From an uncultured bacterium (GTDB lineage: Bacteria; Patescibacteriota; JABMPQ01; CAVVCK01), in contig CAVVCK010000001.1 in assembly GCA_963746775.1 (NCBI GenBank), positions 83,050 through 147,049 on the forward strand: a stretch of 64,000 nt of DNA. Direction: 5' to 3'. Shown here in pieces: positions 1 to 64,000 of the stretch. Below the pieces are notes generated by a model that did not search any database, was not told where the DNA came from, and worked only from the letters and a program-made list of their open reading frames with translations. A program made the position numbers and the translations under genes. Numbering within the stretch: the stretch's first letter is position 1; each line of letters starts with the position of its first letter.

Positions 1-347
1 CCAGTATTTTCCATCTACCCCGCCTTCTTTATCTCCTATGGCGTCAACAGACATACCAAAATCATAGTCAGTAGTTTTGATTTCTAAAGCATCTTTTTCA
101 GCAGCTGCCTTTAAAGCGTCATAAGCTGTCATTCCTTCTCCAAAATCAACTTCGTAATTTTTTTCTTCATCACCGTAATTAATTGCTACTGTGACTGTCT
201 GTGCTGTTTGTTCACTAGCTATTTCTTGATTTTGTTCTTGATTCTGCTCTTGAGTTTGTTCCTGATTTGAAGAACACCCAGAACCCATAAATACAGTTGC
301 CCCTAACATCAAAACTAATGATAGTGATAGAAATTTTAATTTCTTCA
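1..347 (-). CDS. Partial secreted lipoprotein with a DUF4430-like (intrinsic-factor/transcobalamin beta-domain-like) putative cobalamin-binding domain. The N-terminus is in the window; the gene runs off the left edge.
   Basis: Reverse-strand ATG at 345-347. Translation begins MKKLKFLSLSLVLMLGATVFMGSGCSS (signal peptide plus lipobox-like Cys), then TVTVAINYGDEEKNYEVDFGEGMTAYDALKAAAEKDALEIKTTDYDFGMSVDAIGDKEGGVDGKYW. This resembles the conserved core of DUF4430/BtuG-like B12-binding domains. Absent from the ORF track because it is truncated by the window edge. Confidence 0.5.
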
Positions 348-375
348 TTTATTTTTCTCTTATTTAATAAATTAA

Positions 376-903
376 TTAATACTCTATTCCTTTCCTAGCT
401 TGTAAACCTTCATCATAATAATGTTTAACTTTTTTCATTTCTGTAACTAAATCTGCTTTATCTATTATCTCTTGCAAAACATTACGACCTGTTAAAACTA
501 TTTCAATGCCTTCTGGGTTTTTATTTAAAAAATCTAGAACTTCATCTTTGGAAATTAAGCCAAAATCTAAAGCTACATTTATTTCATCTAAAATTAAAAT
601 ATCAATATCTCTTGATAATACTAACTTTTTGGCAAAATTCAAGGCTTTATTTGCTAACTTCTTGTCTTCATTATTGTTATCATTTTTTCCAATAAATTCT
701 TTTCTACCAAAACTATATATTATAAAATTTGGTTCTAATTTTTTCTGTACTAACTTTTCGCCCGTTTCCTGTCCTTTCATAAATTGAACCATAACAACTT
801 TTAAACCTCGACCAACTGCTCTTAACGCTAACCCTAGAGCAGCTTTTGTTTTACCGCTACCATCACCGGTATAAACTTGTATTTTTCCTAAATATTTTTT
901 CAT
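376..903 (-). CDS. cobA: Cob(I)yrinic acid a,c-diamide (cobalamin) adenosyltransferase, CobA/BtuR/CobO family
   Basis: 175 aa. Motif YTGDGSGKTKAALGLALRAVGRGLKVVMVQFMKG and C-terminal HYYDEGLQARKGIEY are collinear with E. coli BtuR (TGNGKGKTTAAFG ... GIDY). Confidence 0.85.
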   Translation of the reverse strand: MKKYLGKIQVYTGDGSGKTKAALGLALRAVGRGLKVVMVQFMKGQETGEKLVQKKLEPNFIIYSFGRKEFIGKNDNNNEDKKLANKALNFAKKLVLSRDIDILILDEINVALDFGLISKDEVLDFLNKNPEGIEIVLTGRNVLQEIIDKADLVTEMKKVKHYYDEGLQARKGIEY

Positions 904-978
904 TCAAATTTTAAAATATTATGAAAATAACAGCTTTAAAATTTCCAATTTTTAATTCCTAATTACTAACAAAATACT

Positions 979-997
979 AAATATCCATTGGATATTT
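979..997. promoter_or_regulatory. Near-perfect palindrome AAATATCCA-t-TGGATATTT in the cobA upstream region; candidate operator
   Basis: 9-bp inverted arms with a 1-nt spacer, 76 bp upstream of the cobA start. A related TGGATATT / TTGGAAATT motif recurs at 1033-1048 and (reverse orientation) 938-950. Confidence 0.2.
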
Positions 998-1105
998 CCT
1001 TGTAATCCGAAAATTTGACATTAAAAATTTTATTGGAAATTGGATATTAGTAATTAGACATTTATAAAATAACTAAATTTCTTTTCTAAAATTTCAATCT
1101 AACTT

Positions 1106-4100
1106 CTATCCACACTTCGAATACCCGCAAGATCGACAAAGCATACATCCTTCGCTAAATTCCAACATATTTCCACAATCCGGACACTCAGGTGCATGAC
1201 CCATATCAGCTAAAGAAGAAATGTCTTCTGCCTTTTTCATTACTTTTTCATTCGCCATAGATTTTTCAGAGACAGGCTTAATTTCATCAGCTATAATATT
1301 TTCTTTCCTATCTTCAACTTCTAACTTTAATTGATCTTTTTCTGATTTAATTTCTTTTTGCTCAACTTGTTTTGGATAATCTAGCGGCAATTTATTTTGC
1401 TCTCTTTTTGTGTGTTCTGTTAATATCTTAGCTATAGCATCGGGAATAGATAAGACTGTTCCTTTTTTAGTCCACGATGGCATAGGACCTCTTATTCCAG
1501 ATATTTGTTTAATAACTTCTGAAGCTGGAATATTTGATCTAAAAGCTAGCGATATAAGACGACAAATTGCTTCTGAATCAGCTGCAAAAAAACCACCTGA
1601 TTTTCCTATAGTTGCAAATACTTCAAAAGGCTTTCCTTCTTCATCGCTATTAATAGTTACATATAAACCTCCATAGGCAGTCTTTAATTCATAAGTAGAT
1701 CCAGCGACTACTTCTGGACGTGGTTTTTTCGGTAAAGACTGAACAATTATTTCTTTAATGACTTTTTTCTCGTCTTGTTTTGAATCTCCTGTTTTTAAAA
1801 CTTGTAAATCTTTACAACCATCTCTATAAACTGTTACCCCTTTGCAACCTAGCTTATACGCCTCTTTATAAACCCTAGCTATATCTTCTTTTTTAGCATC
1901 ATTTTTAAAGTTTATAGTTTTTGATACTGCATTGTCTGTATATTTTTGAAAAGCAGCTTGTATTTTTAAATCCCATTCAGGCTCAATATCCCTAGATGTT
2001 ACAAAAATCTTTTTTAAATCATCAGGTACTTCATTCAAATTTTGAATACTACCTTCTTTAAATATTTTTTTAACTAATTCTTTGCTATAAAATCCTCTTT
2101 TTTCAGCTTCTGCAAAAAATAACGGATGAATTTCAAATTGATTAACCCCACCCATTGAATTTTCCCGACTATAAACTAGTGCATAGACAGGTTCTACACC
2201 AGATGAACAAGAAGCTACAATACTAGTATACCCAGTAGGCGCAATTGTTGTCACTGCAGCATTACGCATCGTTTTAAATTTCTTTCTTTTATACCAAACA
2301 CTTTCTCTAAAGTTTAGAAAGTTGCCCTTTTTTTCTCCTAATTCTTTTGAAGTTCTATGCGCTTCACGAGTTACAAATTTTATTAATTCGCAAGCAATTT
2401 CTACAGCCTTATTAGAATTATAGGGAATCCCCATTTTAATCAACATATCAGCAAAACCCATTACACCTAATCCTATTTTTCTATTATCATGAGCCATTTT
2501 CTTCATCTGAGGCAAAGGAAATGTATTGAGATCAATAGTATTATCTAAATAATGAACACCATAATTAACTGTTTCTTTCAACTTATCATAATCAATTACA
2601 TATTTATCTTTTTCTTCTTTTAACATCCTAGATAGTACAATCGAACCTAGATTACAAGTTTCATACGGCAGCAAAGGTTGTTCTCCGCAAGGATTAGTTG
2701 TGTCTATTTTACCTAAATGTGGAGTAGGGTTATCTTTCTCAATCCTGTCTAAAAACAAAACTCCTGGATCACCAGTATTCCAAGCATGATCTACTATTAA
2801 ATTAAATATTTCTCTGGCTTTTACCTTTTTTACTTCTTTTCCTGCACTTGGATCTATTAAAGAATATGAGCTCTCTTCCTTTAGCGCTCGCATAAACTTA
2901 TCAGTCACTCCTACGGATATATTAAAATTAGTCAGACTCACTCCATCATCTTTAGCTTTAATAAATTCTTCAATATCAGGATGATCAATATTTAAAATAA
3001 CCATGCTGCCTTGTTTTCTACCTCCTTTTGTTTTGATAGTATCTTGTGTTTGATCAAAAGCCTTCATAAAAGCCACAGGACCGGCTGCCATTTCTTGAGT
3101 CGAACCTACTGAACTATTTTTAGAACGTAATTTTGAAAAATTTATACCAGTACCACAGGTAGATTTATGTACCAAAACATTCTCTGACATTATCTTCATA
3201 ATACTCTCAATAGAATCTTCAATGGGCAAGGCGAAACAAGCAGATAAGGTTAAATTTTTATCACCAGCATTGCGTAATGATTGTCCAGAAATAAATTCTA
3301 AGCGAGACATCATTCCATAAAATTTTTCTTCTGTTTCCTTAATCTTACTTTTGTAGCCTGGATATTTTTTATCTGCTGAAGCAATAAACCCAGCTACTCT
3401 TCTAAACAATTCTTCTGGTGTTTCAATTACTTCTCCTTTATCATCTTTTTTTAAAGCTCTTTTTTCTAATACAGTCAGCGCATTATCAGCTAATTTTATT
3501 TTTGTACTCAAATTCTTTTCTTCCCTAATTTCTATAGGAGGCTCTGCTTTTTCTTCTTTTATTTTTCCAGCATTTAATATCTGTTCTTGCTTTGATCCAT
3601 CTCTGTAAACTGTAATACCCTTACAACCCAATTCATAAGCCATAACATAAGCTTTCTTAACATCCTCTATTTTAGCATTTTGAGGAAAATTAATTGTTTT
3701 TGAAACTGCGTTATCCGTATATTCCTGTGCGGCTGCTTGAATTTTCACATGCCATTCAAATGGTACATCATGAGCTGTTACAAATATTTTCTTATACTTG
3801 TCAGGTACTTCATCAATTTTTTGCAATGATCCATGTTCTTGTAATTTTTCTATCAATTTTTCACTATAAAATCCTTCTGATTTAGCTACTTCTTCAAAGA
3901 CAGGATCAATAAATATTAATGTCTTACTGGCTCTATTTTCACTGCCACTTTCAAAAAAAGTTCTTCTAGCACTAAACAATGAAAAAACTGGTTCTACCCC
4001 CGATGAAGTATTACCCACCATACTAATAGTACCATTAGGAGCAATAGTAGTAATAGTTGCATTTCTAACTTTTAATTTCTTTTTTTCAAAACTGCTACCT

Positions 4101-5380
4101 TTATAGGCAGGTAATATTCCCCTTTTTCTAGCCAAATTGCAAGATTCTTTTTCTCCTTCTTCTTTAATAAATTTCATTATCCTTTTAATTAAAACAAGTG
4201 ATTCATTGCTATTATAAGGAATACCTAGTCTATATAGACCCTGAGCATAACCCATAATGCCAAGACCTATTTTCCTTGTTTTTAATACATTCTCTCTAAT
4301 TTGAGGAAGTGGATAATTATTTAGATCAATCATATTATCCATAAAATGTATAACTGTCTTAACAGTTTTTTTCATATCATCCCAATCAATTTTTCCATTT
4401 TTTATGTGCCCCGGAAATATAATCGAACCTAGATTACATGATTCATAGGGAAGCAAGGGCTGCTCACCACAAGGATTAGTTGCTTCAATTTTACCAAGCT
4501 GCGGGGTTGGATTATCTTTTTCCAATTTATCTAAAAAAATAATTCCTGGATCAGCGCAAGACCAAGCTTTTTCGACAATTAAATTAAAAATCTTGCTGGC
4601 TGATAATTTTTTTACCTTCTTTCCATTCCTAGGATTTATTAAATAATAATCCTCATCACGCCTTACTCTTTCCATAAAATCAGCTGTCACACCAACAGAT
4701 ATATTAAAATTTTTCAATTCAGATGAACCATTCTTTAAATTAATAAATTCCAAAATATCTGGATGATCAATATTTAAAATTCCCATATTTGCTCCATGCC
4801 TTTTACCTCCCTGCAAAACTCTTGATAGCGCTTGATCAAAAGATTTTACATAATGAATAGGTCCAGCAGCAATATTAGGAATATTTTTTACTTTATCACC
4901 TTTAGGCCTAATACTAGAAAAATTAAAACCAGTACCTCCATTATTTTGCTGAATAGTGGCTGCGTTTGCTAAACTTCCGAAAATTCCTTCCAGAGAATCT
5001 TTAATTGGTACTACAAAGCAGGAAGAAAGTTGTCCTGTATTATTATTGCCGGCTTCAAATAAAACTCTACCCCCTGGCAAAAATTTTAAAGAGGCCATTA
5101 TTTTGTAAAATTTTTCCGTTGTCTCATCTAAAATTTTATTCTTACTCTTCCTTTCGGATTTATCTAAATAATTACTATCAGCTGAAGCCATAAACTTAGC
5201 TACTCTATAAAACATTTCAGCCGGGGTCTCAATTGGATTGCCCTTCTTATCGGTTTTAGTATACCTTTTATTAATTACCTCAATGGCATTTTCGGATAAT
5301 GTTGGCACAATTTCTTCTGTGATTTTATTTTTTTTGGTCATTTTATATATTAAGATAAATTTTTTAATAACAAATCCCAT
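1106..5380 (-). CDS. nrdJ: Tandem-fused double class II (adenosylcobalamin-dependent) ribonucleotide reductase, NrdJ-NrdJ. Two complete catalytic cores plus a C-terminal tail with a Cys4 zinc ribbon.
   Basis: 1424 aa. Core 1 is about aa 14-610 and core 2 about aa 631-1195. Each has the N-terminal Cys motif (SSCFVVPI / SACFALPI), the thiyl-radical motif NPCGEQPLLPYE(S/T)CNLGS, GGTGFNFS/CGTGINFS, ILNIDHPDI, NFNISVGVT and a YRDG end. The C-terminal 230 aa (ATIGKSGGF ... CPDCGNMLEFSEGCMLCRSCGYSKCG) follows core 2 only. The start may instead be the Met at 5341 (MTKKNKITEE), which removes the 31-bp overlap with the upstream gene. Confidence 0.85.
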   Translation of the reverse strand: MGFVIKKFILIYKMTKKNKITEEIVPTLSENAIEVINKRYTKTDKKGNPIETPAEMFYRVAKFMASADSNYLDKSERKSKNKILDETTEKFYKIMASLKFLPGGRVLFEAGNNNTGQLSSCFVVPIKDSLEGIFGSLANAATIQQNNGGTGFNFSSIRPKGDKVKNIPNIAAGPIHYVKSFDQALSRVLQGGKRHGANMGILNIDHPDILEFINLKNGSSELKNFNISVGVTADFMERVRRDEDYYLINPRNGKKVKKLSASKIFNLIVEKAWSCADPGIIFLDKLEKDNPTPQLGKIEATNPCGEQPLLPYESCNLGSIIFPGHIKNGKIDWDDMKKTVKTVIHFMDNMIDLNNYPLPQIRENVLKTRKIGLGIMGYAQGLYRLGIPYNSNESLVLIKRIMKFIKEEGEKESCNLARKRGILPAYKGSSFEKKKLKVRNATITTIAPNGTISMVGNTSSGVEPVFSLFSARRTFFESGSENRASKTLIFIDPVFEEVAKSEGFYSEKLIEKLQEHGSLQKIDEVPDKYKKIFVTAHDVPFEWHVKIQAAAQEYTDNAVSKTINFPQNAKIEDVKKAYVMAYELGCKGITVYRDGSKQEQILNAGKIKEEKAEPPIEIREEKNLSTKIKLADNALTVLEKRALKKDDKGEVIETPEELFRRVAGFIASADKKYPGYKSKIKETEEKFYGMMSRLEFISGQSLRNAGDKNLTLSACFALPIEDSIESIMKIMSENVLVHKSTCGTGINFSKLRSKNSSVGSTQEMAAGPVAFMKAFDQTQDTIKTKGGRKQGSMVILNIDHPDIEEFIKAKDDGVSLTNFNISVGVTDKFMRALKEESSYSLIDPSAGKEVKKVKAREIFNLIVDHAWNTGDPGVLFLDRIEKDNPTPHLGKIDTTNPCGEQPLLPYETCNLGSIVLSRMLKEEKDKYVIDYDKLKETVNYGVHYLDNTIDLNTFPLPQMKKMAHDNRKIGLGVMGFADMLIKMGIPYNSNKAVEIACELIKFVTREAHRTSKELGEKKGNFLNFRESVWYKRKKFKTMRNAAVTTIAPTGYTSIVASCSSGVEPVYALVYSRENSMGGVNQFEIHPLFFAEAEKRGFYSKELVKKIFKEGSIQNLNEVPDDLKKIFVTSRDIEPEWDLKIQAAFQKYTDNAVSKTINFKNDAKKEDIARVYKEAYKLGCKGVTVYRDGCKDLQVLKTGDSKQDEKKVIKEIIVQSLPKKPRPEVVAGSTYELKTAYGGLYVTINSDEEGKPFEVFATIGKSGGFFAADSEAICRLISLAFRSNIPASEVIKQISGIRGPMPSWTKKGTVLSIPDAIAKILTEHTKREQNKLPLDYPKQVEQKEIKSEKDQLKLEVEDRKENIIADEIKPVSEKSMANEKVMKKAEDISSLADMGHAPECPDCGNMLEFSEGCMLCRSCGYSKCG

Positions 5381-6144
5381 GAATTTTTTATATCTTCTTT
5401 TTCTAATATTTCTAAACTAAGAAAATTATTATAATTAATTTTTTTAAGAAAAATAATAAACTCTTCTAAATTTAAATCTCCTTTTTTCTGAAAACCAAAA
5501 TGGGCTTGACCATTTTTTATAGCATTATGCAAATGAATATTTTTAATACTATTTTTATTGTTTTTTAAAAACTTTAAAAAACTATCATTATTTTGCACAC
5601 AATGTCCAACATCTATAGTAAAATTTATATCGGGAATAAAAGATTTAATTTTTGATAATTCGTTAAGCAACACAGGATATGATATCTGAGTTGTTTTCTT
5701 TAAAGAAACATTTTCTATTGCAATGCTCATTTTATTTGCTGCATATTTTATTATTTGTTGAAAATTTTCTATAAATGTTTTTCTAACTTCGTTTTTACTT
5801 AAAAATAATGGATAAGATCCAGCATGAATAGTAACTACCTTTGACCTTAATCTAACTGCAATATCTATTGTCTTTTTTAAAATATTAATTGATGCTTTGT
5901 TAACCTCTTTATGAGTAGATATTAATGTTAAATTTATAAAAGGAGCATGAATAATTATTTCATAATTAGAAAGTTTCTTTTTTATCCATTCTATTTCCCT
6001 AATATTAAGATCATTTTCTTCTAACCATATTTCTATAAAATCAAGACCGTTAAACTTGTTTAAAAAATTAATATATTCTTCCCATTTATCTTTATTATAG
6101 GATGTAAGATTTAGGAAAAGTCCTTTTTTAAATAATCTGCTCAT
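5350..6144 (-). CDS. Xylose-isomerase-like TIM-barrel protein resembling AP endonuclease family 2 (endonuclease IV/Nfo-like)
   Basis: 264 aa. IIIHAPFINL, IAIENVS, IDVGHCVQNND, IHLHNAIKNGQAHFGF are roughly collinear with the metal-ligand motifs of Nfo/TIM-barrel sugar-phosphate isomerases. Sits inside the nrd operon. Confidence 0.55.
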   Translation of the reverse strand: MSRLFKKGLFLNLTSYNKDKWEEYINFLNKFNGLDFIEIWLEENDLNIREIEWIKKKLSNYEIIIHAPFINLTLISTHKEVNKASINILKKTIDIAVRLRSKVVTIHAGSYPLFLSKNEVRKTFIENFQQIIKYAANKMSIAIENVSLKKTTQISYPVLLNELSKIKSFIPDINFTIDVGHCVQNNDSFLKFLKNNKNSIKNIHLHNAIKNGQAHFGFQKKGDLNLEEFIIFLKKINYNNFLSLEILEKEDIKNSWDLLLKNLS

Positions 6145-6145
6145 T

Positions 6146-7528
6146 TTATTTACAATATCTTTTAAATAATTCTGGTGAAAATATTTTATCTCTAATATGA
6201 GATTTTAAAAATCTTGCATTGAACTTATCTTTTCTTTCTTTTTCAACCCTCTGCTCTAAAATATGTCTAAATTTTTCTATTTTTTTAATTGTGTCTTTAT
6301 CACCACCATAATACACAGAAAAACAGGGTGATATTAAATTTTGATATAAACCAAGATAAAAATGACCATTATGAATTATATAAGATGGTAACTCAGCAAT
6401 AACTCCACCACTAACTTCGTTTTGTGGAGAAACTTGATGTTTATATTTCTCTCCCAAAAAATTCTGTTGTAAACAAGTTTTATAAGGAAATTTTTTAGCT
6501 CTAAAATCTTTCATAATAACAACTTCTTCCTCATCTTTTTTAAGCTGCTCTTCAAAATCATCTCCGATCATACTATCCAATATTGTTGGAGTAAAAAAAT
6601 GTATGCTAACATCAAAATCCGTACCCTTAGCTTTAAATTTTTGACTAAATATATCGGCTTTGCCCCCCCCTAATAACTTTTTAAATTCTTCCATTCTACC
6701 AAAAAAAATATTTCTTTCTTCTTCAGTGAAAATGTTTGAACCTTTCAATTTTTTCCATAAATTTTCTTCAAATTTATTTTCTTCCGCAACTACAATTAAA
6801 TCAATATCTGAACTGCCAGTTTCATCTAATAATTTTCTTATATTATAAAAAGGACCATAGCTCATAGAACCACCAACAATTACACTATCCGCCAAACCTT
6901 CCATCAGATTTGTTAACTCTTTTATTTTATAAAATCTCTCTAAAGTGCCTTCAACACTTTCAATAAAACTCGGTTTTCTTTTTCCCAACTCTTTTCCTTT
7001 GCTTATTTTAAGAAAATCTGGCAAACTTGGTTTTAATTCAGTTAAAATGTCTATTAATTTTTCACCAAAAACTTTGATATCTATGTTTTCCTTGATATGG
7101 CACATATAAACTTGCTCAAGAAAACTTGCTAACCAGGCCTTTATTAATATTTCATGATAATTATGCAAATCAAAATGTTTTACTTCATTTAATAAAGAAG
7201 TAAATCTATTTTCCCAATTAGAAACATCAACATCTTTTAATATCTCATCAAAATTCTTTTTAAATCTTTCTATCCCCATAAACTCGTCTACCATCTTACC
7301 TTCTGTATAAACAAAATTAGCATCGCTATTTAAAAATTCTCTCTCAATATTTCTTAATTCATCTATATTTTTACTTTCTGTTATTTTCTTTAAGAGAGTC
7401 AATGCTTCTTTCTCTTCTAAGAGTCCTTGAAAATATAAATCATGGATATTTATCTTTAAATTTTGCTTTAAATTTTCAAAACTATCCAAAGATTCAATTT
7501 TTTCATTAGTTGTTTCAAATTCAATCAT
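6146..7528 (-). CDS. Pol-beta-superfamily nucleotidyltransferase-domain protein of unknown specificity (divergent). Embedded between RNR genes.
   Basis: 460 aa. Central VGGSMSYGPFYNIRKLLDETGSSDIDLIVV is a G[GS]...DxD nucleotidyltransferase motif with an insertion. A later acidic site is TDFDVSIHFF. Flanked by a 200-aa helical N-terminal region and a 150-aa C-terminal region with no recognisable family. Confidence 0.5.
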   Translation of the reverse strand: MIEFETTNEKIESLDSFENLKQNLKINIHDLYFQGLLEEKEALTLLKKITESKNIDELRNIEREFLNSDANFVYTEGKMVDEFMGIERFKKNFDEILKDVDVSNWENRFTSLLNEVKHFDLHNYHEILIKAWLASFLEQVYMCHIKENIDIKVFGEKLIDILTELKPSLPDFLKISKGKELGKRKPSFIESVEGTLERFYKIKELTNLMEGLADSVIVGGSMSYGPFYNIRKLLDETGSSDIDLIVVAEENKFEENLWKKLKGSNIFTEEERNIFFGRMEEFKKLLGGGKADIFSQKFKAKGTDFDVSIHFFTPTILDSMIGDDFEEQLKKDEEEVVIMKDFRAKKFPYKTCLQQNFLGEKYKHQVSPQNEVSGGVIAELPSYIIHNGHFYLGLYQNLISPCFSVYYGGDKDTIKKIEKFRHILEQRVEKERKDKFNARFLKSHIRDKIFSPELFKRYCK

Positions 7529-7537
7529 TATTTTTTA

Positions 7538-9301
7538 CTATTTAATATAATTCAGTACCTGTTTATCACGACTTCTATCTCTGTAAACTGTCGTTCCCTT
7601 ACAGCCAAGCTTATAGGCTAATTTAAATACTTCTTCAACATCATGTAGCGTTGCATCGTGTGGTAGATTAACTGTTTTAGAAACAGCATTGTCGGTATAT
7701 TTTTGGAAAGCTGCTTGAATTCTAATATGCCACTCTGGTGCAATATCGTGAGCTGTTACAAATACCTTTTGCATTTCCTCGGGTATTCCTTCCATATTTT
7801 TTATAGTTCCACGCTCAGCCACTTTCTCCATTAGATCTTTAGAGTAAAGCCATTTTTCTTTAGCAACTTTTTCAAAAATAGGATTTACTTCTATTAATTC
7901 ATCTTTGCCTAAATCCATAATATTTTTTCTAACATATACTAACCCGAAAATAGGTTCAATCCCAGAAGTACAATTAGCAAAGATACTGGTTGTCCCGTTT
8001 GGTGCAATGGTTGTACAAGTTGCATTTCTTAATTTTTTAAAACCTTTTTTTGGCCAAATACTTTTATTAAAATTTGGGAAGTTGCCTCGCTCCTTGGCAA
8101 GCTTAACCGAAGCATCTCTAGCTTTCTTTTGAATAAATTTCATCAGTTTCTCCGCAAACAAAATTCCTTCTTCTGAATTATAAGGAATATTAAACTCAGC
8201 TAGCATATCAGCAAAACCCATTACACCTAACCCAATTTTTCTGTTTCCCCGATTTATTTCTTTAATTTCAGGAAGCGGATAATGATTTACATCTATGGAG
8301 TTATCCAGAAAATGAACTGCTACATCAATTACCCTCTCTAATCTGTCATAGTCTAATTCTTTTTCACCATTATTATCTACTACAAATTGAGATAAAATTA
8401 TAGAACCCAAATTACAGGCTTCATAAGCAAGCAACGGTTGCTCTCCACATAAGTTAGTTGCTTCAATTCTACCTAATCCAGGTGTCTGATTATATTTATT
8501 TACTGTATCAATAAAAATTATTCCTGGCTCAGCTGACTTCCAGGCTTTTTCCACAATTAAACTAAAAATTTTACGCGCACTTAAGTTCTTTACTTTTTTA
8601 TTGTTTCTAGGATTTATCAAATCATAATTTCTGCCATTCTTTACAGCTTTCATAAATTTATCAGTAATAGCGACTGATATATTAAAATTATTAAGAGCAT
8701 TATTCCCTTCTTTAGATTTTATAAAATCTAAAATATCCGGATGATCTACTCTTAAAATTCCCATATTACCAGCTCTTCTGGTACTAGCATTATTAACTAC
8801 AGTTTCGGAACTAAAATCATAAAGTTTCATAAAAGATAGGGGGCCAGAAGATTTTCCTTTGGTTGTTGAAACCAAATCCTCAGCTGGTCTTAATTTTGAA
8901 AAATCATAACCTATTCCTGCTCCAGTTTTATGTAAAAATGCTGCATTCTTTAGCGTTGTATAAATTGAATCCATTGAATCTTCAATTGGCAGTACATAAC
9001 AGGCCGACAATTGTTGTAATTCTCGACCGGCATTACGCAAAGTCATGCCAGATAAAAATTCTAGATTATTCATTACTTCAAAAAATTCTTCTTCAGTTTT
9101 TTTGAGTTCTTGTTTTGATTTTGTATAATTTTTATCTGCTGAAGCAATATTATGAGCTATGCGTCGAAACATATCTGAGACTTTTTCATATTGACCATTT
9201 TTATTTTTTTTCAAATATTGTCTTTTTTTCATTACAGCTACGGCATTTTTAGTCAATATTGGCTCTTCTGCTATTTTTTTAATTTTCTTTTGTTTTCCCA
9301 T
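7538..9301 (-). CDS. nrdJ: Third class II ribonucleotide reductase paralogue (NrdJ core only, no C-terminal zinc-ribbon tail)
   Basis: 587 aa. LSACYVLPIED, TGAGIGYDFS, ILRVDHPDI, NFNISVAIT, ATNLCGEQPLLAYEACNLGS (Pro to Leu in the NPCGE motif, cysteines retained). Ends VYRDRSRDKQVLNYIK. Confidence 0.85.
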   Translation of the reverse strand: MGKQKKIKKIAEEPILTKNAVAVMKKRQYLKKNKNGQYEKVSDMFRRIAHNIASADKNYTKSKQELKKTEEEFFEVMNNLEFLSGMTLRNAGRELQQLSACYVLPIEDSMDSIYTTLKNAAFLHKTGAGIGYDFSKLRPAEDLVSTTKGKSSGPLSFMKLYDFSSETVVNNASTRRAGNMGILRVDHPDILDFIKSKEGNNALNNFNISVAITDKFMKAVKNGRNYDLINPRNNKKVKNLSARKIFSLIVEKAWKSAEPGIIFIDTVNKYNQTPGLGRIEATNLCGEQPLLAYEACNLGSIILSQFVVDNNGEKELDYDRLERVIDVAVHFLDNSIDVNHYPLPEIKEINRGNRKIGLGVMGFADMLAEFNIPYNSEEGILFAEKLMKFIQKKARDASVKLAKERGNFPNFNKSIWPKKGFKKLRNATCTTIAPNGTTSIFANCTSGIEPIFGLVYVRKNIMDLGKDELIEVNPIFEKVAKEKWLYSKDLMEKVAERGTIKNMEGIPEEMQKVFVTAHDIAPEWHIRIQAAFQKYTDNAVSKTVNLPHDATLHDVEEVFKLAYKLGCKGTTVYRDRSRDKQVLNYIK

Positions 9302-9752
9302 TTTTATTTTCTAATTTTTTTAATTCACATTCGAAGTGATAAGCATTTTTAAAATTTTTATACACTGAAGCAAAACGTAAGTAAGCCACTTCATCAATTT
9401 CTTTTAAATAATTTACTACTAAATTTCCTATTTCTCTACTTTCAATTTCATTTTTATCTAAATTTAAAATATCTTGCTCTACATAGTTAACTAACTTTAA
9501 AATATCATTTTCAGAAATAGGCCTCTTTTCACAGGCTTGATTTAAACCTTTTATTATTTTTTCTCTATTATAAGGTTCTTTACTGCCATTTTTCTTGATA
9601 ACTGATAGCTGTAATAATTCTAACTCTTCATGTGTACTAAAACGAAATTTACACTTCAAACATTCCCTTCTGCGCCTAATAATAGCACCGGCATTCGTGG
9701 CCCTAGAATCTATTACCTTTGTTTCATTATATCCGCAAAAAGGACATTTCAT
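9279..9752 (-). CDS. nrdR: Transcriptional repressor NrdR (zinc ribbon plus ATP-cone)
   Basis: 157 aa. MKCPFCGYNETKVIDSRATNAGAIIRRRRECLKCKFRFSTHE is the canonical NrdR N-terminus, followed by an ATP-cone. Overlaps the downstream nrdJ paralogue by 23 bp, so they are one operon. Confidence 0.9.
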   Translation of the reverse strand: MKCPFCGYNETKVIDSRATNAGAIIRRRRECLKCKFRFSTHEELELLQLSVIKKNGSKEPYNREKIIKGLNQACEKRPISENDILKLVNYVEQDILNLDKNEIESREIGNLVVNYLKEIDEVAYLRFASVYKNFKNAYHFECELKKLENKNGKTKEN

Positions 9753-9918
9753 GGGATTATTTTACGTTTTATTTTTAAAATAATACTTATTTATAATTTA
9801 AACTTTTCTCGTATAGCCTATCCCAAATTACCAATTTACAAATTACAATTTTCAAATAAATTACAGTATCCAAACTTCAAATAACCAAAAAACGCTTAGA
9901 ACAATAAAATCTCTAGAA

Positions 9919-9969
9919 TACTATATCTTGTGGTGTATATTTTATTTTAATACTATATATATGGGTGTC
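9919..9969. promoter_or_regulatory. Two candidate NrdR boxes (TA-rich cores ending in GTGT) arranged as direct repeats 32 bp centre-to-centre, upstream of nrdR
   Basis: tACTATATcttgtGGTGTa at 9919-9937 and tACTATATatatGGGTGTc at 9951-9969. The 32-bp spacing matches the usual tandem NrdR-box layout. Similarity to the consensus acaCwAtATaTwGtgt is only partial. Confidence 0.4.
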
Positions 9970-9979
9970 AAATAAATTT

Positions 9980-10006
9980 AAAATAAGGGTTTTTGCCCTT
10001 ATTTTA
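9980..10006 (-). terminator. Hairpin (ataaggg-tttttg-cccttat) with flanking T/A runs; probable terminator downstream of scpB
   Basis: 7-bp stem and 6-nt loop about 80 bp after the scpB stop. T-rich on both sides. Confidence 0.35.
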
Positions 10007-10079
10007 AAATAATAACAACTTTATTGATCAAAATAACTATACGTTGAACAAATAATTAGCTGTGGAAAACTATATAATA

Positions 10080-10616
10080 TTAATCCTGACTTTCAGATTT
10101 AACTAATATTTCTTTACTTAATGTCTCATAATCAGGCAATTCCCTACAGGAGCTAATGCCCAAATGCCTTAAAAATTTAAAAGAAACTTGATATATTGAT
10201 TTTCTTGAATCTTTTTCACTCTTAGCCTTATCAATTAATCCTCTAATCATTAAATTTCTCAAAATATAAATACAATTTACCCCTCTGATTAATTCTATTT
10301 CAGCTCGAGTAATTGGTCCTCGATAAGCAATAATAGCTAAAGTTTCTTGCGCTATTTTCGACAAGTCTTCCTGTAAATCTTCAGTCACTAAACTTTTTAC
10401 AAAACTAGCATAATTTGGATTTGAGACCATTTGTACTGCATCATCTTTAGCTATTAAAATAATTCCTCTCATCTCTTCTTTATATCCATTATTTAAATCA
10501 TTTAGCTCGTCTTTTACTTCTTTGTCAGTCATTTTTGTTATTTGAGCTAACTTTTTTATTTTAATTGGCTTACCCGAAGTAAATACTAGACTTTCTAATA
10601 GATATTTATTGTTCAT
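10080..10616 (-). CDS. scpB: Segregation and condensation protein B
   Basis: 178 aa. LESLVFTSGKPIKIKKLAQI ... AIIAYRGPITRAEIELIRGV is the ScpB winged-helix pattern. Overlaps scpA by 11 bp. Confidence 0.85.
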   Translation of the reverse strand: MNNKYLLESLVFTSGKPIKIKKLAQITKMTDKEVKDELNDLNNGYKEEMRGIILIAKDDAVQMVSNPNYASFVKSLVTEDLQEDLSKIAQETLAIIAYRGPITRAEIELIRGVNCIYILRNLMIRGLIDKAKSEKDSRKSIYQVSFKFLRHLGISSCRELPDYETLSKEILVKSESQD

Positions 10617-11334
10617 TGTTTTTTATTTTATTTTTCTTTTTTAATAAAATATCACCAAATATTTCATTTTGATCAACGTGAACTACTTGTTGCTTTACCA
10701 ATTCCAATAAGGCTAAAAATGAAACAACTGCTTCCATTTTATTTTGTGATTTTTTTATAATGTTTCTAAATTCTAAATTTATTTGTTTTGATATCATTTT
10801 CTGTAAATCAATAATTCTTTCTTTAATTGAAATAGTTTGTTTAACTGTCTTCTTAGCTAAATCCCTAAATTTACTAATGCTTAAAACTATTGATTTCATA
10901 GCCTCATGCATAGAATTTAACTTTAGATTCCTACCTGGTGCAAAAACATCACTTTTTTGCAAACAAAATTCCTGCTCAAAAGAAATTTGCTTATTTTTGT
11001 ATATTTCATCAATCTTTTGTGATTGATCCTTGAATTTCTTATACTCTTTTAACCTAAAAGCTAACTCTTCAGCCGATATTTCTTCCTCATCTTCAATATC
11101 TAAATCAGGAAGCAATGCTCTTGATTTAATTAAAATAAGCTGAGAAGCCATTATTAGAAAATCTGCTAGATTTTCTGCTTCTATTTCCTCTATTTTTTTT
11201 ATATGTTCTAAAAATTGATCTGTAACCTTTTCTAAAGATACCTCCGTAATATCAAGCTTTTCTTTTTCTATTAATTGCAATAAAAGATCAAGGGGACCTT
11301 CAAATTTTTCTATATTTATTTTATATTTATCCAT
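10606..11334 (-). CDS. scpA: Segregation and condensation protein A
   Basis: 242 aa. N-terminal FEGPLDLLLQLIEKEKLDITEVSLEKVTDQFLE is typical of ScpA. Confidence 0.85.
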   Translation of the reverse strand: MDKYKINIEKFEGPLDLLLQLIEKEKLDITEVSLEKVTDQFLEHIKKIEEIEAENLADFLIMASQLILIKSRALLPDLDIEDEEEISAEELAFRLKEYKKFKDQSQKIDEIYKNKQISFEQEFCLQKSDVFAPGRNLKLNSMHEAMKSIVLSISKFRDLAKKTVKQTISIKERIIDLQKMISKQINLEFRNIIKKSQNKMEAVVSFLALLELVKQQVVHVDQNEIFGDILLKKKNKIKNNEQ

Positions 11335-11831
11335 TATTTTGTTTTAGAAAAGCTTCCTTCTATTAATTCTTCGGCTAATTTGTATTGGACTGGTGTAATT
11401 TCTATACTTTCAGTAAAACTACCTGCATTAAGATTAATTTTTTTATTTTTTAATAATAATTTATCTACAAACGTAGGTCTTTTATATAAACTACCAAAAG
11501 GAGTAAGCGCTCCAATTTTTTTAGTAAAATTTTTCTTAATCTGAAGTTCGTTAGCTATGGATAATTTTTTTATTCTCTTTTCCCCTATCTGTATAATATA
11601 TTTGTTCATTACTTTTTTAAGCTTTACAATATCTAATTTTCTATTTCCTGGAATAACTGCCAAAGCAAATTTACTATCACCTTTAACTAATAGTGTTTTA
11701 GCAATAGTTTTAATGTTTATCTTCTGAGTTTGAGCAGCATCATAAGTAGTGTAGACTTTTTTGTGCTCTATTATTTTATATTTTATTTTGTTTTTATCTA
11801 AAAAACTAATTAGTTTCTTCAATGCAGACAT
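11334..11831 (-). CDS. YbaK/ProX-like aminoacyl-tRNA deacylase domain protein
   Basis: 165 aa. Composition and length match YbaK/EbsC deacylases (KTLLVKGDSKFALAVIPGNRKLD ... LNAGS). Family-level call only. Confidence 0.5.
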   Translation of the reverse strand: MSALKKLISFLDKNKIKYKIIEHKKVYTTYDAAQTQKINIKTIAKTLLVKGDSKFALAVIPGNRKLDIVKLKKVMNKYIIQIGEKRIKKLSIANELQIKKNFTKKIGALTPFGSLYKRPTFVDKLLLKNKKINLNAGSFTESIEITPVQYKLAEELIEGSFSKTK

Positions 11832-11991
11832 GGTTTTTTATTTTAATAATCAAACACCAAATTACAATCACTAAATAAACTTCAATAGTCAATTTATAAA
11901 TAATAATTGTTTGAAATTTTGATTATTGGAATTTGTAATTTGTTTGGAAATTGAAAATTGGTTATTGGAAATTTAATACGTCATGAACACT

Positions 11992-13761
11992 CTAAATTTT
12001 ATTTAGCTTTAAGTGTAATTCTTTTAACTGTTTTTCCGTCACTTCACTAGGTGCTCCAGTCATTAGATCCTGGGCTGTTCCACTTAGAGGAAAAGCATAG
12101 ATATCGCGAATACTATTACAATCCCATAAAACCATTAAAAGTCTATCTACTCCAGGAGCTATCCCTCCATGAGGAGGCGCACCAAATTCAAAAGCCTTGA
12201 TCATATGACCGAATTTCTTATCAACATCCTCCTTAGAATAACCAGCGATCTCAAATGCCTTATACATTATCTTTGGATCATGGTTCCTAATTGCTCCCGA
12301 GCTTAATTCATGACCATTACAAATAAAATCGTATTGATATGCTAGTATATCCAATGGATCTTTCTCTTCTAGAGCTTTCAAACCTCCTTGGGGCATAGAA
12401 AAAGGATTATGAGAAAAATCTATTTTACCTTCTTCTATTTCAGAATAATCATACATAGGATAATCATAAATCCAAAGCCAAGCAGCTAGTTTAGGATCTT
12501 TTAAATTTAACTTTTCTCCACATTTTTCTCGAACTACACCCAAAGATGAGCAAGCTACTTTCCATTTATCTGCTCCAAAAAATACAATATCTCCAGTTTT
12601 TGCGCCTGTAATTTTAGTAATTCCATCAATTTCAGATTGACCCATAAACTTTAATATGGGAGATTTTAATTCCTTCTCGTAGACAATATAGGCTAAGCCG
12701 CGAGCTCCTTTGCCTTTGGCTAATTCTGTTAATTCATCAATATCTTTCCTAGAAAATTTAGCTCCATTTGTAACTTTCAGAGCATAAACAACTCCTTTGT
12801 CTTTTAATACATTAGAAAACACTTGGAATTTAGAATCCTTAACCGTGCTAGATATATCTTTTATCTCAAAATCAAACCTTAAATCAGGTTTATCAGAACC
12901 ATAACGAGACATTGCCTCTTTATATGTAATCCTTTTAAAAGGTTTAAACATAACCTTTTTATCAGAAAATTTCTCGGTCAATTCTATCATTAAAGGCTCA
13001 ATCATATTCCAGATATCTTCTTGCTCTACAAAGGACATTTCCATATCAATCTGATAAAAAGATCCTGGATGTCTATCTGCCCTTGGGTCTTCATCACGAA
13101 AGCAAGGTGCTAATTGAAAGTAACGATCTAGCCCCGCTACCATTAAAAGTTGCTTAAACTGTTGTGGAGCCTGTGGAAGCGCGTAAAACTTACCAGGATG
13201 CAATCTAGATGGTACTAAATAATCTCTAGCACCTTCAGGACTAGTATTAGCTAATATAGGAGTTTGAACTTCTATAAAATTATTTTTATGAAAATATTCC
13301 CGTACGTAAGTAAATATTTCATCTTTTTTCTTTAAAATATTTTGATAATACTGATGTCTTAAGTCTAAAAATCTATATTTAAGACGTAAATCTTCTGAAG
13401 CCCTAGTTCTCTTCTTATCATTTATTTCAAAAGGAGTAGTTTTGGCTTTATTTAAAATCACAATTCGGGATGCTTCCACTTCGATCTCTCCTGTTTTTAA
13501 ATCTGGGTTGACCATTTCTTTCGGTCTTAATCTAACTTTTCCTTCAATTTGAACAACAAATTCAGAACGACAGCTATCTGCAACACTAAATACTTCCTTA
13601 TTCTCAGGATTAAAAACTACTTGGGTTAATCCGTATCGATCACGCAAGTCAATAAAAATAAGACCACCATGATCTCTTCGAGAATTCACCCAACCGCAAA
13701 GTATAACTTCTTTATTTTCTCCGGATTTTGTTAATTCTCCGCAAGTATTAGTTCTGAGCAT
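11992..13761 (-). CDS. aspS: Aspartyl-tRNA synthetase
   Basis: 589 aa. Class II motifs: FIEVQTPIL, FRDEDPRADRHPGSFYQIDMEMSF, GAPPHGGIAPGVDRLLM. Confidence 0.95.
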   Translation of the reverse strand: MLRTNTCGELTKSGENKEVILCGWVNSRRDHGGLIFIDLRDRYGLTQVVFNPENKEVFSVADSCRSEFVVQIEGKVRLRPKEMVNPDLKTGEIEVEASRIVILNKAKTTPFEINDKKRTRASEDLRLKYRFLDLRHQYYQNILKKKDEIFTYVREYFHKNNFIEVQTPILANTSPEGARDYLVPSRLHPGKFYALPQAPQQFKQLLMVAGLDRYFQLAPCFRDEDPRADRHPGSFYQIDMEMSFVEQEDIWNMIEPLMIELTEKFSDKKVMFKPFKRITYKEAMSRYGSDKPDLRFDFEIKDISSTVKDSKFQVFSNVLKDKGVVYALKVTNGAKFSRKDIDELTELAKGKGARGLAYIVYEKELKSPILKFMGQSEIDGITKITGAKTGDIVFFGADKWKVACSSLGVVREKCGEKLNLKDPKLAAWLWIYDYPMYDYSEIEEGKIDFSHNPFSMPQGGLKALEEKDPLDILAYQYDFICNGHELSSGAIRNHDPKIMYKAFEIAGYSKEDVDKKFGHMIKAFEFGAPPHGGIAPGVDRLLMVLWDCNSIRDIYAFPLSGTAQDLMTGAPSEVTEKQLKELHLKLNKI

Positions 13762-13831
13762 TATTTATCATTATTCTTATTATTTATTAATTATACTCGA
13801 TTTTTTATTCTAGTCAAAGCCCTAATAATAT

Positions 13832-13862
13832 AAAAAAGCTCTGTCAAAGAGCCTTTTTTTAT
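13832..13862 (-). terminator. Bidirectional rho-independent terminator (gctct-gtcaa-agagc stem, A/T tracts on both sides) after secF
   Basis: aaaaaaGCTCTgtcaaAGAGCcttttttt sits 22 bp downstream of the secF stop. Confidence 0.6.
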
Positions 13863-13883
13863 TACATTATAAATTATAAATTT

Positions 13884-14783
13884 TTACCTTCTTCTCTTCT
13901 CCCAAGCTACCAAGATAGGGCTAGCAATGAAAATAGAAGAATAAGTCCCAGCCACAATTCCAACAATCAAAGCCATCACAAACCATTCTATAGTAGATCC
14001 TCCAAATAAATATAGCGCCAATAAAACCAATAAAGTTGTTGCCGAAGTATTAATAGAGCGAACCATAGTTTCATTCACACTTTTTTCTACTAAATATTCA
14101 AATTCTCCAGTAGTCTTTAGGACATTATATCTGATTCTATCGAAAACAACGATAGTATCATTAACTGAATAACCCAAAACTGTTAATATAGCAATAACAA
14201 ACATACTGTTAACTTCTACACCTAAGAAATGTCCTAATAAAGAAAATACACCTAATACAACCAATACATCATGGAATAAAGCCAGAATAGCTGATACCCC
14301 AAATTTCCAAGAAGAAATTTTACCAGAAACTTTACGAAATACCCAAGCTACATATAAAATAATACAAATAACAACTAAAATTACAGCCGTTACCGCTTTA
14401 CTTTTTAATTCCTTACCAATTGTCGGACCAATAGTCTCGAAACGATTTTCTTCTACTAAATCACTATCATTTTGAATAAACCCTTTCTTTAAAACATCTA
14501 ATATCTCTTGGTGCTTACTCTCATCTATATTTTTTAAACGAATTAAAAAATCTTGTTCTTGTGATTTTTGTACTGTTATATCTCCTAAATCCAGAGGAGT
14601 TAAAATCTCTTTTATTTTCACAACATCAGCTCCAGCATTATTTATTTCAACTTCCATCAACGTTCCACCTGTAAAATCTATCCCTAATTTAAATTGAAAT
14701 AAAACAAGCGAAATAATACTTATAGTTAAAATAAGACTGGATAATATAAACCAAATTTTACGATATTTTATAATTGGCAGCAT
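13884..14783 (-). CDS. secF: Protein translocase subunit SecF
   Basis: 299 aa, 6 TM, conserved FDRIR motif. Directly follows secD. Confidence 0.9.
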   Translation of the reverse strand: MLPIIKYRKIWFILSSLILTISIISLVLFQFKLGIDFTGGTLMEVEINNAGADVVKIKEILTPLDLGDITVQKSQEQDFLIRLKNIDESKHQEILDVLKKGFIQNDSDLVEENRFETIGPTIGKELKSKAVTAVILVVICIILYVAWVFRKVSGKISSWKFGVSAILALFHDVLVVLGVFSLLGHFLGVEVNSMFVIAILTVLGYSVNDTIVVFDRIRYNVLKTTGEFEYLVEKSVNETMVRSINTSATTLLVLLALYLFGGSTIEWFVMALIVGIVAGTYSSIFIASPILVAWEKRRR

Positions 14784-16379
14784 TTATTTAGATTCTAATT
14801 TATTTTTTTTAATTCCTAACAACCATAATCTTTTTTCTAATCCCCGCCTAGCAATAAGTAATAAAAATGTTCTCGTCACCACAATTGCTGAAAACATACT
14901 AACCAAAACCCCGATACCGAGCGTAATAGCAAAGCCTTTTAGAATTCCTACTCCAAACCAAGCCAATATTACACAGGTAATAATAGTAGATATATTTGAA
15001 TCTCTAATAGAAAGCCAGGCGTGCTTGAAGCCTTCCTCTATACTAACTATTAAACTATTTCCTTCATTTAATTCTTCTTTAATTCTCTCAAATATAAGTA
15101 CATTAGCATCCACGGCCATTCCAATAGATAAAATAAAACCAGCAATGCCAGACAAGGTTAGGGTTACAGGTATTAATTTAAATAATGCTAGGATTATTAA
15201 AGCATATATTCCCAAGGCTAGAACTGCTAAAATTCCAGGCAATCTATAGTAAACAATCATAAATAAACATACCAAAGCCAAACCAATGATGCCAGCCATA
15301 AAGCTTTTTTCAACAGAAATTTTACCTAAAGTTGCTCCTATAGTTTGTTGCGATACTAAATTAATTGGTACAGGTAGTGCTCCTGCATTTAATCTACGAG
15401 CAAGTTGTTTTGCTTCATCTATTGTAAAATCTCCAGTAATGACCGCCCTGCCCTCGCCTATCCTCTCATTCACTCTGGGTGTACTAATTGGCTGTCCATC
15501 CAAAAATATTCCTACTGGTTTACCAATGTTTCGCTCAGTTATATCGGCAAACAATTTCTTACCTTCATCATTAAATTCCAAACTTATTATTGGCATACCT
15601 GTACTTGGATCATATTGAAGCTGCGCCTGCTTTAAGTGCTGGCCAGTAAGCTTAGTCATTTTGAATCCAGGATATGCGCCTTCTGTCTTTTGTGCATCTA
15701 ATTGTGCCTGTAATTTTTCCACATCAATCGGATTACCATCTTTATCTACTAATTTAGCATCTTCACCTTCTCCCTGTATTTGTAATTCATCGGTATTTAT
15801 TAAAGGTTCAGATTCATTTTCAACATTCTTATTTTCTTCAATATTTGCTGTGTTTTCTTCTGTAGAATCTACAGGATTAGATTCTCCAGTATTTTCTGTG
15901 ATTACTTGCTCTCCATTTTCACTATTGTTATCAGTTGAACTAATTTCCTTATCAGCCTCTGTATTGGTCGCATCTTCTTCCATCTCTCTAAAATCCAAAG
16001 ATGGCGTTTGTCCTATCATATTAATAGCTTCATTAACATCAGTTACTCCGGCTAATTCTACAATTAAACGCCAATTGCCTTCGGTTTTTACTGTTTGCAC
16101 AATAGGTTCAGATACTCCAATAACATTAACCCTTCGCTCAATTACATCACGCACCCCAGCCATAGCATCCTCATAATTTTCCGGTGCAATATTTGATAAA
16201 TCTGCTTCATAAATTAAATGTACTCCACCTTGTAAATCCAAACCAAGATGAACTTTTAATTCTTTATGATAATCTTGGATTCTGATATCTGGACCCTTAG
16301 GCCAATCAACTAAACCAGTTAGTATTACTAAAATAAGTATACCAAGAAATGTTAACCAAATTTTTTTTCTAATATTCAT
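14784..16379 (-). CDS. secD: Protein translocase subunit SecD, with an acidic low-complexity insertion of about 110 aa in the periplasmic domain
   Basis: 531 aa. SecD TM and periplasmic motifs. The insert EDATNTEADKEISSTDNNSENGEQVITENTGESNPVDSTEENTANIEENKNVENESEPL lies at roughly aa 130-240. Confidence 0.9.
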   Translation of the reverse strand: MNIRKKIWLTFLGILILVILTGLVDWPKGPDIRIQDYHKELKVHLGLDLQGGVHLIYEADLSNIAPENYEDAMAGVRDVIERRVNVIGVSEPIVQTVKTEGNWRLIVELAGVTDVNEAINMIGQTPSLDFREMEEDATNTEADKEISSTDNNSENGEQVITENTGESNPVDSTEENTANIEENKNVENESEPLINTDELQIQGEGEDAKLVDKDGNPIDVEKLQAQLDAQKTEGAYPGFKMTKLTGQHLKQAQLQYDPSTGMPIISLEFNDEGKKLFADITERNIGKPVGIFLDGQPISTPRVNERIGEGRAVITGDFTIDEAKQLARRLNAGALPVPINLVSQQTIGATLGKISVEKSFMAGIIGLALVCLFMIVYYRLPGILAVLALGIYALIILALFKLIPVTLTLSGIAGFILSIGMAVDANVLIFERIKEELNEGNSLIVSIEEGFKHAWLSIRDSNISTIITCVILAWFGVGILKGFAITLGIGVLVSMFSAIVVTRTFLLLIARRGLEKRLWLLGIKKNKLESK

Positions 16380-16468
16380 AATAATTCATTAAAACATTAA
16401 AACACCAGAACTCAAGAACAAAACATTAAATTTTGTTTTAATGTTTTAATATTCTAGTGTTTTTATGA

Positions 16469-17884
16469 TTACGGTCTTATATAAACCGGATCACCAACAT
16501 TTGCCCATCCATATAGCCACTGAGCAAATGGTGTTGGCAGATTAACACAACCATGACTCATTGGATGGCCAAAGTTATGATGCCAATAAGTTCCATGTAG
16601 CGAATAAGCCCCATTAAAATACATTACATAAGGGACATTATCTAAATCATAATTATCAGGATTATCAGGACCATAATCCCATTCCATGTCATCACTAACT
16701 AATTTCGTTCTAATAGTATAATCACCGACTGGCGTAGGATGTCTTGATATCCCGGTAGAAACTAGAGATTCATTTACTTTTCGCCCAGCTTTATAAACTT
16801 CAACTTTTTGTTGAGATAAGCTTACCTCAATATATTTATAAACTCCGGCTCGACCCTCCCAAACTCTCCTTTTTGGCATAGTTATCAGCTCATTAGCGCT
16901 ACTTTTATCTACATTTCCACAGGCCACATTAACACCACCACGAAAATCTTCACTATAAGCCATAAAACTTAAAGTCTTAGCCCTTCCCCAAGCCTCAAAA
17001 GTTCTTATTTGCGGACCATAACCATTAGAACCTACCGCTACTTCATCTTCTCCATCTCGATCAATATCACAAGAGGCAATATTTATTCCTTCTTTATGTC
17101 CTTCATCAAAAGCATAAAAATCACCTATTACTCTTTTAGATAAATCTGTTTTATATACTTTTATTTCTGATTTACCAAAAGCAGCTTTAGATACAATAAT
17201 TTCTGATTCTGGGCCACCATCAACATTACCAACTGCAACATTAACACCACCTCTGTAATCTTCTTCAAATGGAAAATAACTTAAACCTGTAAAATTACCT
17301 TTGCCATCATAAACTCTGACATGCGAAGTAGAGTTCATTCCCGAACCAGTAATAATTTCATTTTTACCGTCTCCATTAATATCTCCGGCAGCTACATTGA
17401 CTCCACCTTCAAAATTAGATTCATAAGCTAAAAAATTAGCTAATACTTTTTTGGAAGCATCAGCTTTATAAACTTTAACCCAAGCTTGCCCCTCTGAAGC
17501 TTGAGACATTATAACTTCATCTTTGCCATCACCATCTACATCACCAGCGGCTACGTTAACCCCACCGCGATAATCAGGATGAAAAGGAAACATACTAAAA
17601 CCGGTAAAATTTCCTAAATTATCAAAAACTCTAACTTGAGGTCCACCACCTCGACCCGCACCTACAATTATTTCATCAATACCATCACCATTAATATCAC
17701 CAGTAGCTACACTGCCTCCGCCTTTAAAAGCTGGATCAAAAGCATTAAAATTCTTATCTAAATGCTGATTATCAGTATTAAACACCTTTATTTCCGGAGC
17801 CATATATTCGGCAGCATATGTTATAGGAATTGCTACCAAAAACAAACAAACACTAAAAATTAAAACATAAAGTGATGTTTTCAT
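16469..17884 (-). CDS. Secreted FG-GAP-repeat (integrin-alpha-like beta-propeller) protein fused to a C-terminal L,D-transpeptidase (YkuD) catalytic domain
   Basis: 471 aa. Signal peptide. Repeated GDINGDGIDEIIVGAG / GDVDGDGKDEVI / GDINGDGKNEII / CDIDRDGEDEVAVGS FG-GAP calcium-binding loops. C-terminal HGTYWHHNFGHPMSHGCVNL is the L,D-transpeptidase His/Cys catalytic signature. Confidence 0.75.
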   Translation of the reverse strand: MKTSLYVLIFSVCLFLVAIPITYAAEYMAPEIKVFNTDNQHLDKNFNAFDPAFKGGGSVATGDINGDGIDEIIVGAGRGGGPQVRVFDNLGNFTGFSMFPFHPDYRGGVNVAAGDVDGDGKDEVIMSQASEGQAWVKVYKADASKKVLANFLAYESNFEGGVNVAAGDINGDGKNEIITGSGMNSTSHVRVYDGKGNFTGLSYFPFEEDYRGGVNVAVGNVDGGPESEIIVSKAAFGKSEIKVYKTDLSKRVIGDFYAFDEGHKEGINIASCDIDRDGEDEVAVGSNGYGPQIRTFEAWGRAKTLSFMAYSEDFRGGVNVACGNVDKSSANELITMPKRRVWEGRAGVYKYIEVSLSQQKVEVYKAGRKVNESLVSTGISRHPTPVGDYTIRTKLVSDDMEWDYGPDNPDNYDLDNVPYVMYFNGAYSLHGTYWHHNFGHPMSHGCVNLPTPFAQWLYGWANVGDPVYIRP

Positions 17885-17954
17885 ATTTCTTATTTTTTAT
17901 TTTATAATTTTCGCTTATATTATAGATAATATTTATTTTTAGGTCAAAGGATTT

Positions 17955-19367
17955 TTAGTCTATAATAGTAAAATCTATTTTTTTCTTTTTTAGATATAAA
18001 TTTATTTCTTTTTTAAGTCTTTCTTTACTTTTAGTACTTCTTATTTCAACAGTAAAATAATTCTTAGAGATAGCACTACAAACGTCTTCTTGCATATTTT
18101 TAGTAATAATTCCAGCTCCTACTGTATTATTACTTATCTCATCAATTAAGATAAAACTTCCTGTATTTCTATTATCTTTATATAAATCAAACATTAACAT
18201 ACTAATAGCTTTAATTTTCAATCTACCAATTTCATTCATTTTCAACTGATCAGTTTTCTTTCGATGAAAAGTATTAATATCAATTAGATAATCCAAAGAA
18301 TTAATATGACATCTAGTAGTTTTACTAGTATGTTTTAAAAGATAACTCTTTTTAGTTTTTAAAGGCTCGTCACTAAACCAACAAACCATTGTTTCAAAAT
18401 TATTATTAATCCTAGGGCGATTATTAACTCGGACAATCATATCACCACGACTCATATCAACTTGGTCTTCTAAAGTAATAGTTATTGATTGGGGACAAAA
18501 TGCTTCCTCTTGCTTTTTGTCATTATAATATATATCTTTTATTTTTGTTTTTTGACAGGAAGGAAGTAAGATAACTTCTTCTCCAGATTTAATTATCCCT
18601 CCCTCTATAATCCCAGCATAACCACGAATTCCTTTGATAGGTTCTGTAACATATTGGATAGGAAATCTAAAATCAATCATGTTTCGATCAGAATTTATTT
18701 GAATATTTTCCAAATAATCATAAAGAGTGCGGCCATCATACCAATTCATTTTCTTGCCTCTATTTACCACCATGTCTCCTTTCAAAGCTGACATGGGTAT
18801 GAATTGAATATCGGGCAACTTTAACCGGGAAGAGAACTTTTCTACTTCTTCTATTACTTCATAAAATCTTTTTTCTTTAAACTTTACCAAATCCATTTTA
18901 TTGATTGCTACCAAAATATGAGGTATGCCCAAAAGAGAAGCTATAAATAAATGCCTTTTTGTTTGACACAAAATTCCCTTACTAGCATCAACTAAAACAA
19001 TAGCTAGATTAGCATTGGAAGCGCCAGTTATCATATTGCGCGTATACTGCTCATGACCAGGCACATCAGCAATCACAAATCTTCTAGACTTCGTAGCAAA
19101 GTATCTATAAGCTACATCAATGGTAATTTTTTGCTCCCGCTCCGAAGCTAACCCATCGGTCAAAAGAGAAAGGTCAATATTTTTATCTCCTCGCGATTCA
19201 CTAGTTTTCTTTATGGATAAAAGTTGGTCCTCATAAATATCATTGCAATCAAAAAGCATACGACCCAATAAGGTTGATTTACCATCATCTACACTGCCAG
19301 CAATTACTAACTTGATTAATTCTGTGTCTTTAATTTTTTTTAAATCAAATTTTCTATTGGCCATCAT
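17955..19367 (-). CDS. cysN: Sulfate adenylyltransferase subunit 1 (GTPase), CysN/NodQ-like. No fused APS-kinase domain.
   Basis: 470 aa. G-domain motifs AGSVDDGKST, DVPGHEQY, NKMD, then the EF-Tu-like beta-barrel domains. Confidence 0.85.
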   Translation of the reverse strand: MMANRKFDLKKIKDTELIKLVIAGSVDDGKSTLLGRMLFDCNDIYEDQLLSIKKTSESRGDKNIDLSLLTDGLASEREQKITIDVAYRYFATKSRRFVIADVPGHEQYTRNMITGASNANLAIVLVDASKGILCQTKRHLFIASLLGIPHILVAINKMDLVKFKEKRFYEVIEEVEKFSSRLKLPDIQFIPMSALKGDMVVNRGKKMNWYDGRTLYDYLENIQINSDRNMIDFRFPIQYVTEPIKGIRGYAGIIEGGIIKSGEEVILLPSCQKTKIKDIYYNDKKQEEAFCPQSITITLEDQVDMSRGDMIVRVNNRPRINNNFETMVCWFSDEPLKTKKSYLLKHTSKTTRCHINSLDYLIDINTFHRKKTDQLKMNEIGRLKIKAISMLMFDLYKDNRNTGSFILIDEISNNTVGAGIITKNMQEDVCSAISKNYFTVEIRSTKSKERLKKEINLYLKKKKIDFTIID

Positions 19368-19373
19368 TTTATT

Positions 19374-20279
19374 TTAAAAATACCCTTCCTTCTTCTTGTC
19401 TTCCATAGCACTATCCGAACCTAGATCTATCGCCCTAGTTACTCTTTCTGAATATTTAGTTTTCAATAATTCATAAATTATATCATCAACATTGCGAGCA
19501 TCAGAAGGTACAACGCCAGTTGAAGGTGAACAGCCCAGTGTTCGATAACGGCATGTCATTCTTTTGACTTTCTCTCCCGATTTAGCTTTTACAAATTCAT
19601 CAAGTCTCAGATAAATACCGTTTCTTTTTATAACTTCCCATTTCTTAGCAAAATATAAAGGTACTACTTCTATTTTTTCTAATTTTATATAGAACCAAAT
19701 ATCTATTTCTCGCCAATTAGACAAAGGAAAAACTCTCATAGATTCACCCTCATCCAATTTGCAATTATAGGTATGCCATAATTCTGGCCGTTGATTTTTT
19801 GGATCCCAAGCATTTTCTCTATTACGATGAGAGAATATTCTCTCTTTAGCCCGAGCCTTTTCCTCTTCACGACGAGATCCGCCCACAGCAGCATCAAATT
19901 TGTATTTTTTCAAGGCCTCCACTAAGGGTTTTGTTTTTTTATAATAGATGTATCTATCTGTATGAGCTTCTTCTGGTTTCATTTCGCGAGCAATTTTTTC
20001 TTTATTTTGATGAACAATTAATTTAGCACCTATCTTCTTGGTGTAATAATCACGAAATTCTATCATTTCCTTGAATTTATAGCCAGTATTAACATGCAAT
20101 AAGGGAAAAGGTATCTTACCAGGATAAAAAGCTTTTTCAGCTAATCTTAACAATACTGAAGAATCCTTGCCAATCGAATAAAGCATTACAGGATTTTTAA
20201 ACTCTGCTGCCATCTCCCGAATAATATGGATACTTTCCGACTCTAGCTGTTCTAAATAATTTAGATTATAGTTTTTCAT
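19374..20279 (-). CDS. cysD: Sulfate adenylyltransferase subunit 2 (PAPS-reductase-like ATP pyrophosphatase fold)
   Basis: 301 aa. MLYSIGKDSSVLLRLAEKAF (PP-loop SxGxDS) and overall CysD collinearity. Directly upstream of cysN. Confidence 0.85.
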   Translation of the reverse strand: MKNYNLNYLEQLESESIHIIREMAAEFKNPVMLYSIGKDSSVLLRLAEKAFYPGKIPFPLLHVNTGYKFKEMIEFRDYYTKKIGAKLIVHQNKEKIAREMKPEEAHTDRYIYYKKTKPLVEALKKYKFDAAVGGSRREEEKARAKERIFSHRNRENAWDPKNQRPELWHTYNCKLDEGESMRVFPLSNWREIDIWFYIKLEKIEVVPLYFAKKWEVIKRNGIYLRLDEFVKAKSGEKVKRMTCRYRTLGCSPSTGVVPSDARNVDDIIYELLKTKYSERVTRAIDLGSDSAMEDKKKEGYF

Positions 20280-20330
20280 TATTTATGAATTAAATCAGAA
20301 ATTTTAATCTTTCAAGTAAGTATAAACAAT

Positions 20331-20897
20331 TCAATTCAATAAATCCATCTTAAAATATCTCCAAAACCACAAAACAAACATAAATCCAAAAATGACAAAC
20401 AAAGCTTCGTCCATAAATGAATTGCTTTTAATGGCTATAGCTCTCGGCAACAATCTAAAATTCTTTTTCCAGGGATAAAATATCTCTACTCCCGCTTTAG
20501 TCAGCATATCCGATATTAGATGACTTAGAAAACCCAGAGAAAAATATATAAAAAATATTGGCTCCCCAAAATAATTGCTGACTAAATAAGCAATAAATGA
20601 AAATCCAGCTAATCCTAATAAAGAATGCAGAGCACCTCGATGCCCAAAAGTTTTATTAAAAATAAAACCTAGAACTTCAAAAGGTTTAATCAAAGATAGT
20701 AAGCCTTTCTTTTTAAATAATTTCAAATTTTTAATTTTAGATTCTGAGGCATCGAGGTCAGGAAATAAAGCCCCAAAAGCAGCGATAATTATTCCAAAAG
20801 GATTAAAAGGAAGACTGAGGATAGTAAATCCGAAAATAGTAAAGGTTAATCCAAAGGTTATGTGAGTGCGCCAGGTCATATATTTTTCCCATGACAC
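20331..20897 (-). CDS. Membrane-bound metal-dependent hydrolase-like protein (YdjM/DUF457-like)
   Basis: 188 aa. N-terminal [11 protein letters not shown] ... FGALFPDLD resembles YdjM-family integral membrane hydrolases. Confidence 0.45.
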
Positions 20898-23668
20898 TTC
20901 TTATACTTCTTCCCCGACCCGCAAGGGCAAGGATCATTTCTACCTACTTTATCACTTTTTATCGGCTTGGCCTTACTTTCTTCGCCGCCCTTTTTTGATC
21001 CAGAAAAATTCATATTTTTATTTTCCATAGGTGATTTTCGCTTAACCATTACACCTACTTTATAGATAGAGTAAACTACTTGTTTTCTAATTCCTTCTAA
21101 TAATTGTTGAAAATATTGAAAAGCTTCTCTTTTATATTCTACCAAGGGATCTCTTTGTCCATAGCCGCGAAGCCCTATGCCTTCCCGCAAATGATCCAAT
21201 ACTTCCAAATGATCAATCCATAGAGTATCAATGCTGCGCAATAAAACTGCTCGCTCAATTTGTCTCAAAATTGGCGGCGTTACTTCTTTTTCTTTTTCCT
21301 CGTATTTTTGTTTAGCTAAATCAACTAAATATTCTATAACCTTAGTTCTAGTACCAGCTCCATTCTGCAAATCTTCGGTATTGCTTTTTATTTCTTCTAA
21401 CTTGATGCGCAAATCATCCGCTACTGGAAATATAGTTTTAATAGTTTCAAATACTTCTTCAGTATTAAATTTATGCTCCTTATCTTCAGCGGCATGATGA
21501 GAAACAACACTTTCAATTTCTTCCTCAATTAATTCTAATAAATTTTGTTTTAAAGTTTTATTTATCTTCAATGTTTCTTCACCTTTCAGTGTTTCAGTAT
21601 TTATCTTCTGTGTTGTCTGTGTATTTTCTGTGTTTTCAGTGATCCTTTGTCTACTATTATCCTCTAACTTACGTTTTTCTACTTCCCAGGCTTCTAAAAT
21701 CTGCTTACGTCTTTTATAAATTACCTCTCTGTGTTTATTCATCACATCATCGTATTGCAAAACATGCTTTCTCATATCAAAATGGTTAGTCTCCACTTTG
21801 CTCTGAGCTGACTCTAATTGATGAGTTATAATTCTATTTTCAATCGGTTGATCTTCTGGAAATTTAAAAGTATCCATAAGCGCTTTCGCTCGATCAGATC
21901 CAAAAAGCCGCATTAAATCATCTTCCATAGATACAAAAAATTGTGAAGATCCCGGATCACCCTGCCTGCCAGCACGACCGCGAAGTTGATTATCAATACG
22001 ACGCGCTTCATGGCGCTCAGTACCAATCACACAAAGACCACCTAAATTTTTAATTTGTTCTGCCTGTTTTGAATCTGGCGGATTACCTCCTAATATAATA
22101 TCGACACCTCTCCCTGCCATATTCGTAGCGCAAGTTACTGCACCCAAAGATCCTGCTTGCGCTAATATTTCCGCTTCCTTTTCATGATTCTTGGCATTTA
22201 GCAATTTATGTTCAATTCCTTCACGTGATAATAGTTCGCTTAATCTTTCATTTTTTTCAATTGAAACCGTACCTATTAATACTGGCTGACCTTTTTCGTG
22301 TCTCTCTTTTACTTCGCGAGCAATAGCTTTGAATTTTCCTAATTCTGATTTAAAAACCTTATCATTCTTATCCTCACGAATCATTGGTTTGTTCGTCGGT
22401 ATTTTTACTACATCTAATCCATAAACATTTTGAAACTCATCACTGGAAGTTGCTGCTGTTCCTGTCATACCAGCTAATTTTTTATACATTCTAAAATAGT
22501 TTTGAAAAGTAATAGTAGCCATAGTTCTGCTTTCTCGCTTTACCTCCACTCCTTCCTTAGCTTCTATCGCCTGATGTAAGCCTTCTGAATATCTTCTGCC
22601 TGGCATCAACCTTCCCGTAAATTCATCAACTATGATCACCTCACCCTCTTTGACTACATAATCACGATCACGTAAAAATAAAGTATGCGCTTTTAGAGCT
22701 TGTTCAATATGATGCACTGTTTGAATTCCACCTTCTTCGTATATATTCTTAACATTTAAAATATTCTCAATTTTAGTAATACCTTCCTCGGTTAATGTCG
22801 CTGCTTTCATTTTCTCATCCACATTGTAATCAATATTTTCTTTGAGACGAGGAATTAAGCTAGCAAATTGTCTATATTTATCAGTTGATTCTTCTGCCGG
22901 TGCTGAAATAATTAATGGCGTCCTAGCTTCATCTATTAAAATACTATCTACTTCATCTATTATGGCAAAACTCAAATCTCTTTGCACCATTTGTTCAAGA
23001 TTGCCCACCATATTATCTTTTAAATAATCAAACCCGAACTCATTATTTGTTCCATAGGTAATATCGGCTTGATAGGCTTCCTTGCGAGTAACTGGCCTTA
23101 GGAAATCATCAAAAACTTTAAAATTTCCTAGCTTATCTCTCTCCTCATCAGTTTGTTCAGCTGACTTAAATTCTGGATCATACAAAAAAGCTGTATCATG
23201 TTGAATAGTTCCTACACTTAATCCTAAAGCATGATATATTTGCCCCATCCAAGCAGCGTCACGTCTGGATAGATAATCGTTAACTGTTACTAAATGACAA
23301 CCCTTGCCAGAAAGTGCGTTTAAATATAGAGGTAATGTAGCCACCAGAGTTTTACCCTCACCGGTTCTCATTTCCGAAATTCTACCTTGATGCAAAACTA
23401 TACCACCTAATATTTGCACATCGTAATGGCGCATCTTTGTAGTTCTTTTGGATACTTCTCGTACACAGGCATATGCTTCTGGCATAATATCATCTAACTT
23501 TTCACCCTTTTCTAATCTTTCCCTAAATTCTCGTGTTTTATCCTTTAATTTTTCATCATTAAGCTTAGAAATTTCCGATTCAAAAGAATTCACCTTATCA
23601 ACCAAAGGGTATAATTGCTTTAATTCCTTTTCATTAGGATCACCGAATATTTTGTTAAATAAAGACAT
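20876..23668 (-). CDS. secA: Preprotein translocase ATPase SecA, with a C-terminal zinc-binding tail
   Basis: 930 aa. [39 protein letters not shown]-like motor and preprotein cross-linking domain. C-terminal [14 protein letters not shown]. Confidence 0.95.
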
Positions 23669-23770
23669 ATGTTATTTTAAATATTAAAACTATACCACCT
23701 ATTATACGTGATTTTTGTCTTTTTCTATTCTAGTACAATAAATATTAAATTAAAAGGGGTTAAAATAATT

Positions 23771-23794
23771 GTCGTAGGGAACATCCCCTACGAC
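23771..23794 (-). terminator. GC-rich hairpin (gtcgtaggg-aacatc-ccctacgac) just downstream of the Pif1-like helicase stop
   Basis: 9-bp stem and 6-nt loop, 10 bp after the gene end. Followed on the minus strand by aattatttt. Confidence 0.55.
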
Positions 23795-23803
23795 ACAATT
23801 TTG

Positions 23804-25072
23804 TTATATTTCTCTTTTCTTCTTCTTACCCTCCAACCGTTTCGATAAAATTCTAAATTCCCTATCTTTTTCAGCTACCTGCGGATTTACTTGTAAAGAT
23901 AATTGATTAATTCCTATTAAACGAATACCGTCCAAAGTTTTTACTCTGGATAGTGCTACATAGCCCATGCCACACTCAAACGATTTAGATAAATCAATTT
24001 CAGCTACCTCTAGACCCATACCCTGACTTTTGTGAACTGTAATTGCCCAAGCTAATCGCAGAGGTATTTGTTTAATACTAGCAATAACCTCGTCATCTTC
24101 TCCAATACTCCAGTTGCTAGGTTCAGCAATAATTTCTGCTCCATTCTTAGTTTTTACAACTGGATAATCATGTTCTTCATCGAAACCAATAACCTTGCCT
24201 AAAGTACCATTAACATAGCCATCTGCAAAGTTATTTTTTATAAACATTACTACCGCCCCAATTTTTAATTTTAAATCTTCTGGCGACAAACAACTTTTTT
24301 TCAAAACTTTAACTAAATCCGGAGATCCATGCTCAATCATATGATAAACTTTTTCTTCTTCATCAATGCAAGATAGTTCATAATCATTAATAGCCTCGAC
24401 ATCAACATTGTGAGTGTAGAGCTTAGTTGGCTTAATAGAACAATCTACTGGTTTATATAATCGTGTCTTAAGTAACTCAAGCTCTGCCTGTCCTGCTTTA
24501 TTTTTTCTAATTTTATTCAAAATACCTGTAAATTTTATATCATTTTGCCTAAACTGTTTTTCTAAATAACAAATCTTTATCTCTGAATGTTGCCAAGCAA
24601 AAGAATCATAAGCAAATTGCGCCACTTTCTCCCTATCAATTGGTGGAAGCTGAAAAAAATCTCCGCACATCACTATTTGCATTCCTCCAAAAGCTCGAAA
24701 AGGATCCTTAGCTGCCTTACAAATTTTATTTATTAAATTAAGCCGATCGGCATCTATCATCGATATCTCATCAATAATCAAAACGCTTGTCTCTTTTATT
24801 CTTTCTCTTAACTCATAATTTTTAATTAACTTCCTCACTGCCTTATCATCCATATAATTTTCAATACCCATCCCTACCCAAGAATGAATTGTCCGACCGC
24901 CAAGGTGAGTAGCCGCAATTCCGGTAGAAGCAGTCACGCCAACTTTTATTTCTTTTTTTTCTAAATATTTTATAAATTTATTCAACAAAAAAGTCTTACC
25001 AGTTCCAGCTGAACCAGTTAAAAAAACATTATGACCTGATTTGAGAATTTTTAGGGCTTGCGCCTGAGTCAT
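23804..25072 (-). CDS. Pif1/RecD-family superfamily-1 DNA helicase
   Basis: 422 aa. Walker A LTGSAGTGKTFLL, ATHLGGRTIHSWVGMG, LIIDEISMID, QIVMCGDFFQLPP are Pif1-family motifs. Confidence 0.8.
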   Translation of the reverse strand: MTQAQALKILKSGHNVFLTGSAGTGKTFLLNKFIKYLEKKEIKVGVTASTGIAATHLGGRTIHSWVGMGIENYMDDKAVRKLIKNYELRERIKETSVLIIDEISMIDADRLNLINKICKAAKDPFRAFGGMQIVMCGDFFQLPPIDREKVAQFAYDSFAWQHSEIKICYLEKQFRQNDIKFTGILNKIRKNKAGQAELELLKTRLYKPVDCSIKPTKLYTHNVDVEAINDYELSCIDEEEKVYHMIEHGSPDLVKVLKKSCLSPEDLKLKIGAVVMFIKNNFADGYVNGTLGKVIGFDEEHDYPVVKTKNGAEIIAEPSNWSIGEDDEVIASIKQIPLRLAWAITVHKSQGMGLEVAEIDLSKSFECGMGYVALSRVKTLDGIRLIGINQLSLQVNPQVAEKDREFRILSKRLEGKKKKREI

Positions 25073-25153
25073 GAAGTCAAATTATAATAAGGCCAATTGT
25101 TTGTCTCTCGTAAAATTTACAAACATTAGTTTTCCTAATTTTTCTTGTAATTA

Positions 25154-26227
25154 TTAATTTCTCCCCTCATTCGCTTTATACATCATCAAATAAGTCCCAT
25201 TGGATAATTCTACTACCGAAGGATCAGCTGTTATTACCCCTATCTTGGATTGAAAATGACCGTCAGTTTTGGTAAAATTAACACCATCTTTTGAAGTAGC
25301 TATATCAATACCGGCCGTATATAAATAATAAGTTCCATCTTTATAAAAAACATCAGGCACTGCTCCACCGGAAAAGGCTACGCCTTCATAAGTAAAATTC
25401 AAACCATCACTAGATGTTGCTAAAACAGTTGAGCTATTTTCAACGCTGCCAGTATATAATTTCCAAGCATCACCAACTTTAATAACGTCAGGATCAAGCG
25501 TCCCTGGATTAGAAAATCTTACTCCCTCTTCTTCTATAAAATTCATACCATCTTCTGATACCGCTGAATATATCTTGAAATTTGCTTTGGGATTTTTATC
25601 TCCATTAATATCAAAATAATATAGCCTTATCCGGCCATCCTCTAATAAATATGGAGATGGATCAACAGCTACTTTTGTTCCTAAGCCTTTTATATAAACA
25701 GTCACTGGACTGCTCCATGATTGGCCATCGTCGCTGGACATAATTATATCTAACTTTTCCGGATAGCATTCTTGGCTGACATCAACATAATAAACATAGA
25801 TAGTATCATCTTTTATAATTGCTCCTGGCACTGAAGCATGTTCAGCTAATACTTGTTCAGAGTCTGTCCAATTTATTAAATCAGAACTCAGAGCATAGGA
25901 AATTTTATCACGATAAGGTCCTTCTTTCATAGCAGACCAGCTGTATTGTTGACAGTTTTTTTGCTGTTCTCTTATTCTTTCACCTTCTTCCCTATCCGCT
26001 TCAATATCAATAAAAGCAGGTTCTTCTGTAACCTCAGCAGAATCAGTGTTATCTGTTACGGGCTCATCAGAAGTAGTTTCATCTCCAGAATCAGTATTTT
26101 TTTGTTCTTGTTCTTGAACCTGATTTTCTACAGGTTGGTTAGAATCGGATTCTTTTTTTTGGCAGCCTCCGCCTATAAGCACAAAGGCTAAGATGAAAAT
26201 TGCCAGGAGAGTGATCTTTTTTTTCAT
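25154..26227 (-). CDS. BNR/Asp-box-repeat (sialidase-like beta-propeller) lipoprotein
   Basis: 357 aa. Signal peptide with lipobox LIGGGC. An acidic/Gln-rich linker. SSDDGQSW and SEDGMNF Asp-box-like motifs. Confidence 0.5.
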   Translation of the reverse strand: MKKKITLLAIFILAFVLIGGGCQKKESDSNQPVENQVQEQEQKNTDSGDETTSDEPVTDNTDSAEVTEEPAFIDIEADREEGERIREQQKNCQQYSWSAMKEGPYRDKISYALSSDLINWTDSEQVLAEHASVPGAIIKDDTIYVYYVDVSQECYPEKLDIIMSSDDGQSWSSPVTVYIKGLGTKVAVDPSPYLLEDGRIRLYYFDINGDKNPKANFKIYSAVSEDGMNFIEEEGVRFSNPGTLDPDVIKVGDAWKLYTGSVENSSTVLATSSDGLNFTYEGVAFSGGAVPDVFYKDGTYYLYTAGIDIATSKDGVNFTKTDGHFQSKIGVITADPSVVELSNGTYLMMYKANEGRN

Positions 26228-26300
26228 AATTTTATTTTTTAAATTATTATTATCTTTCCATTTTCTCTATTCTCACAAAATTATGCCTTTCGGTCAAATA

Positions 26301-26328
26301 AAAATATCTCTTTTTATAGAGATATTTT
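26301..26328 (-). terminator. Hairpin aaatatctct-ttttat-agagatattt followed by T-rich sequence; hpf terminator
   Basis: 10-bp stem 14 bp downstream of the hpf stop. Confidence 0.5.
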
Positions 26329-26341
26329 GATGTTTAATTTA

Positions 26342-26707
26342 TTATTTCTGTAATTCTCTAACTCCCTTCACACTTTTCCTGTTCTTATATTTCCCCTTAT
26401 ATTTTTCAATCTGCTTTTTCAACCTTGGCATAATCATGTCTATAGCTTGTTCTAAACTTTCACCTTTCTTATGAGCCATTAATTTCCCCTTAGGCAAATC
26501 CACCATTACCTCACACCAAAATTTTGGTCCAGAGTTCATACTTTTATCTTCCTGTAACTCTATTTTAACTTCTCCAACGTTATCTAAATATTTTTCTATT
26601 TTACCTATTTTTTCCCGAGCATAATCTTTTATTTTATCATTTAAATCTACTGATTTAGTATAGAACGATATTTTCATATATTTTATGTTAATTATTAAGC
26701 TTTTCAA
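26342..26707 (-). CDS. hpf: Ribosome hibernation-promoting factor (HPF/RaiA, short form)
   Basis: MKISFYTKSVDLNDKIKDYAREKIGKIEKYL ... matches sigma-54 modulation protein/HPF. The real start is probably the internal Met at 26677 (MKISF). Confidence 0.8.
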   Translation of the reverse strand: MKSLIINIKYMKISFYTKSVDLNDKIKDYAREKIGKIEKYLDNVGEVKIELQEDKSMNSGPKFWCEVMVDLPKGKLMAHKKGESLEQAIDMIMPRLKKQIEKYKGKYKNRKSVKGVRELQK

Positions 26708-26752
26708 TTAAATTTTAGCAAAAATCAAAGGATTTATCAAAAGAAAAGAGCT

Positions 26753-26833
26753 CTAACGAAAGCTTATCTGTAAATGATTACTGACTAAAGAAAATTAATA
26801 CTTTTATTACTAACTTTCTTAAGCTTTCGTTAG
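26753..26833. repeat. 14-bp perfect inverted repeat (CTAACGAAAGCTTA ... TAAGCTTTCGTTAG) separated by 53 nt, between the murG-murC stop and the hpf start
   Basis: Arms at 26753-26766 and 26820-26833. Could be a long-loop terminator or a 5'-UTR structure for hpf. Confidence 0.3.
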
Positions 26834-26854
26834 TACTTTTTAATACGTAGAATA

Positions 26855-29449
26855 CTATTTTTTTAATTCCCTCATCAAATCATCCCCAATCCTAGTCACA
26901 TCCCCAGCTCCCAAAGTTATAACCAAATCATTTTCTTTTACATTCTCAACTAGCCAATCCAAAGTATTATCTAATTTACCTGTATATATTGCTTTCTCAC
27001 CAATTTTTTCACATATTAATTTTGAATTTTTACTCTTCATTTTGACTTCTGAATTTTGACTTTCAACTTCTCTTCCCGCCACATGATAAACATCACCCAC
27101 TAAAACTAGGTTTGCACTCCCAAAACTACCTACAAAATCATCAAATAATGCCCTAAATCTATCCTCGTGATGAGGCTGAAAGACAGCAATAATGCGTTTC
27201 TTAGGATATTTTAAACGCGCTCCAGCCAAGGTTGCTTTAATCTCCGTAGGATGATGAGCATAGTCATCTATAATAGTAATACCATTTTGTTCACCTTTTA
27301 ATTCGAACCGACGCCAAGCTCCATTGTAGTTCTCTACTACTCCTTTTATTTTCTCTAAGGGCAATTTCAATACTTTTCCTAAAATAATAACAGCCAAAGT
27401 ATTATAAATATTATGTACTCCAATCAAATTCAACTTTATAGTACTAATTTCTTGTTCTCTAAACTTTAAACTGTATAACAATTTTGTTCCTTCTTGCTTT
27501 ATATTAAATACATTGAAATCAGCCTTATCTTTAATACCATATGTTATAACTCTACAAGGTGAATATTTTGCTAATTCCATGACATTCTGATCATCAAAAT
27601 TAGCTATTAATAGCCCATCTTTAGGTAATCTTTGTATGAATTGCCTAAATTTATTCTTTACGTCCTCTAAATCTTTATAGAAATCAGGATGTTCAAACTC
27701 TATATTATTTAAAATTAAAATATTAGGACTATAGTTTAAGAAAGCCGCCTTATATTCATCAGCTTCCAAGACAAAATACTTTGATTTACCTAATCTAGCA
27801 TTACCCTTAAATTCTTTCAGCCTAGATCCTATAACACAAGTAGGATCAAGATCACCCTTTTCCATTAAAATAGAAATTAGCGCTGTTATAGTCGTTTTCC
27901 CATGAGTTCCAGCAATGCATATAGTAAACTTATCTCGCGTTAAAGCCCCTAAAAGTTCCGGATAAGACATAGTAGGAATATTAAACTTACGAGCTTTAAC
28001 TAATTCTACATTATCACTTGTAGCTGCATTACTATACACAACCAAATCAAAGTCTTTTGATATATTCTCCTCCCTATGCTCACCGATATTAACTTTTACG
28101 CCCCTATTTTCCAAATCTCGAGTTACATCCGAGGCAGATAAATCAGAACCAGATACTTCCTTGCCCTGTTCCAATAATATATAGGCCACAGCTGATACTC
28201 CAATCCCACCTATTCCAATAAAATATACTTTTTTTATTTTTCCCAAATCCATATTAACTAACCTGCTATCCAAAGTATAATCATTAACAATATCTTTAAT
28301 ATTTTCTCCTTCTTTCTTTAAATCCAGCAATTCTTTAATTATTTTTTGGCTGGCATTCTTATTTACTTTCTGTCCGAATTGATGAATTTTTTGTCTCAAT
28401 CCTTCCAATCTTATACTATCATTCATTAAAGTATCTATTTTCTTAATTAACATCTCTGAATTTAAGTTGCTTTCTTTTATAAGTTCTATCGCTCCCTCTT
28501 TGGCTATTCTCTCAGCATTCTTTTCTTGATGATTAGCCGCAGCATATGGATAAGGAATAATAATAGAAGGCTTAGACAATAGTGCTAATTCAAATAAAGT
28601 ATTAAGTCCACCACGAGATATTACTAAATCACTACAAGCAAAGATATCGGCTAATTTGCTACCATACACACTTGGATATAATTTATAATTTTCATCATAT
28701 CCTTCTTTTAATTTAGTAATAGTAAGCAAACTTCCGCAAGCTCTATAATTATTATCCCCGCATAAATGCACAATTTGATATTTGTCTAAAAGATGAGGCA
28801 GAGATTTAATAATAACTTCATTGATTCTAATTGCCCCTTGCGATCCTCCTAATATTAGAATGGTAGGTTTATTAGATTTAAAACCTAATTCTCTCAAACC
28901 TTCTTCCCTATTTCCTCCTAAAATATCCTCTCTAATAGGATTACCAGTTATAATAACTTTGTTTTTATATTTATTTTTTATTTGATTTTTAGTTTCTTCA
29001 AATGTAAGAGCTATTTTTGAAACAAAAGGTAATAATATTTTATTAGCTAAACCCAATGATATGTTTGATTCATGAATTAAGCTTGGTATTTTAAAAAAAT
29101 AAGCAGCTAAAACAGGAGGTACACCAACATATCCTCCTTTGCTAAACAAAATATCAGGTTTAAATTTTCTAATTATTAAAATAGATTGGAAAAAACCGGT
29201 AATTATTTTAAAAAAATCTATAACATTTTGAAAAGACCAATACCTGCGAAACTTGCCCGTTGATATTTCTGCATATTTTATATTATTTTTACAGGCAATC
29301 TCTTTCTCTATCCCATTACTAGAACCAACCCATAAAAATTCTATCTTTCTTTTTTCTTCATTTTTAAAATAACTCCTAATTTTCGATGTAAGAGCTATGA
29401 TAGGAGTTGCATGTCCGCCTGTTCCACCGCCAGTAAGTAATATTTTCAT
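26855..29449 (-). CDS. murG-murC: Fused MurG (UDP-GlcNAc:lipid I GlcNAc transferase) and MurC (UDP-N-acetylmuramate--L-alanine ligase) bifunctional protein
   Basis: 864 aa. N-terminal KILLTGGGTGGHATPIIAL ... GGSQGA (MurG). From about aa 400, VYFIGIGGIGVSAVAYIL ... IAGTHGKTTITALI ... DDYAHHP (Mur ligase). Confidence 0.85.
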   Translation of the reverse strand: MKILLTGGGTGGHATPIIALTSKIRSYFKNEEKRKIEFLWVGSSNGIEKEIACKNNIKYAEISTGKFRRYWSFQNVIDFFKIITGFFQSILIIRKFKPDILFSKGGYVGVPPVLAAYFFKIPSLIHESNISLGLANKILLPFVSKIALTFEETKNQIKNKYKNKVIITGNPIREDILGGNREEGLRELGFKSNKPTILILGGSQGAIRINEVIIKSLPHLLDKYQIVHLCGDNNYRACGSLLTITKLKEGYDENYKLYPSVYGSKLADIFACSDLVISRGGLNTLFELALLSKPSIIIPYPYAAANHQEKNAERIAKEGAIELIKESNLNSEMLIKKIDTLMNDSIRLEGLRQKIHQFGQKVNKNASQKIIKELLDLKKEGENIKDIVNDYTLDSRLVNMDLGKIKKVYFIGIGGIGVSAVAYILLEQGKEVSGSDLSASDVTRDLENRGVKVNIGEHREENISKDFDLVVYSNAATSDNVELVKARKFNIPTMSYPELLGALTRDKFTICIAGTHGKTTITALISILMEKGDLDPTCVIGSRLKEFKGNARLGKSKYFVLEADEYKAAFLNYSPNILILNNIEFEHPDFYKDLEDVKNKFRQFIQRLPKDGLLIANFDDQNVMELAKYSPCRVITYGIKDKADFNVFNIKQEGTKLLYSLKFREQEISTIKLNLIGVHNIYNTLAVIILGKVLKLPLEKIKGVVENYNGAWRRFELKGEQNGITIIDDYAHHPTEIKATLAGARLKYPKKRIIAVFQPHHEDRFRALFDDFVGSFGSANLVLVGDVYHVAGREVESQNSEVKMKSKNSKLICEKIGEKAIYTGKLDNTLDWLVENVKENDLVITLGAGDVTRIGDDLMRELKK

Positions 29450-29450
29450 A

Positions 29451-30575
29451 TTATTTTTCAGTCACATGTTTAGAAATATTGACTAAAATACCCATCGAAG
29501 CCAAAGAAAATAGTAAAGCTGATCCACCATAACTTATAAAAGGAAGAGGGATGCCAGTCAGGGGCATTATCCCAGAAATTGCTGCCATATTCAAAAATGC
29601 TTGAAAACATATCCAGCTAGTAATTCCTGTCGCAATTAATTTTCCATAAAAATCTGGAGCCTTTTTAGCTACATTATATCCTTTAATAGTTAAAATCATA
29701 AATAAAGCAATCAACAATAGTATCCTAATAAAACCTAGTTCTTCAGCAATAACAGCAAAAATAGAATCGCCTGAGGCTTCTGGCAAATAATTATATTTTT
29801 GAATACTCTTACCCAATCCCCGCCCGAATAACCCTCCTGAACCTATGGCCAAGAGTGCCTGATTAATTTGATAACCGATACCCTGAGGATCTATTTCTGG
29901 ATTTAAAAATACGGTTAAACGTGCCATTCTATAAGGTGCCAATTTAATAAGCATTAAAAATGAAGCCACACCGCCTGCTCCGAGCAGTGCTAAATGAGAA
30001 AATTTCGCACCCGCCACGAAATAAATAGAAATAGCTGTTACAATAATAACACTCATAGTACCAATATCAGGCTGCAATATTATTAGTAAACTGATTACAC
30101 CCAAAATAGATACAAAAGGAATAAAACCAAATTTCCAATCTTTTATACCTTTTTGTTTTTTATCAAGCCAGGTAGCTAAATATAGTAAAAAAGTAAGCTT
30201 AGCTAATTCTGTCGGTTGAAAAGTAAAAGAACCTATATTAATCCAACGCCTAGCTCCACCATGCTCTAGTCCCAGCCCCGGTATAAAAACAACAACTAAT
30301 AAAACAATAGTTAAAACTAACATTACCGCTGCCAGCTTCTTCCAATAATGATAATTTATTTGGGAAGTAATAAAAAAAGCTATCATTCCAAATAATGCCC
30401 CATTAATTAACTGATGTGTAAAAAAATAATAATTACTGCCAAATCTGTCATAAGATTGTACTGCACTCGCTGAAGACATAACCACTAATCCTATAATAAC
30501 TAAGGCTAAAATAGTGATGACTAAAGTGTAGTCTGGTTTTTTATTCATTTTTCTAAAACGTGAAATTCTAGTCAT
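29451..30575 (-). CDS. ftsW: SEDS-family peptidoglycan glycosyltransferase FtsW/RodA
   Basis: 374 aa, polytopic. QPSELAKL and LPEASGDSIFAVIAEELG SEDS motifs. dcw context. Confidence 0.8.
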   Translation of the reverse strand: MTRISRFRKMNKKPDYTLVITILALVIIGLVVMSSASAVQSYDRFGSNYYFFTHQLINGALFGMIAFFITSQINYHYWKKLAAVMLVLTIVLLVVVFIPGLGLEHGGARRWINIGSFTFQPTELAKLTFLLYLATWLDKKQKGIKDWKFGFIPFVSILGVISLLIILQPDIGTMSVIIVTAISIYFVAGAKFSHLALLGAGGVASFLMLIKLAPYRMARLTVFLNPEIDPQGIGYQINQALLAIGSGGLFGRGLGKSIQKYNYLPEASGDSIFAVIAEELGFIRILLLIALFMILTIKGYNVAKKAPDFYGKLIATGITSWICFQAFLNMAAISGIMPLTGIPLPFISYGGSALLFSLASMGILVNISKHVTEK

Positions 30576-32047
30576 TATTTTGGTAAATTTTGAACTAAAT
30601 TTGTAAATTGAGTAGCTCTATCTCTGTAATCTTTAAACATATCAAAGCTTTCACATCCAGGGGACATAATCACAACATCACCTGATTTAGCAGCCTTATG
30701 AGATGACTTAACTGCCTCATCTAGCGTTGAACATATTTTAATAAATGGTTCCTTACTATCTCCAGCTAACATTTTTTCCTCTACTTTATCTTTAATAACT
30801 CTCGCTTTTTCTCCAATTAATAATAATAGCTTAACTTTATTATTAACAATATCTTCAGCCATTTTCTCCATTTCATCGGGTATCTCTTTCTTCCTCGTTC
30901 CACCTGCAATCAAAATTATGGGGTAATTAAACGATTTTATAGCCATCCTTAAACCATCAGGATTACAAGCTGTTGAGTCGTTATAATATTTTACACCTTT
31001 TAATTCCCTAATTAATTCAATTCTAGACTTTAGCCCTCTAAAAGATGTGACTGTTTCTCTGATTATTTTTGTATTAACACCTCCCATAAAAGCTGCCAAC
31101 GATGCTGCTAGAACATTTTCTATATTATGAATTCCTGGAATATTCAAATCAAACCTTGAACAAATTTTATACTCACTATTATCTTTGGAAATAATCAAAT
31201 CATCATTTTTTAAAAAACTACCTTCATTTATTTTTTTCTTAACACTAAAGTAATATAATTTAGATGCTGTTGAAATACTTTGTAATTCTTTGGTGTTATA
31301 ATTTAATATAGCAATATCATCTTCTTGCTGATGTTCTAACAAACTCTTTTTTATTTCTACATAATCAATAAAATCATCATGGTCATCCAAGTGATTATGG
31401 GAAATATTAGTTATTACACCAATATGAGGACTTTTACCTAAATCTATTTTTAACTGTCTATTACTTACTTCTAAAATAAGCAGATCCTCCTTTTTAATAT
31501 CAAGAATTTTGTCTAAAATTTGCACATTTTCTCTATCATTTCCAGAAAAATAAACTTTTCCCGATTTATCTTCCCTGTCTTTTTTAAAAATTTCATATAT
31601 AAGTCTAGTTGTGGTTGATTTACCAGATGTTCCTGTTACAGCAATAATGGGTGCTTCACATAAATTAAAATAAAGCTTAGTTATGTTGCAAAATTCTATT
31701 TTCTTTTGCAGTTCCAAAAGCGGCTCATTAAAATCATATCTAAACCATGATTGAGGTACAAAAATCATCTCAGCCTGATCAATATCTTTTAAATATTCAT
31801 CTTTAAAATTAATCTTTATGCCTAAATTATCAATTTCTAAAAACATTTTTTCTTTTTCTTGCTCATCCAAAGCATCATGAAAAGCATAAAAATTCTTTTT
31901 AAATTCTTCTTTTTTACAAAAATCATGTCCGATAATATTTTTGAAGCCTTGCGATGCTAGAAATCTGACTATAGCTGATCCTTCATCACCGGAAATACCA
32001 ATGACATGTATATTTTTTTCTTTTAAATTTTCTAAAAAATTAGACAT
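30575..32047 (-). CDS. murD: UDP-N-acetylmuramoylalanine--D-glutamate ligase
   Basis: 490 aa. IAVTGTSGKSTTTRLIYEIF P-loop and Mur ligase central/C-terminal domains. Sits between ftsW and pgeF. Confidence 0.8.
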   Translation of the reverse strand: MSNFLENLKEKNIHVIGISGDEGSAIVRFLASQGFKNIIGHDFCKKEEFKKNFYAFHDALDEQEKEKMFLEIDNLGIKINFKDEYLKDIDQAEMIFVPQSWFRYDFNEPLLELQKKIEFCNITKLYFNLCEAPIIAVTGTSGKSTTTRLIYEIFKKDREDKSGKVYFSGNDRENVQILDKILDIKKEDLLILEVSNRQLKIDLGKSPHIGVITNISHNHLDDHDDFIDYVEIKKSLLEHQQEDDIAILNYNTKELQSISTASKLYYFSVKKKINEGSFLKNDDLIISKDNSEYKICSRFDLNIPGIHNIENVLAASLAAFMGGVNTKIIRETVTSFRGLKSRIELIRELKGVKYYNDSTACNPDGLRMAIKSFNYPIILIAGGTRKKEIPDEMEKMAEDIVNNKVKLLLLIGEKARVIKDKVEEKMLAGDSKEPFIKICSTLDEAVKSSHKAAKSGDVVIMSPGCESFDMFKDYRDRATQFTNLVQNLPK

Positions 32048-32048
32048 A

Positions 32049-32792
32049 TTATTTTTTTATCCCAATTATTGATAAAATTAACTTTTTGTAATTTTTCCTC
32101 TCTCTATAATTCGATGGTAACCCTAACTTATTATCACAGCCAGTACAAAGATTGGAAATTTCTATATTTTTTTCTAAAATTCCTAATTGTTCTAATTGTA
32201 TTTGAATTGCTTCCTGTAAATTAAGGTAAATTTTTTTATTACCTTGTCGTATTACGCTATTTCCAAATCGATTTACAAAATCCTTCACTCGATTATCTCT
32301 TACCTTGCTAACCTCATAACAACAATCCTGAATAGATGGGCCCAAATAACATTTTAAATCAGAATAACAAACTTTAAATGATTTATTCATCATTTTGGCA
32401 GTTTTTTGAGCAATTAATTCTAAAGTTCCCTTCCAACCAGAATGTACAATACCCATAGCTTTACTCTTAGGATCATAGAATGTTACAGGAACACAATCCG
32501 CCGTATAAACACCCAGATATAAATTCTTTTCAGCAGAAATCATGGCATCATTATTTAAAACAATATTTATATTTTTTGTTAGATATTTATTATCTACTAA
32601 TTTAATATTGTCAGTATGTTTCTGTTCTTGAAAAATTATTTTTTTACCTTCTAAACCTGATTTAATTAAAAATTCTTTAAATTCTCTACTTTTAAAATTA
32701 CTTTCAAAATATTCCCTAAAAGCTAACCGATCAATGATAATTGCTTTAAATAAAACTTCCTCAAATTTGCTAATTTTATCTGGATATATCAT
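32049..32792 (-). CDS. pgeF: YfiH/PgeF laccase-domain (purine nucleoside phosphorylase/peptidoglycan editing factor) protein
   Basis: 247 aa. TADCVPVTFYDPKSKAMGIVHSGWKGT contains the family Cys/His metal-ligand pattern. Confidence 0.7.
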   Translation of the reverse strand: MIYPDKISKFEEVLFKAIIIDRLAFREYFESNFKSREFKEFLIKSGLEGKKIIFQEQKHTDNIKLVDNKYLTKNINIVLNNDAMISAEKNLYLGVYTADCVPVTFYDPKSKAMGIVHSGWKGTLELIAQKTAKMMNKSFKVCYSDLKCYLGPSIQDCCYEVSKVRDNRVKDFVNRFGNSVIRQGNKKIYLNLQEAIQIQLEQLGILEKNIEISNLCTGCDNKLGLPSNYRERKNYKKLILSIIGIKK

Positions 32793-32798
32793 ATAAAG

Positions 32799-34439
32799 CT
32801 AGTCTTTTAACACCCTACCATACAAATTATCACTCTGTATCCCATCTCTAACTGCAATCATACCATTTACTATAACTGAATCAATTCCTTTCGGATATCT
32901 ATAGGGATTATCATAATCAGCCCTACCCTCAATTTTTTTAGGATCAATTATTACCAAATCAGCAAAATAATTCTTTTCAATTAATCCTCGTCTAGATAAA
33001 CCAACTTTCTGAGCCGGTAAATAAGTTATTTTTCTAATAGCCCCTTCCCAATTAATTATTTTTTTATCCACCACAAAATCTTTCAGAAATTTAGGGAAAG
33101 CACCAAAACACCTGGGATGTATTAGCTGCTCCTGTTCTTTGTTGTCTAGGCTGTAAGCTGCTCCATCAGAACAAACAATACTGTGCTCATTCTTTATCTG
33201 TTTTTCTAAATTCTCAAGCTTTATAAAATTTTCATCAGAAAAACAATTTATATTGCCTTTATTAGCTACAAGTAATTCTATTACTATTTCTTCAACATTC
33301 CTGCCTTCATTTAAAGCAATATTACCAATTTTCTTACCAATTAGTGTTTTATTATAATCTGAATAGGTTATTATAAAATTTTTAAAATCATAAGCTGACT
33401 TTCTTAAGTCACTAACAATCTGCTGAAAACCATTTTTATCTTTTAGTCTTTTTATCATTTCTTCTTTCCCACCTTGAATAACCCACTTGGGTAAATAAGC
33501 ATAAAGTGCCGTCCAGGCTCTTTGATAAGGATAAAAATCAAAATTTACATTCACACCCTTTTCTTTCTCTTTATTAATGCTATTCAAAATTTTATCAATA
33601 TTATTGTTATTAGCTGGGATTTTTAAATGAGAAATTTGTACTGATATATCATTTTTTGAAGCTATATTGAATGCTTCTTGCAATGATTTCTCTAATTCCT
33701 CCCCTTCGTCTCGCAAATGCATAGAGCATATTTTCCTATCACTTCTTAATATAGAAAATAATCTATGTATTTCATTAGTTTTTATAAAATTAGCATGAGC
33801 ATAGCCTAAGCCAATCGAAATTCCCAACGCTCCACTTGATAAACTATCTTCCAACATTTTCTTTAATAGCTTCATCTCATCATAACTAATATCTCTTACT
33901 TCATCATGAGTAATTACCCTTCTACATGTATTATATCCAACTAAAGTAGCAAAATTACAGGCTATCCCTTTTTTATCAATTTCATTTAAATATTCCTCAA
34001 AAGTAACCCAAGTTACATTAACACCAGTAGTATTAGTCCATCTTCTGGCATTTTTTAATATGCTTTCTCCTTGGGAAGGAGCTAGTAAAATATTTCTTTT
34101 GGTAAAAGGATTTTTAAATATTTTTTCTAGAGTATTTTTTGATGCTAGCGGTGCTAAAGATGTACCACAATTTCCACAAATCATAGTTGTTACGCCCTGA
34201 TTTATCATGCTAGCTACTCTTGGATTATTAAATAAAGTTAAATAACCATCCGTATGATTTAGAATATCAACAAAACCAGGAGTTATATATAAATTTCTAG
34301 CATCAATAATAACACTTCCTCTTAAATTAGATTTACTGATAACTTTTATTTTATCTTTTTTAAGACCAATATTAGCCTTAAACTTTTCTTGTCCAGTCCC
34401 ATCAATAATTGTGCCATTTTTAATAACTAAATCCAGCAT
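32799..34439 (-). CDS. Amidohydrolase-fold protein of the N-acyl-D-amino-acid deacylase (D-aminoacylase) family
   Basis: 546 aa. N-terminal VIKNGTIIDGTG ... IDARNLYITPGFVDILNHTDGY and overall length match D-aminoacylases. The first His of the usual HxH is replaced (NH). Confidence 0.55.
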   Translation of the reverse strand: MLDLVIKNGTIIDGTGQEKFKANIGLKKDKIKVISKSNLRGSVIIDARNLYITPGFVDILNHTDGYLTLFNNPRVASMINQGVTTMICGNCGTSLAPLASKNTLEKIFKNPFTKRNILLAPSQGESILKNARRWTNTTGVNVTWVTFEEYLNEIDKKGIACNFATLVGYNTCRRVITHDEVRDISYDEMKLLKKMLEDSLSSGALGISIGLGYAHANFIKTNEIHRLFSILRSDRKICSMHLRDEGEELEKSLQEAFNIASKNDISVQISHLKIPANNNNIDKILNSINKEKEKGVNVNFDFYPYQRAWTALYAYLPKWVIQGGKEEMIKRLKDKNGFQQIVSDLRKSAYDFKNFIITYSDYNKTLIGKKIGNIALNEGRNVEEIVIELLVANKGNINCFSDENFIKLENLEKQIKNEHSIVCSDGAAYSLDNKEQEQLIHPRCFGAFPKFLKDFVVDKKIINWEGAIRKITYLPAQKVGLSRRGLIEKNYFADLVIIDPKKIEGRADYDNPYRYPKGIDSVIVNGMIAVRDGIQSDNLYGRVLKD

Positions 34440-34446
34440 AAATTAT

Positions 34447-35385
34447 TTAAAATAAATTAAACATTTTTCCGATAAATATTATATATATTAATATAAATAT
34501 TGATCCTTCCCAATTATGTATCCTGCGAGATATACCTGTAAAAATCATTAAAAGCGTAGCTATAATTAAGAAAGGTATACCAATAGTTAGTGTTTCAGCT
34601 GATATTTTTAAGGGAGAAATTAAGGCAGCTGCACCAATAACTAATGTTCCATTAAAAATATTAGAACCAATAACATTACCAAGTGCTATTTCAAATTTTT
34701 GTCTCATAGCCGCTCTAACTGACACTGCTAGTTCTGGCAAAGAAGTACCCAAAGCTACAGCAGTTAATGATATAACCGAGGTGCCAATATTGGTTATTTT
34801 AGAAATATTAACAACTCCTTTGACTGTAAAATAAGCTCCTACAAAAACAAACGCCCCACTTATAATAATCCCAAGAATAGTCCAAAAATCTAGTTTTTCT
34901 TTTTTAGATAATTTATCTATTTCTCTTTCTCTAGAAACAACTGAATAATGAATATAAACAGCAAAACCAATAATACAAATTACTCCTTCAATAAAAGCAA
35001 ATTCTCCCCAATAAACACAAGTAACTATTAATAGAGCAGAAAAAGAAGCAAGCAAGGGAAGATCAATATTTATTAAATCCCGCTCCAGTACTATTTTTTT
35101 AGTTATGATTGAAGCAATACCCACAATAACTAAAATATTAAAAATATTTGAGCCAATTACATTAGCTGCTACAATATCTGTTGTACCATTATAGGCTGCA
35201 ATAATAGATGATACTAGCTCTGGCAAGGAAGTGCCAATTGACACAATAATGATTCCCACAATAAATGGTGGAATTCTTAGGGCTAAACCTAGCTTTTCAC
35301 TATAATTAGTAAAATAATCAGCTGCTTTAACTAATATCACCAAACTTAGAACAAATACTCCAAACCAAAATAGTAATTCTGTCAT
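34447..35385 (-). CDS. Ca2+/cation antiporter, CaCA family (YrbG-like)
   Basis: 312 aa. Duplicated alpha-repeats GTSLPELVSSI and GTSLPELAVSV. Confidence 0.8.
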   Translation of the reverse strand: MTELLFWFGVFVLSLVILVKAADYFTNYSEKLGLALRIPPFIVGIIIVSIGTSLPELVSSIIAAYNGTTDIVAANVIGSNIFNILVIVGIASIITKKIVLERDLINIDLPLLASFSALLIVTCVYWGEFAFIEGVICIIGFAVYIHYSVVSREREIDKLSKKEKLDFWTILGIIISGAFVFVGAYFTVKGVVNISKITNIGTSVISLTAVALGTSLPELAVSVRAAMRQKFEIALGNVIGSNIFNGTLVIGAAALISPLKISAETLTIGIPFLIIATLLMIFTGISRRIHNWEGSIFILIYIIFIGKMFNLF

Positions 35386-35398
35386 TTTTATTTATAAT

Positions 35399-36916
35399 TT
35401 ATTTTCTTATTTTTTCAGTTACCCAAAATCCCATATATTTACCAAACATCAATCTTGTCTGAGAATCTAGAGCTGGAAAAGACCCAAGAAAAATTGTTGA
35501 TATAGGCAAAAAAATCCATTGTACTAGCAATGAAAGTAATCTTCTTTTTTTTATTTTTTTATTTTTTTCCTGCTGGATATTAATAATCAAAAAACTCACT
35601 GTAGCGGACACTACCATACCTACCATCGCTAAGGTCATTAATATTTGCGTAATATAAGGAAGATTCTGAGCAAGCAACGTTTGAGTAAATTTTTCACCAC
35701 CTAGAATCAGAGGAAGCCAACCTAGCATAAATATAATTATAGCATTTGTCCCCCAGGAATGAAAACCCTCAATAAGCCAAAAAGAATGAATAAATTTTTT
35801 GAATTTTGGTATATATTTATTTTTCATAAAATTAAATAAAACATAAGGTACATTCTCCGCTCCATAAGCCCACCTTCTTTGTTGCTTGTACTGATTTTTT
35901 ATACTCTTCCAATACGTATCAGCCAATACTACGTCCATATAGACAGGTATCATTAAAGGAGTGGTCTTATAATCACCATTAAAATGCAAAAAACATTGCC
36001 AAAATATCCTCGAATCCTCTGATACTACATCCTTTTCCCAAAATCCAATTTCAACTAAAGTTTTAAAGCTCATACTGTGGCTAGAAAAAGTATACAGTTT
36101 CTCAGGCCTACTTTGCTCCATCATATTCCAAAAAGTAGTATTTAAACCAATTAATCTCATTAACAAGGGTGACTGCCAAAAATTATTAAAAAACATCGGA
36201 ACAGGTTGATAGCTAGAATTATGCGGATTGGGATTTTCTAAGAATTTATAAGTTAGGCAGCCAAAAAATTCTTTATGAACGCATGTATCAGAATCTAGAG
36301 TAGATAAAATCACATTTTCATATGGTATATTTTTTTGATCAATTATTTCTTGAGCAGCTCTAGCTGCCCAAGCCTCATTAGATCCCTTGCCAGCCACTTC
36401 ACCTTCAATATCTTTAGGGTGTTTGGTTATTAAAAAATAATTAAAATCCTGGCCATATAAATTTTTAATTTTTTCAGCATTTTTTTTACCTTCAATGCCA
36501 TCTCTTTCTTCATAAGCGAAAACAACTATTATTTTTTCTTTTGGATAATTCGATTCAGCCAAAGCTTTAAAAGAAGGCTTTAGAACTTCAAAATTTTCCT
36601 TATAAGTTGGTATAATAACTAAATGATAAATATTAGCCCACCTTTCACTAAATTTTTCCTGGCATAATTTTAACCAATTTACTGATAAATTATCTTTTAA
36701 TCTTCGATACGCACTTAATAAATAAAAGGCCAGATAACCCACCTTAATTAACCAATAAACATCGAAACAAATTATAAAAATAGCTACCCAAGTTGGTCTA
36801 ATAAAAGACAAAACAATACTGCCTATAATAGTAATCCAAGAGAGAGCTCCAGGCAGCATTTCAAAAAGACGATATATTCCTTTTTCTTTTTTATTTTTCA
36901 ACTGAGATGCATTCAT
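35399..36916 (-). CDS. Membrane-embedded processive family-2 glycosyltransferase (cellulose/chitin-synthase-like; QxxRW motif)
   Basis: 505 aa. D,D,D pattern (TLDSDT ... SED) and QQRRW near the TM region. Multiple TM helices on both sides. Confidence 0.65.
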   Translation of the reverse strand: MNASQLKNKKEKGIYRLFEMLPGALSWITIIGSIVLSFIRPTWVAIFIICFDVYWLIKVGYLAFYLLSAYRRLKDNLSVNWLKLCQEKFSERWANIYHLVIIPTYKENFEVLKPSFKALAESNYPKEKIIVVFAYEERDGIEGKKNAEKIKNLYGQDFNYFLITKHPKDIEGEVAGKGSNEAWAARAAQEIIDQKNIPYENVILSTLDSDTCVHKEFFGCLTYKFLENPNPHNSSYQPVPMFFNNFWQSPLLMRLIGLNTTFWNMMEQSRPEKLYTFSSHSMSFKTLVEIGFWEKDVVSEDSRIFWQCFLHFNGDYKTTPLMIPVYMDVVLADTYWKSIKNQYKQQRRWAYGAENVPYVLFNFMKNKYIPKFKKFIHSFWLIEGFHSWGTNAIIIFMLGWLPLILGGEKFTQTLLAQNLPYITQILMTLAMVGMVVSATVSFLIINIQQEKNKKIKKRRLLSLLVQWIFLPISTIFLGSFPALDSQTRLMFGKYMGFWVTEKIRK

Positions 36917-36920
36917 TTAT

Positions 36921-37298
36921 TTATCTTATGACTACCACACCTATTCCAGCTAAAAAAAGAAGACACTGAATAAAGAGACTGCTAAATAATAAAAATTGGG
37001 CAATAAATTTTTCCTTTGAAAAAATCAAATATGACAAAACTAAATTTATTAAAATAACTAGAAGTCCAATACTAGGAATGACAAAAGCTTGCGACCATCT
37101 ATCTATTACGTCTATCCCAAAATATATATTAAAATGAAGGGGAACAGGGAATTCAGAAGATTTTAATCTAAAAATTAAAAAAATCCAAATAACTATATTA
37201 AAAAGCACATTGGTTAATAAAGTAAAGATACAAACCTTATCTTTCCAAAATTTATTTTTAGTAATATTTGATAATCCTTCTTTTATTTTTTTATTCAT
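36921..37298 (-). CDS. Small polytopic membrane protein (hypothetical)
   Basis: 125 aa with 3-4 hydrophobic helices. No recognisable family. Confidence 0.4.
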   Translation of the reverse strand: MNKKIKEGLSNITKNKFWKDKVCIFTLLTNVLFNIVIWIFLIFRLKSSEFPVPLHFNIYFGIDVIDRWSQAFVIPSIGLLVILINLVLSYLIFSKEKFIAQFLLFSSLFIQCLLFLAGIGVVVIR

Positions 37299-38253
37299 CG
37301 TCTTGTTGTATATTATTTTCTATCAAAGAATCTGTCTGGACTTCTTTTTGCTCTGCATCTTCCCTGCTTTCATCACTGGCCATTCTGCGCCGATAGTAAA
37401 CCCAGCTCTCTACTCTTAAGTCAACATAATCTAACTCTTCTTCTGATAAATTCTGGCTAATTTCATTTTCAAAAACTAATTGTAAATTTGTTATCTGCTG
37501 ATCAATCTGCCTGTCAAGCGTAAAAAATATTTTCCAGTCATTTTCTGTTGTCACATCTACTTCGTCTGCCAAAGGACTAGGCAAAGCTACCTCTTTTATG
37601 TTAATTTTTATGGCTGGTAATTTTTCATATAGAGCTTTGATAAAATTAATATGTTTGGCATAAACTACATTTTCCTTCAATTTGACTTCCTTATTAAATG
37701 AATCATTTATAGTAAAAATGCCATTTTCAGTAAATTTTTCTACATTATCAACTTTTCCACGAACCAAACCATTTTCATCTAGATAATAATATTCATTATT
37801 GCTTTTCCATAAGGCAGCTGGCTTAGCTTCATTTACTTTTATTTTTAAAATATCAGGAAATTTTCGCACAACTTCAACAGAATCAATTTCCGATATTTGT
37901 TCCACAAGAGATTTTTCTATGGATTGTTTATCAAAAACAAATATATTTTTACCAGGTAAAATAAAATATCTTCTTTTGTTTAAAATAGGCCAAGCAATTT
38001 CTTTAACTTTCTCTTCATTTATAATTTGATGATTAACTACCACTATGCTTTTTATTTGAAAATAAGAATAATATGTTAAAAAATAAAATAAAATCAGAAA
38101 AATAGCTGCTATAATTATGCGTAATATCTTTATATTAAGAGATCCAGAAGGATATTTTTTCTTTTTTGGGACCTGACTAAAAGTACTTCTTATAAGCTTT
38201 CTTCTTTGAGCTCTAATTGATTTAAGTTTTAATTTTTTTCTAAAAGAAACCAT
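37291..38253 (-). CDS. ftsQ: Cell division protein FtsQ/DivIB (POTRA domain)
   Basis: 320 aa. Basic N-terminus, one TM, then IKSIVVVNHQIINEEKVKEIAW ... (POTRA-like). Immediately downstream of ddl, as in dcw clusters. Confidence 0.65.
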   Translation of the reverse strand: MVSFRKKLKLKSIRAQRRKLIRSTFSQVPKKKKYPSGSLNIKILRIIIAAIFLILFYFLTYYSYFQIKSIVVVNHQIINEEKVKEIAWPILNKRRYFILPGKNIFVFDKQSIEKSLVEQISEIDSVEVVRKFPDILKIKVNEAKPAALWKSNNEYYYLDENGLVRGKVDNVEKFTENGIFTINDSFNKEVKLKENVVYAKHINFIKALYEKLPAIKINIKEVALPSPLADEVDVTTENDWKIFFTLDRQIDQQITNLQLVFENEISQNLSEEELDYVDLRVESWVYYRRRMASDESREDAEQKEVQTDSLIENNIQQDDE

Positions 38254-38256
38254 TTT

Positions 38257-39237
38257 TTATTTTTTATTTCGGCTTTGGGCTAAATTTATAATTTCATCAA
38301 TTAATTTTTTATAACTAATTCCTGCTGCTTTTGCTTCTTTAGGAAAAATACTGGTTTCAGTAAAACCTGGTATTGTATTTATTTCATTAAAGTAGATCTG
38401 ACCACCTGCCACAAAAAAATCAACTCTGGCCATCCCTTCACATAGAACTAATTTATAAATTTTCTTGGCTAAATCTTTAATCTTGTTTGTTAAAACCTTA
38501 GGTAAATTAGCTGGCATTTGGTGATTAGACATTCCTGCTGTATATTTTGCTTCGTAATCATAAAATTCATTAGCAGGTAAAACTTCATCTAGAGGCAAAG
38601 CTTTTAATTCATAATTGCCTAATACCCCACAATGAATTTCCCGACCTTTAATATATTTTTCAACTAAAATCAAATTTGAATATTTTAAAGCAATCTCAAA
38701 ACCTTTAATAAAGTCTTGGTTATTCTTAGGTATACTTATACCAACACTAGATCCTAAATCATGTGGCTTTATTACACATGGAAAATTTAATTTATCTTTT
38801 ACTTTTTTAACAATTTCCGGCTTATTTACCTTCCATTCTTCTTTAGAAAAACTTAAATAATCAGGTATTAAAATCCCATTAGCCTGCATAATTTCTTTTG
38901 TCTTGAGCTTATCCATAGATAGCGCTGATGATAAGACCCCTGCACCAGTATAAGTAATATCAAGCATCTCAAATAAACCCTGAATAGTACCATCTTCGCT
39001 ATAAGGACCATGCATCATAATAAAAGCGACATCAACATTTTTGATTCTCTTTAAAGTATCAATGGTATTATTTGTCTTATCAGTTTTCCATACCCCAGTT
39101 CTTGTAATTTTGACAGGTGTAATTATGTATTTGCTTTTGTCTATATTGTCTAAAACAGCTTGTCCTGATGATAAGGATACTTCATGTTCTGCACTTTTCC
39201 CTCCCATTATAATAGCAATTTTTTTCTTTTTTCTCAT
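38257..39237 (-). CDS. ddl: D-alanine--D-alanine ligase
   Basis: 326 aa. IAIIMGGKSAEHEVSLSSG ... ATP-grasp motifs (EINTIPGFT). Confidence 0.9.
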   Translation of the reverse strand: MRKKKKIAIIMGGKSAEHEVSLSSGQAVLDNIDKSKYIITPVKITRTGVWKTDKTNNTIDTLKRIKNVDVAFIMMHGPYSEDGTIQGLFEMLDITYTGAGVLSSALSMDKLKTKEIMQANGILIPDYLSFSKEEWKVNKPEIVKKVKDKLNFPCVIKPHDLGSSVGISIPKNNQDFIKGFEIALKYSNLILVEKYIKGREIHCGVLGNYELKALPLDEVLPANEFYDYEAKYTAGMSNHQMPANLPKVLTNKIKDLAKKIYKLVLCEGMARVDFFVAGGQIYFNEINTIPGFTETSIFPKEAKAAGISYKKLIDEIINLAQSRNKK

Positions 39238-39251
39238 TTTTTAGAAATTAT

Positions 39252-39282
39252 CCGCCTCTTTCGGCAGATCTGCCTTGGGCGG
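39252..39282. repeat. GC-rich dyad element CCGCCTCTTTCGGCAGATCTGCCTTGGGCGG (copy A of a dispersed repeat; copy B at 52065-52090)
   Basis: A 31-bp GC island in an AT-rich intergenic region. Internal perfect palindrome GGCAGATCTGCC and outer CCGCC/GGCGG arms. 26 of 31 positions are shared with the copy at 52065-52090. Confidence 0.5.
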
Positions 39283-39309
39283 AGAAATTATTAATTAGAT
39301 ATTAATTTT

Positions 39310-40371
39310 CTATCCTCTTCCAATTAAACCTATTACTAATCCAACGGCTGCTGATATAAAAGTAATGATCCAAAATCTCATAGTTACTTTTGTTTCTGGC
39401 CATCCCCTAGCTTCAAAATGATGATGAATAGGCGTACTTAAAAATATTTTTTTGCCAAAAACTTTTTTTGAAATTATTTGTATAATAACTGAACCAGATT
39501 CTAATACTAGTGGAAAAGATATAATTGGCAGCACTAAAACAGAATTAGTTAACATAGCTACAACTCCTAAAGTCGTACCTAGAGACATTGCTCCTGTATC
39601 ACCCATAAAGAATCTGGCAGGATATATATTAAACCATAAAAATGCGAGCAGAGATCCAGCTATCACTCCGCAAAAAGAAGCTAATTCTATTTTACCTTGT
39701 ACAAAAGCAATTACTGCAAAAGCACCAAAACAAATTAAAACAATACCCCCCGCCAAACCATCTAAGCCGTCTGCCTCATTCATAGAAAAAGAAGTAGCTA
39801 CAATCACTAAAATAAATAAAGGTATATACCAGAAAGAAATACTAAAATCACCCATCGCTGGAACATGTATTACATCCCAACCTAATTTGTAATAAAACCA
39901 CAAAGCTCCTAATAGTGCTATTAATATATATAGAATTAGCTTTGGTACCATTCTTAGACCCCCACCAGAAGGACCAATTTTAAAAACATTCATTAAATCA
40001 TCAATTAAACCAACTATGGCTGTCGCTATGAGAGCAGCCAACGGCAACCAAGTTTCACCTCTAGTCAAAAAATTAAAATAATCAAAAAGCCAAAAATTAG
40101 AAAATTTATGTAATGTGAATATAAGCACAGCTAGAATTAAGGTAGTAACCCAAACTAGAACACCACCCATTGTCGGCGTTCCTTCCTTACCCTTATGCAT
40201 CTTTGTGTAAACTGGCGCACCTTCGGATCTAATACTTTTACCCAATTTATATTTATACATAAAATGAGTCAAAAGAGGCGTCCATAAAATAGCAAATATG
40301 AAAGCTAGGGCTGATAAAAATAATACTTTAACTACATTTTGTACCAAAACAATATCCTGAATTTCGTTCAT
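39310..40371 (-). CDS. mraY: Phospho-N-acetylmuramoyl-pentapeptide transferase
   Basis: 353 aa, 10 TM. MraY motifs LIDDLMNVFKIG, NEADGLDGLAGG, HHHFE. Confidence 0.9.
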   Translation of the reverse strand: MNEIQDIVLVQNVVKVLFLSALAFIFAILWTPLLTHFMYKYKLGKSIRSEGAPVYTKMHKGKEGTPTMGGVLVWVTTLILAVLIFTLHKFSNFWLFDYFNFLTRGETWLPLAALIATAIVGLIDDLMNVFKIGPSGGGLRMVPKLILYILIALLGALWFYYKLGWDVIHVPAMGDFSISFWYIPLFILVIVATSFSMNEADGLDGLAGGIVLICFGAFAVIAFVQGKIELASFCGVIAGSLLAFLWFNIYPARFFMGDTGAMSLGTTLGVVAMLTNSVLVLPIISFPLVLESGSVIIQIISKKVFGKKIFLSTPIHHHFEARGWPETKVTMRFWIITFISAAVGLVIGLIGRG

Positions 40372-40440
40372 TTTTTTATATTAATAAGAATAAGAAATTT
40401 AGTAATTCACATTATTAACTTTAATAAAATATAACAAAAA

Positions 40441-40476
40441 AAAGGCCTTTTGTCTAGTAAGCCTTTTTTATAAAAT
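40441..40476 (-). terminator. Weak hairpin (aaaaggc ... gcctttt, large loop) with T-run after dnaX
   Basis: aaaaaaggccttttgtctagtaagccttttttat lies 21 bp downstream of the dnaX stop. Confidence 0.3.
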
Positions 40477-40496
40477 TATTGGTATTTTTACCTAAA

Positions 40497-42137
40497 TTAA
40501 ATAGTACTGCCTCCAAAAACATTCAAAGCTTGTTTAGCTAAATCAGGAGTCGCTAATTTTGTTTTTTCTGACTTATTATTATCAATCTTAGTTCTTAAAT
40601 CATCACTTAAATCTTTATATAAGATCAGATCAAATAAAACCTTAGCTTTAAATAATTTTTGAGCCTCATCTTCCATAATCTGTTTATTCTTAAAATCTCT
40701 TAATTTCTCTTTATGAAAACTATATTTACAAACTAAAACAATCTTACCTTCCTGAATATCTAGCGGATCACATACTTTTAAAAATGACCCTAGGGTATAA
40801 TTCTTTTTACTAACCCCTTCGATAAAAATTGACCAGTCATTTCTAATATTAGAGATCATCTTAGGATCTAATAATTTAACATTATTTGTTTCTTTCTTAG
40901 ATTTATTTTCTTTCTGGCTATATTTTACAGTTTTTTTGTTTTTAAAATCTTCTGTTTTATTATTATTAGAAATTGAATTATTTTTTTTAATGTTGTGAAT
41001 ATTATTCTCAACAGGTTGATAGTTTGATTCTTGATTATTTGCTCCTATAGATTCAATAGTTGCTATTTCAAGAGGTAACTGGGGAATAATATTATCATCA
41101 ATTTCTTTTTTAGTTCTTATAAAATTGCCAATATAAGTAACTAATTCTCTAGGCGTTAATTTTTCCGATTGTTTTTCTAACTTATCTAGCTGTTCTTTGG
41201 TTAAATCAATTCCCTCGGTGGAGATTAAACTTTTATCTACTTTAGCTAATAATAACTTTCTAAAATATTCCAATAAATTTTTAAAGAACTGTTTTAAATC
41301 ATAACCTGAATCCGAAATATCACTTATCAACTTAATGGCATTTTTAACATCTTTTGTAATTAAATAATCAATAAAATCCAATACTTGTGATAAATCAGGA
41401 ATTCCTAATATTGATTTTGTTTCCTCAAAGGTAATTTTACTATCCTCTAGTGAAACCAATTGATTTAGAAGACTAAGAGCATCACGACTAGAACCAGAAG
41501 CATTAGAAGCTAAAAGATTTAGTGATCTTTCATCGATTTTTACTTTTTCCTTATTAGCAATATCGACTAATTGATTTACTATTTCTTTTTGCGTTAATTT
41601 TTTAAAATCAAACCGTTGACAACGAGATAAAATAGTGGCCGGAATCTTATGCACTTCTGTTGTAGCCAGTATAAAAATTGCATGAGCAGGTGGTTCTTCT
41701 AGGGTCTTTAATAAGGCATTAAAAGCTTCAATGGTCAGCATATGCACTTCATCAATGATGAAAACTTTGTATTTTAAATGATTAGGAGTAAATTTAATTT
41801 TTTCTTTTAATTCTCTAATTTCATCGATACCTCTATTAGAAGCAGCATCAATTTCTATAATATCAATTGCCTTGTTCTCATTTATTTCTTGGCAAAATTC
41901 ACATTTATCACAAGCTTCCACTCCTTTGTTTAGCTTCAACTTCTCACAATTAATGGCCTTAGCTAGCAGCCTCGCAATAGTAGTTTTGCCCACTCCCCTT
42001 GGTCCACAAAACAAATAAGCATGCGCCACTTTTTCTGATTTTAAAGCATTTTGTAGAGTTTTAACAACATGCTCTTGCCCAATGATATCAGTAAAACTTT
42101 GAGGTCTATATTTTCTATATAAAGCTAAATAAGACAT
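40497..42137 (-). CDS. dnaX: DNA polymerase III subunit gamma/tau
   Basis: 546 aa. LYRKYRPQSFTDIIGQEHVVKTL, GPRGVGKTT, the zinc module CEKCEFCQEI, and IIDEVHML. Confidence 0.9.
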   Translation of the reverse strand: MSYLALYRKYRPQSFTDIIGQEHVVKTLQNALKSEKVAHAYLFCGPRGVGKTTIARLLAKAINCEKLKLNKGVEACDKCEFCQEINENKAIDIIEIDAASNRGIDEIRELKEKIKFTPNHLKYKVFIIDEVHMLTIEAFNALLKTLEEPPAHAIFILATTEVHKIPATILSRCQRFDFKKLTQKEIVNQLVDIANKEKVKIDERSLNLLASNASGSSRDALSLLNQLVSLEDSKITFEETKSILGIPDLSQVLDFIDYLITKDVKNAIKLISDISDSGYDLKQFFKNLLEYFRKLLLAKVDKSLISTEGIDLTKEQLDKLEKQSEKLTPRELVTYIGNFIRTKKEIDDNIIPQLPLEIATIESIGANNQESNYQPVENNIHNIKKNNSISNNNKTEDFKNKKTVKYSQKENKSKKETNNVKLLDPKMISNIRNDWSIFIEGVSKKNYTLGSFLKVCDPLDIQEGKIVLVCKYSFHKEKLRDFKNKQIMEDEAQKLFKAKVLFDLILYKDLSDDLRTKIDNNKSEKTKLATPDLAKQALNVFGGSTI

Positions 42138-42287
42138 TGTTTAATAAATTAATATTACGTTAAATAATTATATTACATATTAAGTTTTTTGGAAGAGAAA
42201 AAAACAAATAAAAATAGCGCTTAAATATTTTTAGCGCTACTTTTTTAATTATTATCTATTCCTCAATAAATTTACTGATAAAGCAAA

Positions 42288-42330
42288 TTATCTTGTTATC
42301 TTGTTATCTTGTTATCTTGTTATCTTGTTT
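42288..42330. repeat. Octanucleotide tandem repeat (TCTTGTTA)x5, last unit imperfect, overlapping the stop codon of the gtrA-like gene
   Basis: tta tcttgtta tcttgtta tcttgtta tcttgtta tcttgttt. The reverse complement encodes the gtrA-like C-terminus ...NKITR-stop. Confidence 0.8.
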
Positions 42331-42771
42331 CTGTATTTTCAAAGCCCAAAACTTATACCCAAGAAAATTCCAAAATAAAGCTATACCTGTTGCCAATAAT
42401 TTCCCAATATTAGCCCAAAGACCTTCTGATAAACCAAATTGGGGATCTATGAAAGTTGTAAAAATAAATAAAATTGAGCTATTTATAATAGCACCGATAA
42501 TACTAACTGTTATAAACTTAGCAAATTCCTGGGGTATTTTATCTTTTTTCTTTACTTTAAAAGTCCAATATTTATTCCATAAATAGCTATTAGTAACAGC
42601 TATACTAAAACTAATTATGTTTAAAAATATGATTAAGCGGCCGCTATAAATCTTTGTAAACCACATTAGACTATTTAAAACCAAAAAATCAAGCCCGGTA
42701 TTCATTACACCTGTAACTCCAAATTTTAAGATCTGCAAAATAATGGGATACTTTTCAAAAAACTTTTTCAT
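42304..42771 (-). CDS. GtrA-family membrane protein (polysaccharide/lipid-linked sugar translocation associated)
   Basis: 155 aa. ILKFGVTGVMNTGLDFLVLNSLMW ... SYLWNKYWTF is the GtrA-family pattern. 4 TM. Confidence 0.7.
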   Translation of the reverse strand: MKKFFEKYPIILQILKFGVTGVMNTGLDFLVLNSLMWFTKIYSGRLIIFLNIISFSIAVTNSYLWNKYWTFKVKKKDKIPQEFAKFITVSIIGAIINSSILFIFTTFIDPQFGLSEGLWANIGKLLATGIALFWNFLGYKFWALKIQKQDNKITR

Positions 42772-42797
42772 TTGTTTTTGTTTTTTATTAATAAAAA

Positions 42798-43352
42798 CTA
42801 TACAGCTTTCTTTATAACATTTTCGATAGCAGCCCAGGCACTTTCTTTTTCCTTAGGTACTACAATAGTTACAGTATCACCATCTTCTAATTTAAAATAG
42901 GTGGCACTAGCAAGTAATATTTTATATGTTTTATCTTCTGATTCTATGACATATTCATCTTGACTGATCTGTTTTACTTGGCCAATCATTTTATTTCTCT
43001 CAATAGGCCCTATTTGTTTAAATATAAAAGTACCATCTTCAGAAATAGTTAATTTTAATACATCTCCTTCTATTAACTTTGACTTACTAGCATAATTAGC
43101 CGGTACTGGATACATCTTTTCATCAGGATCAATCATGTTTTGTCCGTCAAATACACCCTCTATAATTTTCTCTTCTTCAATTATTTCTTGTTTTCTGGCT
43201 TGTCTTTTTAAATCCTCCTGATTTACATTCAAATCTAAATCAAAATCTACGTCTTCACCCGAAAGAATCTTGAGAGCTTCTTTAATATTAAACTCTGCAT
43301 TTTGAAGCTTTTTCTTAATTTGTGCAATGTCAATGTTTTGTTTTTTTGTCAT
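42798..43352 (-). CDS. Hypothetical acidic protein
   Basis: 184 aa. No recognisable motif. Co-directional with the VirD4-like ATPase. Confidence 0.35.
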   Translation of the reverse strand: MTKKQNIDIAQIKKKLQNAEFNIKEALKILSGEDVDFDLDLNVNQEDLKRQARKQEIIEEEKIIEGVFDGQNMIDPDEKMYPVPANYASKSKLIEGDVLKLTISEDGTFIFKQIGPIERNKMIGQVKQISQDEYVIESEDKTYKILLASATYFKLEDGDTVTIVVPKEKESAWAAIENVIKKAV

Positions 43353-43580
43353 TTTTTATTTTTTTTATTTCTTTATATATTATTATTACGTACAAAAATT
43401 TTAAAAAATATGATTTTTAATTATAGGCATCTAAAGCCTATTTTTTGTATGTAATTTATATGTTGCGCAATATTTTTACTCATTAATAAGTATGCGCAAA
43501 TATTTATATTTTTAAGTTAATTTATAATAAGTCTAAGTAGAATACATTAATTAAAAAATTAGTCAAGACTAACTTATAAA

Positions 43581-46073
43581 TTACATAGTTCGCTCAATTT
43601 CATTCACTTTTACGTTCTGAGTACCTAATTGAGCTCGCTCCATTATCTCAGCATTAACTATTTTCTTGTCACGTCCAAATTTTAGACGAGATAACTGTTT
43701 AATGGCTTCGGCAATCTCTTTACTACCACCCTCATAAGGCGGATAAGTTCCCATAGTAAAAGGAGTGGATTTTTGTGATTTAGTCATAAGCCTCAAATAG
43801 GCATGAAATCTTTCTATATTAATCACATCTGTCTCTGAAAAGATAGGATCAAACTCCTTAGCAATCACTTCAGCATCTTCTACACCAATTCTGAAAGTAA
43901 TGAAACTACCCACGTTACCAAAAACAGCATCTCTAATCTCTTCTTCTAGCTGCGTTATATATTGATGAGCTACAATTAAATTTAACCTATATTTTCTGGC
44001 CTCAGCCAAGATAGAAGCAAAACTATCAGTGGCAAAATTCTGAAACTCATCAACGTACAAATAAAAATCTTTTCGATCAGCTTCTGGCATATCTGCTCTA
44101 CCCATAGCCGCCATTTGAATCTTAGAAACAATAATTAAACCTAATAATTCACTGTTAACTTCTCCCGTCCTACCTTTGGATAAGTTAACTAATAAAACTT
44201 TTTCATTATCCATGATATCTCTTAGATCAAAAGCAGAGTGATTCTGACCCATGATATTCCTCATCATTTCGTTCTCTACAAATTTACCTACTTTAGAGAT
44301 TAAATAACCTAACATTTCGGATTTATGAAAATCAGAAGTCTTAGCCATTTCTTTCTCCCAAAAAGCGCGAACTACAGGATCATCCAGTTTTTTAACCCAA
44401 CTATCTGCAAATTCTTGATCTGAAAACATACGCGGTATTTCCACTATCGTCCCAGGCTCCTCCTTATCAGACATTAAAGTTAACATTACATTTCTCATAT
44501 TATGTTCAAACATAGGACCTATCATTTCTGGAGGAAATAATTTGTAAAAAATATTAATCATTTCCTGTACAGCAAAATCTTTTTGCTCAGGACTTTTAAA
44601 TTCTAACATATTTAATCCCATTGGCCGCTCAGTATCAAAAGGCTCAAACAAAACAATATCGTCTGCCCGTTCTTTTGGAATATGTGGCAAGACACCATCT
44701 ACCAAATCTCCATGAGGATCAATTACACAACAGCCTTTGCCGTCTTTAATATCCTGAATAATCATATTCTGTAAAAAAACAGATTTACCAGTACCAGTCT
44801 GCCCGATTATATACATATGACGCCTTCGATCATCATTAGAAATTCTAACTTCTTTTTCATCTCCTCGATAATTAGTTTTACCTAATAACAATCCTTCTTT
44901 GGGTAAATTGGGCGGAGGCGGAGCATCCTTAGCCAATAGCCAATCTATGTTTGGCGTTTCCGTAAATTTAGTGGGCAAATGAAAAATGCTAGTTAATTCT
45001 TCTGTATTTAATATGTTTTTCATGGAAGGTAATAATCCTCCCTTAAAATATCTAAAAATAAAACCAGCAATAAATTTATGCATTTTTCTCTTACTTTGTA
45101 TTTTTATTATAAAATTATTTAAACTGGGAATAGTATATTGCGTAAAAGCACCTTTTAAATTTTCCAAATTCATTTCCGCCCGCTCGGCTGTTTTGGCTGA
45201 GGTAATTATTCTAATACATGTTTCAAAGCCTAGTTTATTAGATTTTTCTTCTAAAATTTTAGCAAATTCTTCCTGCATTTGAGATATCCTATCAGGAGTA
45301 TCTTGGCTTCTTGGCTCTTGCGGTTTGGAAAAAAATGTGAGAGGATCAGGAGTTTTACTATTAGCAAACATTTTTACGAAAAATGGAGAAGTAGCTTCAT
45401 TCAAAGTTTTTCCTTTCTGTATCATTTCTTTAGCAATTTTTCTGCCCTTCAACATCCATTTTTTAGAAGCCGGCCGAATAATTATCTGGATAGCTGCTCC
45501 TTCATCCTCTGATAATTTAGATAATGAGTTAGTAATAGCATCCATAGGATCAGCTTCCATCTTTTGATAAGTTTTTATAGGAAAATAATTTTTTTTAGCC
45601 ATTTTCACATATGCCCCTTTAACAAAATAACCAGGCTTAAACATATTATAGTCACCTGACTCTTTTATTAATGCTTTTGGGTACTGGGAATGAATAATTT
45701 TCTCTATGTAATTAGCATATTTTCTAGGTACAGATACATAAAAATAAATAGAACCGTCTCTAGAAACAGTCTCAATAGAAATAAAATCGGGACCATACAA
45801 AAGAGAAGCCAATCCTCCTTTCTTAATGGCATATAAATTAGAGTACATTTGCTCAGCTACTGAAATTATATCTTTTTCTTCTTTTTTGGCTTCTTCAGTA
45901 ATTGGTTTAACCTCTCTGGGTACCGAAATAGATAAAGTTATCATGGATAGAGATCTTGGTACCATATTACGAATTCTCAAATATCTAAATAAAGCTGACA
46001 AAAATAAACTAGCGATAAAACTAATAATAATAATTTGCGAAATTATTTTAAATACTTCGTAATCTATTTCCAT
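43581..46073 (-). CDS. TraG/TraD/VirD4-family type IV coupling-protein-like membrane ATPase (AAA-like plus TraM-recognition region)
   Basis: 830 aa. N-terminal TM helices. Walker A GQTGTGKSVFLQNMI, CCVIDPHGD, Walker B LYVDEFQNF, and a C-terminal FtsK/VirD4-like region. Confidence 0.55.
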   Translation of the reverse strand: MEIDYEVFKIISQIIIISFIASLFLSALFRYLRIRNMVPRSLSMITLSISVPREVKPITEEAKKEEKDIISVAEQMYSNLYAIKKGGLASLLYGPDFISIETVSRDGSIYFYVSVPRKYANYIEKIIHSQYPKALIKESGDYNMFKPGYFVKGAYVKMAKKNYFPIKTYQKMEADPMDAITNSLSKLSEDEGAAIQIIIRPASKKWMLKGRKIAKEMIQKGKTLNEATSPFFVKMFANSKTPDPLTFFSKPQEPRSQDTPDRISQMQEEFAKILEEKSNKLGFETCIRIITSAKTAERAEMNLENLKGAFTQYTIPSLNNFIIKIQSKRKMHKFIAGFIFRYFKGGLLPSMKNILNTEELTSIFHLPTKFTETPNIDWLLAKDAPPPPNLPKEGLLLGKTNYRGDEKEVRISNDDRRRHMYIIGQTGTGKSVFLQNMIIQDIKDGKGCCVIDPHGDLVDGVLPHIPKERADDIVLFEPFDTERPMGLNMLEFKSPEQKDFAVQEMINIFYKLFPPEMIGPMFEHNMRNVMLTLMSDKEEPGTIVEIPRMFSDQEFADSWVKKLDDPVVRAFWEKEMAKTSDFHKSEMLGYLISKVGKFVENEMMRNIMGQNHSAFDLRDIMDNEKVLLVNLSKGRTGEVNSELLGLIIVSKIQMAAMGRADMPEADRKDFYLYVDEFQNFATDSFASILAEARKYRLNLIVAHQYITQLEEEIRDAVFGNVGSFITFRIGVEDAEVIAKEFDPIFSETDVINIERFHAYLRLMTKSQKSTPFTMGTYPPYEGGSKEIAEAIKQLSRLKFGRDKKIVNAEIMERAQLGTQNVKVNEIERTM

Positions 46074-46082
46074 TTTTAAATT

Positions 46083-46586
46083 TTAAATTTTCTTTTTCTT
46101 TTTTAATAAATCATACAAATTATCCACCAAAGTATCGTGGAATTCATCTAAAAGATAGGGGTCATTTAACTGATCGGCAATACTAGCAGCATAATTTACG
46201 CCTTTTTTAAAAGCCAAATAAACTAAGGTTTTCACTTTTTTAGGCTTATCCATAGACATAATTGCTTTTAAATCTGCATCTAAATCACTATTATCACTCT
46301 TTTTAATTTTAACTGGTTTAATAATTTTCTGTGACAATTTTACCTTATTAGGGCTCTCGGGATTTATCCTTATTTTTTCTTTCTCTTGATTAATTTCTTT
46401 TTCTTTTGTCTTTTTCTCTAAAACTTGATTTTTTTCTAGTGGCTCTTTTTTAAGTGATTCTAATTCTTTTTCTTTCCTGGCAAGTTCTTCTTTTAATATT
46501 CTTACTTCTTCTTCAGTTGTTAATTGATTCTTTGTTACTTCATTATTTAGACTAGCTTCTTCTTTTTTAAATATTGGCTGGGGCAT
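46083..46586 (-). CDS. Hypothetical Lys/Glu-rich coiled-coil protein
   Basis: 167 aa. Charged repetitive N-terminal half, C-terminal YLAFKKGVNYAASIADQLNDPYLLDEF. Confidence 0.35.
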   Translation of the reverse strand: MPQPIFKKEEASLNNEVTKNQLTTEEEVRILKEELARKEKELESLKKEPLEKNQVLEKKTKEKEINQEKEKIRINPESPNKVKLSQKIIKPVKIKKSDNSDLDADLKAIMSMDKPKKVKTLVYLAFKKGVNYAASIADQLNDPYLLDEFHDTLVDNLYDLLKKKKKI

Positions 46587-46640
46587 TTATATTATGTTTT
46601 ATTGATTTTAATATTCCTTATAATTATATCATTTTTTAGT

Positions 46641-47705
46641 CTATAAATCAATTGTTGATTCTTCTAAATTCATTCTTTTTAAAATTCCTTTTGCCTCAAT
46701 GTCTGTAGCTTTCCTTGGTTGATTATAGTTTTCTATTTTTATAGGTATAAAATTAATTTGTTTTAAATTTTTATTGACAAATTTACAGCTAGCAATTACT
46801 CCCTCCTGAGTTTCTTGCGACCACATCTGATCAAATACTAAATTTCCTAAGCTATAAATTATAAATCCATTATTATATTTTTCAGTAGTTTGAACCACAT
46901 GAGGATGATGCCCTAAAACTAAATTTGCTCCAGCATCTATCGCTTCTCTGGCAAATTCTTTCTGCTCTACATTAGGGTAATTTTGATATTCAGCTCCAGC
47001 ATGCATAGAAACAATAATAACATCAGCTGTTTTTCTAGCTCTTTCAACATCCTTCTTCATTTCTAAAATATTCATAAAAGCAACATCTGGATCATTAGAA
47101 GTTACACTAGACTTAAAATTAGCTCCATCACTATAAGTATAAGCTAAAAATGCAAATTTTATTTCTTCTTTTTCAATAATCTTCTCTTGATGTGCTTCAT
47201 TAAAATTTCTACCAGCTCCCGCATATTCTATATTGTTTTTATTTAAAAGATCAAAAGAGTACAATAACCCATTACTGCCCCTATTTTTAGCATGATTATT
47301 AGCCATCGATACTATATCTATACCAGCCAAATTAAGTCCTTCTATAGTTTCTGGTTCTGATTTAAAAACCATGCCATCGGTTACATATTCTCCCTGGTTA
47401 TAAAAAGGAGATTCTAGATTAATAAAAGCAATGTCTGCTTCAGAAAATATATTAGATATTTTTCTAAAAGGCAGGGCCATATCTCCAGACTTTCTTATTT
47501 TAGTTCCCACATAACGTGACAACATTACATCCCCGCCAGCTGCTAGAGTTGTTTCTATGTCTTTTTTTTCTTCAACTATCTGTTCGTTTTTCTGAACCTC
47601 TTCAACAGATTGAACTTTGTTATGGGAACTAAATTTTAAAAAACCATAAATACTAACAGCCAAAAATATTATGCCAATTAAAATAAATTTAAAAATTTTT
47701 CTCAT
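46641..47705 (-). CDS. capA: CapA/PgsA-family metallophosphoesterase (poly-gamma-glutamate capsule biosynthesis protein-like)
   Basis: 354 aa. Signal/TM anchor, then GDVMLSR ... NLESP ... SMANNHAKNRG ... GAG metallophosphatase motifs. Confidence 0.7.
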   Translation of the reverse strand: MRKIFKFILIGIIFLAVSIYGFLKFSSHNKVQSVEEVQKNEQIVEEKKDIETTLAAGGDVMLSRYVGTKIRKSGDMALPFRKISNIFSEADIAFINLESPFYNQGEYVTDGMVFKSEPETIEGLNLAGIDIVSMANNHAKNRGSNGLLYSFDLLNKNNIEYAGAGRNFNEAHQEKIIEKEEIKFAFLAYTYSDGANFKSSVTSNDPDVAFMNILEMKKDVERARKTADVIIVSMHAGAEYQNYPNVEQKEFAREAIDAGANLVLGHHPHVVQTTEKYNNGFIIYSLGNLVFDQMWSQETQEGVIASCKFVNKNLKQINFIPIKIENYNQPRKATDIEAKGILKRMNLEESTIDL

Positions 47706-47846
47706 AAATTAATTATTTCTTTTATTTAAGCAAAATTTTTAAATTTAGTAAATAATATATATTGTAAAAACGCTAAAAAAATGCCAAACTATATACATTC
47801 AATTAAAACATCTAGAACATTTTAGAACAATATAACAATCCAACTT

Positions 47847-49118
47847 ATGCCCCTAAAATTATATAATACTTATTCCCACAAAAAAGAATTATTTGAACCC
47901 TTAAACCCGTCTCAAGTTACCATGTATAATTGTGGACCTACTGTTTATGATTTTGTCCATATTGGCAACTTATCTACTTATTTGATGGCTGATCTAGTCA
48001 GACGCTACTTAGAATACAAAGGTTATAAAGTTAAACAGATCATGAATATAACCGATGTGGGACATTTAGTATCTGACGGGGATAGTGGTGAAGACAAAAT
48101 GTTAAAAGGTGCTAAAAGGGAAGGTAAAACTCCCCAAGAAATTGCTGAATTTTACACTCAGGCTTTCTATAAAGATATAGAGAAAATGAATATTGAAAAA
48201 GCCTACGAGTACCCCCGCGCCACCAAACATATTCCGGAAATGATTGTCTTAATAAAAAAACTTTTAGAAAAAAATATAGCTTATGAGAAAAATGGCAATG
48301 TTTATTTTGATATTTCTAAATTTAAAAATTATGGCAAATTATCCGGCAATACTAAGGAAAAACTGGAAGAGTTGATTAGAGGCGCCAGATCCAAAATTGT
48401 TCAAGATAAAAATAAAAAGAGTCCTTTTGATTTTGCCTTATGGCTCAAAGCCCCTAAAAATCATATTATGAAATGGAAATCTCCTTGGAGTATAGGTTAT
48501 CCTGGCTGGCACATTGAATGCAGTGCTATGAGCATAAAATATTTGGGAGAAACTATTGATATCCATACTGGTGGCGAAGATAATCTTTTTCCTCATCACG
48601 AAAATGAAATCGCCCAATCAGAATCCTTGACTAGCAAAAAATTCGTACGGATTTGGATGCATAAAAGATATCTTTTAGTTGATGGCCAAAAAATGTCTAA
48701 GTCTAGGGGGAATTTCTATAGATTAGTAGATTTAGAAAAATTAGGCTTTGACTCCATGGATTTCAGATATTCAATTCTGCAATCCCATTATAGAAGCCAG
48801 ATTAACTTTTCTAAGGATGCACTAAAACAAGCTCATGAAAGTTTAAAAAGAATTAAGGAATTTATACTAAGACTTAAATCTATAAATAACAGCAAAAAGC
48901 CAAGCCAAGATATTGGAAAGCTTATCCAAAATACCCAAGATACCTTCGAAAAGCATATGGATAATGATTTAGACACTCCTCAAGCTTTAGCCTCTCTTTT
49001 TGAACTTATTAATCAGGTGAACAAATCTATTGATCAAGAAAAAATTAATAAAAATAGGGCTAAAGATATATTGAATTTTATTCTAAAAATAGAACCAGAT
49101 ATTAGGTTTAAGGCTTGA
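47847..49118 (+). CDS. cysS: Cysteinyl-tRNA synthetase (catalytic and anticodon-binding regions; the C-terminal segment is out of frame, see next feature)
   Basis: 423 aa. [15 protein letters not shown] (HIGH), KMSKSRGN (KMSKS), zinc-ligand Cys/His positions. ORF stops at RFKA-stop. Confidence 0.9.
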
Positions 49119-49296
49119 TCAAGATAAAATTATTTCTCCTGATAAAGAAAATGAGGTAAACGAGTTAATAAAAGAAAGAAATAAAGCCAGAAAAGATGAA
49201 AACTGGAGTAAGGCAGATAAAATTAGAGAGGACTTGTTAAAACTAGGAGTGGAAATCAAAGATACGGACAAAGGAACAATTTGGGAAAAACTATAA
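49093..49296 (+). CDS. cysS: Conserved C-terminal domain of CysS encoded in the +1 frame relative to the main cysS ORF (apparent frameshift)
   Basis: Frame-1 translation [67 protein letters not shown]-stop matches the CysS C-terminus (LGL ... R..AR..K.W..AD.IRD.L...GI.LEDT..GT.W). A frame-1 stop (tag, 49090-49092) sits just upstream, so the shift is localised to about 49085-49118, near an A5 run. Confidence 0.6.
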   Translation, partial: NQILGLRLDQDKIISPDKENEVNELIKERNKARKDENWSKADKIREDLLKLGVEIKDTDKGTIWEKL

Positions 49297-49436
49297 AATA
49301 TTCTTTCTATCCATACCCTAACCGTTATTTTATAGTCACTAGCAAAACTATCCCCTTTTCACTCACACCTAACCTCTAGTTTCATATTGTTCATTAAAAA
49401 TTCTTGTGATAAAGTAGAATATCTTAAACTTATTTT

Positions 49437-50831
49437 ATGTCACAAGAAAATATAACAACAAAATTACCACCTCAAAATTTAGAAGCAGAACAATCTGTCC
49501 TAGGTGCACTTTTGATCGATAAAGAAGCCATAGCCAAAATATCAGATATTCTAAAACCGGCCGATTTCTATAAAGAAGCACATGCTTTAATTTTTGAGGC
49601 AATACTAGATTTATTTGAAGTAAGAGATCCGATTGATATTTTAAGCCTTTCTAATAGATTAGAAGAAAATAAAAAACTTTCACAAATAGGTGGCAGGAGT
49701 TTCCTATTATCACTAGCTGCCTCGGTTCCTTCTTCAGCACATATAGTTCACTACGCTAATATTGTTAGAAAAAAATCAACTTTCAGAGGTCTAATTCAAG
49801 CTTCAGGAGAAATAACCGAATTAGGTTACGAAGAAACTGACGATGTAGAAAAAGTATTAGATAAAGCAGAACAGAAATTATTTAATATTTCTCAAAGATC
49901 CTTAAAACAAAATTTTACGCCTGTTAAAGATATTTTAGGAGAAACCTTTGAGCGCATAGATGAATTACATAAAGGAGGAGGTAAACTAAGAGGAGTTCCA
50001 ACCGGATTTACCGATTTAGACAATCTTTTGGCCGGCTTTCAAAAATCAGATTTAATAATCCTAGCTGCCCGCCCTAGTATGGGTAAGACAAGTTTGGCTC
50101 TTGATTTAACTCGCCATGTAGCTATTAAAGAAAAAATACCGGTAGGAATATTTAGTCTAGAAATGTCCAAGGAGCAGTTAGTTGATAGGCTTTTGTGTTC
50201 TGAAGCTAATGTTGACCTTTGGAAAATGAGAACAGGTAAATTATCTACCCAGGGAGAAAATGATGACTTTTCTAGAATAGGAGAAACCATGGGAATCCTA
50301 TCAGAAGCTCCTATATTTATAGATGATTCTCCTGGCAGTAATATCATGGAGCTACGAACTAAAGCCAGAAGATTGCATACTGAACATAAATTGGGATTTA
50401 TCGTTGTTGATTATTTGCAACTCATGGAGGGAAGAAGTAAAGAAAATAGAGTTCAGGAAATATCAGAAATATCCCGGGCTCTCAAAGGTATTGCTCGTGA
50501 GCTGAATGTACCAGTGCTGGCCCTCTCGCAGCTATCGCGTGCAGTTGAGTCAAGAACCCCGCCTATTCCACAGTTATCCGACTTAAGAGAATCTGGCTCT
50601 ATCGAGCAAGACGCTGATGTGGTAATGTTTATCTACAGAGAAGAAATGTATAAAAAAGAAACGGAAAGAAAAAATATTGCTGAAATACATGTTAAAAAAC
50701 ACAGAAATGGCCCTACTGGACAAATCGATCTTTTCTTTGATCGTGAAAGAGTTTGCTTCAAGAATTTGGATAAAAAACTTCAACAGCTGCAACCTAGCGG
50801 TATGGAAGAATTAGCTATAGAAGAATTTTAA
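49437..50831 (+). CDS. dnaB: Replicative DNA helicase DnaB
   Basis: 464 aa. LPPQNLEAEQSVLGALLID, Walker A ARPSMGKTSLALD, FIVVDYLQLM, ALSQLSR. No intein. Confidence 0.95.
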   Translation: MSQENITTKLPPQNLEAEQSVLGALLIDKEAIAKISDILKPADFYKEAHALIFEAILDLFEVRDPIDILSLSNRLEENKKLSQIGGRSFLLSLAASVPSSAHIVHYANIVRKKSTFRGLIQASGEITELGYEETDDVEKVLDKAEQKLFNISQRSLKQNFTPVKDILGETFERIDELHKGGGKLRGVPTGFTDLDNLLAGFQKSDLIILAARPSMGKTSLALDLTRHVAIKEKIPVGIFSLEMSKEQLVDRLLCSEANVDLWKMRTGKLSTQGENDDFSRIGETMGILSEAPIFIDDSPGSNIMELRTKARRLHTEHKLGFIVVDYLQLMEGRSKENRVQEISEISRALKGIARELNVPVLALSQLSRAVESRTPPIPQLSDLRESGSIEQDADVVMFIYREEMYKKETERKNIAEIHVKKHRNGPTGQIDLFFDRERVCFKNLDKKLQQLQPSGMEELAIEEF

Positions 50832-50853
50832 AAATTTATTATAATATAAACCC

Positions 50854-51162
50854 ATGTTCAACAAACTAAAACAAATCCAAGATTTAAGAAAACAAGCCAA
50901 AGCCTTACAAAATAGTTTATCAGCTGAAACTATAACATCTGAGAAAGAAGGCGGTATGATTAAGGTAACTGTAGACGGTAACCATAAAGTGCAAAAAATA
51001 GAAATTGATAATGAATTATTAAATACTGAATCCAAGGAAAAATTAGAAAATGGACTGCAAAATGCCTTAAATAATGCAACTGATGATGTACAAAAAATGA
51101 TGGCTCGAAAAGTCCAATCAGGTGATATTAGTATGCCTAATATTCCTGGTTTTAATAACTAA
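50854..51162 (+). CDS. ybaB: Nucleoid-associated protein YbaB/EbfC
   Basis: 102 aa. MFNKLKQIQDLRKQAKALQNSL ... GGMIKVTVDGNHKVQKIEID. Canonical dnaX-ybaB-recR neighbourhood, partly rearranged here. Confidence 0.85.
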   Translation: MFNKLKQIQDLRKQAKALQNSLSAETITSEKEGGMIKVTVDGNHKVQKIEIDNELLNTESKEKLENGLQNALNNATDDVQKMMARKVQSGDISMPNIPGFNN

Positions 51163-51401
51163 TATTACACGATAATACTTTTTAAAAAAAGCTTATCAAA
51201 AAAGCAGTAATACGTAAATTATTAGCTGAAATACAGTAGATATACATAGAAATAAATTATCTTGATTACATCGCTACTTATTTCTATTGTATTTCAACTG
51301 TATATCTGTTAATTTATTGATATTTTTTAAAATAATTAATGAAACTTTAATATTTTGCGTAAGGTGAGTTAATTAATCATAATATTTCACATTAACACTT
51401 T

Positions 51402-52007
51402 ATGTCTTCATTTCTACCAAAACCAATTGAAAATTTAATAAACCAATTTGAAAGGCTTCCCGGCATTGGTCCCAAGTCAGCGGAAAGACTTACTTTTTAC
51501 TTATTGAAAGCAAAAAAGGATAAGTTAGATGAATTTGCTAAAAGCATTGCGGAGCTTAAAGATGGTATTACTATTTGCTCCATCTGCCAAAACAATGCCG
51601 AACAAAATCCTTGTTCAATTTGCAAGGATAAAAGTAGAGACAGATCTATTATTTGCGTAGTTGAAGAAGCACAAGACGCTTTGGTGCTGGAAAACACTCA
51701 TGAATATAAGGGTTTATACCATATTCTTCACGGCGCTATCTCCCCTATGAATAATATTTGCCCGGAAGATTTAAGAATTAAAGAATTATTAGAGAGAATC
51801 CAAAAAAATAAAGATACTAAAGAAATAATTCTAGCTACTAATCCCACACTAGAAGGAGAAGCCACAGCTATGTATATATCCAAACTTTTAAAATCACCCG
51901 GCCTAAAAATAACTCGTATCGCCCGCGGCCTTCCTTCTGGAGGAGACTTGGAATATGCTGATGATATTACACTAACCAATGCCTTGAATGGGAGAAAAGA
52001 ATATTAG
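51402..52007 (+). CDS. recR: Recombination protein RecR
   Basis: 201 aa. LINQFERLPGIGPKSAERL (HhH), C4 zinc finger CSICQNNAEQNPCSICKD, Toprim domain. Confidence 0.9.
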   Translation: MSSFLPKPIENLINQFERLPGIGPKSAERLTFYLLKAKKDKLDEFAKSIAELKDGITICSICQNNAEQNPCSICKDKSRDRSIICVVEEAQDALVLENTHEYKGLYHILHGAISPMNNICPEDLRIKELLERIQKNKDTKEIILATNPTLEGEATAMYISKLLKSPGLKITRIARGLPSGGDLEYADDITLTNALNGRKEY

Positions 52008-52064
52008 TTCTAAAAATATAAAATATTATATAAATTAGTATAAAATTTCTAATTTCTAATATCT

Positions 52065-52090
52065 CCGCCTCTTCGGCAGATCCGCCTCGG
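52065..52090. repeat. Copy B of the GC-rich dyad element (CCGCCTCTTCGGCAGATCCGCCTCGG)
   Basis: Matches 39252-39282 apart from a 1-nt indel and 2-3 substitutions. Lies in the convergent recR/rplU intergenic region. Confidence 0.5.
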
Positions 52091-52204
52091 AAGGACAATT
52101 TCCAATAAAAATTTCAATACCAAATGACAAAAATAATTTTAATATTGGACATTTATATTTTTGTTAGAAATTAGGAATTATTAATTGGAAATTATTTCTC
52201 AGTA

Positions 52205-52247
52205 AACGAAAACAGCCTCTAATATTATTGAAGGCTGTTTTTTAATA
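52205..52247 (-). terminator. Bidirectional terminator hairpin aacagcct-(13-nt loop)-aggctgtt with T/A tracts, immediately after the rplU stop
   Basis: 8-bp stem. tttttaat on the plus side, tttcgttt on the minus side. Confidence 0.55.
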
Positions 52248-52249
52248 AT

Positions 52250-52567
52250 TTAAGCTGTTATTTTCTCTACCTGCACTCTGGTATATTTCTGTCTATGTCC
52301 CGTCTTTCTTCTGTATCTCTTCTTAGCCTTATATTTAACAATAGTTACTTTCTCACCTTTGAATTTAGGATCTATAACCTTTACCTTAACAGAAGCGCTA
52401 GATAATTTAGGTGTACCTATTGCCGTTTTGCCTTTATCATCAAAGGTTAACAAAACATCTTCAAATTCAAAAGAATCACCCTCAGCTTTGTCTAGCATTT
52501 CTACATCTAGAATATCCCCTTCTTTTACTTTGTATTGTTTTCCTCCCGTTTGAATTACTGCGTACAT
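52250..52567 (-). CDS. rplU: 50S ribosomal protein L21
   Basis: 105 aa. MYAVIQTGGKQYKVKEGDIL ... canonical L21. Confidence 0.9.
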   Translation of the reverse strand: MYAVIQTGGKQYKVKEGDILDVEMLDKAEGDSFEFEDVLLTFDDKGKTAIGTPKLSSASVKVKVIDPKFKGEKVTIVKYKAKKRYRRKTGHRQKYTRVQVEKITA

Positions 52568-52581
52568 ATTTTTAAAATTAT

Positions 52582-53481
52582 TTATTCATTTTGCTCACTT
52601 TCTTCTATTCGCTCATCAAGAGTCCTAATCATATTAAATAATTCATCTTCTCTTCCATTATAATCTTCTTTATTCAATTTTTTCTGAAGATCTTCAAATC
52701 TTTCTGAAGCACTATTTCTAGAAGATTTTAAATAGTCAAGATCCCTTTCAATTTCCATTTTCTTGGACAATAATTTCATATCTGGAATTTCTTTTCGAGC
52801 CGCTTGTCTTATAATCTCAATTAAGCTTTTTTCTGCCTCAACAATTCTTTTGTCATATTCCTCTACCTGACTTCCTGCCTGGTTATACTCTTGAACCATT
52901 CTGCCTCTTTTATCTTTTTTTCTAGCATCCAATATACCCTCTATTTCTTCCAAGCTCCCTGAATCAGGCCCTTTCCCTTCACTTTTTAATTCCTTTAATA
53001 ATTCATCATATAATACTTCCCTTGCTGGTCTAAATTCTCCTTTCTGGAAACTATCCAAAGCCTTTCTTAACTCACCAACAATTGCTTTTTGTTTTTCCAG
53101 GGTCAAGCCCCCTTTGCCTAAGGCTCTATTTTGCCAACGCCCATGTTCTTTAGCTATAGTATCAACAACATCTTCACTACCCTGAAAATTCATCTTTTCG
53201 AATTCTCCTCCTTCAATTTCCCTTCCTTCTTTATTATTACCTTCTCCCCGAGTAACTAAAACCTTACCACCGGGCATAAACCTTTCAATTATCCAATCCG
53301 TTTCCATATTACTACTTCTGAAATCTTTACTGTTCTTATTTATGATAACTGCTCTATCACCAACTTTTTTTTCAGACAATGCTTTCGCCGCCTGGATTTC
53401 TCTAAACTCTCTTTTACCTTCCGAATCATCTGATTCTTCTTGTCTTGGTTTAGAAAAATTTTCTCCATTTAATGCTATCAT
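52582..53481 (-). CDS. Hypothetical charged/coiled-coil protein
   Basis: 299 aa. No recognisable catalytic motif. Confidence 0.35.
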   Translation of the reverse strand: MIALNGENFSKPRQEESDDSEGKREFREIQAAKALSEKKVGDRAVIINKNSKDFRSSNMETDWIIERFMPGGKVLVTRGEGNNKEGREIEGGEFEKMNFQGSEDVVDTIAKEHGRWQNRALGKGGLTLEKQKAIVGELRKALDSFQKGEFRPAREVLYDELLKELKSEGKGPDSGSLEEIEGILDARKKDKRGRMVQEYNQAGSQVEEYDKRIVEAEKSLIEIIRQAARKEIPDMKLLSKKMEIERDLDYLKSSRNSASERFEDLQKKLNKEDYNGREDELFNMIRTLDERIEESEQNE

Positions 53482-53533
53482 AACATTTATTTTTTCTAAT
53501 TATATCCATTTTAAGACAATTGTCAAAGGATAA

Positions 53534-55228
53534 TTAATATTCATCAGCTCCAATATCGATTCCCGCACCTCGTGGTCTTGATTGACCGTCATAATCATCA
53601 GTAAGCCCTGATATGCTTTGCCCGTGATCTACAACCGAAGAAACAGATGATCCTAAATGTAGATTGCCACAGCTGAGACAAGTAAACCAGGAGGCCTGGG
53701 CGTTTTCAACATTATGAGCCACCGTACCGGAAGCTCCGTCTCTTTGTGATATAGCCTTATTAGTTAAATTATTAGTTATGGATACATTTTGAGTTGTAGA
53801 AAATCGATACTCTATAGCATTAGGATAGCTATTAGCCATATAGATAGTATTATTGTAAACTTCCGATCCTGTAGCTGATTCTAATCCTATACTAACATCC
53901 GCGAAGCCTTCGCTAGTATCATGATAGATCATATTATTGCGAATTATACCATTAACATGTCCCCTATCGGTACCTAGGCCAAAACCTATGCCCCGATCAC
54001 AATTCATAATTAAATTTTTCTCAACCAAGGTATTTTCTGACCCGCTCCAGAAATGTATAGCAAATTCAGCCGTGGTATCTGAAGGGCTTTTTATATTCTT
54101 GAAAGTATTACCACGCACAATCCAATTTTTACCATTATGCACATCTATCCCGCCTGTATAGTATTGAGAACCCTGCCCGGCACTAAATTCAAATAATGAA
54201 TTTAATACTAGCCCATTATCTGAGGTTTGACTCAAATTATCAGCATTATAGGCAGCTTTGATCATTTGTTCGCCTGTATCGAGGACATGAACATTTATAA
54301 CATTTAGTGAATCAATATCATCCTGTAACTGCACGGCATGATTAGCTACATTACGCATAGTTACATCCCGTACAGTAAAATTAGATCCATCCACATTGAA
54401 AATATGAGAAACAGACCCGGTCATACCATCTCCGCGTAAAACCACTGAGTCCCTATTCCCCGAGACACTTCTAACTGTTACGCCAGAAGCAGCTACCCAA
54501 ATCATATTATCCAGAGTATAAGTTCCATCAGCTAATAATATTGTTTTAGGACCACCATTCTCAGTAGCTGCGATAGCATTTAATAAGCCAGAAACACTAG
54601 AAACAGTAGTTGTTCTCGTATCTTCTACATTCGTGCCTGTATTATCATTTGAATTAGAGCTTGTGCTATTATCACTTGTACTAGATGAACTATCACTACT
54701 ATTATCGGTACTATTACTATTTGTGGAATTATCCACATTTACTGTCCCTACTTCTATTTTAGCTAAATCAGAATTAGTAATACCTAGTCCTAGATTGCGC
54801 ATTAATTGAAAGGCATCAGCGGGACGTCCCATATAGTACCTATGGAGATTAACGGGAGAGACATACCAGGCTTCACCGTGTAATTGTACTTGGATTAGTA
54901 TTCTACCTTTAACGTACTTAATCATGTCTTTATCAATAGTCCAGGAAGTACCGTTAATAGGTACACGAGCGAGATTAGCGTCAGTTGCCCCTAATCCTAG
55001 GGCTCTCATGATATTCCAGGCATCACGAGGTCTTCCCAGATAGTATCTTTTATAGTCTACTGGAGAAATATACCAGGCTTCACCGTTATTTTGTACCTGA
55101 AGAACTATCCGACCGGCGAGACGTTCGGCAGTGGAAGAAGCAGCTCTAGTGATAGAGATAGGAAATGAGGAGAAAAGAAGGGATAGGGAGACTATTAAAG
55201 ACATAAATATATAGATTGATTTTTTCAT
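53534..55228 (-). CDS. Secreted right-handed parallel beta-helix (pectate-lyase-fold) protein with two N-terminal tandem repeats of about 75 aa and a Ser/Asn/Thr-rich linker
   Basis: 564 aa. Signal peptide. Repeats RIVLQVQNNGEAWYISPVDYKRYYLGRPRDAWNIMRALGLGATDANLARVP and RILIQVQLHGEAWYVSPVNLHRYYMGRPADAFQLMRNLGLGITNSDLAKIE. A low-complexity Ser/Asn/Thr-rich linker. C-terminal region with periodic N..I..N / GNTF.NI beta-helix rungs. Confidence 0.55.
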   Translation of the reverse strand: MKKSIYIFMSLIVSLSLLFSSFPISITRAASSTAERLAGRIVLQVQNNGEAWYISPVDYKRYYLGRPRDAWNIMRALGLGATDANLARVPINGTSWTIDKDMIKYVKGRILIQVQLHGEAWYVSPVNLHRYYMGRPADAFQLMRNLGLGITNSDLAKIEVGTVNVDNSTNSNSTDNSSDSSSSTSDNSTSSNSNDNTGTNVEDTRTTTVSSVSGLLNAIAATENGGPKTILLADGTYTLDNMIWVAASGVTVRSVSGNRDSVVLRGDGMTGSVSHIFNVDGSNFTVRDVTMRNVANHAVQLQDDIDSLNVINVHVLDTGEQMIKAAYNADNLSQTSDNGLVLNSLFEFSAGQGSQYYTGGIDVHNGKNWIVRGNTFKNIKSPSDTTAEFAIHFWSGSENTLVEKNLIMNCDRGIGFGLGTDRGHVNGIIRNNMIYHDTSEGFADVSIGLESATGSEVYNNTIYMANSYPNAIEYRFSTTQNVSITNNLTNKAISQRDGASGTVAHNVENAQASWFTCLSCGNLHLGSSVSSVVDHGQSISGLTDDYDGQSRPRGAGIDIGADEY

Positions 55229-55325
55229 ATGATTATATGTTAATTCCTACAAAGAGTAGGGTTAATAAAATATTTTTAAAAGTGCTTAATGCGGATATTT
55301 ACGATCAAATCCATAGAGACCGGAT

Positions 55326-56408
55326 TTAATCAGCGACATCTAAATAGGTTTTATATTTTTTCCTATAAATTCCCCAAATACTTATAAGAAAAGAAGTGAT
55401 TATTGGCCCTATTATGATACCAGAAATTCCAAAAGCAAGCAAGCCTCCTAGGGTAGCAAAGAAAATAAATAAAGGATGCATTTCAATGTCTTTGCCAACT
55501 AATGGTCCTCTTAATAAATTATCTATCGAAGAAACAATAATTACAAAAACTAAAATAACTATCGCCTGCCAAATATTTCCTAAAATAAACATAATGGCCG
55601 CTCCTGGAATTAAAACAATAGGCGCTCCCACGCTGGGTATAATAGCTAAAATAACCATAACCAATCCCCAAAAAGCAAAACCAGGTACGCCAGCTATCAA
55701 AAAAGCGATCGCTCCTAATACTCCCTGAATCAAACCAATCAACAATGTCCCTTTTAAAGTTGCCTTCGCAGTGGAGACAAAATCATCATATAATTTCTTT
55801 TCGTTCTTATCGCCAAGAGGAAAAATATACATTAATTGTTTTAATAAAGAATCCCCGTCTTTTATAAAATAATAAAGGGCATAGAACATAATAAAAAGCT
55901 GAATAATAAATTGCAAAGTATTCTGACCCCAAGAGGTTAGGATTTGATAAGCATAGCTGGAAATATTAGAACTTAAACTGGCAATCCGCTCTTGTAAATT
56001 AATTTGACCCATTATTTCCTGAGCATGCGGCAAACCCAAAATAGATTGCCAATAATTATTAAATTGATTATAAATTTCTCCATTGCCAAATTCCTGATAA
56101 ATATTAATAGCTTGGTTAATAATTAAATAGGCCACGCCGGCTAAAGGAATTAAAAAAACCAAAATAGCTAAAAGCATAGTCAACGAGGCAGCCAAATTTC
56201 TCTTTTTCTTACCAATTTTCTTTAAAATAAATTTATTAACTGGATAAAAAATAGAAGCAATCACCCCCGCCCAAAAAATTGCATAAATATATGGTTTAAG
56301 CATCCAAAAGAAAATCAAAGTAAAGCCAACCAGCAGACCAATAAAAGTATAAGATTGTATTTTTTTGAATTGCATAGTTTTTAATTTATTTCTACCAAGG
56401 AATAGCAA
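55326..56408 (-). CDS. AI-2E family transporter (UPF0118/PerM-like)
   Basis: 360 aa, 8 TM. Topology and the conserved central loop are typical of the family. Confidence 0.65.
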   Translation of the reverse strand: MLFLGRNKLKTMQFKKIQSYTFIGLLVGFTLIFFWMLKPYIYAIFWAGVIASIFYPVNKFILKKIGKKKRNLAASLTMLLAILVFLIPLAGVAYLIINQAINIYQEFGNGEIYNQFNNYWQSILGLPHAQEIMGQINLQERIASLSSNISSYAYQILTSWGQNTLQFIIQLFIMFYALYYFIKDGDSLLKQLMYIFPLGDKNEKKLYDDFVSTAKATLKGTLLIGLIQGVLGAIAFLIAGVPGFAFWGLVMVILAIIPSVGAPIVLIPGAAIMFILGNIWQAIVILVFVIIVSSIDNLLRGPLVGKDIEMHPLFIFFATLGGLLAFGISGIIIGPIITSFLISIWGIYRKKYKTYLDVAD

Positions 56409-56524
56409 AATGAGCTAAAGCGAATTTCGCGACATTCCAGCCAAGACAAATTTCACTTCGTTCAATTTGTCACTCCAAATACTTTTTTAAATTTTACAAT
56501 TTTACTCTTTCATAATACCCTAAC

Positions 56525-56560
56525 ACAAAAAAGACGGCAAATATATACCGTCTTTTTTAT
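56525..56560 (-). terminator. Bidirectional terminator aagacgg-caaatatata-ccgtctt flanked by A6/T6
   Basis: 7-bp GC-containing stem 19 bp downstream of the lipoprotein gene stop. Confidence 0.55.
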
Positions 56561-56578
56561 TCCTAAACTAACAAAATT

Positions 56579-57181
56579 TTATTCGCACAAATCAGCTTCA
56601 AAAGCTCCATCAATAGCGGTCTTGCCATCATCAAAATCAATTTTAGCATAACCTTTGACTTTATTATTTTCTGTATCAATGTCTGTAACTACAATTTTTG
56701 CTGCCCAATCAACATTAACACTCATAGGCGTGCCATCTTCCTGCTCATAGTGATAATAGGCATGGTAGTCATCAAATTCAATTTCATCTTCCATTTTCTT
56801 TTCAAATGTTCCGATCTCTAACATTTTAGAGCTAAAATTTACAGCATCATTATCTACTACTACGCCGCAAGTCTCGTCTGGTGCCATATCAGAAAAGCTC
56901 CAGCTATACTCATCATCCCATTTTTGAATTTGCACATTGGGAATAGTTACATCCTTTTCATTTATCTTGCCAGCAACTTCAGTAGTCGCAATGCCGGATT
57001 GATCAATAGCTGACGTCCAATTATCATCATAGGAAGTGGCCTCAGTGGCTTCTTCTGATGATGAATCGTCATTGGTATTGGTAGAGGTAGTACAGCCTCC
57101 TCCTGCCAAGATCATAAGTGATAAGGCTGCAATCATTGACAGCGCTGCCTTCTTTCCAAAAAACTCTTTGAGTTTTTTCAT
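56579..57181 (-). CDS. Hypothetical lipoprotein
   Basis: 200 aa. Signal peptide with lipobox LAGGGC, a Ser/Thr/Asp-rich linker, then a small acidic domain ending in Cys. Confidence 0.45.
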   Translation of the reverse strand: MKKLKEFFGKKAALSMIAALSLMILAGGGCTTSTNTNDDSSSEEATEATSYDDNWTSAIDQSGIATTEVAGKINEKDVTIPNVQIQKWDDEYSWSFSDMAPDETCGVVVDNDAVNFSSKMLEIGTFEKKMEDEIEFDDYHAYYHYEQEDGTPMSVNVDWAAKIVVTDIDTENNKVKGYAKIDFDDGKTAIDGAFEADLCE

Positions 57182-57307
57182 CTGTTTTTGTTTTTTAAAA
57201 TTAATAAATAAAAACTTGTTTTTATTATACTATATTTTTTTATAGAGGTAAATTTTTTTAAAAAATACTGTAGGTTTTTGTTGAGTATTTGAAATCCAGA
57301 AACTCTA

Positions 57308-58783
57308 TTAAGAAAAATATTTTCTCAATTCCTCCAATATCCTCACCATAGCCAAGGTATCCAGCTTGCAATACTTAATTAAATCCTCATAAATTTTTTC
57401 CGCCTCCTGCTTGGAAATCTTCGGGTCAATCATTTCCCGCCATTTATTGGAGGCAGTTTCCCCTTCATGGATATCAAGTTCTGAATATTTCAAATCAGGG
57501 CATAATACCGGCAATACTTTCTTAATTGAGGCGCTGCCGTGAAAATCCTGGTGCACATAAAATCCTTTGCGGAAGACAGACATTAAATCAAACATCCTAT
57601 TATTTACACCTTCAAAAAACTCAACAAATTCCGGATACCTTTCGCCCATTTCCCGATTGCACCCTTTCTCAAAGCCCATATTCCAAGCTAGAATTGTCCC
57701 CCGAGAACCAATCAATTTACTAAGCTCCTTGGCTAATCCCGGTGATGGGTCCCGGAAGCCTTGAGCCAAATATTCATAATGCTTTAATTCCGCGCCTTCA
57801 CTTTCCTGTACATGCAGAGAATATTGAAAAATCATGCGCTGGTAAGGACGATAGCCATCAAACAAGGGCACGCCCGGTGCAAAGGTTTCATAATCCAAAA
57901 AATACAAAGGATACTCTAATTTCTCCAGTTCATCCTTAATATTATCTTTTTCAATATGAACCTCGCCCGTCTTTTCCACGCTCCAATGCCGCAGCCCCGC
58001 CTGGCTGGTTACCACCCCCTCCGGAATATCCTTAATCTCCATAATCCCTTCATCAATAAGCATATTTAATTTCTTTTCATTCAATCCGCCGGCTATGCTG
58101 TAAATAGATCTTGCCGGCAAGTCCTTCCAACAATAAGAAAGAAAGGTGCACTCATAAGGATTATTGCACTGTTTTAAAATCCTCTGCTGCACTTCCTCTT
58201 TTTCTTTCATAATTGAAAGAGCCTTATCAATTTGAAGCTTCGTTTCTTCTTCTAAATATTTAACCTGGTCCGTCACCTCCACCAGTTCCAATAATTTATC
58301 CGGCTCTATCTCTCCTGACTTAACATATTTATTATTAATATGATAAATAAAAAGCTTGTCGACTTTTAAACCTGCTCCTTCCAGGCAAATCTTTTGGAAG
58401 GCTAAATCGTAAATATTGATATCTTTGACAGAAGTGGAGCTTTTTACTTCGTAAATATTATAGGCTTCCCCATCGTCAGCTAATTGCAAGATATCAGAGC
58501 GGCAAAAAAGATTTTTAGCGGAAAAAGTAGGCTGGAATATAACTTTTGCTTTTTCTTTTATTAATTTAGTGGTTTCAAATATGGATTCCTTAAATCCCTC
58601 TACTTGAGCATTTTTCCCATCAGGAAAAAGCTTATAGGCATAAGTCTCCACCTTATAGCCTTCATCAAAAATCTTCTGCAAATTCTCATCCACTTCCGCA
58701 GGCAATAAATCTTTTCTATTCTTATAGAGCCATAAATACTTTTTACACTGGATAAATTTTATAAAATCGGATTTGGTTAGCAT
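57308..58783 (-). CDS. DUF2779-type fusion of a Cas4/RecB-like PD-(D/E)xK nuclease (with a 4-Cys cluster) and a C-terminal RNase-H-fold 3'-5' exonuclease-like domain
   Basis: 491 aa. Cys13 plus CNNPYECTFLSYC (C-x5-C-x5-C) fit a Cas4/AddB-style Fe-S cluster. RSDILQL ... YEVKSS form a D...E-x-K nuclease motif. C-terminal YFLDYETF ... H ... D resembles DEDD exonuclease motif I. GC content is visibly higher than the neighbours (for example ccccgcctggctggttaccaccccctccgg). Confidence 0.55.
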   Translation of the reverse strand: MLTKSDFIKFIQCKKYLWLYKNRKDLLPAEVDENLQKIFDEGYKVETYAYKLFPDGKNAQVEGFKESIFETTKLIKEKAKVIFQPTFSAKNLFCRSDILQLADDGEAYNIYEVKSSTSVKDINIYDLAFQKICLEGAGLKVDKLFIYHINNKYVKSGEIEPDKLLELVEVTDQVKYLEEETKLQIDKALSIMKEKEEVQQRILKQCNNPYECTFLSYCWKDLPARSIYSIAGGLNEKKLNMLIDEGIMEIKDIPEGVVTSQAGLRHWSVEKTGEVHIEKDNIKDELEKLEYPLYFLDYETFAPGVPLFDGYRPYQRMIFQYSLHVQESEGAELKHYEYLAQGFRDPSPGLAKELSKLIGSRGTILAWNMGFEKGCNREMGERYPEFVEFFEGVNNRMFDLMSVFRKGFYVHQDFHGSASIKKVLPVLCPDLKYSELDIHEGETASNKWREMIDPKISKQEAEKIYEDLIKYCKLDTLAMVRILEELRKYFS

Positions 58784-58823
58784 TTTTTATTTTTGGAAAT
58801 TAAATGATTTTATTTAACTATAT

Positions 58824-59315
58824 CTATTTTCTACGTCCATCTTTATTATATAGATTAACAACATAACTTTTATTAACAATCCTAATTTTTTTATTATTGT
58901 ATTCAAACAGATTATTTTTAAAATAATCTGCCTTGCAGAAATATTTTTTTAATTTTCCATTTTTATTAGCCTTAAAATAATTCTCAATAATAACAGGCAT
59001 TTCTACTTCATAATGATATCTAGAGGAAAAATTTCTAAAACTTATTTTCTGGTAGCCTATCAACATTTTCTCTGGTTTAAAGACTACCCAATTTTTATTT
59101 TTAAAATCATTAATAATATTATTATTGTTAATTATTGTGCTAGCAGTATCCTCAAAAATATGAAAATCTATATCGCCATGAGGCCTAGGTTTCTCAAAAG
59201 AACCCTTACAGAGTTCCCAAGCTATGCCTCCGCCTAACCAATAATCTATCTTGTACTTATTAAATATTTCAGAAAATAAACAAATAGTTTCTAATTGATG
59301 TTGAAATTTATTCAT
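58824..59315 (-). CDS. Small Lnu(A)/LinA-like (lincosamide-nucleotidyltransferase-like) minimal nucleotidyltransferase
   Basis: 163 aa. YWLGGGIAWELCKGSFEKPRPHGDIDFHIF parallels Lnu(A) YWLDGGWG ... HRDIDIDF (about 161 aa): a GG ... D-x-D nucleotidyltransferase core of the same size class. Confidence 0.55.
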   Translation of the reverse strand: MNKFQHQLETICLFSEIFNKYKIDYWLGGGIAWELCKGSFEKPRPHGDIDFHIFEDTASTIINNNNIINDFKNKNWVVFKPEKMLIGYQKISFRNFSSRYHYEVEMPVIIENYFKANKNGKLKKYFCKADYFKNNLFEYNNKKIRIVNKSYVVNLYNKDGRRK

Positions 59316-59327
59316 TAGACTTTTTCA

Positions 59328-60263
59328 TTATCCCTTAAACTCCCTAATATATTTCCCAAACAATTTTTGAAATAAAACAGTTCTTTTATATAGCCATTCA
59401 AAATAATCTTCATAGTTATCTTGCTCAAAAATAAAAGGAACTTTCTTTTCTATTTTTATACGAGATGCTATAGAAGCATCAACCCATTCTACTTTTTCTT
59501 CAATTTCTTTTTCTATCTCATCTTTTTTATCTCGTAAATAGTTAAATAATTCTTTATTTCTATTTATATACACTTCACAACCTAATATATTTTCCCTGGA
59601 ATTTATTGTTAAGCCTATATGTGCATCGGAATTTCCCATGCTAAAATTATACCAATGTTGAGGACGTGGCGACTGTAATCTTATTCTGCTATCCTTTGAT
59701 TTTATGTATTCTTTCAACTTTGTCCAAAATTCTAATTGTTTAAGCTTAGTATCTGTCAATTCACTATTTTTCGGGCTTGTCTTTATTGTTTTTGCCCATT
59801 CATTAGGACTGATAATAATTTCAAATTTAGGTGCCGGATTTGAATCTTCTATCTGCCATAATTCAATCTTAATTAGAAAAAAACCAATACCTTCATCGGT
59901 ATGCTCATTTAACCATTCAATTGCTTTTTTATGTTCTTCTCTTTCATTTTTTACAATCCAGATAATAATTTCTGCGTCATACCCGGAAGCATAAGTTATA
60001 ATTTTACCAAGGTGATCATGATTGGTATCTTCTAGTTGATTCTCAATAATTATTTTTCTTTCCGAATTTTCCTCTTTAGCTAAAATATCTACATTAAATT
60101 TACCAACACTGGCCTCTGTTTGTATTAGTTCAATATTTACTCCAATTTCTTCGCTTAATAAATCTAAATATTCTTCTGAAGCTAGCCAGTTTGTAAATTC
60201 ATTTTCATGTACCCATTCTTTTCTTAAATCAACATTCTTTAACTTTGATAATGGTTTTTTCAT
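59328..60263 (-). CDS. DUF4268-like protein with an N-terminal PD-(D/E)xK (NucS/RecB-like) endonuclease domain
   Basis: 311 aa. WVHENEFTNWL ... VGKFNVDILAKEENSERKIIIENQLEDTNHDHLGKIITYASG shows the D ... (I/V)ENQ ... HLG pattern of this nuclease family. The C-terminal half is uncharacterised. Confidence 0.5.
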   Translation of the reverse strand: MKKPLSKLKNVDLRKEWVHENEFTNWLASEEYLDLLSEEIGVNIELIQTEASVGKFNVDILAKEENSERKIIIENQLEDTNHDHLGKIITYASGYDAEIIIWIVKNEREEHKKAIEWLNEHTDEGIGFFLIKIELWQIEDSNPAPKFEIIISPNEWAKTIKTSPKNSELTDTKLKQLEFWTKLKEYIKSKDSRIRLQSPRPQHWYNFSMGNSDAHIGLTINSRENILGCEVYINRNKELFNYLRDKKDEIEKEIEEKVEWVDASIASRIKIEKKVPFIFEQDNYEDYFEWLYKRTVLFQKLFGKYIREFKG

Positions 60264-60327
60264 TTTTTGTCTTTTTTTAATATTTAATAGGCTAAAGATT
60301 TAAAGGTAGACATTTTAATAATTTAAC

Positions 60328-61047
60328 TTACTTTTTCCAATAATCTAGATTTGAAAACTCATCTACTGCACAATAATAATTTTTTAAGTCTTGTGACATT
60401 TTATTAATGATCTGACCTCTTATTATTTTACCATTCTCTAATCTTCCCTTCTTTATTGGCCAATACTTTTGTTCTTTTACAAACAGTCCGGGTAAAAAAC
60501 CAAACATCATATAAAACGACTCAAATTCTTTATTTACTGCTAACAATTTTCCAAGCACATCAATAGGAATTAAGTTTGAATATAAATTTATTTTATAGCT
60601 CAAACTCATCCTAATAAAAGGCAGGTTAATTTGTAAATGTTCCCAATCCTTAATCGTCATGCCTTTTAGTTTTTCTTCGAGATCAATTTCTGATACTTTT
60701 TTTAATATTTTTAATAATTCATTTGTCGCATTCTTCACACCACCAGAACCTACTACAAATCCTAGTGGTTCACTCATGTGACTTATAAGCATATTTCTAA
60801 GCGATAATAGATCATCTTTTGCAATATTATATGCTTCTTTATATTTCCTTATTTCTCGCTCTTTTAAAAGCTTATCAACAATAAAGATAGTAAAAATAAT
60901 AATTACAAAAGAAGCGCTAAGATTGATAAAAAAATCTCCAAATTTATTATCAAAACAGAAACCTAATGCAAAACTTATAAACGAACAAAGAAGCAAAATA
61001 ATTATCAATTTTTTATTCTCTTTTATAACCGCTATAATTTTCTTCAT
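60328..61047 (-). CDS. Hypothetical protein with two N-terminal TM helices and a soluble domain of about 160 aa
   Basis: 239 aa. TM1 LIIILLLCSFISFALGFCF, TM2 FFINLSASFVIIIFTIFIV. No recognisable catalytic motif. Confidence 0.4.
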   Translation of the reverse strand: MKKIIAVIKENKKLIIILLLCSFISFALGFCFDNKFGDFFINLSASFVIIIFTIFIVDKLLKEREIRKYKEAYNIAKDDLLSLRNMLISHMSEPLGFVVGSGGVKNATNELLKILKKVSEIDLEEKLKGMTIKDWEHLQINLPFIRMSLSYKINLYSNLIPIDVLGKLLAVNKEFESFYMMFGFLPGLFVKEQKYWPIKKGRLENGKIIRGQIINKMSQDLKNYYCAVDEFSNLDYWKK

Positions 61048-61050
61048 TTT

Positions 61051-61758
61051 TTATGATAATAAAACCTTATTCCATTGTAAATTAATATATTCCAAAACTT
61101 TAACCCATGAAATGTTTAGAATATCAACAATTGGAACAAAATCATCAAGATTTAATTTTAATCTATTTTCAGGATTCGTTATTTTCCTCCAATCAAAATA
61201 TTCTTTCTCTTCTCCTATTTTGGGTAAACAAAAATTTCTTTCCTTTACCAAACCTGGCAATATTCGACCATGAACCAAAAAATTTCTATAATTTTTTATT
61301 TCCTGCAGAGGGTATAAATTCATTTTTTGCCAGGCTGCACAAGCTTCTTTGCTACCATTATTTTTATTTTTTCTCTTCTCCAACCATGGATCGTAATCAG
61401 TAGGATTCCCAAATCTTTCTAGTAACTCAAACACTAAATCAAGCGAGCCACTTAATCTAGTCATACCGTCTATCAAATCATCATGATTAATAAGATTCTT
61501 TTTTAAAATATCAAATACTCTAATAAGATGCCTTAGTATTGAATAATGCAACTGCGCAATACAAACGTCATTTGCCGTTTTCCCTATTATTTTTAGTTCT
61601 TCGTCCGTCTTAAAATGAATATCTTTTGGTCTATTAGTTAATGACACAACATTTTTCAACCAAAAATCTTCATAACATTGTAACTGGTCTTTAATAAATA
61701 TATCCCAGTATTTTTGTTCATAATAATCGCCATCAACGGCTAGATTGTAACTACTCAT
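61051..61758 (-). CDS. Hypothetical protein with an Rx4H HEPN-like motif (candidate HEPN RNase)
   Basis: 235 aa. EIKNYRNFLVHGRIL contains R-N-x3-H-G, similar to HepT/Abi/Cas13-type HEPN catalytic motifs. The domain call rests on the motif alone. Confidence 0.35.
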   Translation of the reverse strand: MSSYNLAVDGDYYEQKYWDIFIKDQLQCYEDFWLKNVVSLTNRPKDIHFKTDEELKIIGKTANDVCIAQLHYSILRHLIRVFDILKKNLINHDDLIDGMTRLSGSLDLVFELLERFGNPTDYDPWLEKRKNKNNGSKEACAAWQKMNLYPLQEIKNYRNFLVHGRILPGLVKERNFCLPKIGEEKEYFDWRKITNPENRLKLNLDDFVPIVDILNISWVKVLEYINLQWNKVLLS

Positions 61759-62437
61759 ATTTGCGTTAAAACTTTATCAATTTTCTCCTCCATTATTTTA
61801 ATCAGCTTTTTGTTAGTATTAATAATTTCCTCCTCTTTTTTCACTTCAGCAACAAGCTGTTTTTGAATTTTAATTGAAGGAAGTGGAATCTTAATTTTTT
61901 CGAGATCTCCTTTGGTAATATGAACAAGTCCAACTCCTCCATGTAAATTATTTTCCACATCTTTAACAGCCATTTTTAATGCATAATATAAAAATTTTTC
62001 AGTATATTTATCAGAAAAAATAACCTTAAATATATGTTGATTTAATATACCTTTTCCCCTATTCCAAATATGCGGACCAAAAGAAGTACCTCTAGAACCA
62101 GACCAAGAAAATAATAAATCCCCATTATTAATAATTATTTTGTCTTGTACTTTTCCTGAATAATAATTAAATTTTGCTTGTAAATTATTCAAATTTTGAA
62201 TTCTAATAATAGGCAATCCACCATTTTCCTCTTTTTCCCAATCTTTTGGTTTAAATGCCCTACCATTTATAAATTCACAAACCTCACCTAATTCTACCCA
62301 TTCAACACCCTCTAACTTCCTAACCTCTTCACCAAAATATCGTCTCTCTCTCTAGATTTTTAATAACTTCATAAGCAGCATTAATCGCACCTTGCTTAGT
62401 TTCTATCTGTTTAATTATATCTTTTTGAACCTTATAA
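61755..62437 (-). pseudogene. hsdS: Remnant of a type I restriction-modification specificity subunit: central conserved region, a frameshift, then one target-recognition domain and the C-terminal conserved helix
   Basis: Frame A, 62329-62437: FYKVQKDIIKQIETKQGAINAAYEVIKNLERETIFW-stop (HsdS conserved helix). Frame B, 61755-62351: RERRYFGEEVRKLEGVEWVELGEVCEFINGRAFKPKDWEKEENGGLPIIRIQNL ... HGGVGLVHITKGDLEKIKIPLPSIKIQKQLVAEV ... (a TRD plus the HsdS C-terminal motif). The tracked ORF starts at a TTG inside frame B. There is no ATG, and the two frames overlap out of phase. Confidence 0.6.
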
Positions 62438-62602
62438 AACATAATCAGCAAATTTATGTTTAGATTCTTCATTATTTGAATCTGGTTTCGTGTATGTTTC
62501 TAAACTAACATTGGCCTTATTTTTACCATCATCAGCTAATAACCATCCGCTATTTTTTAGAAGATTATCAATTTTTATTCTAGCTTGTGCTTCTTTAGAC
62601 AT
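62432..62602 (-). pseudogene. hsdR: Orphan N-terminal 56 codons of a type I restriction endonuclease R subunit (HsdR N-domain), truncated by deletion
   Basis: MSKEAQARIKIDNLLKNSGWLLADDGKNKANVSLETYTKPDSNNEESKHKFADYVL-stop is the HsdR N-terminal signature (IDxxL ... GW ... DYVL). It is immediately followed, out of frame, by the hsdS fragment. No hsdM is present. Confidence 0.5.
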
Positions 62603-62863
62603 TTATTTTTAAGATATTAACTATTTTTTATTCTACTCTCTTAAAGCCCCAAAATCAATCAAAAATTATAATTTACATTTCATTTTTACTAACTCCTCTC
62701 CAATTCAACAAACTAAACCCCCACCAATTGCCCCAAATAACCAAATATGCTATAATCTAACCAACAAATTTAATTGAATAAAACATTTATACATAATATT
62801 TAAAACAAATATTACTATTTTGGCTTAAAATAAATATAATAAATAAAATTTAATAGAAACAAA

Positions 62864-64000
62864 ATGAAAAAATGCTCCAAGTGCGGTGCGGAAATGCCGG
62901 ACAATGAGAAATTTTGTATGCGTTGTGGTAATATTTTATCCACAGCTAGCAATACACCCGAAAAAACACCCGCAGCTAGCCCAGTCCAAAGCTCACCCAA
63001 GAAAAAATCAAAAATATGGCTTTGGGTTTTAATTATTTTTGTAGTTCTAGGAATCATTGGCATAGGTGTAATTGGCGTTGGTTATTATGCTTTTAAAAAA
63101 GTAACTGATAATACTGATGTAGTTACCGAAGATAATAATAGCGAACCAGCCAAAGTAGAAATATCCTGGGAATCAGAAGATAGGTTGCCTACTGCCTTCT
63201 ATACCAATAAAACAGAAAAGCTTATCACTTTTAAACTCAAAAGCGACAAGCCCACGAAAATAAAGCTGGAAGTGGAAATTCCCGATATCACGGAAAAGGA
63301 AACAAAAACCATTGAAGTCGGCACAACTCAAGTTACTTATGATGCTAAGCCTCCTTTCAAACAATCCGCTTATGGTCCACTGGGTAAAGCTCAGGATAAA
63401 TATATCATTATCAAGGCCACTGATGAAAATACCAATCGAATGATCGTAGATGATTCTCAAAAAATTACCGTACTCTCCCGCAACGATATGGTTTGGATAG
63501 ATAAAGACGGCACTAATAATATGAAATATATTGCCAAATGGGTAACAAAAGATAATAAAGAAGTCAAAGAATTAGTCCGAGTCGCTGCTGAATATAATGA
63601 TCAATTCTGCGGTCAGCACGCTATGGTAGGATACCTGGGCGGACCAGAAGAAGTTTATTGCCAAATGGCTTCCCTCTTTGCTGCCATGGGTGATTATTAC
63701 CAAATAGCCTATATTGCCTCAACGGAAAGTTATCAGACCTCCAATGCCCAAAGCGTCAAGCTGCCAGAAGAAGTAATTATGGAAAAAAGCGGACTATGTA
63801 TTGAAACGGTTTTGGTTATGGCCGCCGCTATGGAAAATCTAGGTATGGAACCGGTTATAGTTTTCATTCCCGGCCACGCCTGGGTAGCAGTCAAAACTTC
63901 CGCCGGCGCTTCTACTTATTATCATCTTGAAACTACCATGCTTGACTCGCCTGTCCTGGACGCGCTGGACCAAGGTGAAATGAATTGGTATCAAAATAGC
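62864..64000 (+). CDS. Partial (3'-truncated by the window) membrane protein: N-terminal zinc ribbon, one TM, then a transglutaminase-like cysteine-peptidase-fold domain
   Basis: ATG at 62864. MKKCSKCGAEMPDNEKFCMRCGN (C-x2-C ... C-x2-C), TM IWLWVLIIFVVLGIIGIGVIGVGYYAF, and later GLCIETVLVMAAAMENLGMEPVIVFIPGHAWVAVK (Cys ... His transglutaminase-like core). GC content is higher than the window average. The overlapping minus-strand ORFs 62815..63063 and 63173..63460 in the track are rejected. Confidence 0.6.
   Translation, partial: MKKCSKCGAEMPDNEKFCMRCGNILSTASNTPEKTPAASPVQSSPKKKSKIWLWVLIIFVVLGIIGIGVIGVGYYAFKKVTDNTDVVTEDNNSEPAKVEISWESEDRLPTAFYTNKTEKLITFKLKSDKPTKIKLEVEIPDITEKETKTIEVGTTQVTYDAKPPFKQSAYGPLGKAQDKYIIIKATDENTNRMIVDDSQKITVLSRNDMVWIDKDGTNNMKYIAKWVTKDNKEVKELVRVAAEYNDQFCGQHAMVGYLGGPEEVYCQMASLFAAMGDYYQIAYIASTESYQTSNAQSVKLPEEVIMEKSGLCIETVLVMAAAMENLGMEPVIVFIPGHAWVAVKTSAGASTYYHLETTMLDSPVLDALDQGEMNWYQNS

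Follow-up and report, generated by a model that had tools for sequence, protein, structure and literature searches.

A tandem fusion of two class II ribonucleotide reductase cores, encoded with a stand-alone third core in Patescibacteria

Results and Discussion

Gene content of the three-core locus

The 64-kb stretch of DNA analyzed here (referred to below as the window) comes from a Patescibacteria/CPR bacterium with a tiny genome that nevertheless encodes three full copies, by their sequences seemingly active, of NrdJ, the B12-dependent class II ribonucleotide reductase (RNR), which supplies the building blocks of DNA. All nrd genes of the module lie on the minus strand, with the three NrdJ cores in one transcription unit, and no further RNR genes were found within the 64-kb window. 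The features of the locus are as follows.

1..348, minus strand: 5' part of a lipoprotein gene that runs off the window; ortholog of the DUF4430 (transcobalamin-like) gene found after cobA in relatives
376..903, minus strand: cobA/cobO, ATP:corrinoid adenosyltransferase, 175 aa (Pfam CobA_CobO_BtuR, 214 bits), which makes the AdoCbl cofactor
1109..1765, minus strand: C-terminal cysteine-rich domain (CRD) of the tandem open reading frame (ORF), aa 1206-1424; TSCPD/IscU-like part, variable spacer and six-Cys zinc finger
1766..3502, minus strand: second core (B) of the tandem ORF, aa 627-1205; a full NrdJ core whose loop 2 is divergent (KTKGGRKQGS)
3503..3580, minus strand: inter-core linker, aa 601-626; charged, predicted to be disordered
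3581..5341, minus strand: first core (A) of the tandem ORF, aa 14-600; a full NrdJ core whose loop 2 is LQGGKRHGAN
5350..7528, minus strand: two-gene inserted cassette, outside the RNR system
5350-6144, minus strand: cassette gene, xylose-isomerase-like TIM barrel, 264 aa
6146-7528, minus strand: cassette gene, nucleotidyltransferase-like protein, 460 aa
7538..9301, minus strand: nrdJ-C, stand-alone tail-less class II RNR core, 587 aa, with NLCGE (TIGR02504)
9279..9752, minus strand: nrdR, 157 aa, zinc-ribbon and ATP-cone repressor of nrd genes (TIGR00244)
9917..9971, minus strand: promoter-like site and two NrdR-box-like 20-mers (motif matches)

The two genes between core C and the tandem gene are missing from an 85%-identical relative, and the same pair occurs among HicA/HicB genes on a Buchananbacteria contig, where the neighborhood is free of nrd genes. 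They are a genome-specific cassette and no conserved part of the RNR system.

The placement of the three cores in one operon, made in the original prediction from the DNA letters, is borne out by their common strand, a single strong promoter, and the finding of no internal minus-strand terminator within the operon. The promoter-like site (TTGACA from 9971, a 16-nt spacer, and TAAAAT ending at 9944) matches at 11 of 12 positions, is the best in positions 1-10200, and directly follows a terminator-like hairpin (10008-9977). Overlapping it are two 20-mer repeats (9949-9968 and 9917-9936, with starts 32 bp apart), which are the sole matches in the 64 kb, with 0.14 expected by chance, and which we take to conform to the NrdR-box consensus. 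In an NrdR regulon, an nrdR gene goes together with an nrd promoter that has two boxes spaced by about 31-32 bp. Similar boxes are present upstream of nrdR in the relative L001, and the nrdR product itself scores 183.9 bits against the TIGR00244 equivalog model (cutoff, 124.65) and carries the Pfam domains Zn_ribbon_NrdR and ATP-cone. The cobA gene also follows the tandem gene in L001, L002, L006, L007, L008, and L009. The product of the partial lipoprotein gene had no Pfam match itself; it is 60% identical (E = 7e-47) to L001:14871-15323, which carries PF14478. Judged by this layout and these motifs, the three cores and the adenosyltransferase look to be cotranscribed from an NrdR-controlled promoter.

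Three complete NrdJ cores

The tandem ORF (1106..5380, minus strand; 1,424 aa) contains two full Ribonuc_red_lgN plus Ribonuc_red_lgC units in Pfam and NCBIfam searches, followed by TSCPD and a terminal zinc ribbon. The domains and the catalytic residues agree with the predicted series of two full NrdJ cores. The start codon is likely M14 (nt 5341), because the overlap with the upstream gene then vanishes and the N termini of the homologues agree. The catalytic residues are C121, N302, C304, E306, and C315 in core A (NPCGE at aa 302) and C715, N896, C898, E900, and C909 in core B (NPCGE at aa 896), where C121 and C715 are the N-terminal cysteines and C315 and C909 their partners. Gene coordinates and alignment likewise confirm the third, tail-less core of 587 aa, which sits two genes upstream of the tandem ORF on the same strand. 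Core C has all five catalytic residues (the equivalents of C134, N320, C322, E324, and C333) and no tail; its NLCGE motif lacks P321. The position equivalent to P321 in Escherichia coli class Ia RNR is Leu, and NLCGE is therefore compatible with activity.

Searched alone, cores A, B, and C score 637.8, 642.5, and 678.1 bits against the NrdJ_Z model TIGR02504 (equivalog cutoff, 399.95 bits; model length, 606), covering model positions 2-606. The model of the monomeric type, RTPR, gives 54-71 bits against a cutoff of 340, the monomer-type insertion is absent from the cores, and the best sequence match is Thermotoga maritima NrdJ (1xje; E = 1e-114). By family model and catalytic residues, cores A, B, and C are dimeric-type class II NrdJ. 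The putative three-core enzyme would use adenosylcobalamin as its radical generator, to which the cobA and transcobalamin-like lipoprotein genes of the same operon point indirectly. The cores share 48-49% of their residues at the protein level and about 65% of their nucleotides.

A single cysteine-rich tail

The CRD of NrdJ comprises the C-terminal 150-220 aa, with six fully conserved cysteines that make up a zinc site and a redox pair (PMC5704485), and its function has been described (PMC5704485 and PMC9669993). The tandem protein ends in such a domain: its tail is 219 aa long, matches the corresponding portion of PRK08665, and consists of TSCPD (aa 1235-1323, nt 1412-1678; 73 bits in Pfam), a spacer, and a zinc finger (nt 1112-1186) with six terminal cysteines (C1399, C1402, C1412, C1415, C1418, and C1423; CPDC-x9-C-x2-C-x2-C-x4-C). 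The original prediction had described a Cys4 zinc ribbon; the zinc-binding type of the tail and its position on the second core only hold, but the array has six cysteines and is that of the known NrdJ CRD (PMC5704485). Both the six-Cys motif and the presence of a single CRD per protein are kept in 119 of 121 tandem homologues. Within the tail, the zinc finger has a dN/dS of 0.021, TSCPD one of 0.048, and the spacer one of 0.18.

The domain search places the reducing tail after core B only, as had been predicted; cores A and C have no CRD. The accompanying suggestion that one tail may serve several active sites fits the single CRD, the inter-core linkers (Cys free in 104 of 111 homologues), the C-terminal ends of C-type enzymes (56 of 70 without Cys), and published CRD cross talk (PMC5704485). 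In Stackebrandtia NrdJd, the CRD has been shown to pass electrons between subunits; this cross talk was efficient only in higher oligomers and not in dimers (PMC5704485). The C-type enzyme of one relative, L006, still carries an IscU-like tail domain, so that any sharing of the AB tail by C does not extend to all genomes.

Conservation and origin of the module

The phylogeny proposed with the original prediction separated the cores into A, B, and C clans, each of a single origin. Bootstrap support was 97-98 for the A clan, 99 for the B clan without two rogue sequences, and 99 for A plus B versus the rest, and the C clan of 68 tail-less proteins received 100%. No stand-alone A-type enzyme was found among 1.84 billion representatives. 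A single-core NrdJ is encoded directly upstream of the tandem gene in all 8 contexts (window included), at least 30 of the best 45 tandem matches have a C-type match on an equally sized contig, and nrdR and cobA are usually near the C and tandem genes across contexts. From the trees and the homologues, the fusion is old, arose once, and spans the phylum Patescibacteria; it is no peculiarity of this genome.

For A, B, and C, respectively, dN/dS is 0.030, 0.047, and 0.056 and mean divergence is 0.38, 0.37, and 0.36; pairwise distances correlate with r = 0.92-0.94 (30 genomes). By these measures, the three paralogues co-diverge and are under equally strong purifying selection.

Divergence of loop 2 and the dimer interface

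A check of the active-site and effector-site residues against T. maritima numbering, also proposed with the original prediction, found the five catalytic residues and D141, R171, and R207 in all clades. Because the latter three residues of the specificity site are invariant, allosteric effector binding is probably retained in A, B, and C. Loop 2 differs among the cores. The canonical sequence in our comparison set of 50 sequences is KQGGTRRGAN. Clade A has LQG.KR.G.N, with Q203 kept in 99%; clade B has [RK][GT][RK]GGR..GS, with Q203 missing; and in clade C an insertion of one residue precedes N[NS]A.TRR.GN. The specificity site and dimer-interface region form the most diverged part of the cores, in B much more than in A. 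Within Tm141-216 (alphaA, loop 1, alphaB, and loop 2), core B keeps 34% of the canonical-invariant positions versus 69% elsewhere (P = 2.5e-4). Cores B and C, but not A, show a significant enrichment of divergence at the interface, the residues of which were assigned by helix position and not by coordinates.

Possible pairing of the cores

An AlphaFold2 model of A plus B has both cores well folded (pLDDT, 89.1). Its fold is closest to solved NrdJ (a ten-stranded alpha/beta barrel), and the top 21 Foldseek matches are all T. maritima NrdJ chains (TM score on the target, 0.82-0.85). The linker is disordered (pLDDT < 50 at model residues 588-611), and with a pTM of 0.57, AlphaFold2 does not define the interface or orientation of A and B. 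The asymmetry of the interface divergence, greater in B than in A, is more easily explained by A:B pairing than by B:B' pairing.

We consider it probable, if well short of certain, that the locus represents an ancient, vertically inherited three-paralogue class II RNR module in which a tail-less C is followed by an A-B fusion with one CRD and in which A and B form a heterodimer that shares the tail. On this scheme, A and B would be held by a flexible tether, which is 12-73 aa long and rich in K, E, A, S, and T in homologues, and would pair via the usual alphaA/alphaB four-helix bundle. The resulting covalent heterodimer would have two specificity sites and loop 2 elements that are not equivalent. 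By analogy with Stackebrandtia NrdJd, the single six-Cys CRD on B may re-reduce the active-site disulfides in A as well as in B. Core C could receive its electrons from the AB tail, within a higher oligomer, or from some other reductant; since its interface is more canonical, it probably forms its own homodimer. A further step, foreshadowed in part in the original prediction, would be that the covalent AB heterodimer and C2 make up one obligate hetero-oligomer, in which one tail recycles three kinds of active site and the loop 2 variants divide substrate and effector specificity; we hold this to be doubtful.

Cores A and B might instead each find a partner outside their own chain, in the equivalent or the other core of a second polypeptide or in C. 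The products would be (AB)2 or mixed AB:C assemblies, and the fusion would mainly enforce stoichiometry and colocalization. The low pTM and the disordered linker leave room for such an arrangement, as do the tolerance of an insertion of about 216 aa (a Ham1 domain stands in for the linker in 10 homologues) and the precedent of NrdJd, which makes CRD-dependent tetramers and hexamers; IscU-like domains may also dimerize. The shortest linkers in homologues, however, are only 12-15 residues, and the interface divergence is strongly asymmetric toward B, which makes intermolecular pairing rather unlikely in our estimation.

Another possibility is that the cores split the four substrates, or the effector responses, through their own loop 2 sequences, with specificity being partly hard-wired into the paralogues in place of the allosteric switching of a single active site. 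Loop 2 is conserved within each clade while differing between them, and equal constraint maintains all three cores, coencoded in each of the 8 contexts, even though the genomes measure about 0.5-1 Mb, as such a division would lead one to expect. The invariance of D141, R171, and R207 in all three cores speaks against it, the canonical comparison set of 50 sequences is narrow, and we would not expect this explanation to hold.

It is very improbable that one or two of the cores are catalytically dead and act only as structural or allosteric partners, in the way that Rnr4 does for Rnr2 among the yeast beta subunits. Some departures from the canonical enzyme would suit such a role: A and B keep 121 and 117 of 199 canonical-invariant positions (about 60%), versus 141 of 199 in C, B is without Q203, and C is without P321. 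Against this, the five catalytic residues never vary in either core across 121 tandem proteins (118-121 homologues for core A and 121/121 for core B) and are present in C, dN/dS is 0.03-0.06, each core scores above the equivalog cutoff, and NLCGE is compatible with activity. These same results, together with the equal rates of change, lend no support to the earlier idea that some cores might be regulatory or decayed duplicates; on sequence grounds, no core looks decayed or merely regulatory.

The chance that the tandem gene is an artifact, either a mis-assembled tandem duplication or adjacent genes merged by sequencing error, is practically nil, given the divergence of the cores, at least 120 clusters from independent assemblies (NCBI, ENA, JGI, and Logan; 45-87% identity) in which the two-core ORF is likewise continuous, and a source record that calls the protein as a single 1,424-aa gene. 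A two-ORF call in the relative L009 (486 and 936 aa) breaks inside core A and not at the junction, and we found no support for an artifact. Mis-assembly, named in the original prediction as what could refute it, is ruled out by the low identity between the cores (48-49% in protein) and the independent homologues.

Relation to known enzymes

A literature search found no description of a tandem NrdJ fusion, in agreement with the original prediction, and the module is a real variant of a known enzyme class. The barrel, catalytic residues, and type of CRD are those of T. maritima NrdJ (PDB 1XJE/3O0O) and Stackebrandtia nassauensis NrdJd (Loderer et al. 2017, PMC5704485). In contrast to those enzymes, two nonidentical cores, with about 44-49% identity, share one CRD in one polypeptide here, loop 2 and alphaA/alphaB have diverged differently in each core, and a tail-less third core is coencoded. 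Some Frankia and Alphaproteobacteria have two NrdJd paralogues, one of them with a CRD (PMC5704485). As here, a tail-less NrdJ thus stands beside a CRD-bearing NrdJ, but these are separate single-core genes, with no tandem fusion and no conserved operon as far as described.

In the split NrdJa and NrdJb of the Pseudomonas aeruginosa type, the CRD works unattached to the core that it serves, and core C with the AB tail would be an analogous arrangement in trans. That split is a gene fission into a core and a separate tail on adjacent genes, whereas the present case is a fusion of two cores in which the CRD is still attached to B and only C is CRD-less. In RTPR of Lactobacillus leichmannii (NrdJm), the specificity site also lies within one polypeptide, with an inserted domain mimicking the partner helices; RTPR has one catalytic core plus the insertion, whereas here the role of the "partner" falls to a second core that is complete and catalytically intact. 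The tandem ATP-cones of class I RNRs (e.g., P. aeruginosa NrdA; Burnim et al. 2022) are also the product of a part of an RNR alpha chain that was duplicated internally and then diverged. There, a regulatory domain of about 90 aa was copied and the inner copies lose ligand binding, whereas here a catalytic unit of about 590 aa was copied and both copies keep their catalytic residues.

The annotation of the tandem proteins reads simply "vitamin B12-dependent ribonucleotide reductase," and surveys of the RNR family could drop or misalign them on account of their length and internal repeat.

Implications for ribonucleotide reduction in Patescibacteria

To our knowledge, the catalytic subunit in all three RNR classes is either a single-gene homodimer or a monomer imitating such a dimer. 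Should A and B indeed pair, they would make up the first RNR heterodimer with a covalent link. The current picture of allosteric specificity regulation has a symmetric interface with two identical sites, and the module would then offer a natural system for asymmetric specificity sites and for loop 2 variants that steer substrate choice, as well as for the reach of one reducing tail and the reductant that serves the CRD physiologically. It is also notable that three RNR cores, all under strong selection, take up about 6 kb in genomes of about 0.5-1 Mb, which suggests that dNTP supply in these episymbionts is organized unlike that of textbook bacteria. Were the obligate hetero-oligomer to prove true, it would constitute a hard-wired alternative, in minimal-genome symbionts, to the universal allosteric switch of one site and four substrates.

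Organization of the nrd region

The window has a GC content of ~30%, and every gene of its nrd region lies on the minus strand. The genes are listed here in 5' to 3' order.

9279-9752, minus strand: nrdR, the first gene listed for the region
7538-9301, minus strand: core C, a stand-alone NrdJ of 587 aa
6146-7528, minus strand: unannotated protein of 460 aa
5350-6144, minus strand: xylose isomerase-like TIM barrel of 264 aa
1106-5380, minus strand: tandem open reading frame (ORF) of 1424 aa, with two NrdJ cores (A and B) and a C-terminal cysteine-rich domain (CRD)
376-903, minus strand: cobA/cobO adenosyltransferase
1-348, minus strand: 5' part of a lipoprotein gene, which runs off the window

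The operon begins at the promoter-like site with the best match in the region (TTGACA at 9971 and TAAAAT ending at 9944, minus strand), and a terminator-like hairpin for scpB (10008-9977) lies directly 5' of this near-consensus promoter (minus strand, 9917-10008). Overlapping the promoter are two 20-nt repeats, ACACCCATATATATAGTATT and ACACCACAAGATATAGTATT, whose starts are 32 bp apart and which are the sole such matches in the 64 kb. Similar boxes are present in L001 (7650-7740), the homologous locus of an 85%-identical relative. The repeats resemble NrdR boxes, which they probably are. No minus-strand terminator was found from the operon promoter down to position 1, no cobalamin riboswitch or other Rfam family was detected in the operon or anywhere else in the window, and no thioredoxin- or glutaredoxin-type ORF was present in the 64 kb. 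GC skew and AT skew are negative over nearly all of the window, in the parts with minus-strand genes, and positive only at 48000-52000, where three ORFs sit on the plus strand; skew thus tracks the coding strand in this window.

The truncated lipoprotein (1-348) is orthologous, at 60% identity, to a DUF4430 (transcobalamin-like) protein of L001 (14871-17058 region), and in relatives the DUF4430 gene is followed by a DUF6580 gene and then by a dCTP deaminase gene (L001 14871-17058). Together with cobA, these neighbors suggest a module in which B12 capture, adenosylation, and dNTP synthesis are combined, and the genomic context of the nrdJ genes shows a predicted supply of AdoCbl.

A single-core NrdJ is encoded upstream of the tandem gene, in the immediately preceding nrd position, in all readable contexts: the window, L001, L002, L003 (Dojkabacteria), L004 (whose tandem protein carries a Ham1 domain), L006, L007, L008, and L009. 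The pair is usually flanked by nrdR upstream and cobA downstream, and for at least 30 of the 45 best tandem matches a relative of core C was found on a contig of equal size. Since this NrdJ directly precedes the tandem gene elsewhere, with a gap of 18 nt in the closest relative, the two intervening genes (5350-7528, minus strand; also at L010 6001-8174) represent an insertion in the window. The small genes found between the pair differ in other lineages. A role for the cassette as a conserved ribonucleotide reductase (RNR) accessory, either as a reductant or in cobamide remodeling, was rejected because it is missing in the closest relative and the same pair is found elsewhere, including a Buchananbacteria contig where it sits amid HicA/HicB toxin-antitoxin genes with no nrd genes nearby. 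The 460-aa protein had no match in Pfam, NCBIfam, or PADLOC or by sequence in the PDB. It contains an invariant GGS..YG...D.D motif, and its AlphaFold2 model is confident (pLDDT 89.6, pTM 0.82), with structural matches that are weak throughout and enriched in Pol-beta-type nucleotidyltransferases (CD-NTase CdnD, kanamycin NTase, TUT7, and OAS). Its 264-aa partner, a TIM barrel of the AP_endonuc_2 type, scored 68 bits against CbiR, under the cut-off of 105. The family comprises 27 clusters from Patescibacteria and one archaeon, and the cassette may be a mobile or defense-like module.

Two complete cores in one polypeptide

The original prediction of two fused NrdJ cores and a separate third one was correct: Pfam and NCBIfam searches of the 1424-aa product found the RNR all-alpha domain and barrel twice, complete in both cases, and C-terminal to these a TSCPD domain (aa 1235-1323) and then, at the very end, a zinc ribbon. 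The predicted ribbon is thus present, with six rather than four cysteines in its terminal motif. Because the repeats fell out of register in a MAFFT alignment of the entire tandem proteins, the cores were split instead with a hidden Markov model (HMM) built from the three cores, which placed A at residues 13 to 611 and B at residues 620 to 1205. The longest ORF, starting at 5380, shares 31 nt with the upstream gene. The real start is likely M14 (nt 5341; MTKKNKITEE...), giving a protein of 1411 aa, as this start removes the overlap and agrees with the N termini of homologs and with the HMM register.

Mis-assembly, for which reads across the fusion had been proposed as a check, is poorly supported as an explanation. 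The three cores are mutually only 48 to 49% identical in protein and ~65% in DNA, which excludes a recent collapsed or mis-assembled repeat, and at least 120 matches in 5.8 billion protein clusters, from NCBI, ENA, JGI, and Logan assemblies, each have two full-length cores and are 45 to 87% identical to the query. The named homologs belong to Patescibacteria (Parcubacteria group, Kerfeldbacteria, Andersenbacteria, and Dojkabacteria/WS6), and in the source record the tandem protein is a single 1424-aa gene on a 547-kb contig; among the protein clusters it is represented by a 171-aa sequence. A search of genome contigs starting from poorly conserved peptides of the protein returned one match, a canonical Spirochaetota NrdJ. 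In L009 (9791-14114), gene calling split the tandem gene within core A into two ORFs (486 and 936 aa), probably owing to a frameshift or an error of assembly, with genuine pseudogenization or splitting being possible. An intein or a polyprotein was rejected as the reason for the length, since all residues are accounted for by two cores, the CRD, and a charged, low-complexity linker. This A-B linker spans 12 to 73 aa (median, 27), is rich in K, E, A, S, and T, is predicted to be disordered, and lacks Cys in 104 of 111 cases.

Apparent catalytic competence of the three cores

When compared with T. maritima NrdJ, whose numbering is used here, all three cores were found to contain the five catalytic residues C134, N320, C322, E324, and C333. 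These residues are invariant in both cores of 121 tandem proteins, with gaps only in three N-terminally truncated entries. In nine B cores, V or T stands in for the Pro of the NPCGE finger loop, and the clade of core C has Q, L, or V instead. As Leu occupies the equivalent site in E. coli class Ia, such replacements are no sign of inactivity. Scored alone against the NrdJ_Z equivalog (cut-off, 399.95 bits), cores A, B, and C reached 637.8, 642.5, and 678.1 bits, respectively, and all three fell far under the cut-off of the monomeric RTPR model. An AlphaFold2 model of A plus B had a mean pLDDT of 89.1, and its best structural matches were T. maritima NrdJ chains (TM 0.82 to 0.85 per target). 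Between the window and L001, dN/dS was 0.030 for A, 0.047 for B, and 0.056 for C, and in the tail it was 0.048 for TSCPD, 0.021 for the zinc finger, and 0.18 for the spacer, all values being approximate because dS is near saturation (pS ~0.7). All three cores look catalytically competent by these measures, and the explanation that one or more of them is a pseudoenzyme is poorly supported.

Evolution of the paralogs

Cores A and B are ~49 to 51% identical to conventional single-core NrdJs, and core C is ~59% identical. A neighbor-joining tree of 360 cores placed all A cores in one clan and the B cores in another. Core C grouped with tail-less single-core proteins in a clan of 68, itself nested within canonical NrdJs bearing a CRD or an N-terminal ATP-cone. 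Bootstrap values without two rogue sequences were 98 for A, 99 for B, 99 for A plus B versus the rest, and 100 for the C clan. The rogues are the B cores of homologs P0053 and P0078, at the base of the B clan, and may be divergent or recombinant lineages; their inclusion gave 97 for A and 84 for A plus B and lowered B from 99 to 3. Across 30 genomes, pairwise distances of A, B, and C are correlated (r = 0.92 to 0.94), and mean divergence is almost equal (0.38, 0.37, and 0.36, respectively). When 1.84 billion representatives were scanned exhaustively by HMMER with core A as the sole query, the tandem family formed two or three clusters at 50% identity. The best single-core match was only 50% identical, and so these representatives yielded no stand-alone A-type enzyme. 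Long NrdJs matching in several stretches are, to judge from the match coordinates, probably single cores interrupted by inteins. To the question of whether the cores are recent duplicates, the most economical answer is that duplication and fusion took place once, in the distant past, and that all three paralogs have since been inherited vertically together.

One tail and divergent specificity regions

The 219-aa tail of the tandem protein corresponds to the CRD, which Loderer et al. 2017 (PMC5704485) describe as 150 to 220 aa with six fully conserved C-terminal cysteines, binding zinc and passing electrons to the active site; Burnim et al. 2022 (PMC9669993) resolved it into an IscU-like (TSCPD) domain and a zinc finger. 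The six-Cys motif ends 119 of 121 tandem proteins. The C-type proteins stop ~12 residues past the barrel, a stretch without Cys in 56 of 70. An exception is the C-type enzyme of L006 (7814-9970; P0233, 718 aa, GCA_965231055.1), which keeps an IscU-like TSCPD domain with four cysteines and no terminal six-Cys zinc finger and looks like an intermediate in C-type tail loss. Its finger loop is NVCGE. Most genomes thus have a single CRD at the disposal of three cores.

The region of helix alphaA, loop 1, helix alphaB, and loop 2 (T. maritima residues 141-216), with helices placed from AlphaFold2 secondary structure rather than crystal contacts, was compared with the rest of each core by retention of positions invariant in the sampled canonical NrdJs. 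Retention was 54% versus 68% in core A (Fisher's test not significant), 34% versus 69% in core B (P = 2.5e-4), and 59% versus 81% in core C (P = 0.01). The effector-site residues D141, R171, and R207 are invariant in all clades. Helix positions such as 153, 154, 157, 189, and 198 are canonical-like in C and differ between A and B, and loop 2 is clade specific and conserved within each clade.

Loop 2 in canonical NrdJs and in the three clades
Canonical: KQGGTRRGAN
A: LQG.KR.G.N, with Q203 retained in 99%
B: [RK][GT][RK]GGR..GS
C: a one-residue insertion plus N[NS]A.TRR.GN

At the sequence level, the analysis thus shows three NrdJ cores that appear intact, co-transcribed, and co-evolving, alongside a single CRD and a flexible tether; the specificity region of the cores contains elements particular to each clade. 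We propose that A would pair with B via the customary four-helix bundle, so that the two form a covalent heterodimer whose two specificity sites are not equivalent, and that the CRD on B would recycle the active sites of both. Core C would homodimerize, and its recycling would fall either to the tail of the tandem protein, acting in trans within a higher oligomer, or to a different reductant. Loderer et al. (PMC5704485) showed that a CRD is able to reduce active sites in subunits other than its own, efficiently in dATP-induced higher oligomers and poorly in dimers. One main rival is that tandem chains pair inter-molecularly; the AlphaFold2 model (pTM 0.57) is neutral on A:B pairing. The other is that substrates are divided among the three paralogs, each of which has its own conserved loop 2.

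The component parts, namely the dimeric-type NrdJ core, the CRD, NrdR control, and the cobA neighbor, are known already. PMC5704485 also notes tail-less NrdJ paralogs alongside CRD-bearing ones in Frankia and some Alphaproteobacteria, as well as the fission of the CRD from the core in NrdJa+b. In line with the original statement, whose author knew of no described tandem NrdJ fusion, no description of a fusion of two complete catalytic cores was found in full-text searches of papers available without subscription, and targeted reading of the most comprehensive NrdJ and RNR-family analyses found "tandem" applied to ATP-cones only. Tandem NrdJ sequences are already public under generic names.

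In ten Dojkabacteria-type proteins (P0114 [L004 8001-12815], P0090, P0107, P0110, P0112, and P0116-P0120), the A-B linker holds a full Ham1/ITPase (non-canonical NTP pyrophosphatase) domain, spanning residues 620-805 in P0090 (43.6 bits) and 601-787 in P0114 (24.3 bits). This arrangement would put a "house-cleaning" enzyme of the dNTP pool within the reductase.

Follow-up and report, generated by a model that had tools for sequence, protein, structure and literature searches.

The gene near one end of a restriction- and defence-type gene stretch in this DNA raises the question of what a protein made of a Cas4-like nuclease and a second, exonuclease-like domain does there, and whether it came from elsewhere. 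We analysed it within the window, by which we mean the whole stretch of 64,000 nucleotides, and across its homologues (Table 1). The open reading frame is a real gene that encodes a typical DUF2779 (PF11074) protein. The 491-residue product exceeds the gathering threshold of PF11074 over the entire model (residues 294–419 against model positions 1–126 of 126; 134.5 bits versus a cutoff of 23.3; E = 7e-40). It has more than 7900 homologues (best E = 5e-293) and is matched by 8276 clusters at 50% identity. Query coverage was 99–100% for most and at least 94% for all of the 120 homologues listed, and most of 150 diverse representatives aligned from end to end, so that a two-domain architecture of about 490 residues is common to the family, as the DUF2779 label in the initial annotation had implied. 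The N-terminus (MLTKSDF) agrees with the N-termini of 24 homologues (alignment A1); a second alignment (A2) held 150 diverse homologues with 34–50% identity. In the AF2 model of the full-length protein (pLDDT 88.9, pTM 0.81) two nuclease domains and a linker account for all 491 residues. The gene is a new but ordinary member of a large family already named by Pfam and NCBI. Its architecture is not new, having been described twice in the literature (PMC3985635; PMC13621843), and the combination of RNase-H-like and Cas4-like domains in DUF2779 was published from sequence analysis (Majorek 2014, PMC3985635).

Table 1. Coordinates in the window of the DUF2779 gene, its parts and the sequence upstream of it.
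Feature	Position	Strand	Remarks and basis
DUF2779-family gene, complete	57308..58783	(-)	491 aa + stop, ATG start; ORF, Pfam, homologues, AF2
RNase-H-fold DEDDy-type exonuclease domain (DUF2779)	57311..57919	(-)	PF11074, conservation, BFVD Foldseek
Helical linker, ~aa 223-288	57920..58117	(-)	four short helices in AF2 model
Cas4-like PD-(D/E)XK nuclease domain, ~aa 1-222	58118..58783	(-)	PADLOC, Foldseek, Pfam, alignments
C206-x5-C212-x5-C218 motif, putative Fe-S ligands with C13 (codon 58745-58747)	58130..58168	(-)	alignment A1
A+T-rich spacer, 40 bp, to upstream gene	58784..58823	(-)	without terminator-like hairpin
Minimal nucleotidyltransferase-like gene, 163 aa, last variable gene before DUF2779	58824..59315	(-)	weak LnuA HMM match
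Variable A+T-rich R-M/defence-like stretch	59328..62602	(-)	PADLOC, Pfam, translations

The N-terminal half had been called a Cas4-like nuclease, and several comparisons support this. PADLOC Cas4 HMMs matched end to end over residues 3–220 (E = 9e-7), and a Foldseek search with the full-length model returned the Cas4 protein Pcal_0546 (4R5Q) as the top PDB match with a probability of 1.0; MGME1 was also among the top matches. The Pfam model Cas_Cas4 (PF01930) gave 15.3 bits for the window protein, which is below the gathering threshold of 22.7, and five close homologues surpass this threshold (25.8–29.2 bits) with matches that run to profile position 159/160 across the cysteine cluster. The catalytic set consists of D97, E112-x-K114 and Q130, that is, the RecB-type D...ExK with the conserved Q. 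These residues are invariant in A1 and at least 98% kept in A2.

Four cysteines (C13, C206, C212 and C218) are invariant in the 24 homologues of A1, stand at the expected ends of the Cas4-like domain and are spanned by the Cas4 HMM matches. All four are kept in 117 of 120 close homologues and 93 of 141 diverse ones, and 176 of 261 full-length homologues show the C-x5-C-x5-C pattern. The cysteines described earlier are thus present, but the spacing is not the one typical of Cas4 and AddB, which is C-x2-C-x5-C; C-x5-C-x5-C is instead a signature of the DUF2779 family itself. The four residues are putative ligands that would probably hold an Fe-S cluster. Searches of PDB sequences with phmmer and with a 150-sequence profile returned only a sialic-acid-binding protein (E = 0.14) and a Pol I Exo II stretch (E = 0.15), and these searches were uninformative and therefore did not place the cysteines, residue by residue, on the ligands of Cas4.

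The C-terminal domain had been described as exonuclease-like with an RNase-H fold and with YFLDYETF as a DEDD-like motif I. This agrees with our results, where both an RNase-H-like fold and the DEDDy motif set (Exo I D-x-E, an Exo II acid, Exo III Y-x3-D) are present. Exo I is D297-x-E299, and both acids lie in YFLDYET and are invariant in A1. The Exo II-like motif is W367-N-x2-F-E372, in which the acid was assigned to E372 (Glu instead of Asp) by motif inspection, and Exo III is Y471-x3-D475. In A2, D297, E299 and E372 are found in 150/150 and Y471 and D475 in 149/149 homologues. When the domain was modelled alone (pLDDT 86.6), Foldseek against the viral library BFVD found PolB exonuclease, DnaQ-like and DEDDh proteins (E 6e-4 to 5e-3, probability 0.99–1.0). 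All matches of the domain in the PDB were also RNase-H-like, none of them significant (E ≥ 0.046), and with the full-length model Cas4 was found and the RNase-H matches were weak. Weak DNA_pol_A_exo1 matches in homologues map onto the Exo III region. The conservation of the catalytic residues (at least 98% in 150 diverse homologues) argues that both nuclease domains would be active.

The fold, the D-x-E and the Y-x3-D are shared with DEDDy and DEDDh enzymes such as the Pol I and Pol B proofreading domains, RNase D, DnaQ and MrfB (8UN9). By contrast, DUF2779 proteins have an invariant Glu as the Exo II acid in its W-N-x2-F-E context, an additional near-invariant D399 and an invariant C472 beside the catalytic Tyr, and their matches in the PDB are weak. 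The DEDD superfamily is rich in RNases (PMC3985635), among them RNase D, RNase T and Orn, and a nanoRNase mutant was recovered beside a DUF2779 mutant in a Mycoplasma bovis screen (PMC7373297). Both points would suit an enzyme of RNA processing or decay in which the PD-(D/E)XK domain could cut RNA as well. We regard such a role as very doubtful, since the nearest relatives in sequence and structure (Cas4, MGME1, proofreading domains and DnaQ-like proteins) act on DNA, as do the products of the neighbouring genes, and the best HHpred match reported in PMC13621843 is MrfB. The predicted substrate, judged from sequence and model, is DNA rather than RNA.

The linker is conserved in sequence among the 24 homologues of A1, and its stretch IAGGLNEKKLNMLIDEGIMEIKDIP possibly resembles a helix-hairpin-helix, a likeness that no HMM supports. 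No ATPase or helicase family in Pfam matched the 491-residue protein, which is thus not a fusion with an AddAB/RecBCD-type SF1 helicase. As a comparison, AddB, RecB and Dna2 use the same Cas4-type, often Fe-S, nuclease for the processing of DNA ends, and UvrD-Cas4-like fusions (pfam12705) occur in non-conserved R-M/WYL defence contexts, for which an ancillary role was proposed (PMC5704561). In all of these the nuclease is joined to an SF1 helicase or helicase-like motor, whereas in the window protein it is joined to a predicted 3'-5' exonuclease domain, without an ATPase. The COG2251/PF13482 proteins (RNHL family F.13, Majorek 2014) also combine an RNase-H-like exonuclease with a DUF83/Cas4-like domain (PMC3985635), but they belong to another Pfam family, often carry tandem AAA domains and are only weakly matched by the window protein (PF13482, E = 0.055).

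The closest described layout is that of MMSYN1_0389 and the Mollicutes UU173 family (NF045869), in which a Cas4-like PD-(D/E)XK domain precedes a DEDD(y) exonuclease. The catalytic residues (D...ExK and D-x-E...E...Y-x3-D) are shared, and the gene likewise stands alone and is not linked to CRISPR. The Mollicutes proteins are longer, with an N-terminal region of about 380 residues, and retain two of the four cysteines (PMC13621843), whereas the window protein has the full set. With NF045869, where the C-terminal part alone matches, the window protein reaches 59.5 of the required 225 bits, and it therefore belongs to a different subfamily.

Cas4 itself (Pcal_0546, 4R5Q; SSO0001, 4IC1; PF01930) shares the PD-(D/E)XK core, a similar domain size and the order of one N-terminal Cys followed by a C-terminal three-Cys cluster, and it is the best structural match. 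The weak Cas4 HMM matches could therefore be read as those of a bona fide Cas4 of CRISPR adaptation, but this is hardly credible. The window protein differs from Cas4 in its fused DEDDy domain, its x5/x5 rather than x2/x5 cysteine spacing and its context. A search of the whole 64 kb revealed neither a CRISPR-like tandem array nor a tRNA or Rfam RNA, a family HMM screen of the genes from 53.5 to 62.2 kb detected no cas gene, and neither cas1 nor cas2 was among the recurrent neighbours in 81 homologous loci. With no array in the 64 kb, an association with CRISPR was ruled out, in line with the initial annotation.

We then considered the neighbourhood. The gene directly follows the R-M/defence-like stretch on the same strand, which agrees with its earlier placement at the edge of a putative defence island, and the 40 bp said to separate it from an Lnu/MNT-like gene were found with no terminator-like site in them. 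That upstream gene matched the LnuA HMM weakly (E = 1e-3; 18.8 bits versus a cutoff of 300), and nothing in Pfam or PADLOC searches. The stretch beyond it contains a DUF4268/PDC-S11 gene (PADLOC PDC-S11, E = 5e-116), two unknown genes, a solitary half-size HsdS with PADLOC matches to type I S subunits and a Pfam Methylase_S match, and a 56-residue HsdR_N-like stub. In a relative whose DUF2779 protein is 90% identical, the downstream genes are syntenic with those of the window but the upstream cassettes differ, with DUF5677 and a ResIII helicase in place of the genes seen here.

A GC and tetranucleotide profile along the window supported part of the earlier claim that the gene is markedly more GC-rich than its neighbours. 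GC3 was 0.413 versus a window mean of 0.226 (sd 0.057, z = 3.3), the highest among the credible genes of the window; positions 57501–58500 were the most GC-rich of 127 segments of 1 kb (0.402, z = 2.7), and the tetranucleotide distance ranked third of 251 segments (z = 3.3). By contrast, whole-gene GC was 0.383 (z = 1.8) and is not unique, because the neighbours at 53534–55228 and 56579–57181 reach 0.39. Only the third codon positions and the k-mer content show the shift clearly. In three other genomes the closest homologues had a GC3 of 0.38–0.40 regardless of host GC. Across 72 loci GC3 followed that of the host (r = 0.87, median z 0.24), which rules out an intrinsically GC-rich family, and the window gene was the most extreme GC3 outlier of these loci (z = 4.1).

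Horizontal acquisition had been suggested from this composition. The DUF2779 protein is 90% identical in the related strain, where flanking orthologues are 74–77% identical, and 75% identical in a more distant relative, where RecR, L21 and YbaB are 49–59% identical. This contrast does not establish recent acquisition, because saturation of the synonymous sites is reached or nearly so (pS 0.58 for the DUF2779 gene versus 0.65–0.69 for neighbours, and above 0.8 against L002) and dS therefore does not separate transfer from constraint. The dN/dS ratio was 0.06 for the DUF2779 gene versus 0.09–0.13 for the neighbours. The shift is thus real, but with the same GC3 seen in other hosts and synonymous sites near saturation it is not in itself sufficient evidence of recent acquisition.

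These data bear on the idea that the gene is horizontally acquired defence cargo, that is, a single-gene anti-phage nuclease that works on its own and either came in together with the island or entered it. Its outlying GC3 and tetranucleotide content, the occasional plasmid copies (32 of 72,556 plasmids), 11 matches among 2.9 million IMG/VR contigs and the defence-island contexts of homologues would fit such an origin. We nevertheless consider it improbable. The island genes upstream have a host-like GC3 (0.16–0.24), and the DUF2779 gene was therefore not acquired together with them; its placement relative to L21-RecR-YbaB-DnaB is syntenic in the relative with 49–59% core identity; and the near-saturation of synonymous sites also speaks against it. 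No defence-system model in PADLOC-DB 2.0 matched other than weak Cas4 and Cas1g, and a constitutively active dual exonuclease would have no obvious means to discriminate self from non-self. PHROG models did not match the protein, and no full-length match occurred in 50,697 phage records; together with the IMG/VR count this ruled out a phage origin. We conclude that DUF2779 is a resident gene under strong constraint and not a CRISPR component.

The context survey covered 81 genomes, mostly Patescibacteria. The gene immediately upstream (–1) was on the same strand in 68 of 78 loci and within 25 bp in 45 of 78, and this coupling was tighter than that of background pairs (58% versus 35%; Fisher p = 1.3e-4). 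The gap downstream of DUF2779 was wide (median 72 bp). The –1 genes were nearly all mutually unrelated, with the biggest family in 4 of 78 loci, and BLAST/phmmer neighbour clusters reached at most 15 of 83 loci, so that a conserved operon partner was ruled out. The commonest gene cluster within 10 kb was a serine recombinase (15/83 loci) at scattered positions, a family that also headed the Pfam list for genes at a distance of 6 kb or more. The –1 and –2 genes were rich in ResIII, Eco57I/MmeI type IIG, GmrSD, DNA methylase and AAA_13/15 families. Enrichment of homologues near defence genes, which had been proposed as a check, was observed: defence groups made up at least 31 of 124 –1/–2 genes (about 25%) versus at least 8 of 150 more distant genes (6 kb or farther; about 5%; p = 3.5e-6), where the counts are lower bounds from top-25 family lists rather than gene-by-gene calls. 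This enrichment was directional, much stronger upstream than downstream. Contexts outside the Patescibacteria were also defence-like and included a Qat system with a dGTPase, WYL regulators, PLD and DEAD helicases. Together, these data indicate that DUF2779 usually comes last, closely coupled to upstream genes that vary and are rich in R-M and defence functions, and has no fixed partner. An insertion hotspot beside a conserved gene in compact genomes could by itself produce the close spacing and the defence genes nearby.

From its domains the protein is probably an enzyme that processes or degrades the ends of linear DNA. The N-terminal half, by analogy with Cas4, would cut or digest DNA from 5' ends and the C-terminal DEDDy half from 3' ends, so that the two together might process or destroy linear ends on both strands with no helicase motor. 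We propose, with a rough probability of 0.5, that it is a stand-alone two-nuclease enzyme for linear-DNA end processing or clean-up that is ancillary to the upstream restriction or defence cassette. It could then act as a partner of whichever cassette stands there, and it probably has a role in repair in addition.

The chief alternative is a housekeeping nuclease for recombinational repair, or for salvage of imported DNA in nucleotide-auxotrophic Patescibacteria and Mollicutes, with the upstream side a landing hotspot for cassettes and no functional tie. We take this to be possible. Its homologue MMSYN1_0389 is quasi-essential in JCVI-syn3.0 (mSphere 2026), with both domains predicted to be active, and, according to the same paper, must do something besides immunity (PMC13621843); a gene that a minimal Mycoplasma needs in the absence of phages is unlikely to serve immunity in the first place. 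A Mycoplasma bovis DUF2779 mutant was growth-deficient in cell culture and was recovered in the same screen as replication/repair, signalling and nucleotide-metabolism mutants, including RecD-like, HolA, NrnA and GdpP (PMC7373297). Very strong purifying selection, the broad presence of the family in Patescibacteria, the host-tracking GC3 that is expected of resident genes, the lack of a conserved partner, the frequency of serine recombinases both near and far, and the turnover of cassettes between close relatives all point the same way. However, coupling to the –1 gene above background, the recurrence of defence-type neighbours on plasmids of unrelated phyla and the upstream direction of the enrichment are less easily explained without a functional tie.

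The survey thus adds a lead to what was known, namely DUF2779 as the constant last member of hypervariable restriction/defence operons. If the link to the upstream cassette is functional, the protein would be a generic DNA clean-up nuclease common to many defence systems, in organisms possibly without RecBCD/AddAB. A bolder suggestion, which we put forward only tentatively, is that DUF2779 is a widespread, unrecognised ancillary immunity module, a helicase-less dual exonuclease that would finish off DNA nicked or cut by the upstream system as the terminal gene of changing R-M/defence operons. If true, it would stand in for RecBCD/AddAB-type degradation where genomes are reduced and account for quasi-essentiality in minimal cells. 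The family matters for this quasi-essentiality and for its very strong constraint in Patescibacteria. The pattern that suggests such a module is most visible in Patescibacteria; the plasmid copies adjoin Qat, WYL-regulated and PLD/helicase systems.

The initial annotation had assigned this open reading frame to the DUF2779 architecture. This identification was correct and the features listed are present, with Pfam placing the DUF2779 domain (PF11074) at aa 294–419 (134.5 bits; cutoff 23.3). The product has more than 7900 matches among database proteins, the best with 90% identity (E = 5e-293), and nearly all homologues are ~490 aa long and align over their full length. Named homologues are called 'DUF2779 domain-containing protein' and come from Parcubacteria/Patescibacteria MAGs. 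When 1.84 billion cluster representatives were scanned exhaustively, 8276 clusters matched at E ≤ 1e-3. The public contig L101 carries an identical copy of the locus. The open reading frame is a genuine gene and a new member of a family that is already known and described bioinformatically and is experimentally untouched. PF11074 was previously classified as family F.17 of the RNase-H-like superfamily, in its clade of 3'-5' exonucleases, and was noted to co-occur with the Cas4-like DUF83 domain (Majorek et al., 2014; PMC3985635).

An AlphaFold2 model of the protein (pLDDT 88.9, pTM 0.81) contains two alpha/beta domains with four short helices between them. Several results uphold the annotation of the N-terminal domain (approximately aa 1–222) as a Cas4-like PD-(D/E)xK nuclease. 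PADLOC Cas4 models align aa 3–220 with profile positions 6–159 of 161 (E = 9e-7), and the top Foldseek match of the full-length model in the PDB is the Cas4 protein Pcal_0546 (4R5Q, E = 4e-4, probability 1.0), with MGME1 next. The Pfam Cas_Cas4 score is under threshold for the protein itself (15.3 bits); five close homologues score 25.8–29.2 bits and reach model position 159/160, cysteine cluster included. None of the residues D97, E112, K114, and Q130 varies across 24 homologues, and in a set of 150 diverse ones their conservation is at least 98%. The annotated cysteine cluster stood in part. C13, C206, C212, and C218 are present and invariant in close homologues, and all four are kept in 117 of 120 close and 93 of 141 diverse homologues, leaving a minority without the full set. 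The C-x5-C-x5-C pattern occurs in 176 of 261 full-length homologues, but it is not typical of Cas4 and AddB as had been claimed. Because the canonical spacing in those proteins is C-x2-C-x5-C, the x5/x5 spacing is a family-specific variant of DUF2779. Loss of the cysteine quartet has likewise been described in Mycoplasma (PMC13621843).

The C-terminal domain had been annotated as an RNase-H-fold, exonuclease-like domain, and the data agree with this. D297-x-E299, E372 (in W-N-x2-F-E), D399, and Y471-x3-D475 are invariant or near-invariant among diverse homologues, and homologues give weak Pfam DNA_pol_A_exo1 matches at the Y-x3-D region. When this domain was modelled separately (pLDDT 86.6), its top PDB matches in Foldseek were all RNase-H-like and weak (E ≥ 0.046), with the best TM-scores to a family-B polymerase. 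In the viral structure library BFVD, it matched PolB exonuclease, DnaQ-like, and DEDDh exonucleases with probabilities of 0.99–1.0. Giant-virus proteins also matched (TM 0.72, E = 2e-6). The best of these, A0A3G4ZWN9 (Faunusvirus, 846 aa, TM 0.72) and A0A3G5AGZ9 (Sylvanvirus, TM 0.64), are both uncharacterised and score above any annotated exonuclease. Separately, 148 of 149 diverse homologues keep the cysteine C472 (codon 57368..57370) directly after the catalytic tyrosine (Y471-C472-x2-D475), a conservation that no known DEDD motif accounts for.

Because catalytic residues are conserved in both domains, we predict with fair confidence that the protein is a helicase-less dual nuclease of linear DNA ends, in which the Cas4-type half would act at 5' ends and the DEDDy half would be a 3'-5' exonuclease. 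A 2026 paper describes MMSYN1_0389, the DUF2779 homologue of JCVI-syn3.0, as a fusion of a Cas4-like nuclease and a DEDD(y) nuclease, with both domains predicted to be active (PMC13621843).

The genes upstream of the DUF2779 gene lie on the same strand, in the order 163-aa gene, DUF4268, two genes without family, HsdS, and HsdR_N-like stub (see table). The close spacing to an Lnu/MNT-like gene noted in the initial annotation was confirmed, and the spacer contains no terminator-like site. The sole match of this 163-aa protein is a very weak one to the LnuA HMM (E = 1e-3; 18.8 bits, where the cutoff is 300), and none of its neighbours was recognised as a HEPN partner. The half-size HsdS and the stub look like a decayed type I restriction-modification (R-M) system, with neither HsdM nor HsdR present in this stretch. 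On the 3' side, the next 126 bp are intergenic and contain a promoter-like site; beyond them lie genes for a lipoprotein-like product, an AI-2E transporter, and a secreted protein of 564 aa, and then L21/RecR/YbaB/DnaB. As had been proposed, the DUF2779 gene is not CRISPR-associated: the 64 kb yielded no CRISPR-like array, and no cas gene turned up among the genes screened with family HMMs (53.5–62.2 kb). Neither a tRNA nor an Rfam RNA was found in the 64 kb.

Features around the DUF2779 gene (window coordinates)
Feature	Position	Strand	Remarks
564-aa signal-peptide protein	53534..55228	-	GC 0.391; strongest tetranucleotide outlier in window
DUF2779 gene	57308..58783	-	491 codons; ATG start; ORF limits exact
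Minimal nucleotidyltransferase-like gene (GG...DxD), 163 aa	58824..59315	-	40 bp upstream of DUF2779
DUF4268, PADLOC phage defence candidate PDC-S11	59328..60263	-	E = 5e-116, near full length
Two genes without family, 3 bp apart	60328..61047 and 61051..61758	-	Inside R-M/defence-like stretch
Solitary HsdS of half size with a single target-recognition domain; HsdR_N-like stub (56 aa, terminated by a stop)	~61755..62602	-	

Several minor features of this region were also seen. The DUF4268 protein also matches phrog_27742. The pair of genes 3 bp apart, which encode a 239-aa membrane protein and a 235-aa protein, matched no Pfam, NCBIfam, PADLOC, or PHROG family. The HsdS open reading frame is frameshifted relative to an intact 228-aa version on L101, and the remaining genes of that stretch encode identical proteins in both. 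In the 564-aa protein, the N-terminal modules are duplicated, the linker is rich in Ser and Asn, and the C-terminal half is beta-helix-like; Pfam gave no match.

The composition shift of the DUF2779 gene is significant. Its third-position GC (GC3) is 0.413 against 0.226 ± 0.057 (z = 3.3), the highest among credible genes in the window; the 1-kb interval 57501–58500 has the highest GC of 127 windows (0.402, z = 2.7); and its tetranucleotide profile ranks third of 251 windows (z = 3.3), with only the 564-aa gene at 53.5–55.2 kb being more deviant. The annotated GC shift holds for these measures but less so for whole-gene GC (0.383, z = 1.8; gene mean 0.311), which two downstream neighbours equal (0.386 and 0.391). 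The four to five upstream genes are A+T-rich (GC 0.25–0.29) with host-like GC3. Across 72 homologous loci, DUF2779 GC3 tracks host GC3 (r = 0.87, median z = 0.24), and the window copy deviates most of all (z = 4.1). The horizontal acquisition suggested earlier was not demonstrated as a recent transfer. The closest homologues keep a GC3 of 0.38–0.40 in hosts with flanking values of 0.20–0.29 (loci L098/L099), 0.29 (L002), and 0.40 (L001). Compared with L099, the DUF2779 protein is 90% identical and its syntenic neighbours 74–77%; compared with L002, it is 75% identical, and RecR, L21, and YbaB are 49–59%. Synonymous sites approach saturation (pS 0.58; neighbours 0.65–0.69) and dN/dS is 0.06 against 0.09–0.13, so the high identity mostly reflects strong purifying selection. 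Old xenology with repeated exchange within the clade, or else codon selection, may lie behind the GC3 shift.

In a relative with a 90%-identical DUF2779 protein, the downstream genes are kept and a DUF5677 gene and a ResIII/SWI2-SNF2 gene lie immediately upstream, with a 3-bp gap. Upstream of the gene in two further relatives are an AlwI-type R-M system with methylases in one and EcoRI-methylase, GmrSD/HNH, PDDEXK_3, and NYN in the other. We surveyed 81 loci on one-genome-per-species contigs, mostly from Patescibacteria, and found no conserved neighbour; the biggest cluster, a serine recombinase, occurs at 15 of 83 loci with scattered offsets. At 68 of 78 loci the first upstream gene shares the strand of DUF2779, and at 45 of 78 it also lies no more than 25 bp away (58%; 35% in a background of 982 pairs; p = 1.3e-4). 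These upstream genes are almost all mutually unrelated. The median downstream gap is 72 bp. Among 124 genes at the first two upstream positions, the top Pfam families are ResIII (8), Eco57I, GmrSD_N, and N6_Mtase (6 each), N6_N4_Mtase, TaqI_C, and MmeI (5 each), and AAA_13 (3). The 150 genes at the first two downstream positions belong to mixed families. Among 150 genes 6 kb or more distant, serine recombinases, ABC transporters, and generic methyltransferases are the commonest, with few R-M families. Counted in non-overlapping categories as lower bounds from top-25 lists, defence genes make up at least 31 of the 124 upstream genes against at least 8 of the 150 distant ones (p = 3.5e-6), an enrichment of defence functions among the upstream genes. 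On plasmids of other phyla, DUF2779 is again in defence-type company. Examples are an Aliarcobacter plasmid (NZ_CP032824.1; locus L095, 1–14228), with Qat-like genes followed by DUF2779, an AAA protein, a hypothetical protein, and a dGTPase; Rhodoferax and Diaphorobacter plasmids (loci L097 and L103), with an ATP-binding protein (~700 aa), DUF2779, and a WYL-domain protein; and a Selenomonas plasmid, with NERD, AAA, and metallophosphoesterase genes nearby. The gene is rare in phages.

The constant position as last gene in variable R-M/defence operons suggests that the nuclease would provide ancillary clean-up behind them, to which we give a probability of about 0.5. An analogous ancillary role was proposed earlier for UvrD-Cas4-like fusions (PMC5704561). 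A slightly less probable reading is that the gene serves repair or salvage as a housekeeping function and that cassettes insert at a hotspot upstream of it. The strong constraint on DUF2779 argues equally for this, as does the quasi-essentiality of MMSYN1_0389 in the minimal cell; the 2026 paper concludes that the role of that protein must extend 'beyond bacterial immunity' (PMC13621843). A Mycoplasma bovis transposon mutant in DUF2779 is growth-deficient in cell culture (PMC7373297). We rank the clean-up role slightly higher because it explains both why coupling is tighter than background and why defence neighbours recur in different phyla. Our literature search found no DUF2779 biochemistry and no association of DUF2779 with defence islands; the coupling of the gene to defence operons is the only element here that goes beyond published descriptions.

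Some further arrangements were observed among these loci. The Qat-like and ATP-binding/WYL arrangements are recurrent modules outside Patescibacteria, and on the Aliarcobacter plasmid DUF2779 has 1-bp spacings on both sides. At 14 loci (L050:6998-8101 and 13 others), an unannotated ~360-aa protein with Zn-ribbon-like CxxC pairs and no Pfam or PHROG match lies mostly 1–5 genes downstream of DUF2779. In one Patescibacteria genome (L039:4430-15289), a serine recombinase and ResIII lie on one side of DUF2779 and a phage terminase large subunit and ParB-methylase on the other, which places DUF2779 at this locus within a prophage-like element or on its border.

Follow-up and report, generated by a model that had tools for sequence, protein, structure and literature searches.

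A candidate PDC-S11 nuclease and a solo HEPN-like protein beside a broken type I restriction–modification operon

Organization of the locus

The window analyzed here is a stretch of 64,000 nucleotides from an uncultured bacterium of the phylum Patescibacteriota, and the features discussed below are listed in Table 1. Four of the genes (genes 1–4) had been grouped by a first-pass annotation into a candidate defense or toxin–antitoxin-like module. Their coordinates, their common strand, and their spacing of 3–64 bp are as that annotation described, the spacers measuring 3, 64, and 12 bp in the list of open reading frames (ORFs). The series extends one gene further upstream: the stop codon of an orphan hsdS overlaps the start of gene 1 by 4 bp (ATGA), which gives a run of five tightly packed genes from hsdS to gene 4. 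Because of this packing, and because a search from hsdS to gene 4 found no convincing intergenic terminator, co-transcription of the run may well occur; a weakly supported promoter-like site lies within the 64-bp spacer upstream of gene 3. Since the minus strand carries nearly all genes of the window and gaps of 64 bp or less account for 56% of its intergenic gaps, co-directionality and spacing are uninformative here as to whether the genes belong together.

The region had also been called compositionally patchy. The GC content of the four genes is indeed low (25–29.5%), but the anomaly is mild when set against the 31.3 ± 3.9% observed across the genes of the window. A search for bounding repeats around the locus found none.

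Table 1. Coordinates of the genes and remnants at the locus (positions within the window).
Feature	Coordinates	Strand	Description
56-aa ORF	62432..62602	-	Upstream edge of the low-GC block
Orphan half-size hsdS	61755..62441	-	Type I R-M specificity subunit; Methylase_S and Specificity_I matches
Gene 1	61051..61758	-	235 aa; unannotated solo HEPN-like family, predicted RNase
Gene 2	60328..61047	-	239 aa; two N-terminal TM helices and a soluble C-terminal region of ~180 aa
Gene 3	59328..60263	-	PD-(D/E)xK-type domain and DUF4268; PADLOC PDC-S11, predicted nuclease
Gene 4	58824..59315	-	163 aa; near-orphan small LinA/ANT(2'')-type nucleotidyltransferase
Cas4-like gene	57308..58783	-	PD-(D/E)xK and DUF2779; outside the coordinates of the first-pass annotation

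Remnants of a type I restriction–modification system

Upstream of gene 1, a decayed type I restriction–modification (R-M) system had been proposed, and one part of this proposal stands. The hsdS gene matches Methylase_S of Pfam (E = 5e-18) and Specificity_I of PADLOC (E = 2.6e-22). In the window assembly, a single additional G in a (GA)n run, near position 62344, shifts its reading frame. A second assembly (L076 in our numbering of loci) differs from the window by this 1 bp and has an intact hsdS ORF of 228 aa. Neither hsdM nor hsdR was found across the 64-kb window, and what is left of an hsdM–hsdS–hsdR set is the half-size hsdS, frameshifted in the window assembly. The other part of the proposal, an HsdR fragment, fared less well: the 56-aa ORF matches no Pfam, PADLOC, or NCBIfam model, nor does it match the HsdR proteins collected in this analysis. 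From a motif-level resemblance (E..R.KID.LL...GW ... DYVL), it may be the N-terminal remnant of a restriction subunit.

Gene 3 belongs to the PDC-S11 family

Gene 3 is the best-defined member of the locus. Its match to the PADLOC model PDLC04911 of the PDC-S11 family (E = 5.4e-116) covers residues 1–307 of 311 and profile positions 1–313 of 318, and two further PDC-S11 models also match (E = 1.9e-108 and 1.6e-81). The first-pass annotation had held that the domain mix corresponds to no named system; for gene 3 this does not hold, since the gene alone is a full-length PDC-S11 at about 5e-116. In the PADLOC comparison that the annotation had recommended, gene 3 was thus recovered and gene 4 was not. 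The annotation of gene 3 as a DUF4268 PD-(D/E)xK nuclease is borne out at the sequence level in both of its elements. DUF4268 occupies residues 176–306 (Pfam, E = 8e-29), and the nuclease core (residues 50–91) carries the invariant residues E50, D59, E74-N-Q76, E78, H82, H84, and Y91, among which E50, D59, E74-N75-Q76, and E78 are identical in 100% of 72 homologues. The PD-(D/E)xK signature is represented by D59 and E74-N75-Q76, with Q replacing K. A sequence comparison of gene 3 with the PDB gave no match.

Homologues of gene 3, as much as 74% identical, were found at 80 genome loci from bacteria of different phyla and from archaea. HsdM is present at 21 of these 80 loci. In HMM searches, type I R-M genes were detected at 18 of 74 loci and any R-M-like gene (HsdM, HsdS, HsdR, or other methyltransferases) at 29 of 74; recombinases also occur near the homologues. 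No conserved partner gene was found across the 80 loci. In the window, the hsdS remnant lies two genes upstream of gene 3, which accordingly has the two features of PDC-S11: a full-length profile match and a single-gene unit within or beside R-M genes. PDCs are untested candidates located inside type I R-M, BREX, or DISARM systems, and were collected on the principle of 'guilt-by-embedding' (Payne et al., bioRxiv 10.1101/2024.01.29.577857). The architecture of gene 3 shows no difference from that of this candidate system. Evidence for phage defense by PDC-S11 in the literature searched is correlative only.

A mechanistic parallel is offered by MdgA and MdgB, experimentally validated modification-dependent antiphage nucleases that bear DUF4268; according to the authors, MdgA has no homology to known defenses (Cell Host Microbe 2025, PMC12366544). 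As in gene 3, a single gene encodes a nuclease domain and DUF4268 in one polypeptide, and the catalytic glutamate of MdgA, which we compared by its description only, is at position 77; gene 3 has the invariant E74. DUF4268 is also carried by GmrSD fusions (PMC4619093). In GmrSD/BrxU type IV enzymes, as in gene 3, DUF4268 is a C-terminal accessory domain, joined in their case to a nuclease that targets modified DNA. However, these enzymes combine DUF262 with DUF1524 (a His-Me finger), whereas gene 3 has a PD-(D/E)xK-type domain instead and lacks the NTPase module. By analogy, gene 3 probably works like MdgA/MdgB, and we predict that it encodes a DNA endonuclease that acts alone and, like type IV enzymes, depends on modification.

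The DUF2779 neighbor

Downstream of gene 4, the gene described in the first-pass annotation as encoding a Cas4-like nuclease does match DUF2779 (E = 3e-39) and the PADLOC Cas4 model (E = 9e-7). It is the sole neighbor that recurs beside gene 3, and the two are adjacent, or nearly so, in three arrangements. In the window the order is gene 3, gene 4, and DUF2779. In a Methanosarcinales archaeon (L153), gene 3 is followed by DUF2779 after a 2-bp gap, with identities of 49% and 31%, respectively. In four close relatives of the locus (L157–L160), DUF2779 precedes gene 3, in the opposite order and with a 12-bp gap; identity to the window is 85% for DUF2779 and 92% (amino acid) for gene 3, and nucleotide homology is confined to these two ORFs.

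These arrangements would fit a real conserved two-gene unit, into which gene 4 was inserted here. Nevertheless, of the 80 genome loci where gene 3 homologues occur, only 1 has a DUF2779 gene within 6 kb, and the plasmid occurrences of the two families are in largely different organisms. In addition, the window and L157–L160 are related lineages and not independent samples, and DUF2779 genes occupy defense-type neighborhoods of their own, so that common residence in islands would explain their adjacency to gene 3. We therefore regard a conserved unit as unlikely, and retain the tendency of PDC-S11 and DUF2779 nucleases to co-locate as a lead.

Gene 1 belongs to a solo HEPN-like family

The product of gene 1 had been noted for an Rx4H HEPN-like motif, and the family alignment upholds this reading. 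In the motif R158-N-F-L-V-H163, R158 and H163 are invariant among 28 diverse family members, N159 is kept in at least 90% of them, and the sequence has the form of the HEPN Rx4-6H motif with a polar residue after R. G164 is likewise invariant. The predicted structure is a confident model of a helical fold that appears HEPN-like, elaborated by additional helices at the N-terminus and by short beta elements. Foldseek gave no significant match, and HEPN-MNT toxins were among the top weak ones. No curated HEPN profile of Pfam or NCBIfam matches the protein; in PADLOC, CARF_HEPN reaches E = 0.017 only, over the motif region, and a family-profile sequence search of the PDB found no relatives. Taken together, gene 1 encodes a credible HEPN-like protein.

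Compared with known HEPN RNase toxins and effectors (SO_3166 of HEPN/MNT, RnlA/LsoA, the C-terminal domain of AbiA, and HEC-08), gene 1 differs in the lack of an HEPN HMM match or significant structural match, of an adjacent antitoxin, of zinc ribbons, and of a Tyr at H+2; it also exceeds the minimal HEPN toxins in length by about 100 aa. Its family comprises more than 100 clusters from several phyla, for which Pfam, NCBIfam, and PADLOC hold no model. Across 74 loci, no neighbor cluster recurs. About a third of the loci have a tightly coupled neighbor of any kind, these neighbors being heterogeneous, and most homologues sit amid unrelated genes. A few adjoin R-M operons: a type III system (L001), methyltransferases (L014 and L018), and type I systems (L016 and L022). 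It is gene 1 that contributes most novelty to the locus, as a solo HEPN-like family occasionally appended to R-M operons.

This association, together with the overlap of hsdS and gene 1, raises the question of whether gene 1 could act as a guard of R-M in the manner of PrrC/RloC, kept inactive by a type I R-M complex and set free as an RNase once phage anti-restriction proteins strike that complex, its partner system having decayed here. It is well established that genes of the PrrC type are embedded in type I R-M, and gene 1 shares with PrrC/RloC the physical linkage of an RNase-type gene to genes of a type I R-M system. However, among gene 1 loci of adequate length, type I R-M genes are found at only 2 of 27 and any R-M-like gene at 3 of 27, frequencies well below those of the gene 3 loci given above, and most members of the family are not linked to R-M. 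Moreover, the protein lacks the ABC-ATPase or sensor domain of the PrrC/RloC type, and the R-M system at this locus has lost hsdM and hsdR. Such a guard role is improbable.

Genes 2 and 4

Genes 2 and 4 have almost no relatives. In gene 2, two hydrophobic segments near the N-terminus confirm its description as a 2TM protein. Its search comprised a word index and scans of close relatives: the word-index search of 5.8 billion clusters matched only gene 2 itself, and neither plasmids, viral contigs, nor family profiles gave a match.

Gene 4 had been described as an Lnu/MNT-like nucleotidyltransferase (NTase). The nucleotidyltransferase part of this description is upheld in part by the GG...DID core (G28-G30 and D48-I-D50), which aligns weakly to Lnu(A)/LinA and ANT(2''). 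The core is kept in the single relative found among 1.84 billion representatives (P0117), which lies between cysS and dus. The family matches are weak: Lnu(A) of NCBIfam scores 18.8 bits (E = 0.0012) against a cut-off of 300, Aminoglyc_resit of Pfam 16.4 bits (E = 0.01) against a cut-off of 21, and LinA in the PDB gives E = 0.02; Lnu(E) is also among the NCBIfam matches. The Lnu(A) and Aminoglyc_resit scores are thus below their curated cut-offs. The AlphaFold2 model is poor (pLDDT 53.6), with its C-terminal half unmodelled; its top Foldseek matches are all NTases, and the best of them, for this poor model, is LnuA (E = 4e-4, TM 0.45). In comparison with Lnu(A)/LinA and ANT(2'')-Ia, gene 4 is of matching size (163 vs. 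161 aa) and contains an alignable GG...DxD core, but it scores far under the cut-offs and its only relative is in a cysS–dus operon. Nothing suggests that it modifies antibiotics.

The MNT part of the description fails, since no MNT-type model (NTP_transf_2/Polbeta-like) matches gene 4, and the proposed HEPN/MNT pairing fails too. Under that proposal, genes 1 and 4 would form a split type VII toxin–antitoxin system, with genes 2 and 3 inserted between them, in which the NTase AMPylates and silences the HEPN RNase. The HEPN-like motif of gene 1, its apparently HEPN-like fold, its weak structural resemblance to HEPN-MNT toxins, and the NTase core of gene 4 are what speak for it. On the other hand, the two genes are not adjacent but two genes apart, a relative of gene 4 occurs at 0 of the 74 gene 1 loci, and no NTase is among the most frequent neighbor families of gene 1. 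Characterized HEPN/MNT toxins (SO_3166 and that of Aphanizomenon) have the motif RX4HXY, whose Tyr is AMPylated by the MNT. Gene 1 has H163-G164-R165, without this Tyr, and at 235 aa it exceeds the roughly 130 aa of the characterized toxins. An HEPN/MNT pairing of genes 1 and 4 is highly improbable.

Do the four genes form one module?

The most inclusive proposal is that genes 1–4, possibly with hsdS and DUF2779, constitute one lineage-specific operon and a single new defense or toxin–antitoxin system. Its effectors would be the PD-(D/E)xK nuclease and the HEPN RNase, the NTase would be an antitoxin or a regulator, and the role of sensor or membrane effector would fall to the 2TM protein. It would account for the close spacing, the translational coupling, and the lack of clear terminators within the run; the domains are of kinds typically seen in defense systems, and the catalogue of embedded genes includes a multi-gene PDC with an AAD(2'')-like NTase. 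Comparative genomics argues otherwise. Relatives of genes 2, 3, or 4 were found by phmmer near gene 1 at 0 of 74 other loci, and genes 1 and 2, searched by HMM and by sequence, respectively, were found near gene 3 homologues at 0 of 80 loci; the closest approach is a weak NTase-core ORF two genes from a gene 3 homologue at 1 of the 80. In L157–L160, gene 3 and DUF2779 are kept while genes 1, 2, and 4 are absent. The sole relative of gene 4 is in the cysS–dus operon, gene 4 has no PADLOC match, and short spacing is the norm in this genome. The first-pass annotation had itself named the failure of the homologues to co-occur elsewhere as a refutation of its module, and this is what was found. A single system is thus very unlikely, although a lineage-specific functional link could escape comparative genomics where half of the genes are near-orphans. 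We consider the four-gene module unsupported, and the genes are likely to be independent neighboring units beside a broken type I R-M system.

Proposed function and significance

The interpretation that best fits these observations is that of a small, lineage-specific defense islet beside a wrecked type I R-M operon. The defense-island setting proposed earlier is retained in this reading, with the R-M remnant upstream, gene 3 in a catalogued family of R-M-embedded candidates, and gene 1 as a credible HEPN-like protein. The analysis itself establishes the gene structure, the families, the conserved motifs, and the lack of synteny; the activities and defense roles assigned here are those that we infer from family membership, motifs, and analogy. 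In gene 3, the PD-(D/E)xK-type N-terminal domain (D59, E74-x-Q76) would cut DNA, and substrate recognition would probably fall to DUF4268 at the C-terminus; the most likely role of the gene would be the type IV-like restriction of modified-base phage DNA, by analogy with MdgA, MdgB, and the GmrSD–DUF4268 fusions. The product of gene 1, which is presumably translationally coupled to the hsdS remnant, is predicted from its invariant R-N-x3-H motif to be a metal-independent RNase and would serve as an effector of the abortive-infection or toxin type. For genes 2 and 4, no link to gene 1 or gene 3 could be demonstrated; most probably they are cargo specific to this lineage, or genes that evolve fast and serve unrelated functions.

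A bolder version of this interpretation, which we put forward tentatively and with rather low confidence, is that the gene 1 family represents a new, uncatalogued, and self-contained HEPN RNase immunity gene, a second-line abortive-infection effector sometimes placed at the 3' ends of R-M operons, and that, separately, PDC-S11 and DUF2779 could form a recurrent two-nuclease unit.

If the four genes were one system, they would make a new multi-effector defense; the negative outcome spares the cloning of a chimera. The locus provides a well-conserved example of PDC-S11, with the mechanistic prediction of a modification-dependent DNA nuclease whose catalytic residues would be D59, E74, and Q76. 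The uncatalogued solo HEPN-like family, with its invariant motif and confident model, is suited for addition to the profile sets of defense finders.

Organization of the Locus

The four ORFs lie on the minus strand exactly where the first-pass annotation had placed them, and the Cas4-like nuclease gene that it had named as their downstream neighbor was also found. Genes 1 and 2, 2 and 3, and 3 and 4 are separated by 3, 64, and 12 bp, respectively, and the end of the hsdS fragment overlaps the start of gene 1 by 4 bp (ATGA). This co-directional, tight arrangement is unremarkable, because the minus strand carries nearly all genes of the 64-kb window and short gaps prevail throughout it (median ~52 bp; 56% of gaps ≤64 bp). 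No clear intergenic terminators were found at the locus; a weak promoter-like site is located in the 64-bp spacer preceding gene 3. Between positions 376 and 47705, ~47 kb of minus-strand genes run without interruption and with very short spacers, on a contig of 547 kb and 31% GC. The source genome is probably small and streamlined, most likely of the Patescibacteria type.

Features of the locus and their positions in the window
Feature	Position	Strand	Size	Remark
hsdS fragment	61755..62441	minus		counterpart L076:4750-5436
Gene 1 (HEPN-like RNase candidate)	61051..61758	minus	235 aa	
Gene 2 (two-TM protein)	60328..61047	minus	239 aa	
Gene 3 (predicted PDC-S11 nuclease)	59328..60263	minus	311 aa	
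Gene 4 (putative small nucleotidyltransferase)	58824..59315	minus	163 aa	
Cas4-like/DUF2779 gene	57308..58783	minus	491 aa	starts 40 bp downstream of gene 4

The region had been described as compositionally patchy. The four genes are indeed GC-poorer than the window (25–29.5% versus 31.3 ± 3.9% for the window's genes), but the signal is mild, at ~1 SD. No repeats bound the low-GC block, around which only AT-rich chance repeats were seen, and its interpretation as a bounded mobile insertion was rejected on both counts.

Likewise, only part of the proposed type I restriction-modification (R-M) remnant stands. The hsdS piece is real: L076, an independent second assembly of this locus from Logan, carries an intact, half-size hsdS of 228 aa, relative to which the window copy is frameshifted by one extra G at ~62344 (minus strand), in a (GA)n run. 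Slippage, heterogeneity within the population, or an error of assembly could account for this extra base. On the other hand, the 56-aa ORF taken for an HsdR fragment has no profile support and matches none of the HsdR proteins collected, and was rejected as such; hsdM and hsdR are absent across the 64-kb window.

The Predicted PDC-S11 Nuclease and Its Neighbors

It had been stated that the domain mix of these genes fits no named system. This is incorrect for gene 3, for which three PDC-S11 models of PADLOC gave full-length matches (5e-116). PADLOC's phage defence candidates (PDC) are 145 untested, "guilt-by-embedding" candidates whose genes occur inside loci for BREX, DISARM, or type I R-M (bioRxiv 10.1101/2024.01.29.577857). 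In PHROGs, gene 3 alone was matched, to a family of unknown function. Its description as a DUF4268 and PD-(D/E)xK protein is borne out by the DUF4268 domain at residues 176–306 (Pfam, 8e-29) and by the invariance of E50, D59, E74-N75-Q76, E78, H82, H84, and Y91 among 72 full-length homologues, residues that constitute a PD-(D/E)xK-type core with Q at the Lys position.

DUF4268 is also the accessory domain of MdgA and MdgB, two experimentally validated modification-dependent nucleases, of which MdgA degrades glucosylated T4 DNA and is inactivated by the E77A mutation (PMC12366544). In addition, some GmrSD type IV enzymes are fused to this domain (PMC4619093). Because of this shared domain, gene 3 is predicted, by analogy, to encode a stand-alone, type IV-like nuclease; the likeness proposed to MdgA and MdgB is one of mode of action rather than of family membership.

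When one genome per species was scanned, homologues of gene 3 turned up at 80 loci, the most similar having 74% amino-acid identity; they belong to Patescibacteria, Bacteroidota, Planctomycetota, Proteobacteria, Firmicutes, and several archaeal phyla, a distribution that implies horizontal spread of the family. At these loci (L077–L156), PDC-S11 proteins of Patescibacteria, Bacteroidota, Planctomycetota, Gammaproteobacteria, and archaea reach 70–74% identity, and their genes often adjoin serine or tyrosine recombinases; together, these two features indicate recent transfer between phyla.

HsdM is encoded near 21 of the 80 homologues, and HsdR, HsdS, N6_N4 and EcoRI-type methylases, and serine and tyrosine recombinases recur around them. 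When HMMs made from the neighbor clusters of the gene 3 loci were used, type I R-M genes were counted at 18/74 loci and any R-M-like gene at 29/74. Plasmid copies of the family have the same neighborhood pattern. The neighbors of gene 3 homologues fit the PDC definition. At ~6 loci (including L078, L098, L100, L109, and L113), a small Xre-type HTH gene (~70–95 aa), without counterpart in the window, precedes the gene 3 homologue by 4–5 bp and may encode a C-protein-like regulator.

The only recurrent neighbor from the locus itself is the DUF2779 gene, which the first-pass annotation had left out of its module. The 90% cluster of gene 3 has members on four other contigs (L157–L160), where the DUF2779 gene (85% identity) comes first and gene 3 (92% amino-acid identity) follows after 12 bp, in the order opposite to that of the window. 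Nucleotide homology with the window is limited to these two ORFs and stops at their boundaries; genes 1, 2, and 4 are absent from all four contigs, and the pair is flanked by genes for a Schlafen/AlbA_2 protein and a Bro-N protein. In these relatives, a heliorhodopsin gene is found two genes from the PDC-S11 gene (L157:5358-6125, L160:2720-3487). Similarly, in a Methanosarcinales archaeon (L153), a gene 3 homologue is followed after 2 bp by a DUF2779 homologue (31% identity). This adjacency in the window, the four contigs, and the archaeon would be expected of a functional pair. However, such a pair is unlikely, given that a DUF2779 gene stands beside gene 3 in 1/80 sampled genomes and that DUF2779 genes also reside in defence-type neighborhoods of their own. 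The two genes occur in three different orders (window; L153:4686-7120; L157:1593-4019). The archaeal pair is surrounded by a co-directional defence island (L153:2853-11624) that includes HFX_2341/CARF-like wHTH, PDDEXK_4-like, HD_4, PIN-like, and SNF2 helicase genes.

The HEPN-like Family

Gene 1 has no match in Pfam, NCBIfam, or PHROG, and its PADLOC match to CARF_HEPN is marginal and lies over the motif region. Its homologues form 114 clusters from several phyla, all labelled hypothetical. Across 28 diverse members, no variation was seen at Y157, R158, H163, and G164 and very little at N159 and R165; D107, E111, R115, and D189-W190-R191 are likewise invariant or nearly so. The invariance of R158 and H163 supports the Rx4H HEPN-like motif noted earlier.

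Synteny was assessed in 74 metagenomic loci with gene 1 relatives, many on short contigs. None contained relatives of genes 2–4 or of the DUF2779 gene, and no neighbor cluster recurred. Tightly coupled neighbors are heterogeneous and occur upstream in 20/54 loci and downstream in 18/55; a fixed downstream "slot" for non-homologous TM proteins was rejected, since coupling is limited to this fraction and few of the genes concerned encode TM segments. According to a Pfam and PADLOC census, the 123 flanking genes include a few methylases, type III Res, and AbiLi-like ATPases, the rest being mostly unrelated. Type I R-M genes were present in 2 of 27 adequately long loci. In ~5 loci (L001, L014, L018, L016, and L022), the gene 1 homologue adjoins an R-M operon, which resembles the hsdS–gene 1 overlap in the window. 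The family had no match in plasmid, phage, or viral-contig collections.

Two Near-Orphan Genes

Gene 2 encodes two N-terminal TM segments, in agreement with its earlier description. In a word-index search of 5.8 billion clusters, genes 2 and 4 each matched only themselves, and gene 2 had no match among plasmids and viral contigs.

When 1.84 billion representatives were searched exhaustively with phmmer, P0117 (37% identity) was the sole true relative of gene 4 to emerge; a hit to the 946-aa repeat protein P0118 was judged spurious. The P0117 gene (L075:4615-5139; GCA_042570845.1) is located between cysS and dus, both of which it overlaps (cysS at its end), and no HEPN, DUF4268, or two-TM gene is found nearby. 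As the only relative adjoins these genes, a housekeeping or tRNA-related role may be suggested for this tiny family.

Family signals from sequence and model are weak but agree on the LinA/ANT(2'') branch of Pol-beta nucleotidyltransferases: E-values were 0.01 for Aminoglyc_resit and 0.02 for PDB LinA, and a poor model (pLDDT 53.6) gave LnuA, ANT(2'')-Ia, and TUTases as best Foldseek matches. A resistance enzyme was rejected by score (Lnu(A), 18.8 bits versus a cut-off of 300). Of the Lnu/MNT-like designation, a putative small nucleotidyltransferase with LinA/ANT(2'')-type signals is retained, but neither its type nor its position makes the protein an MNT antitoxin. In a single case, that of a gammaproteobacterial MAG, a PDC-S11 homologue is followed two genes downstream by a 191-aa ORF with a LinA-like nucleotidyltransferase core (L086:8239-8811), which over 66 aa is 36% identical to gene 4; Pfam gave no match for this ORF or for the two that intervene.

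Module or Patchwork

The first-pass annotation took the four genes for one candidate defence or toxin-antitoxin-like module, and held that a failure of their homologues to co-occur would speak against it. Homologues of the four genes never co-occur elsewhere, and by this measure the one-module reading is refuted. Genes 2 and 4 have no demonstrable link to gene 1 or gene 3. As next to no relatives of genes 2 and 4 are available for comparison, a functional operon specific to this lineage would lie beyond the reach of comparative genomics; such an operon is considered very improbable. The locus, whose proteins have predicted enzymatic functions and predicted roles in defence, most plausibly represents a small defence islet where a type I R-M system has degraded, made up of the catalogued single-gene candidate PDC-S11, an uncatalogued solo HEPN-like gene, and two near-orphans.
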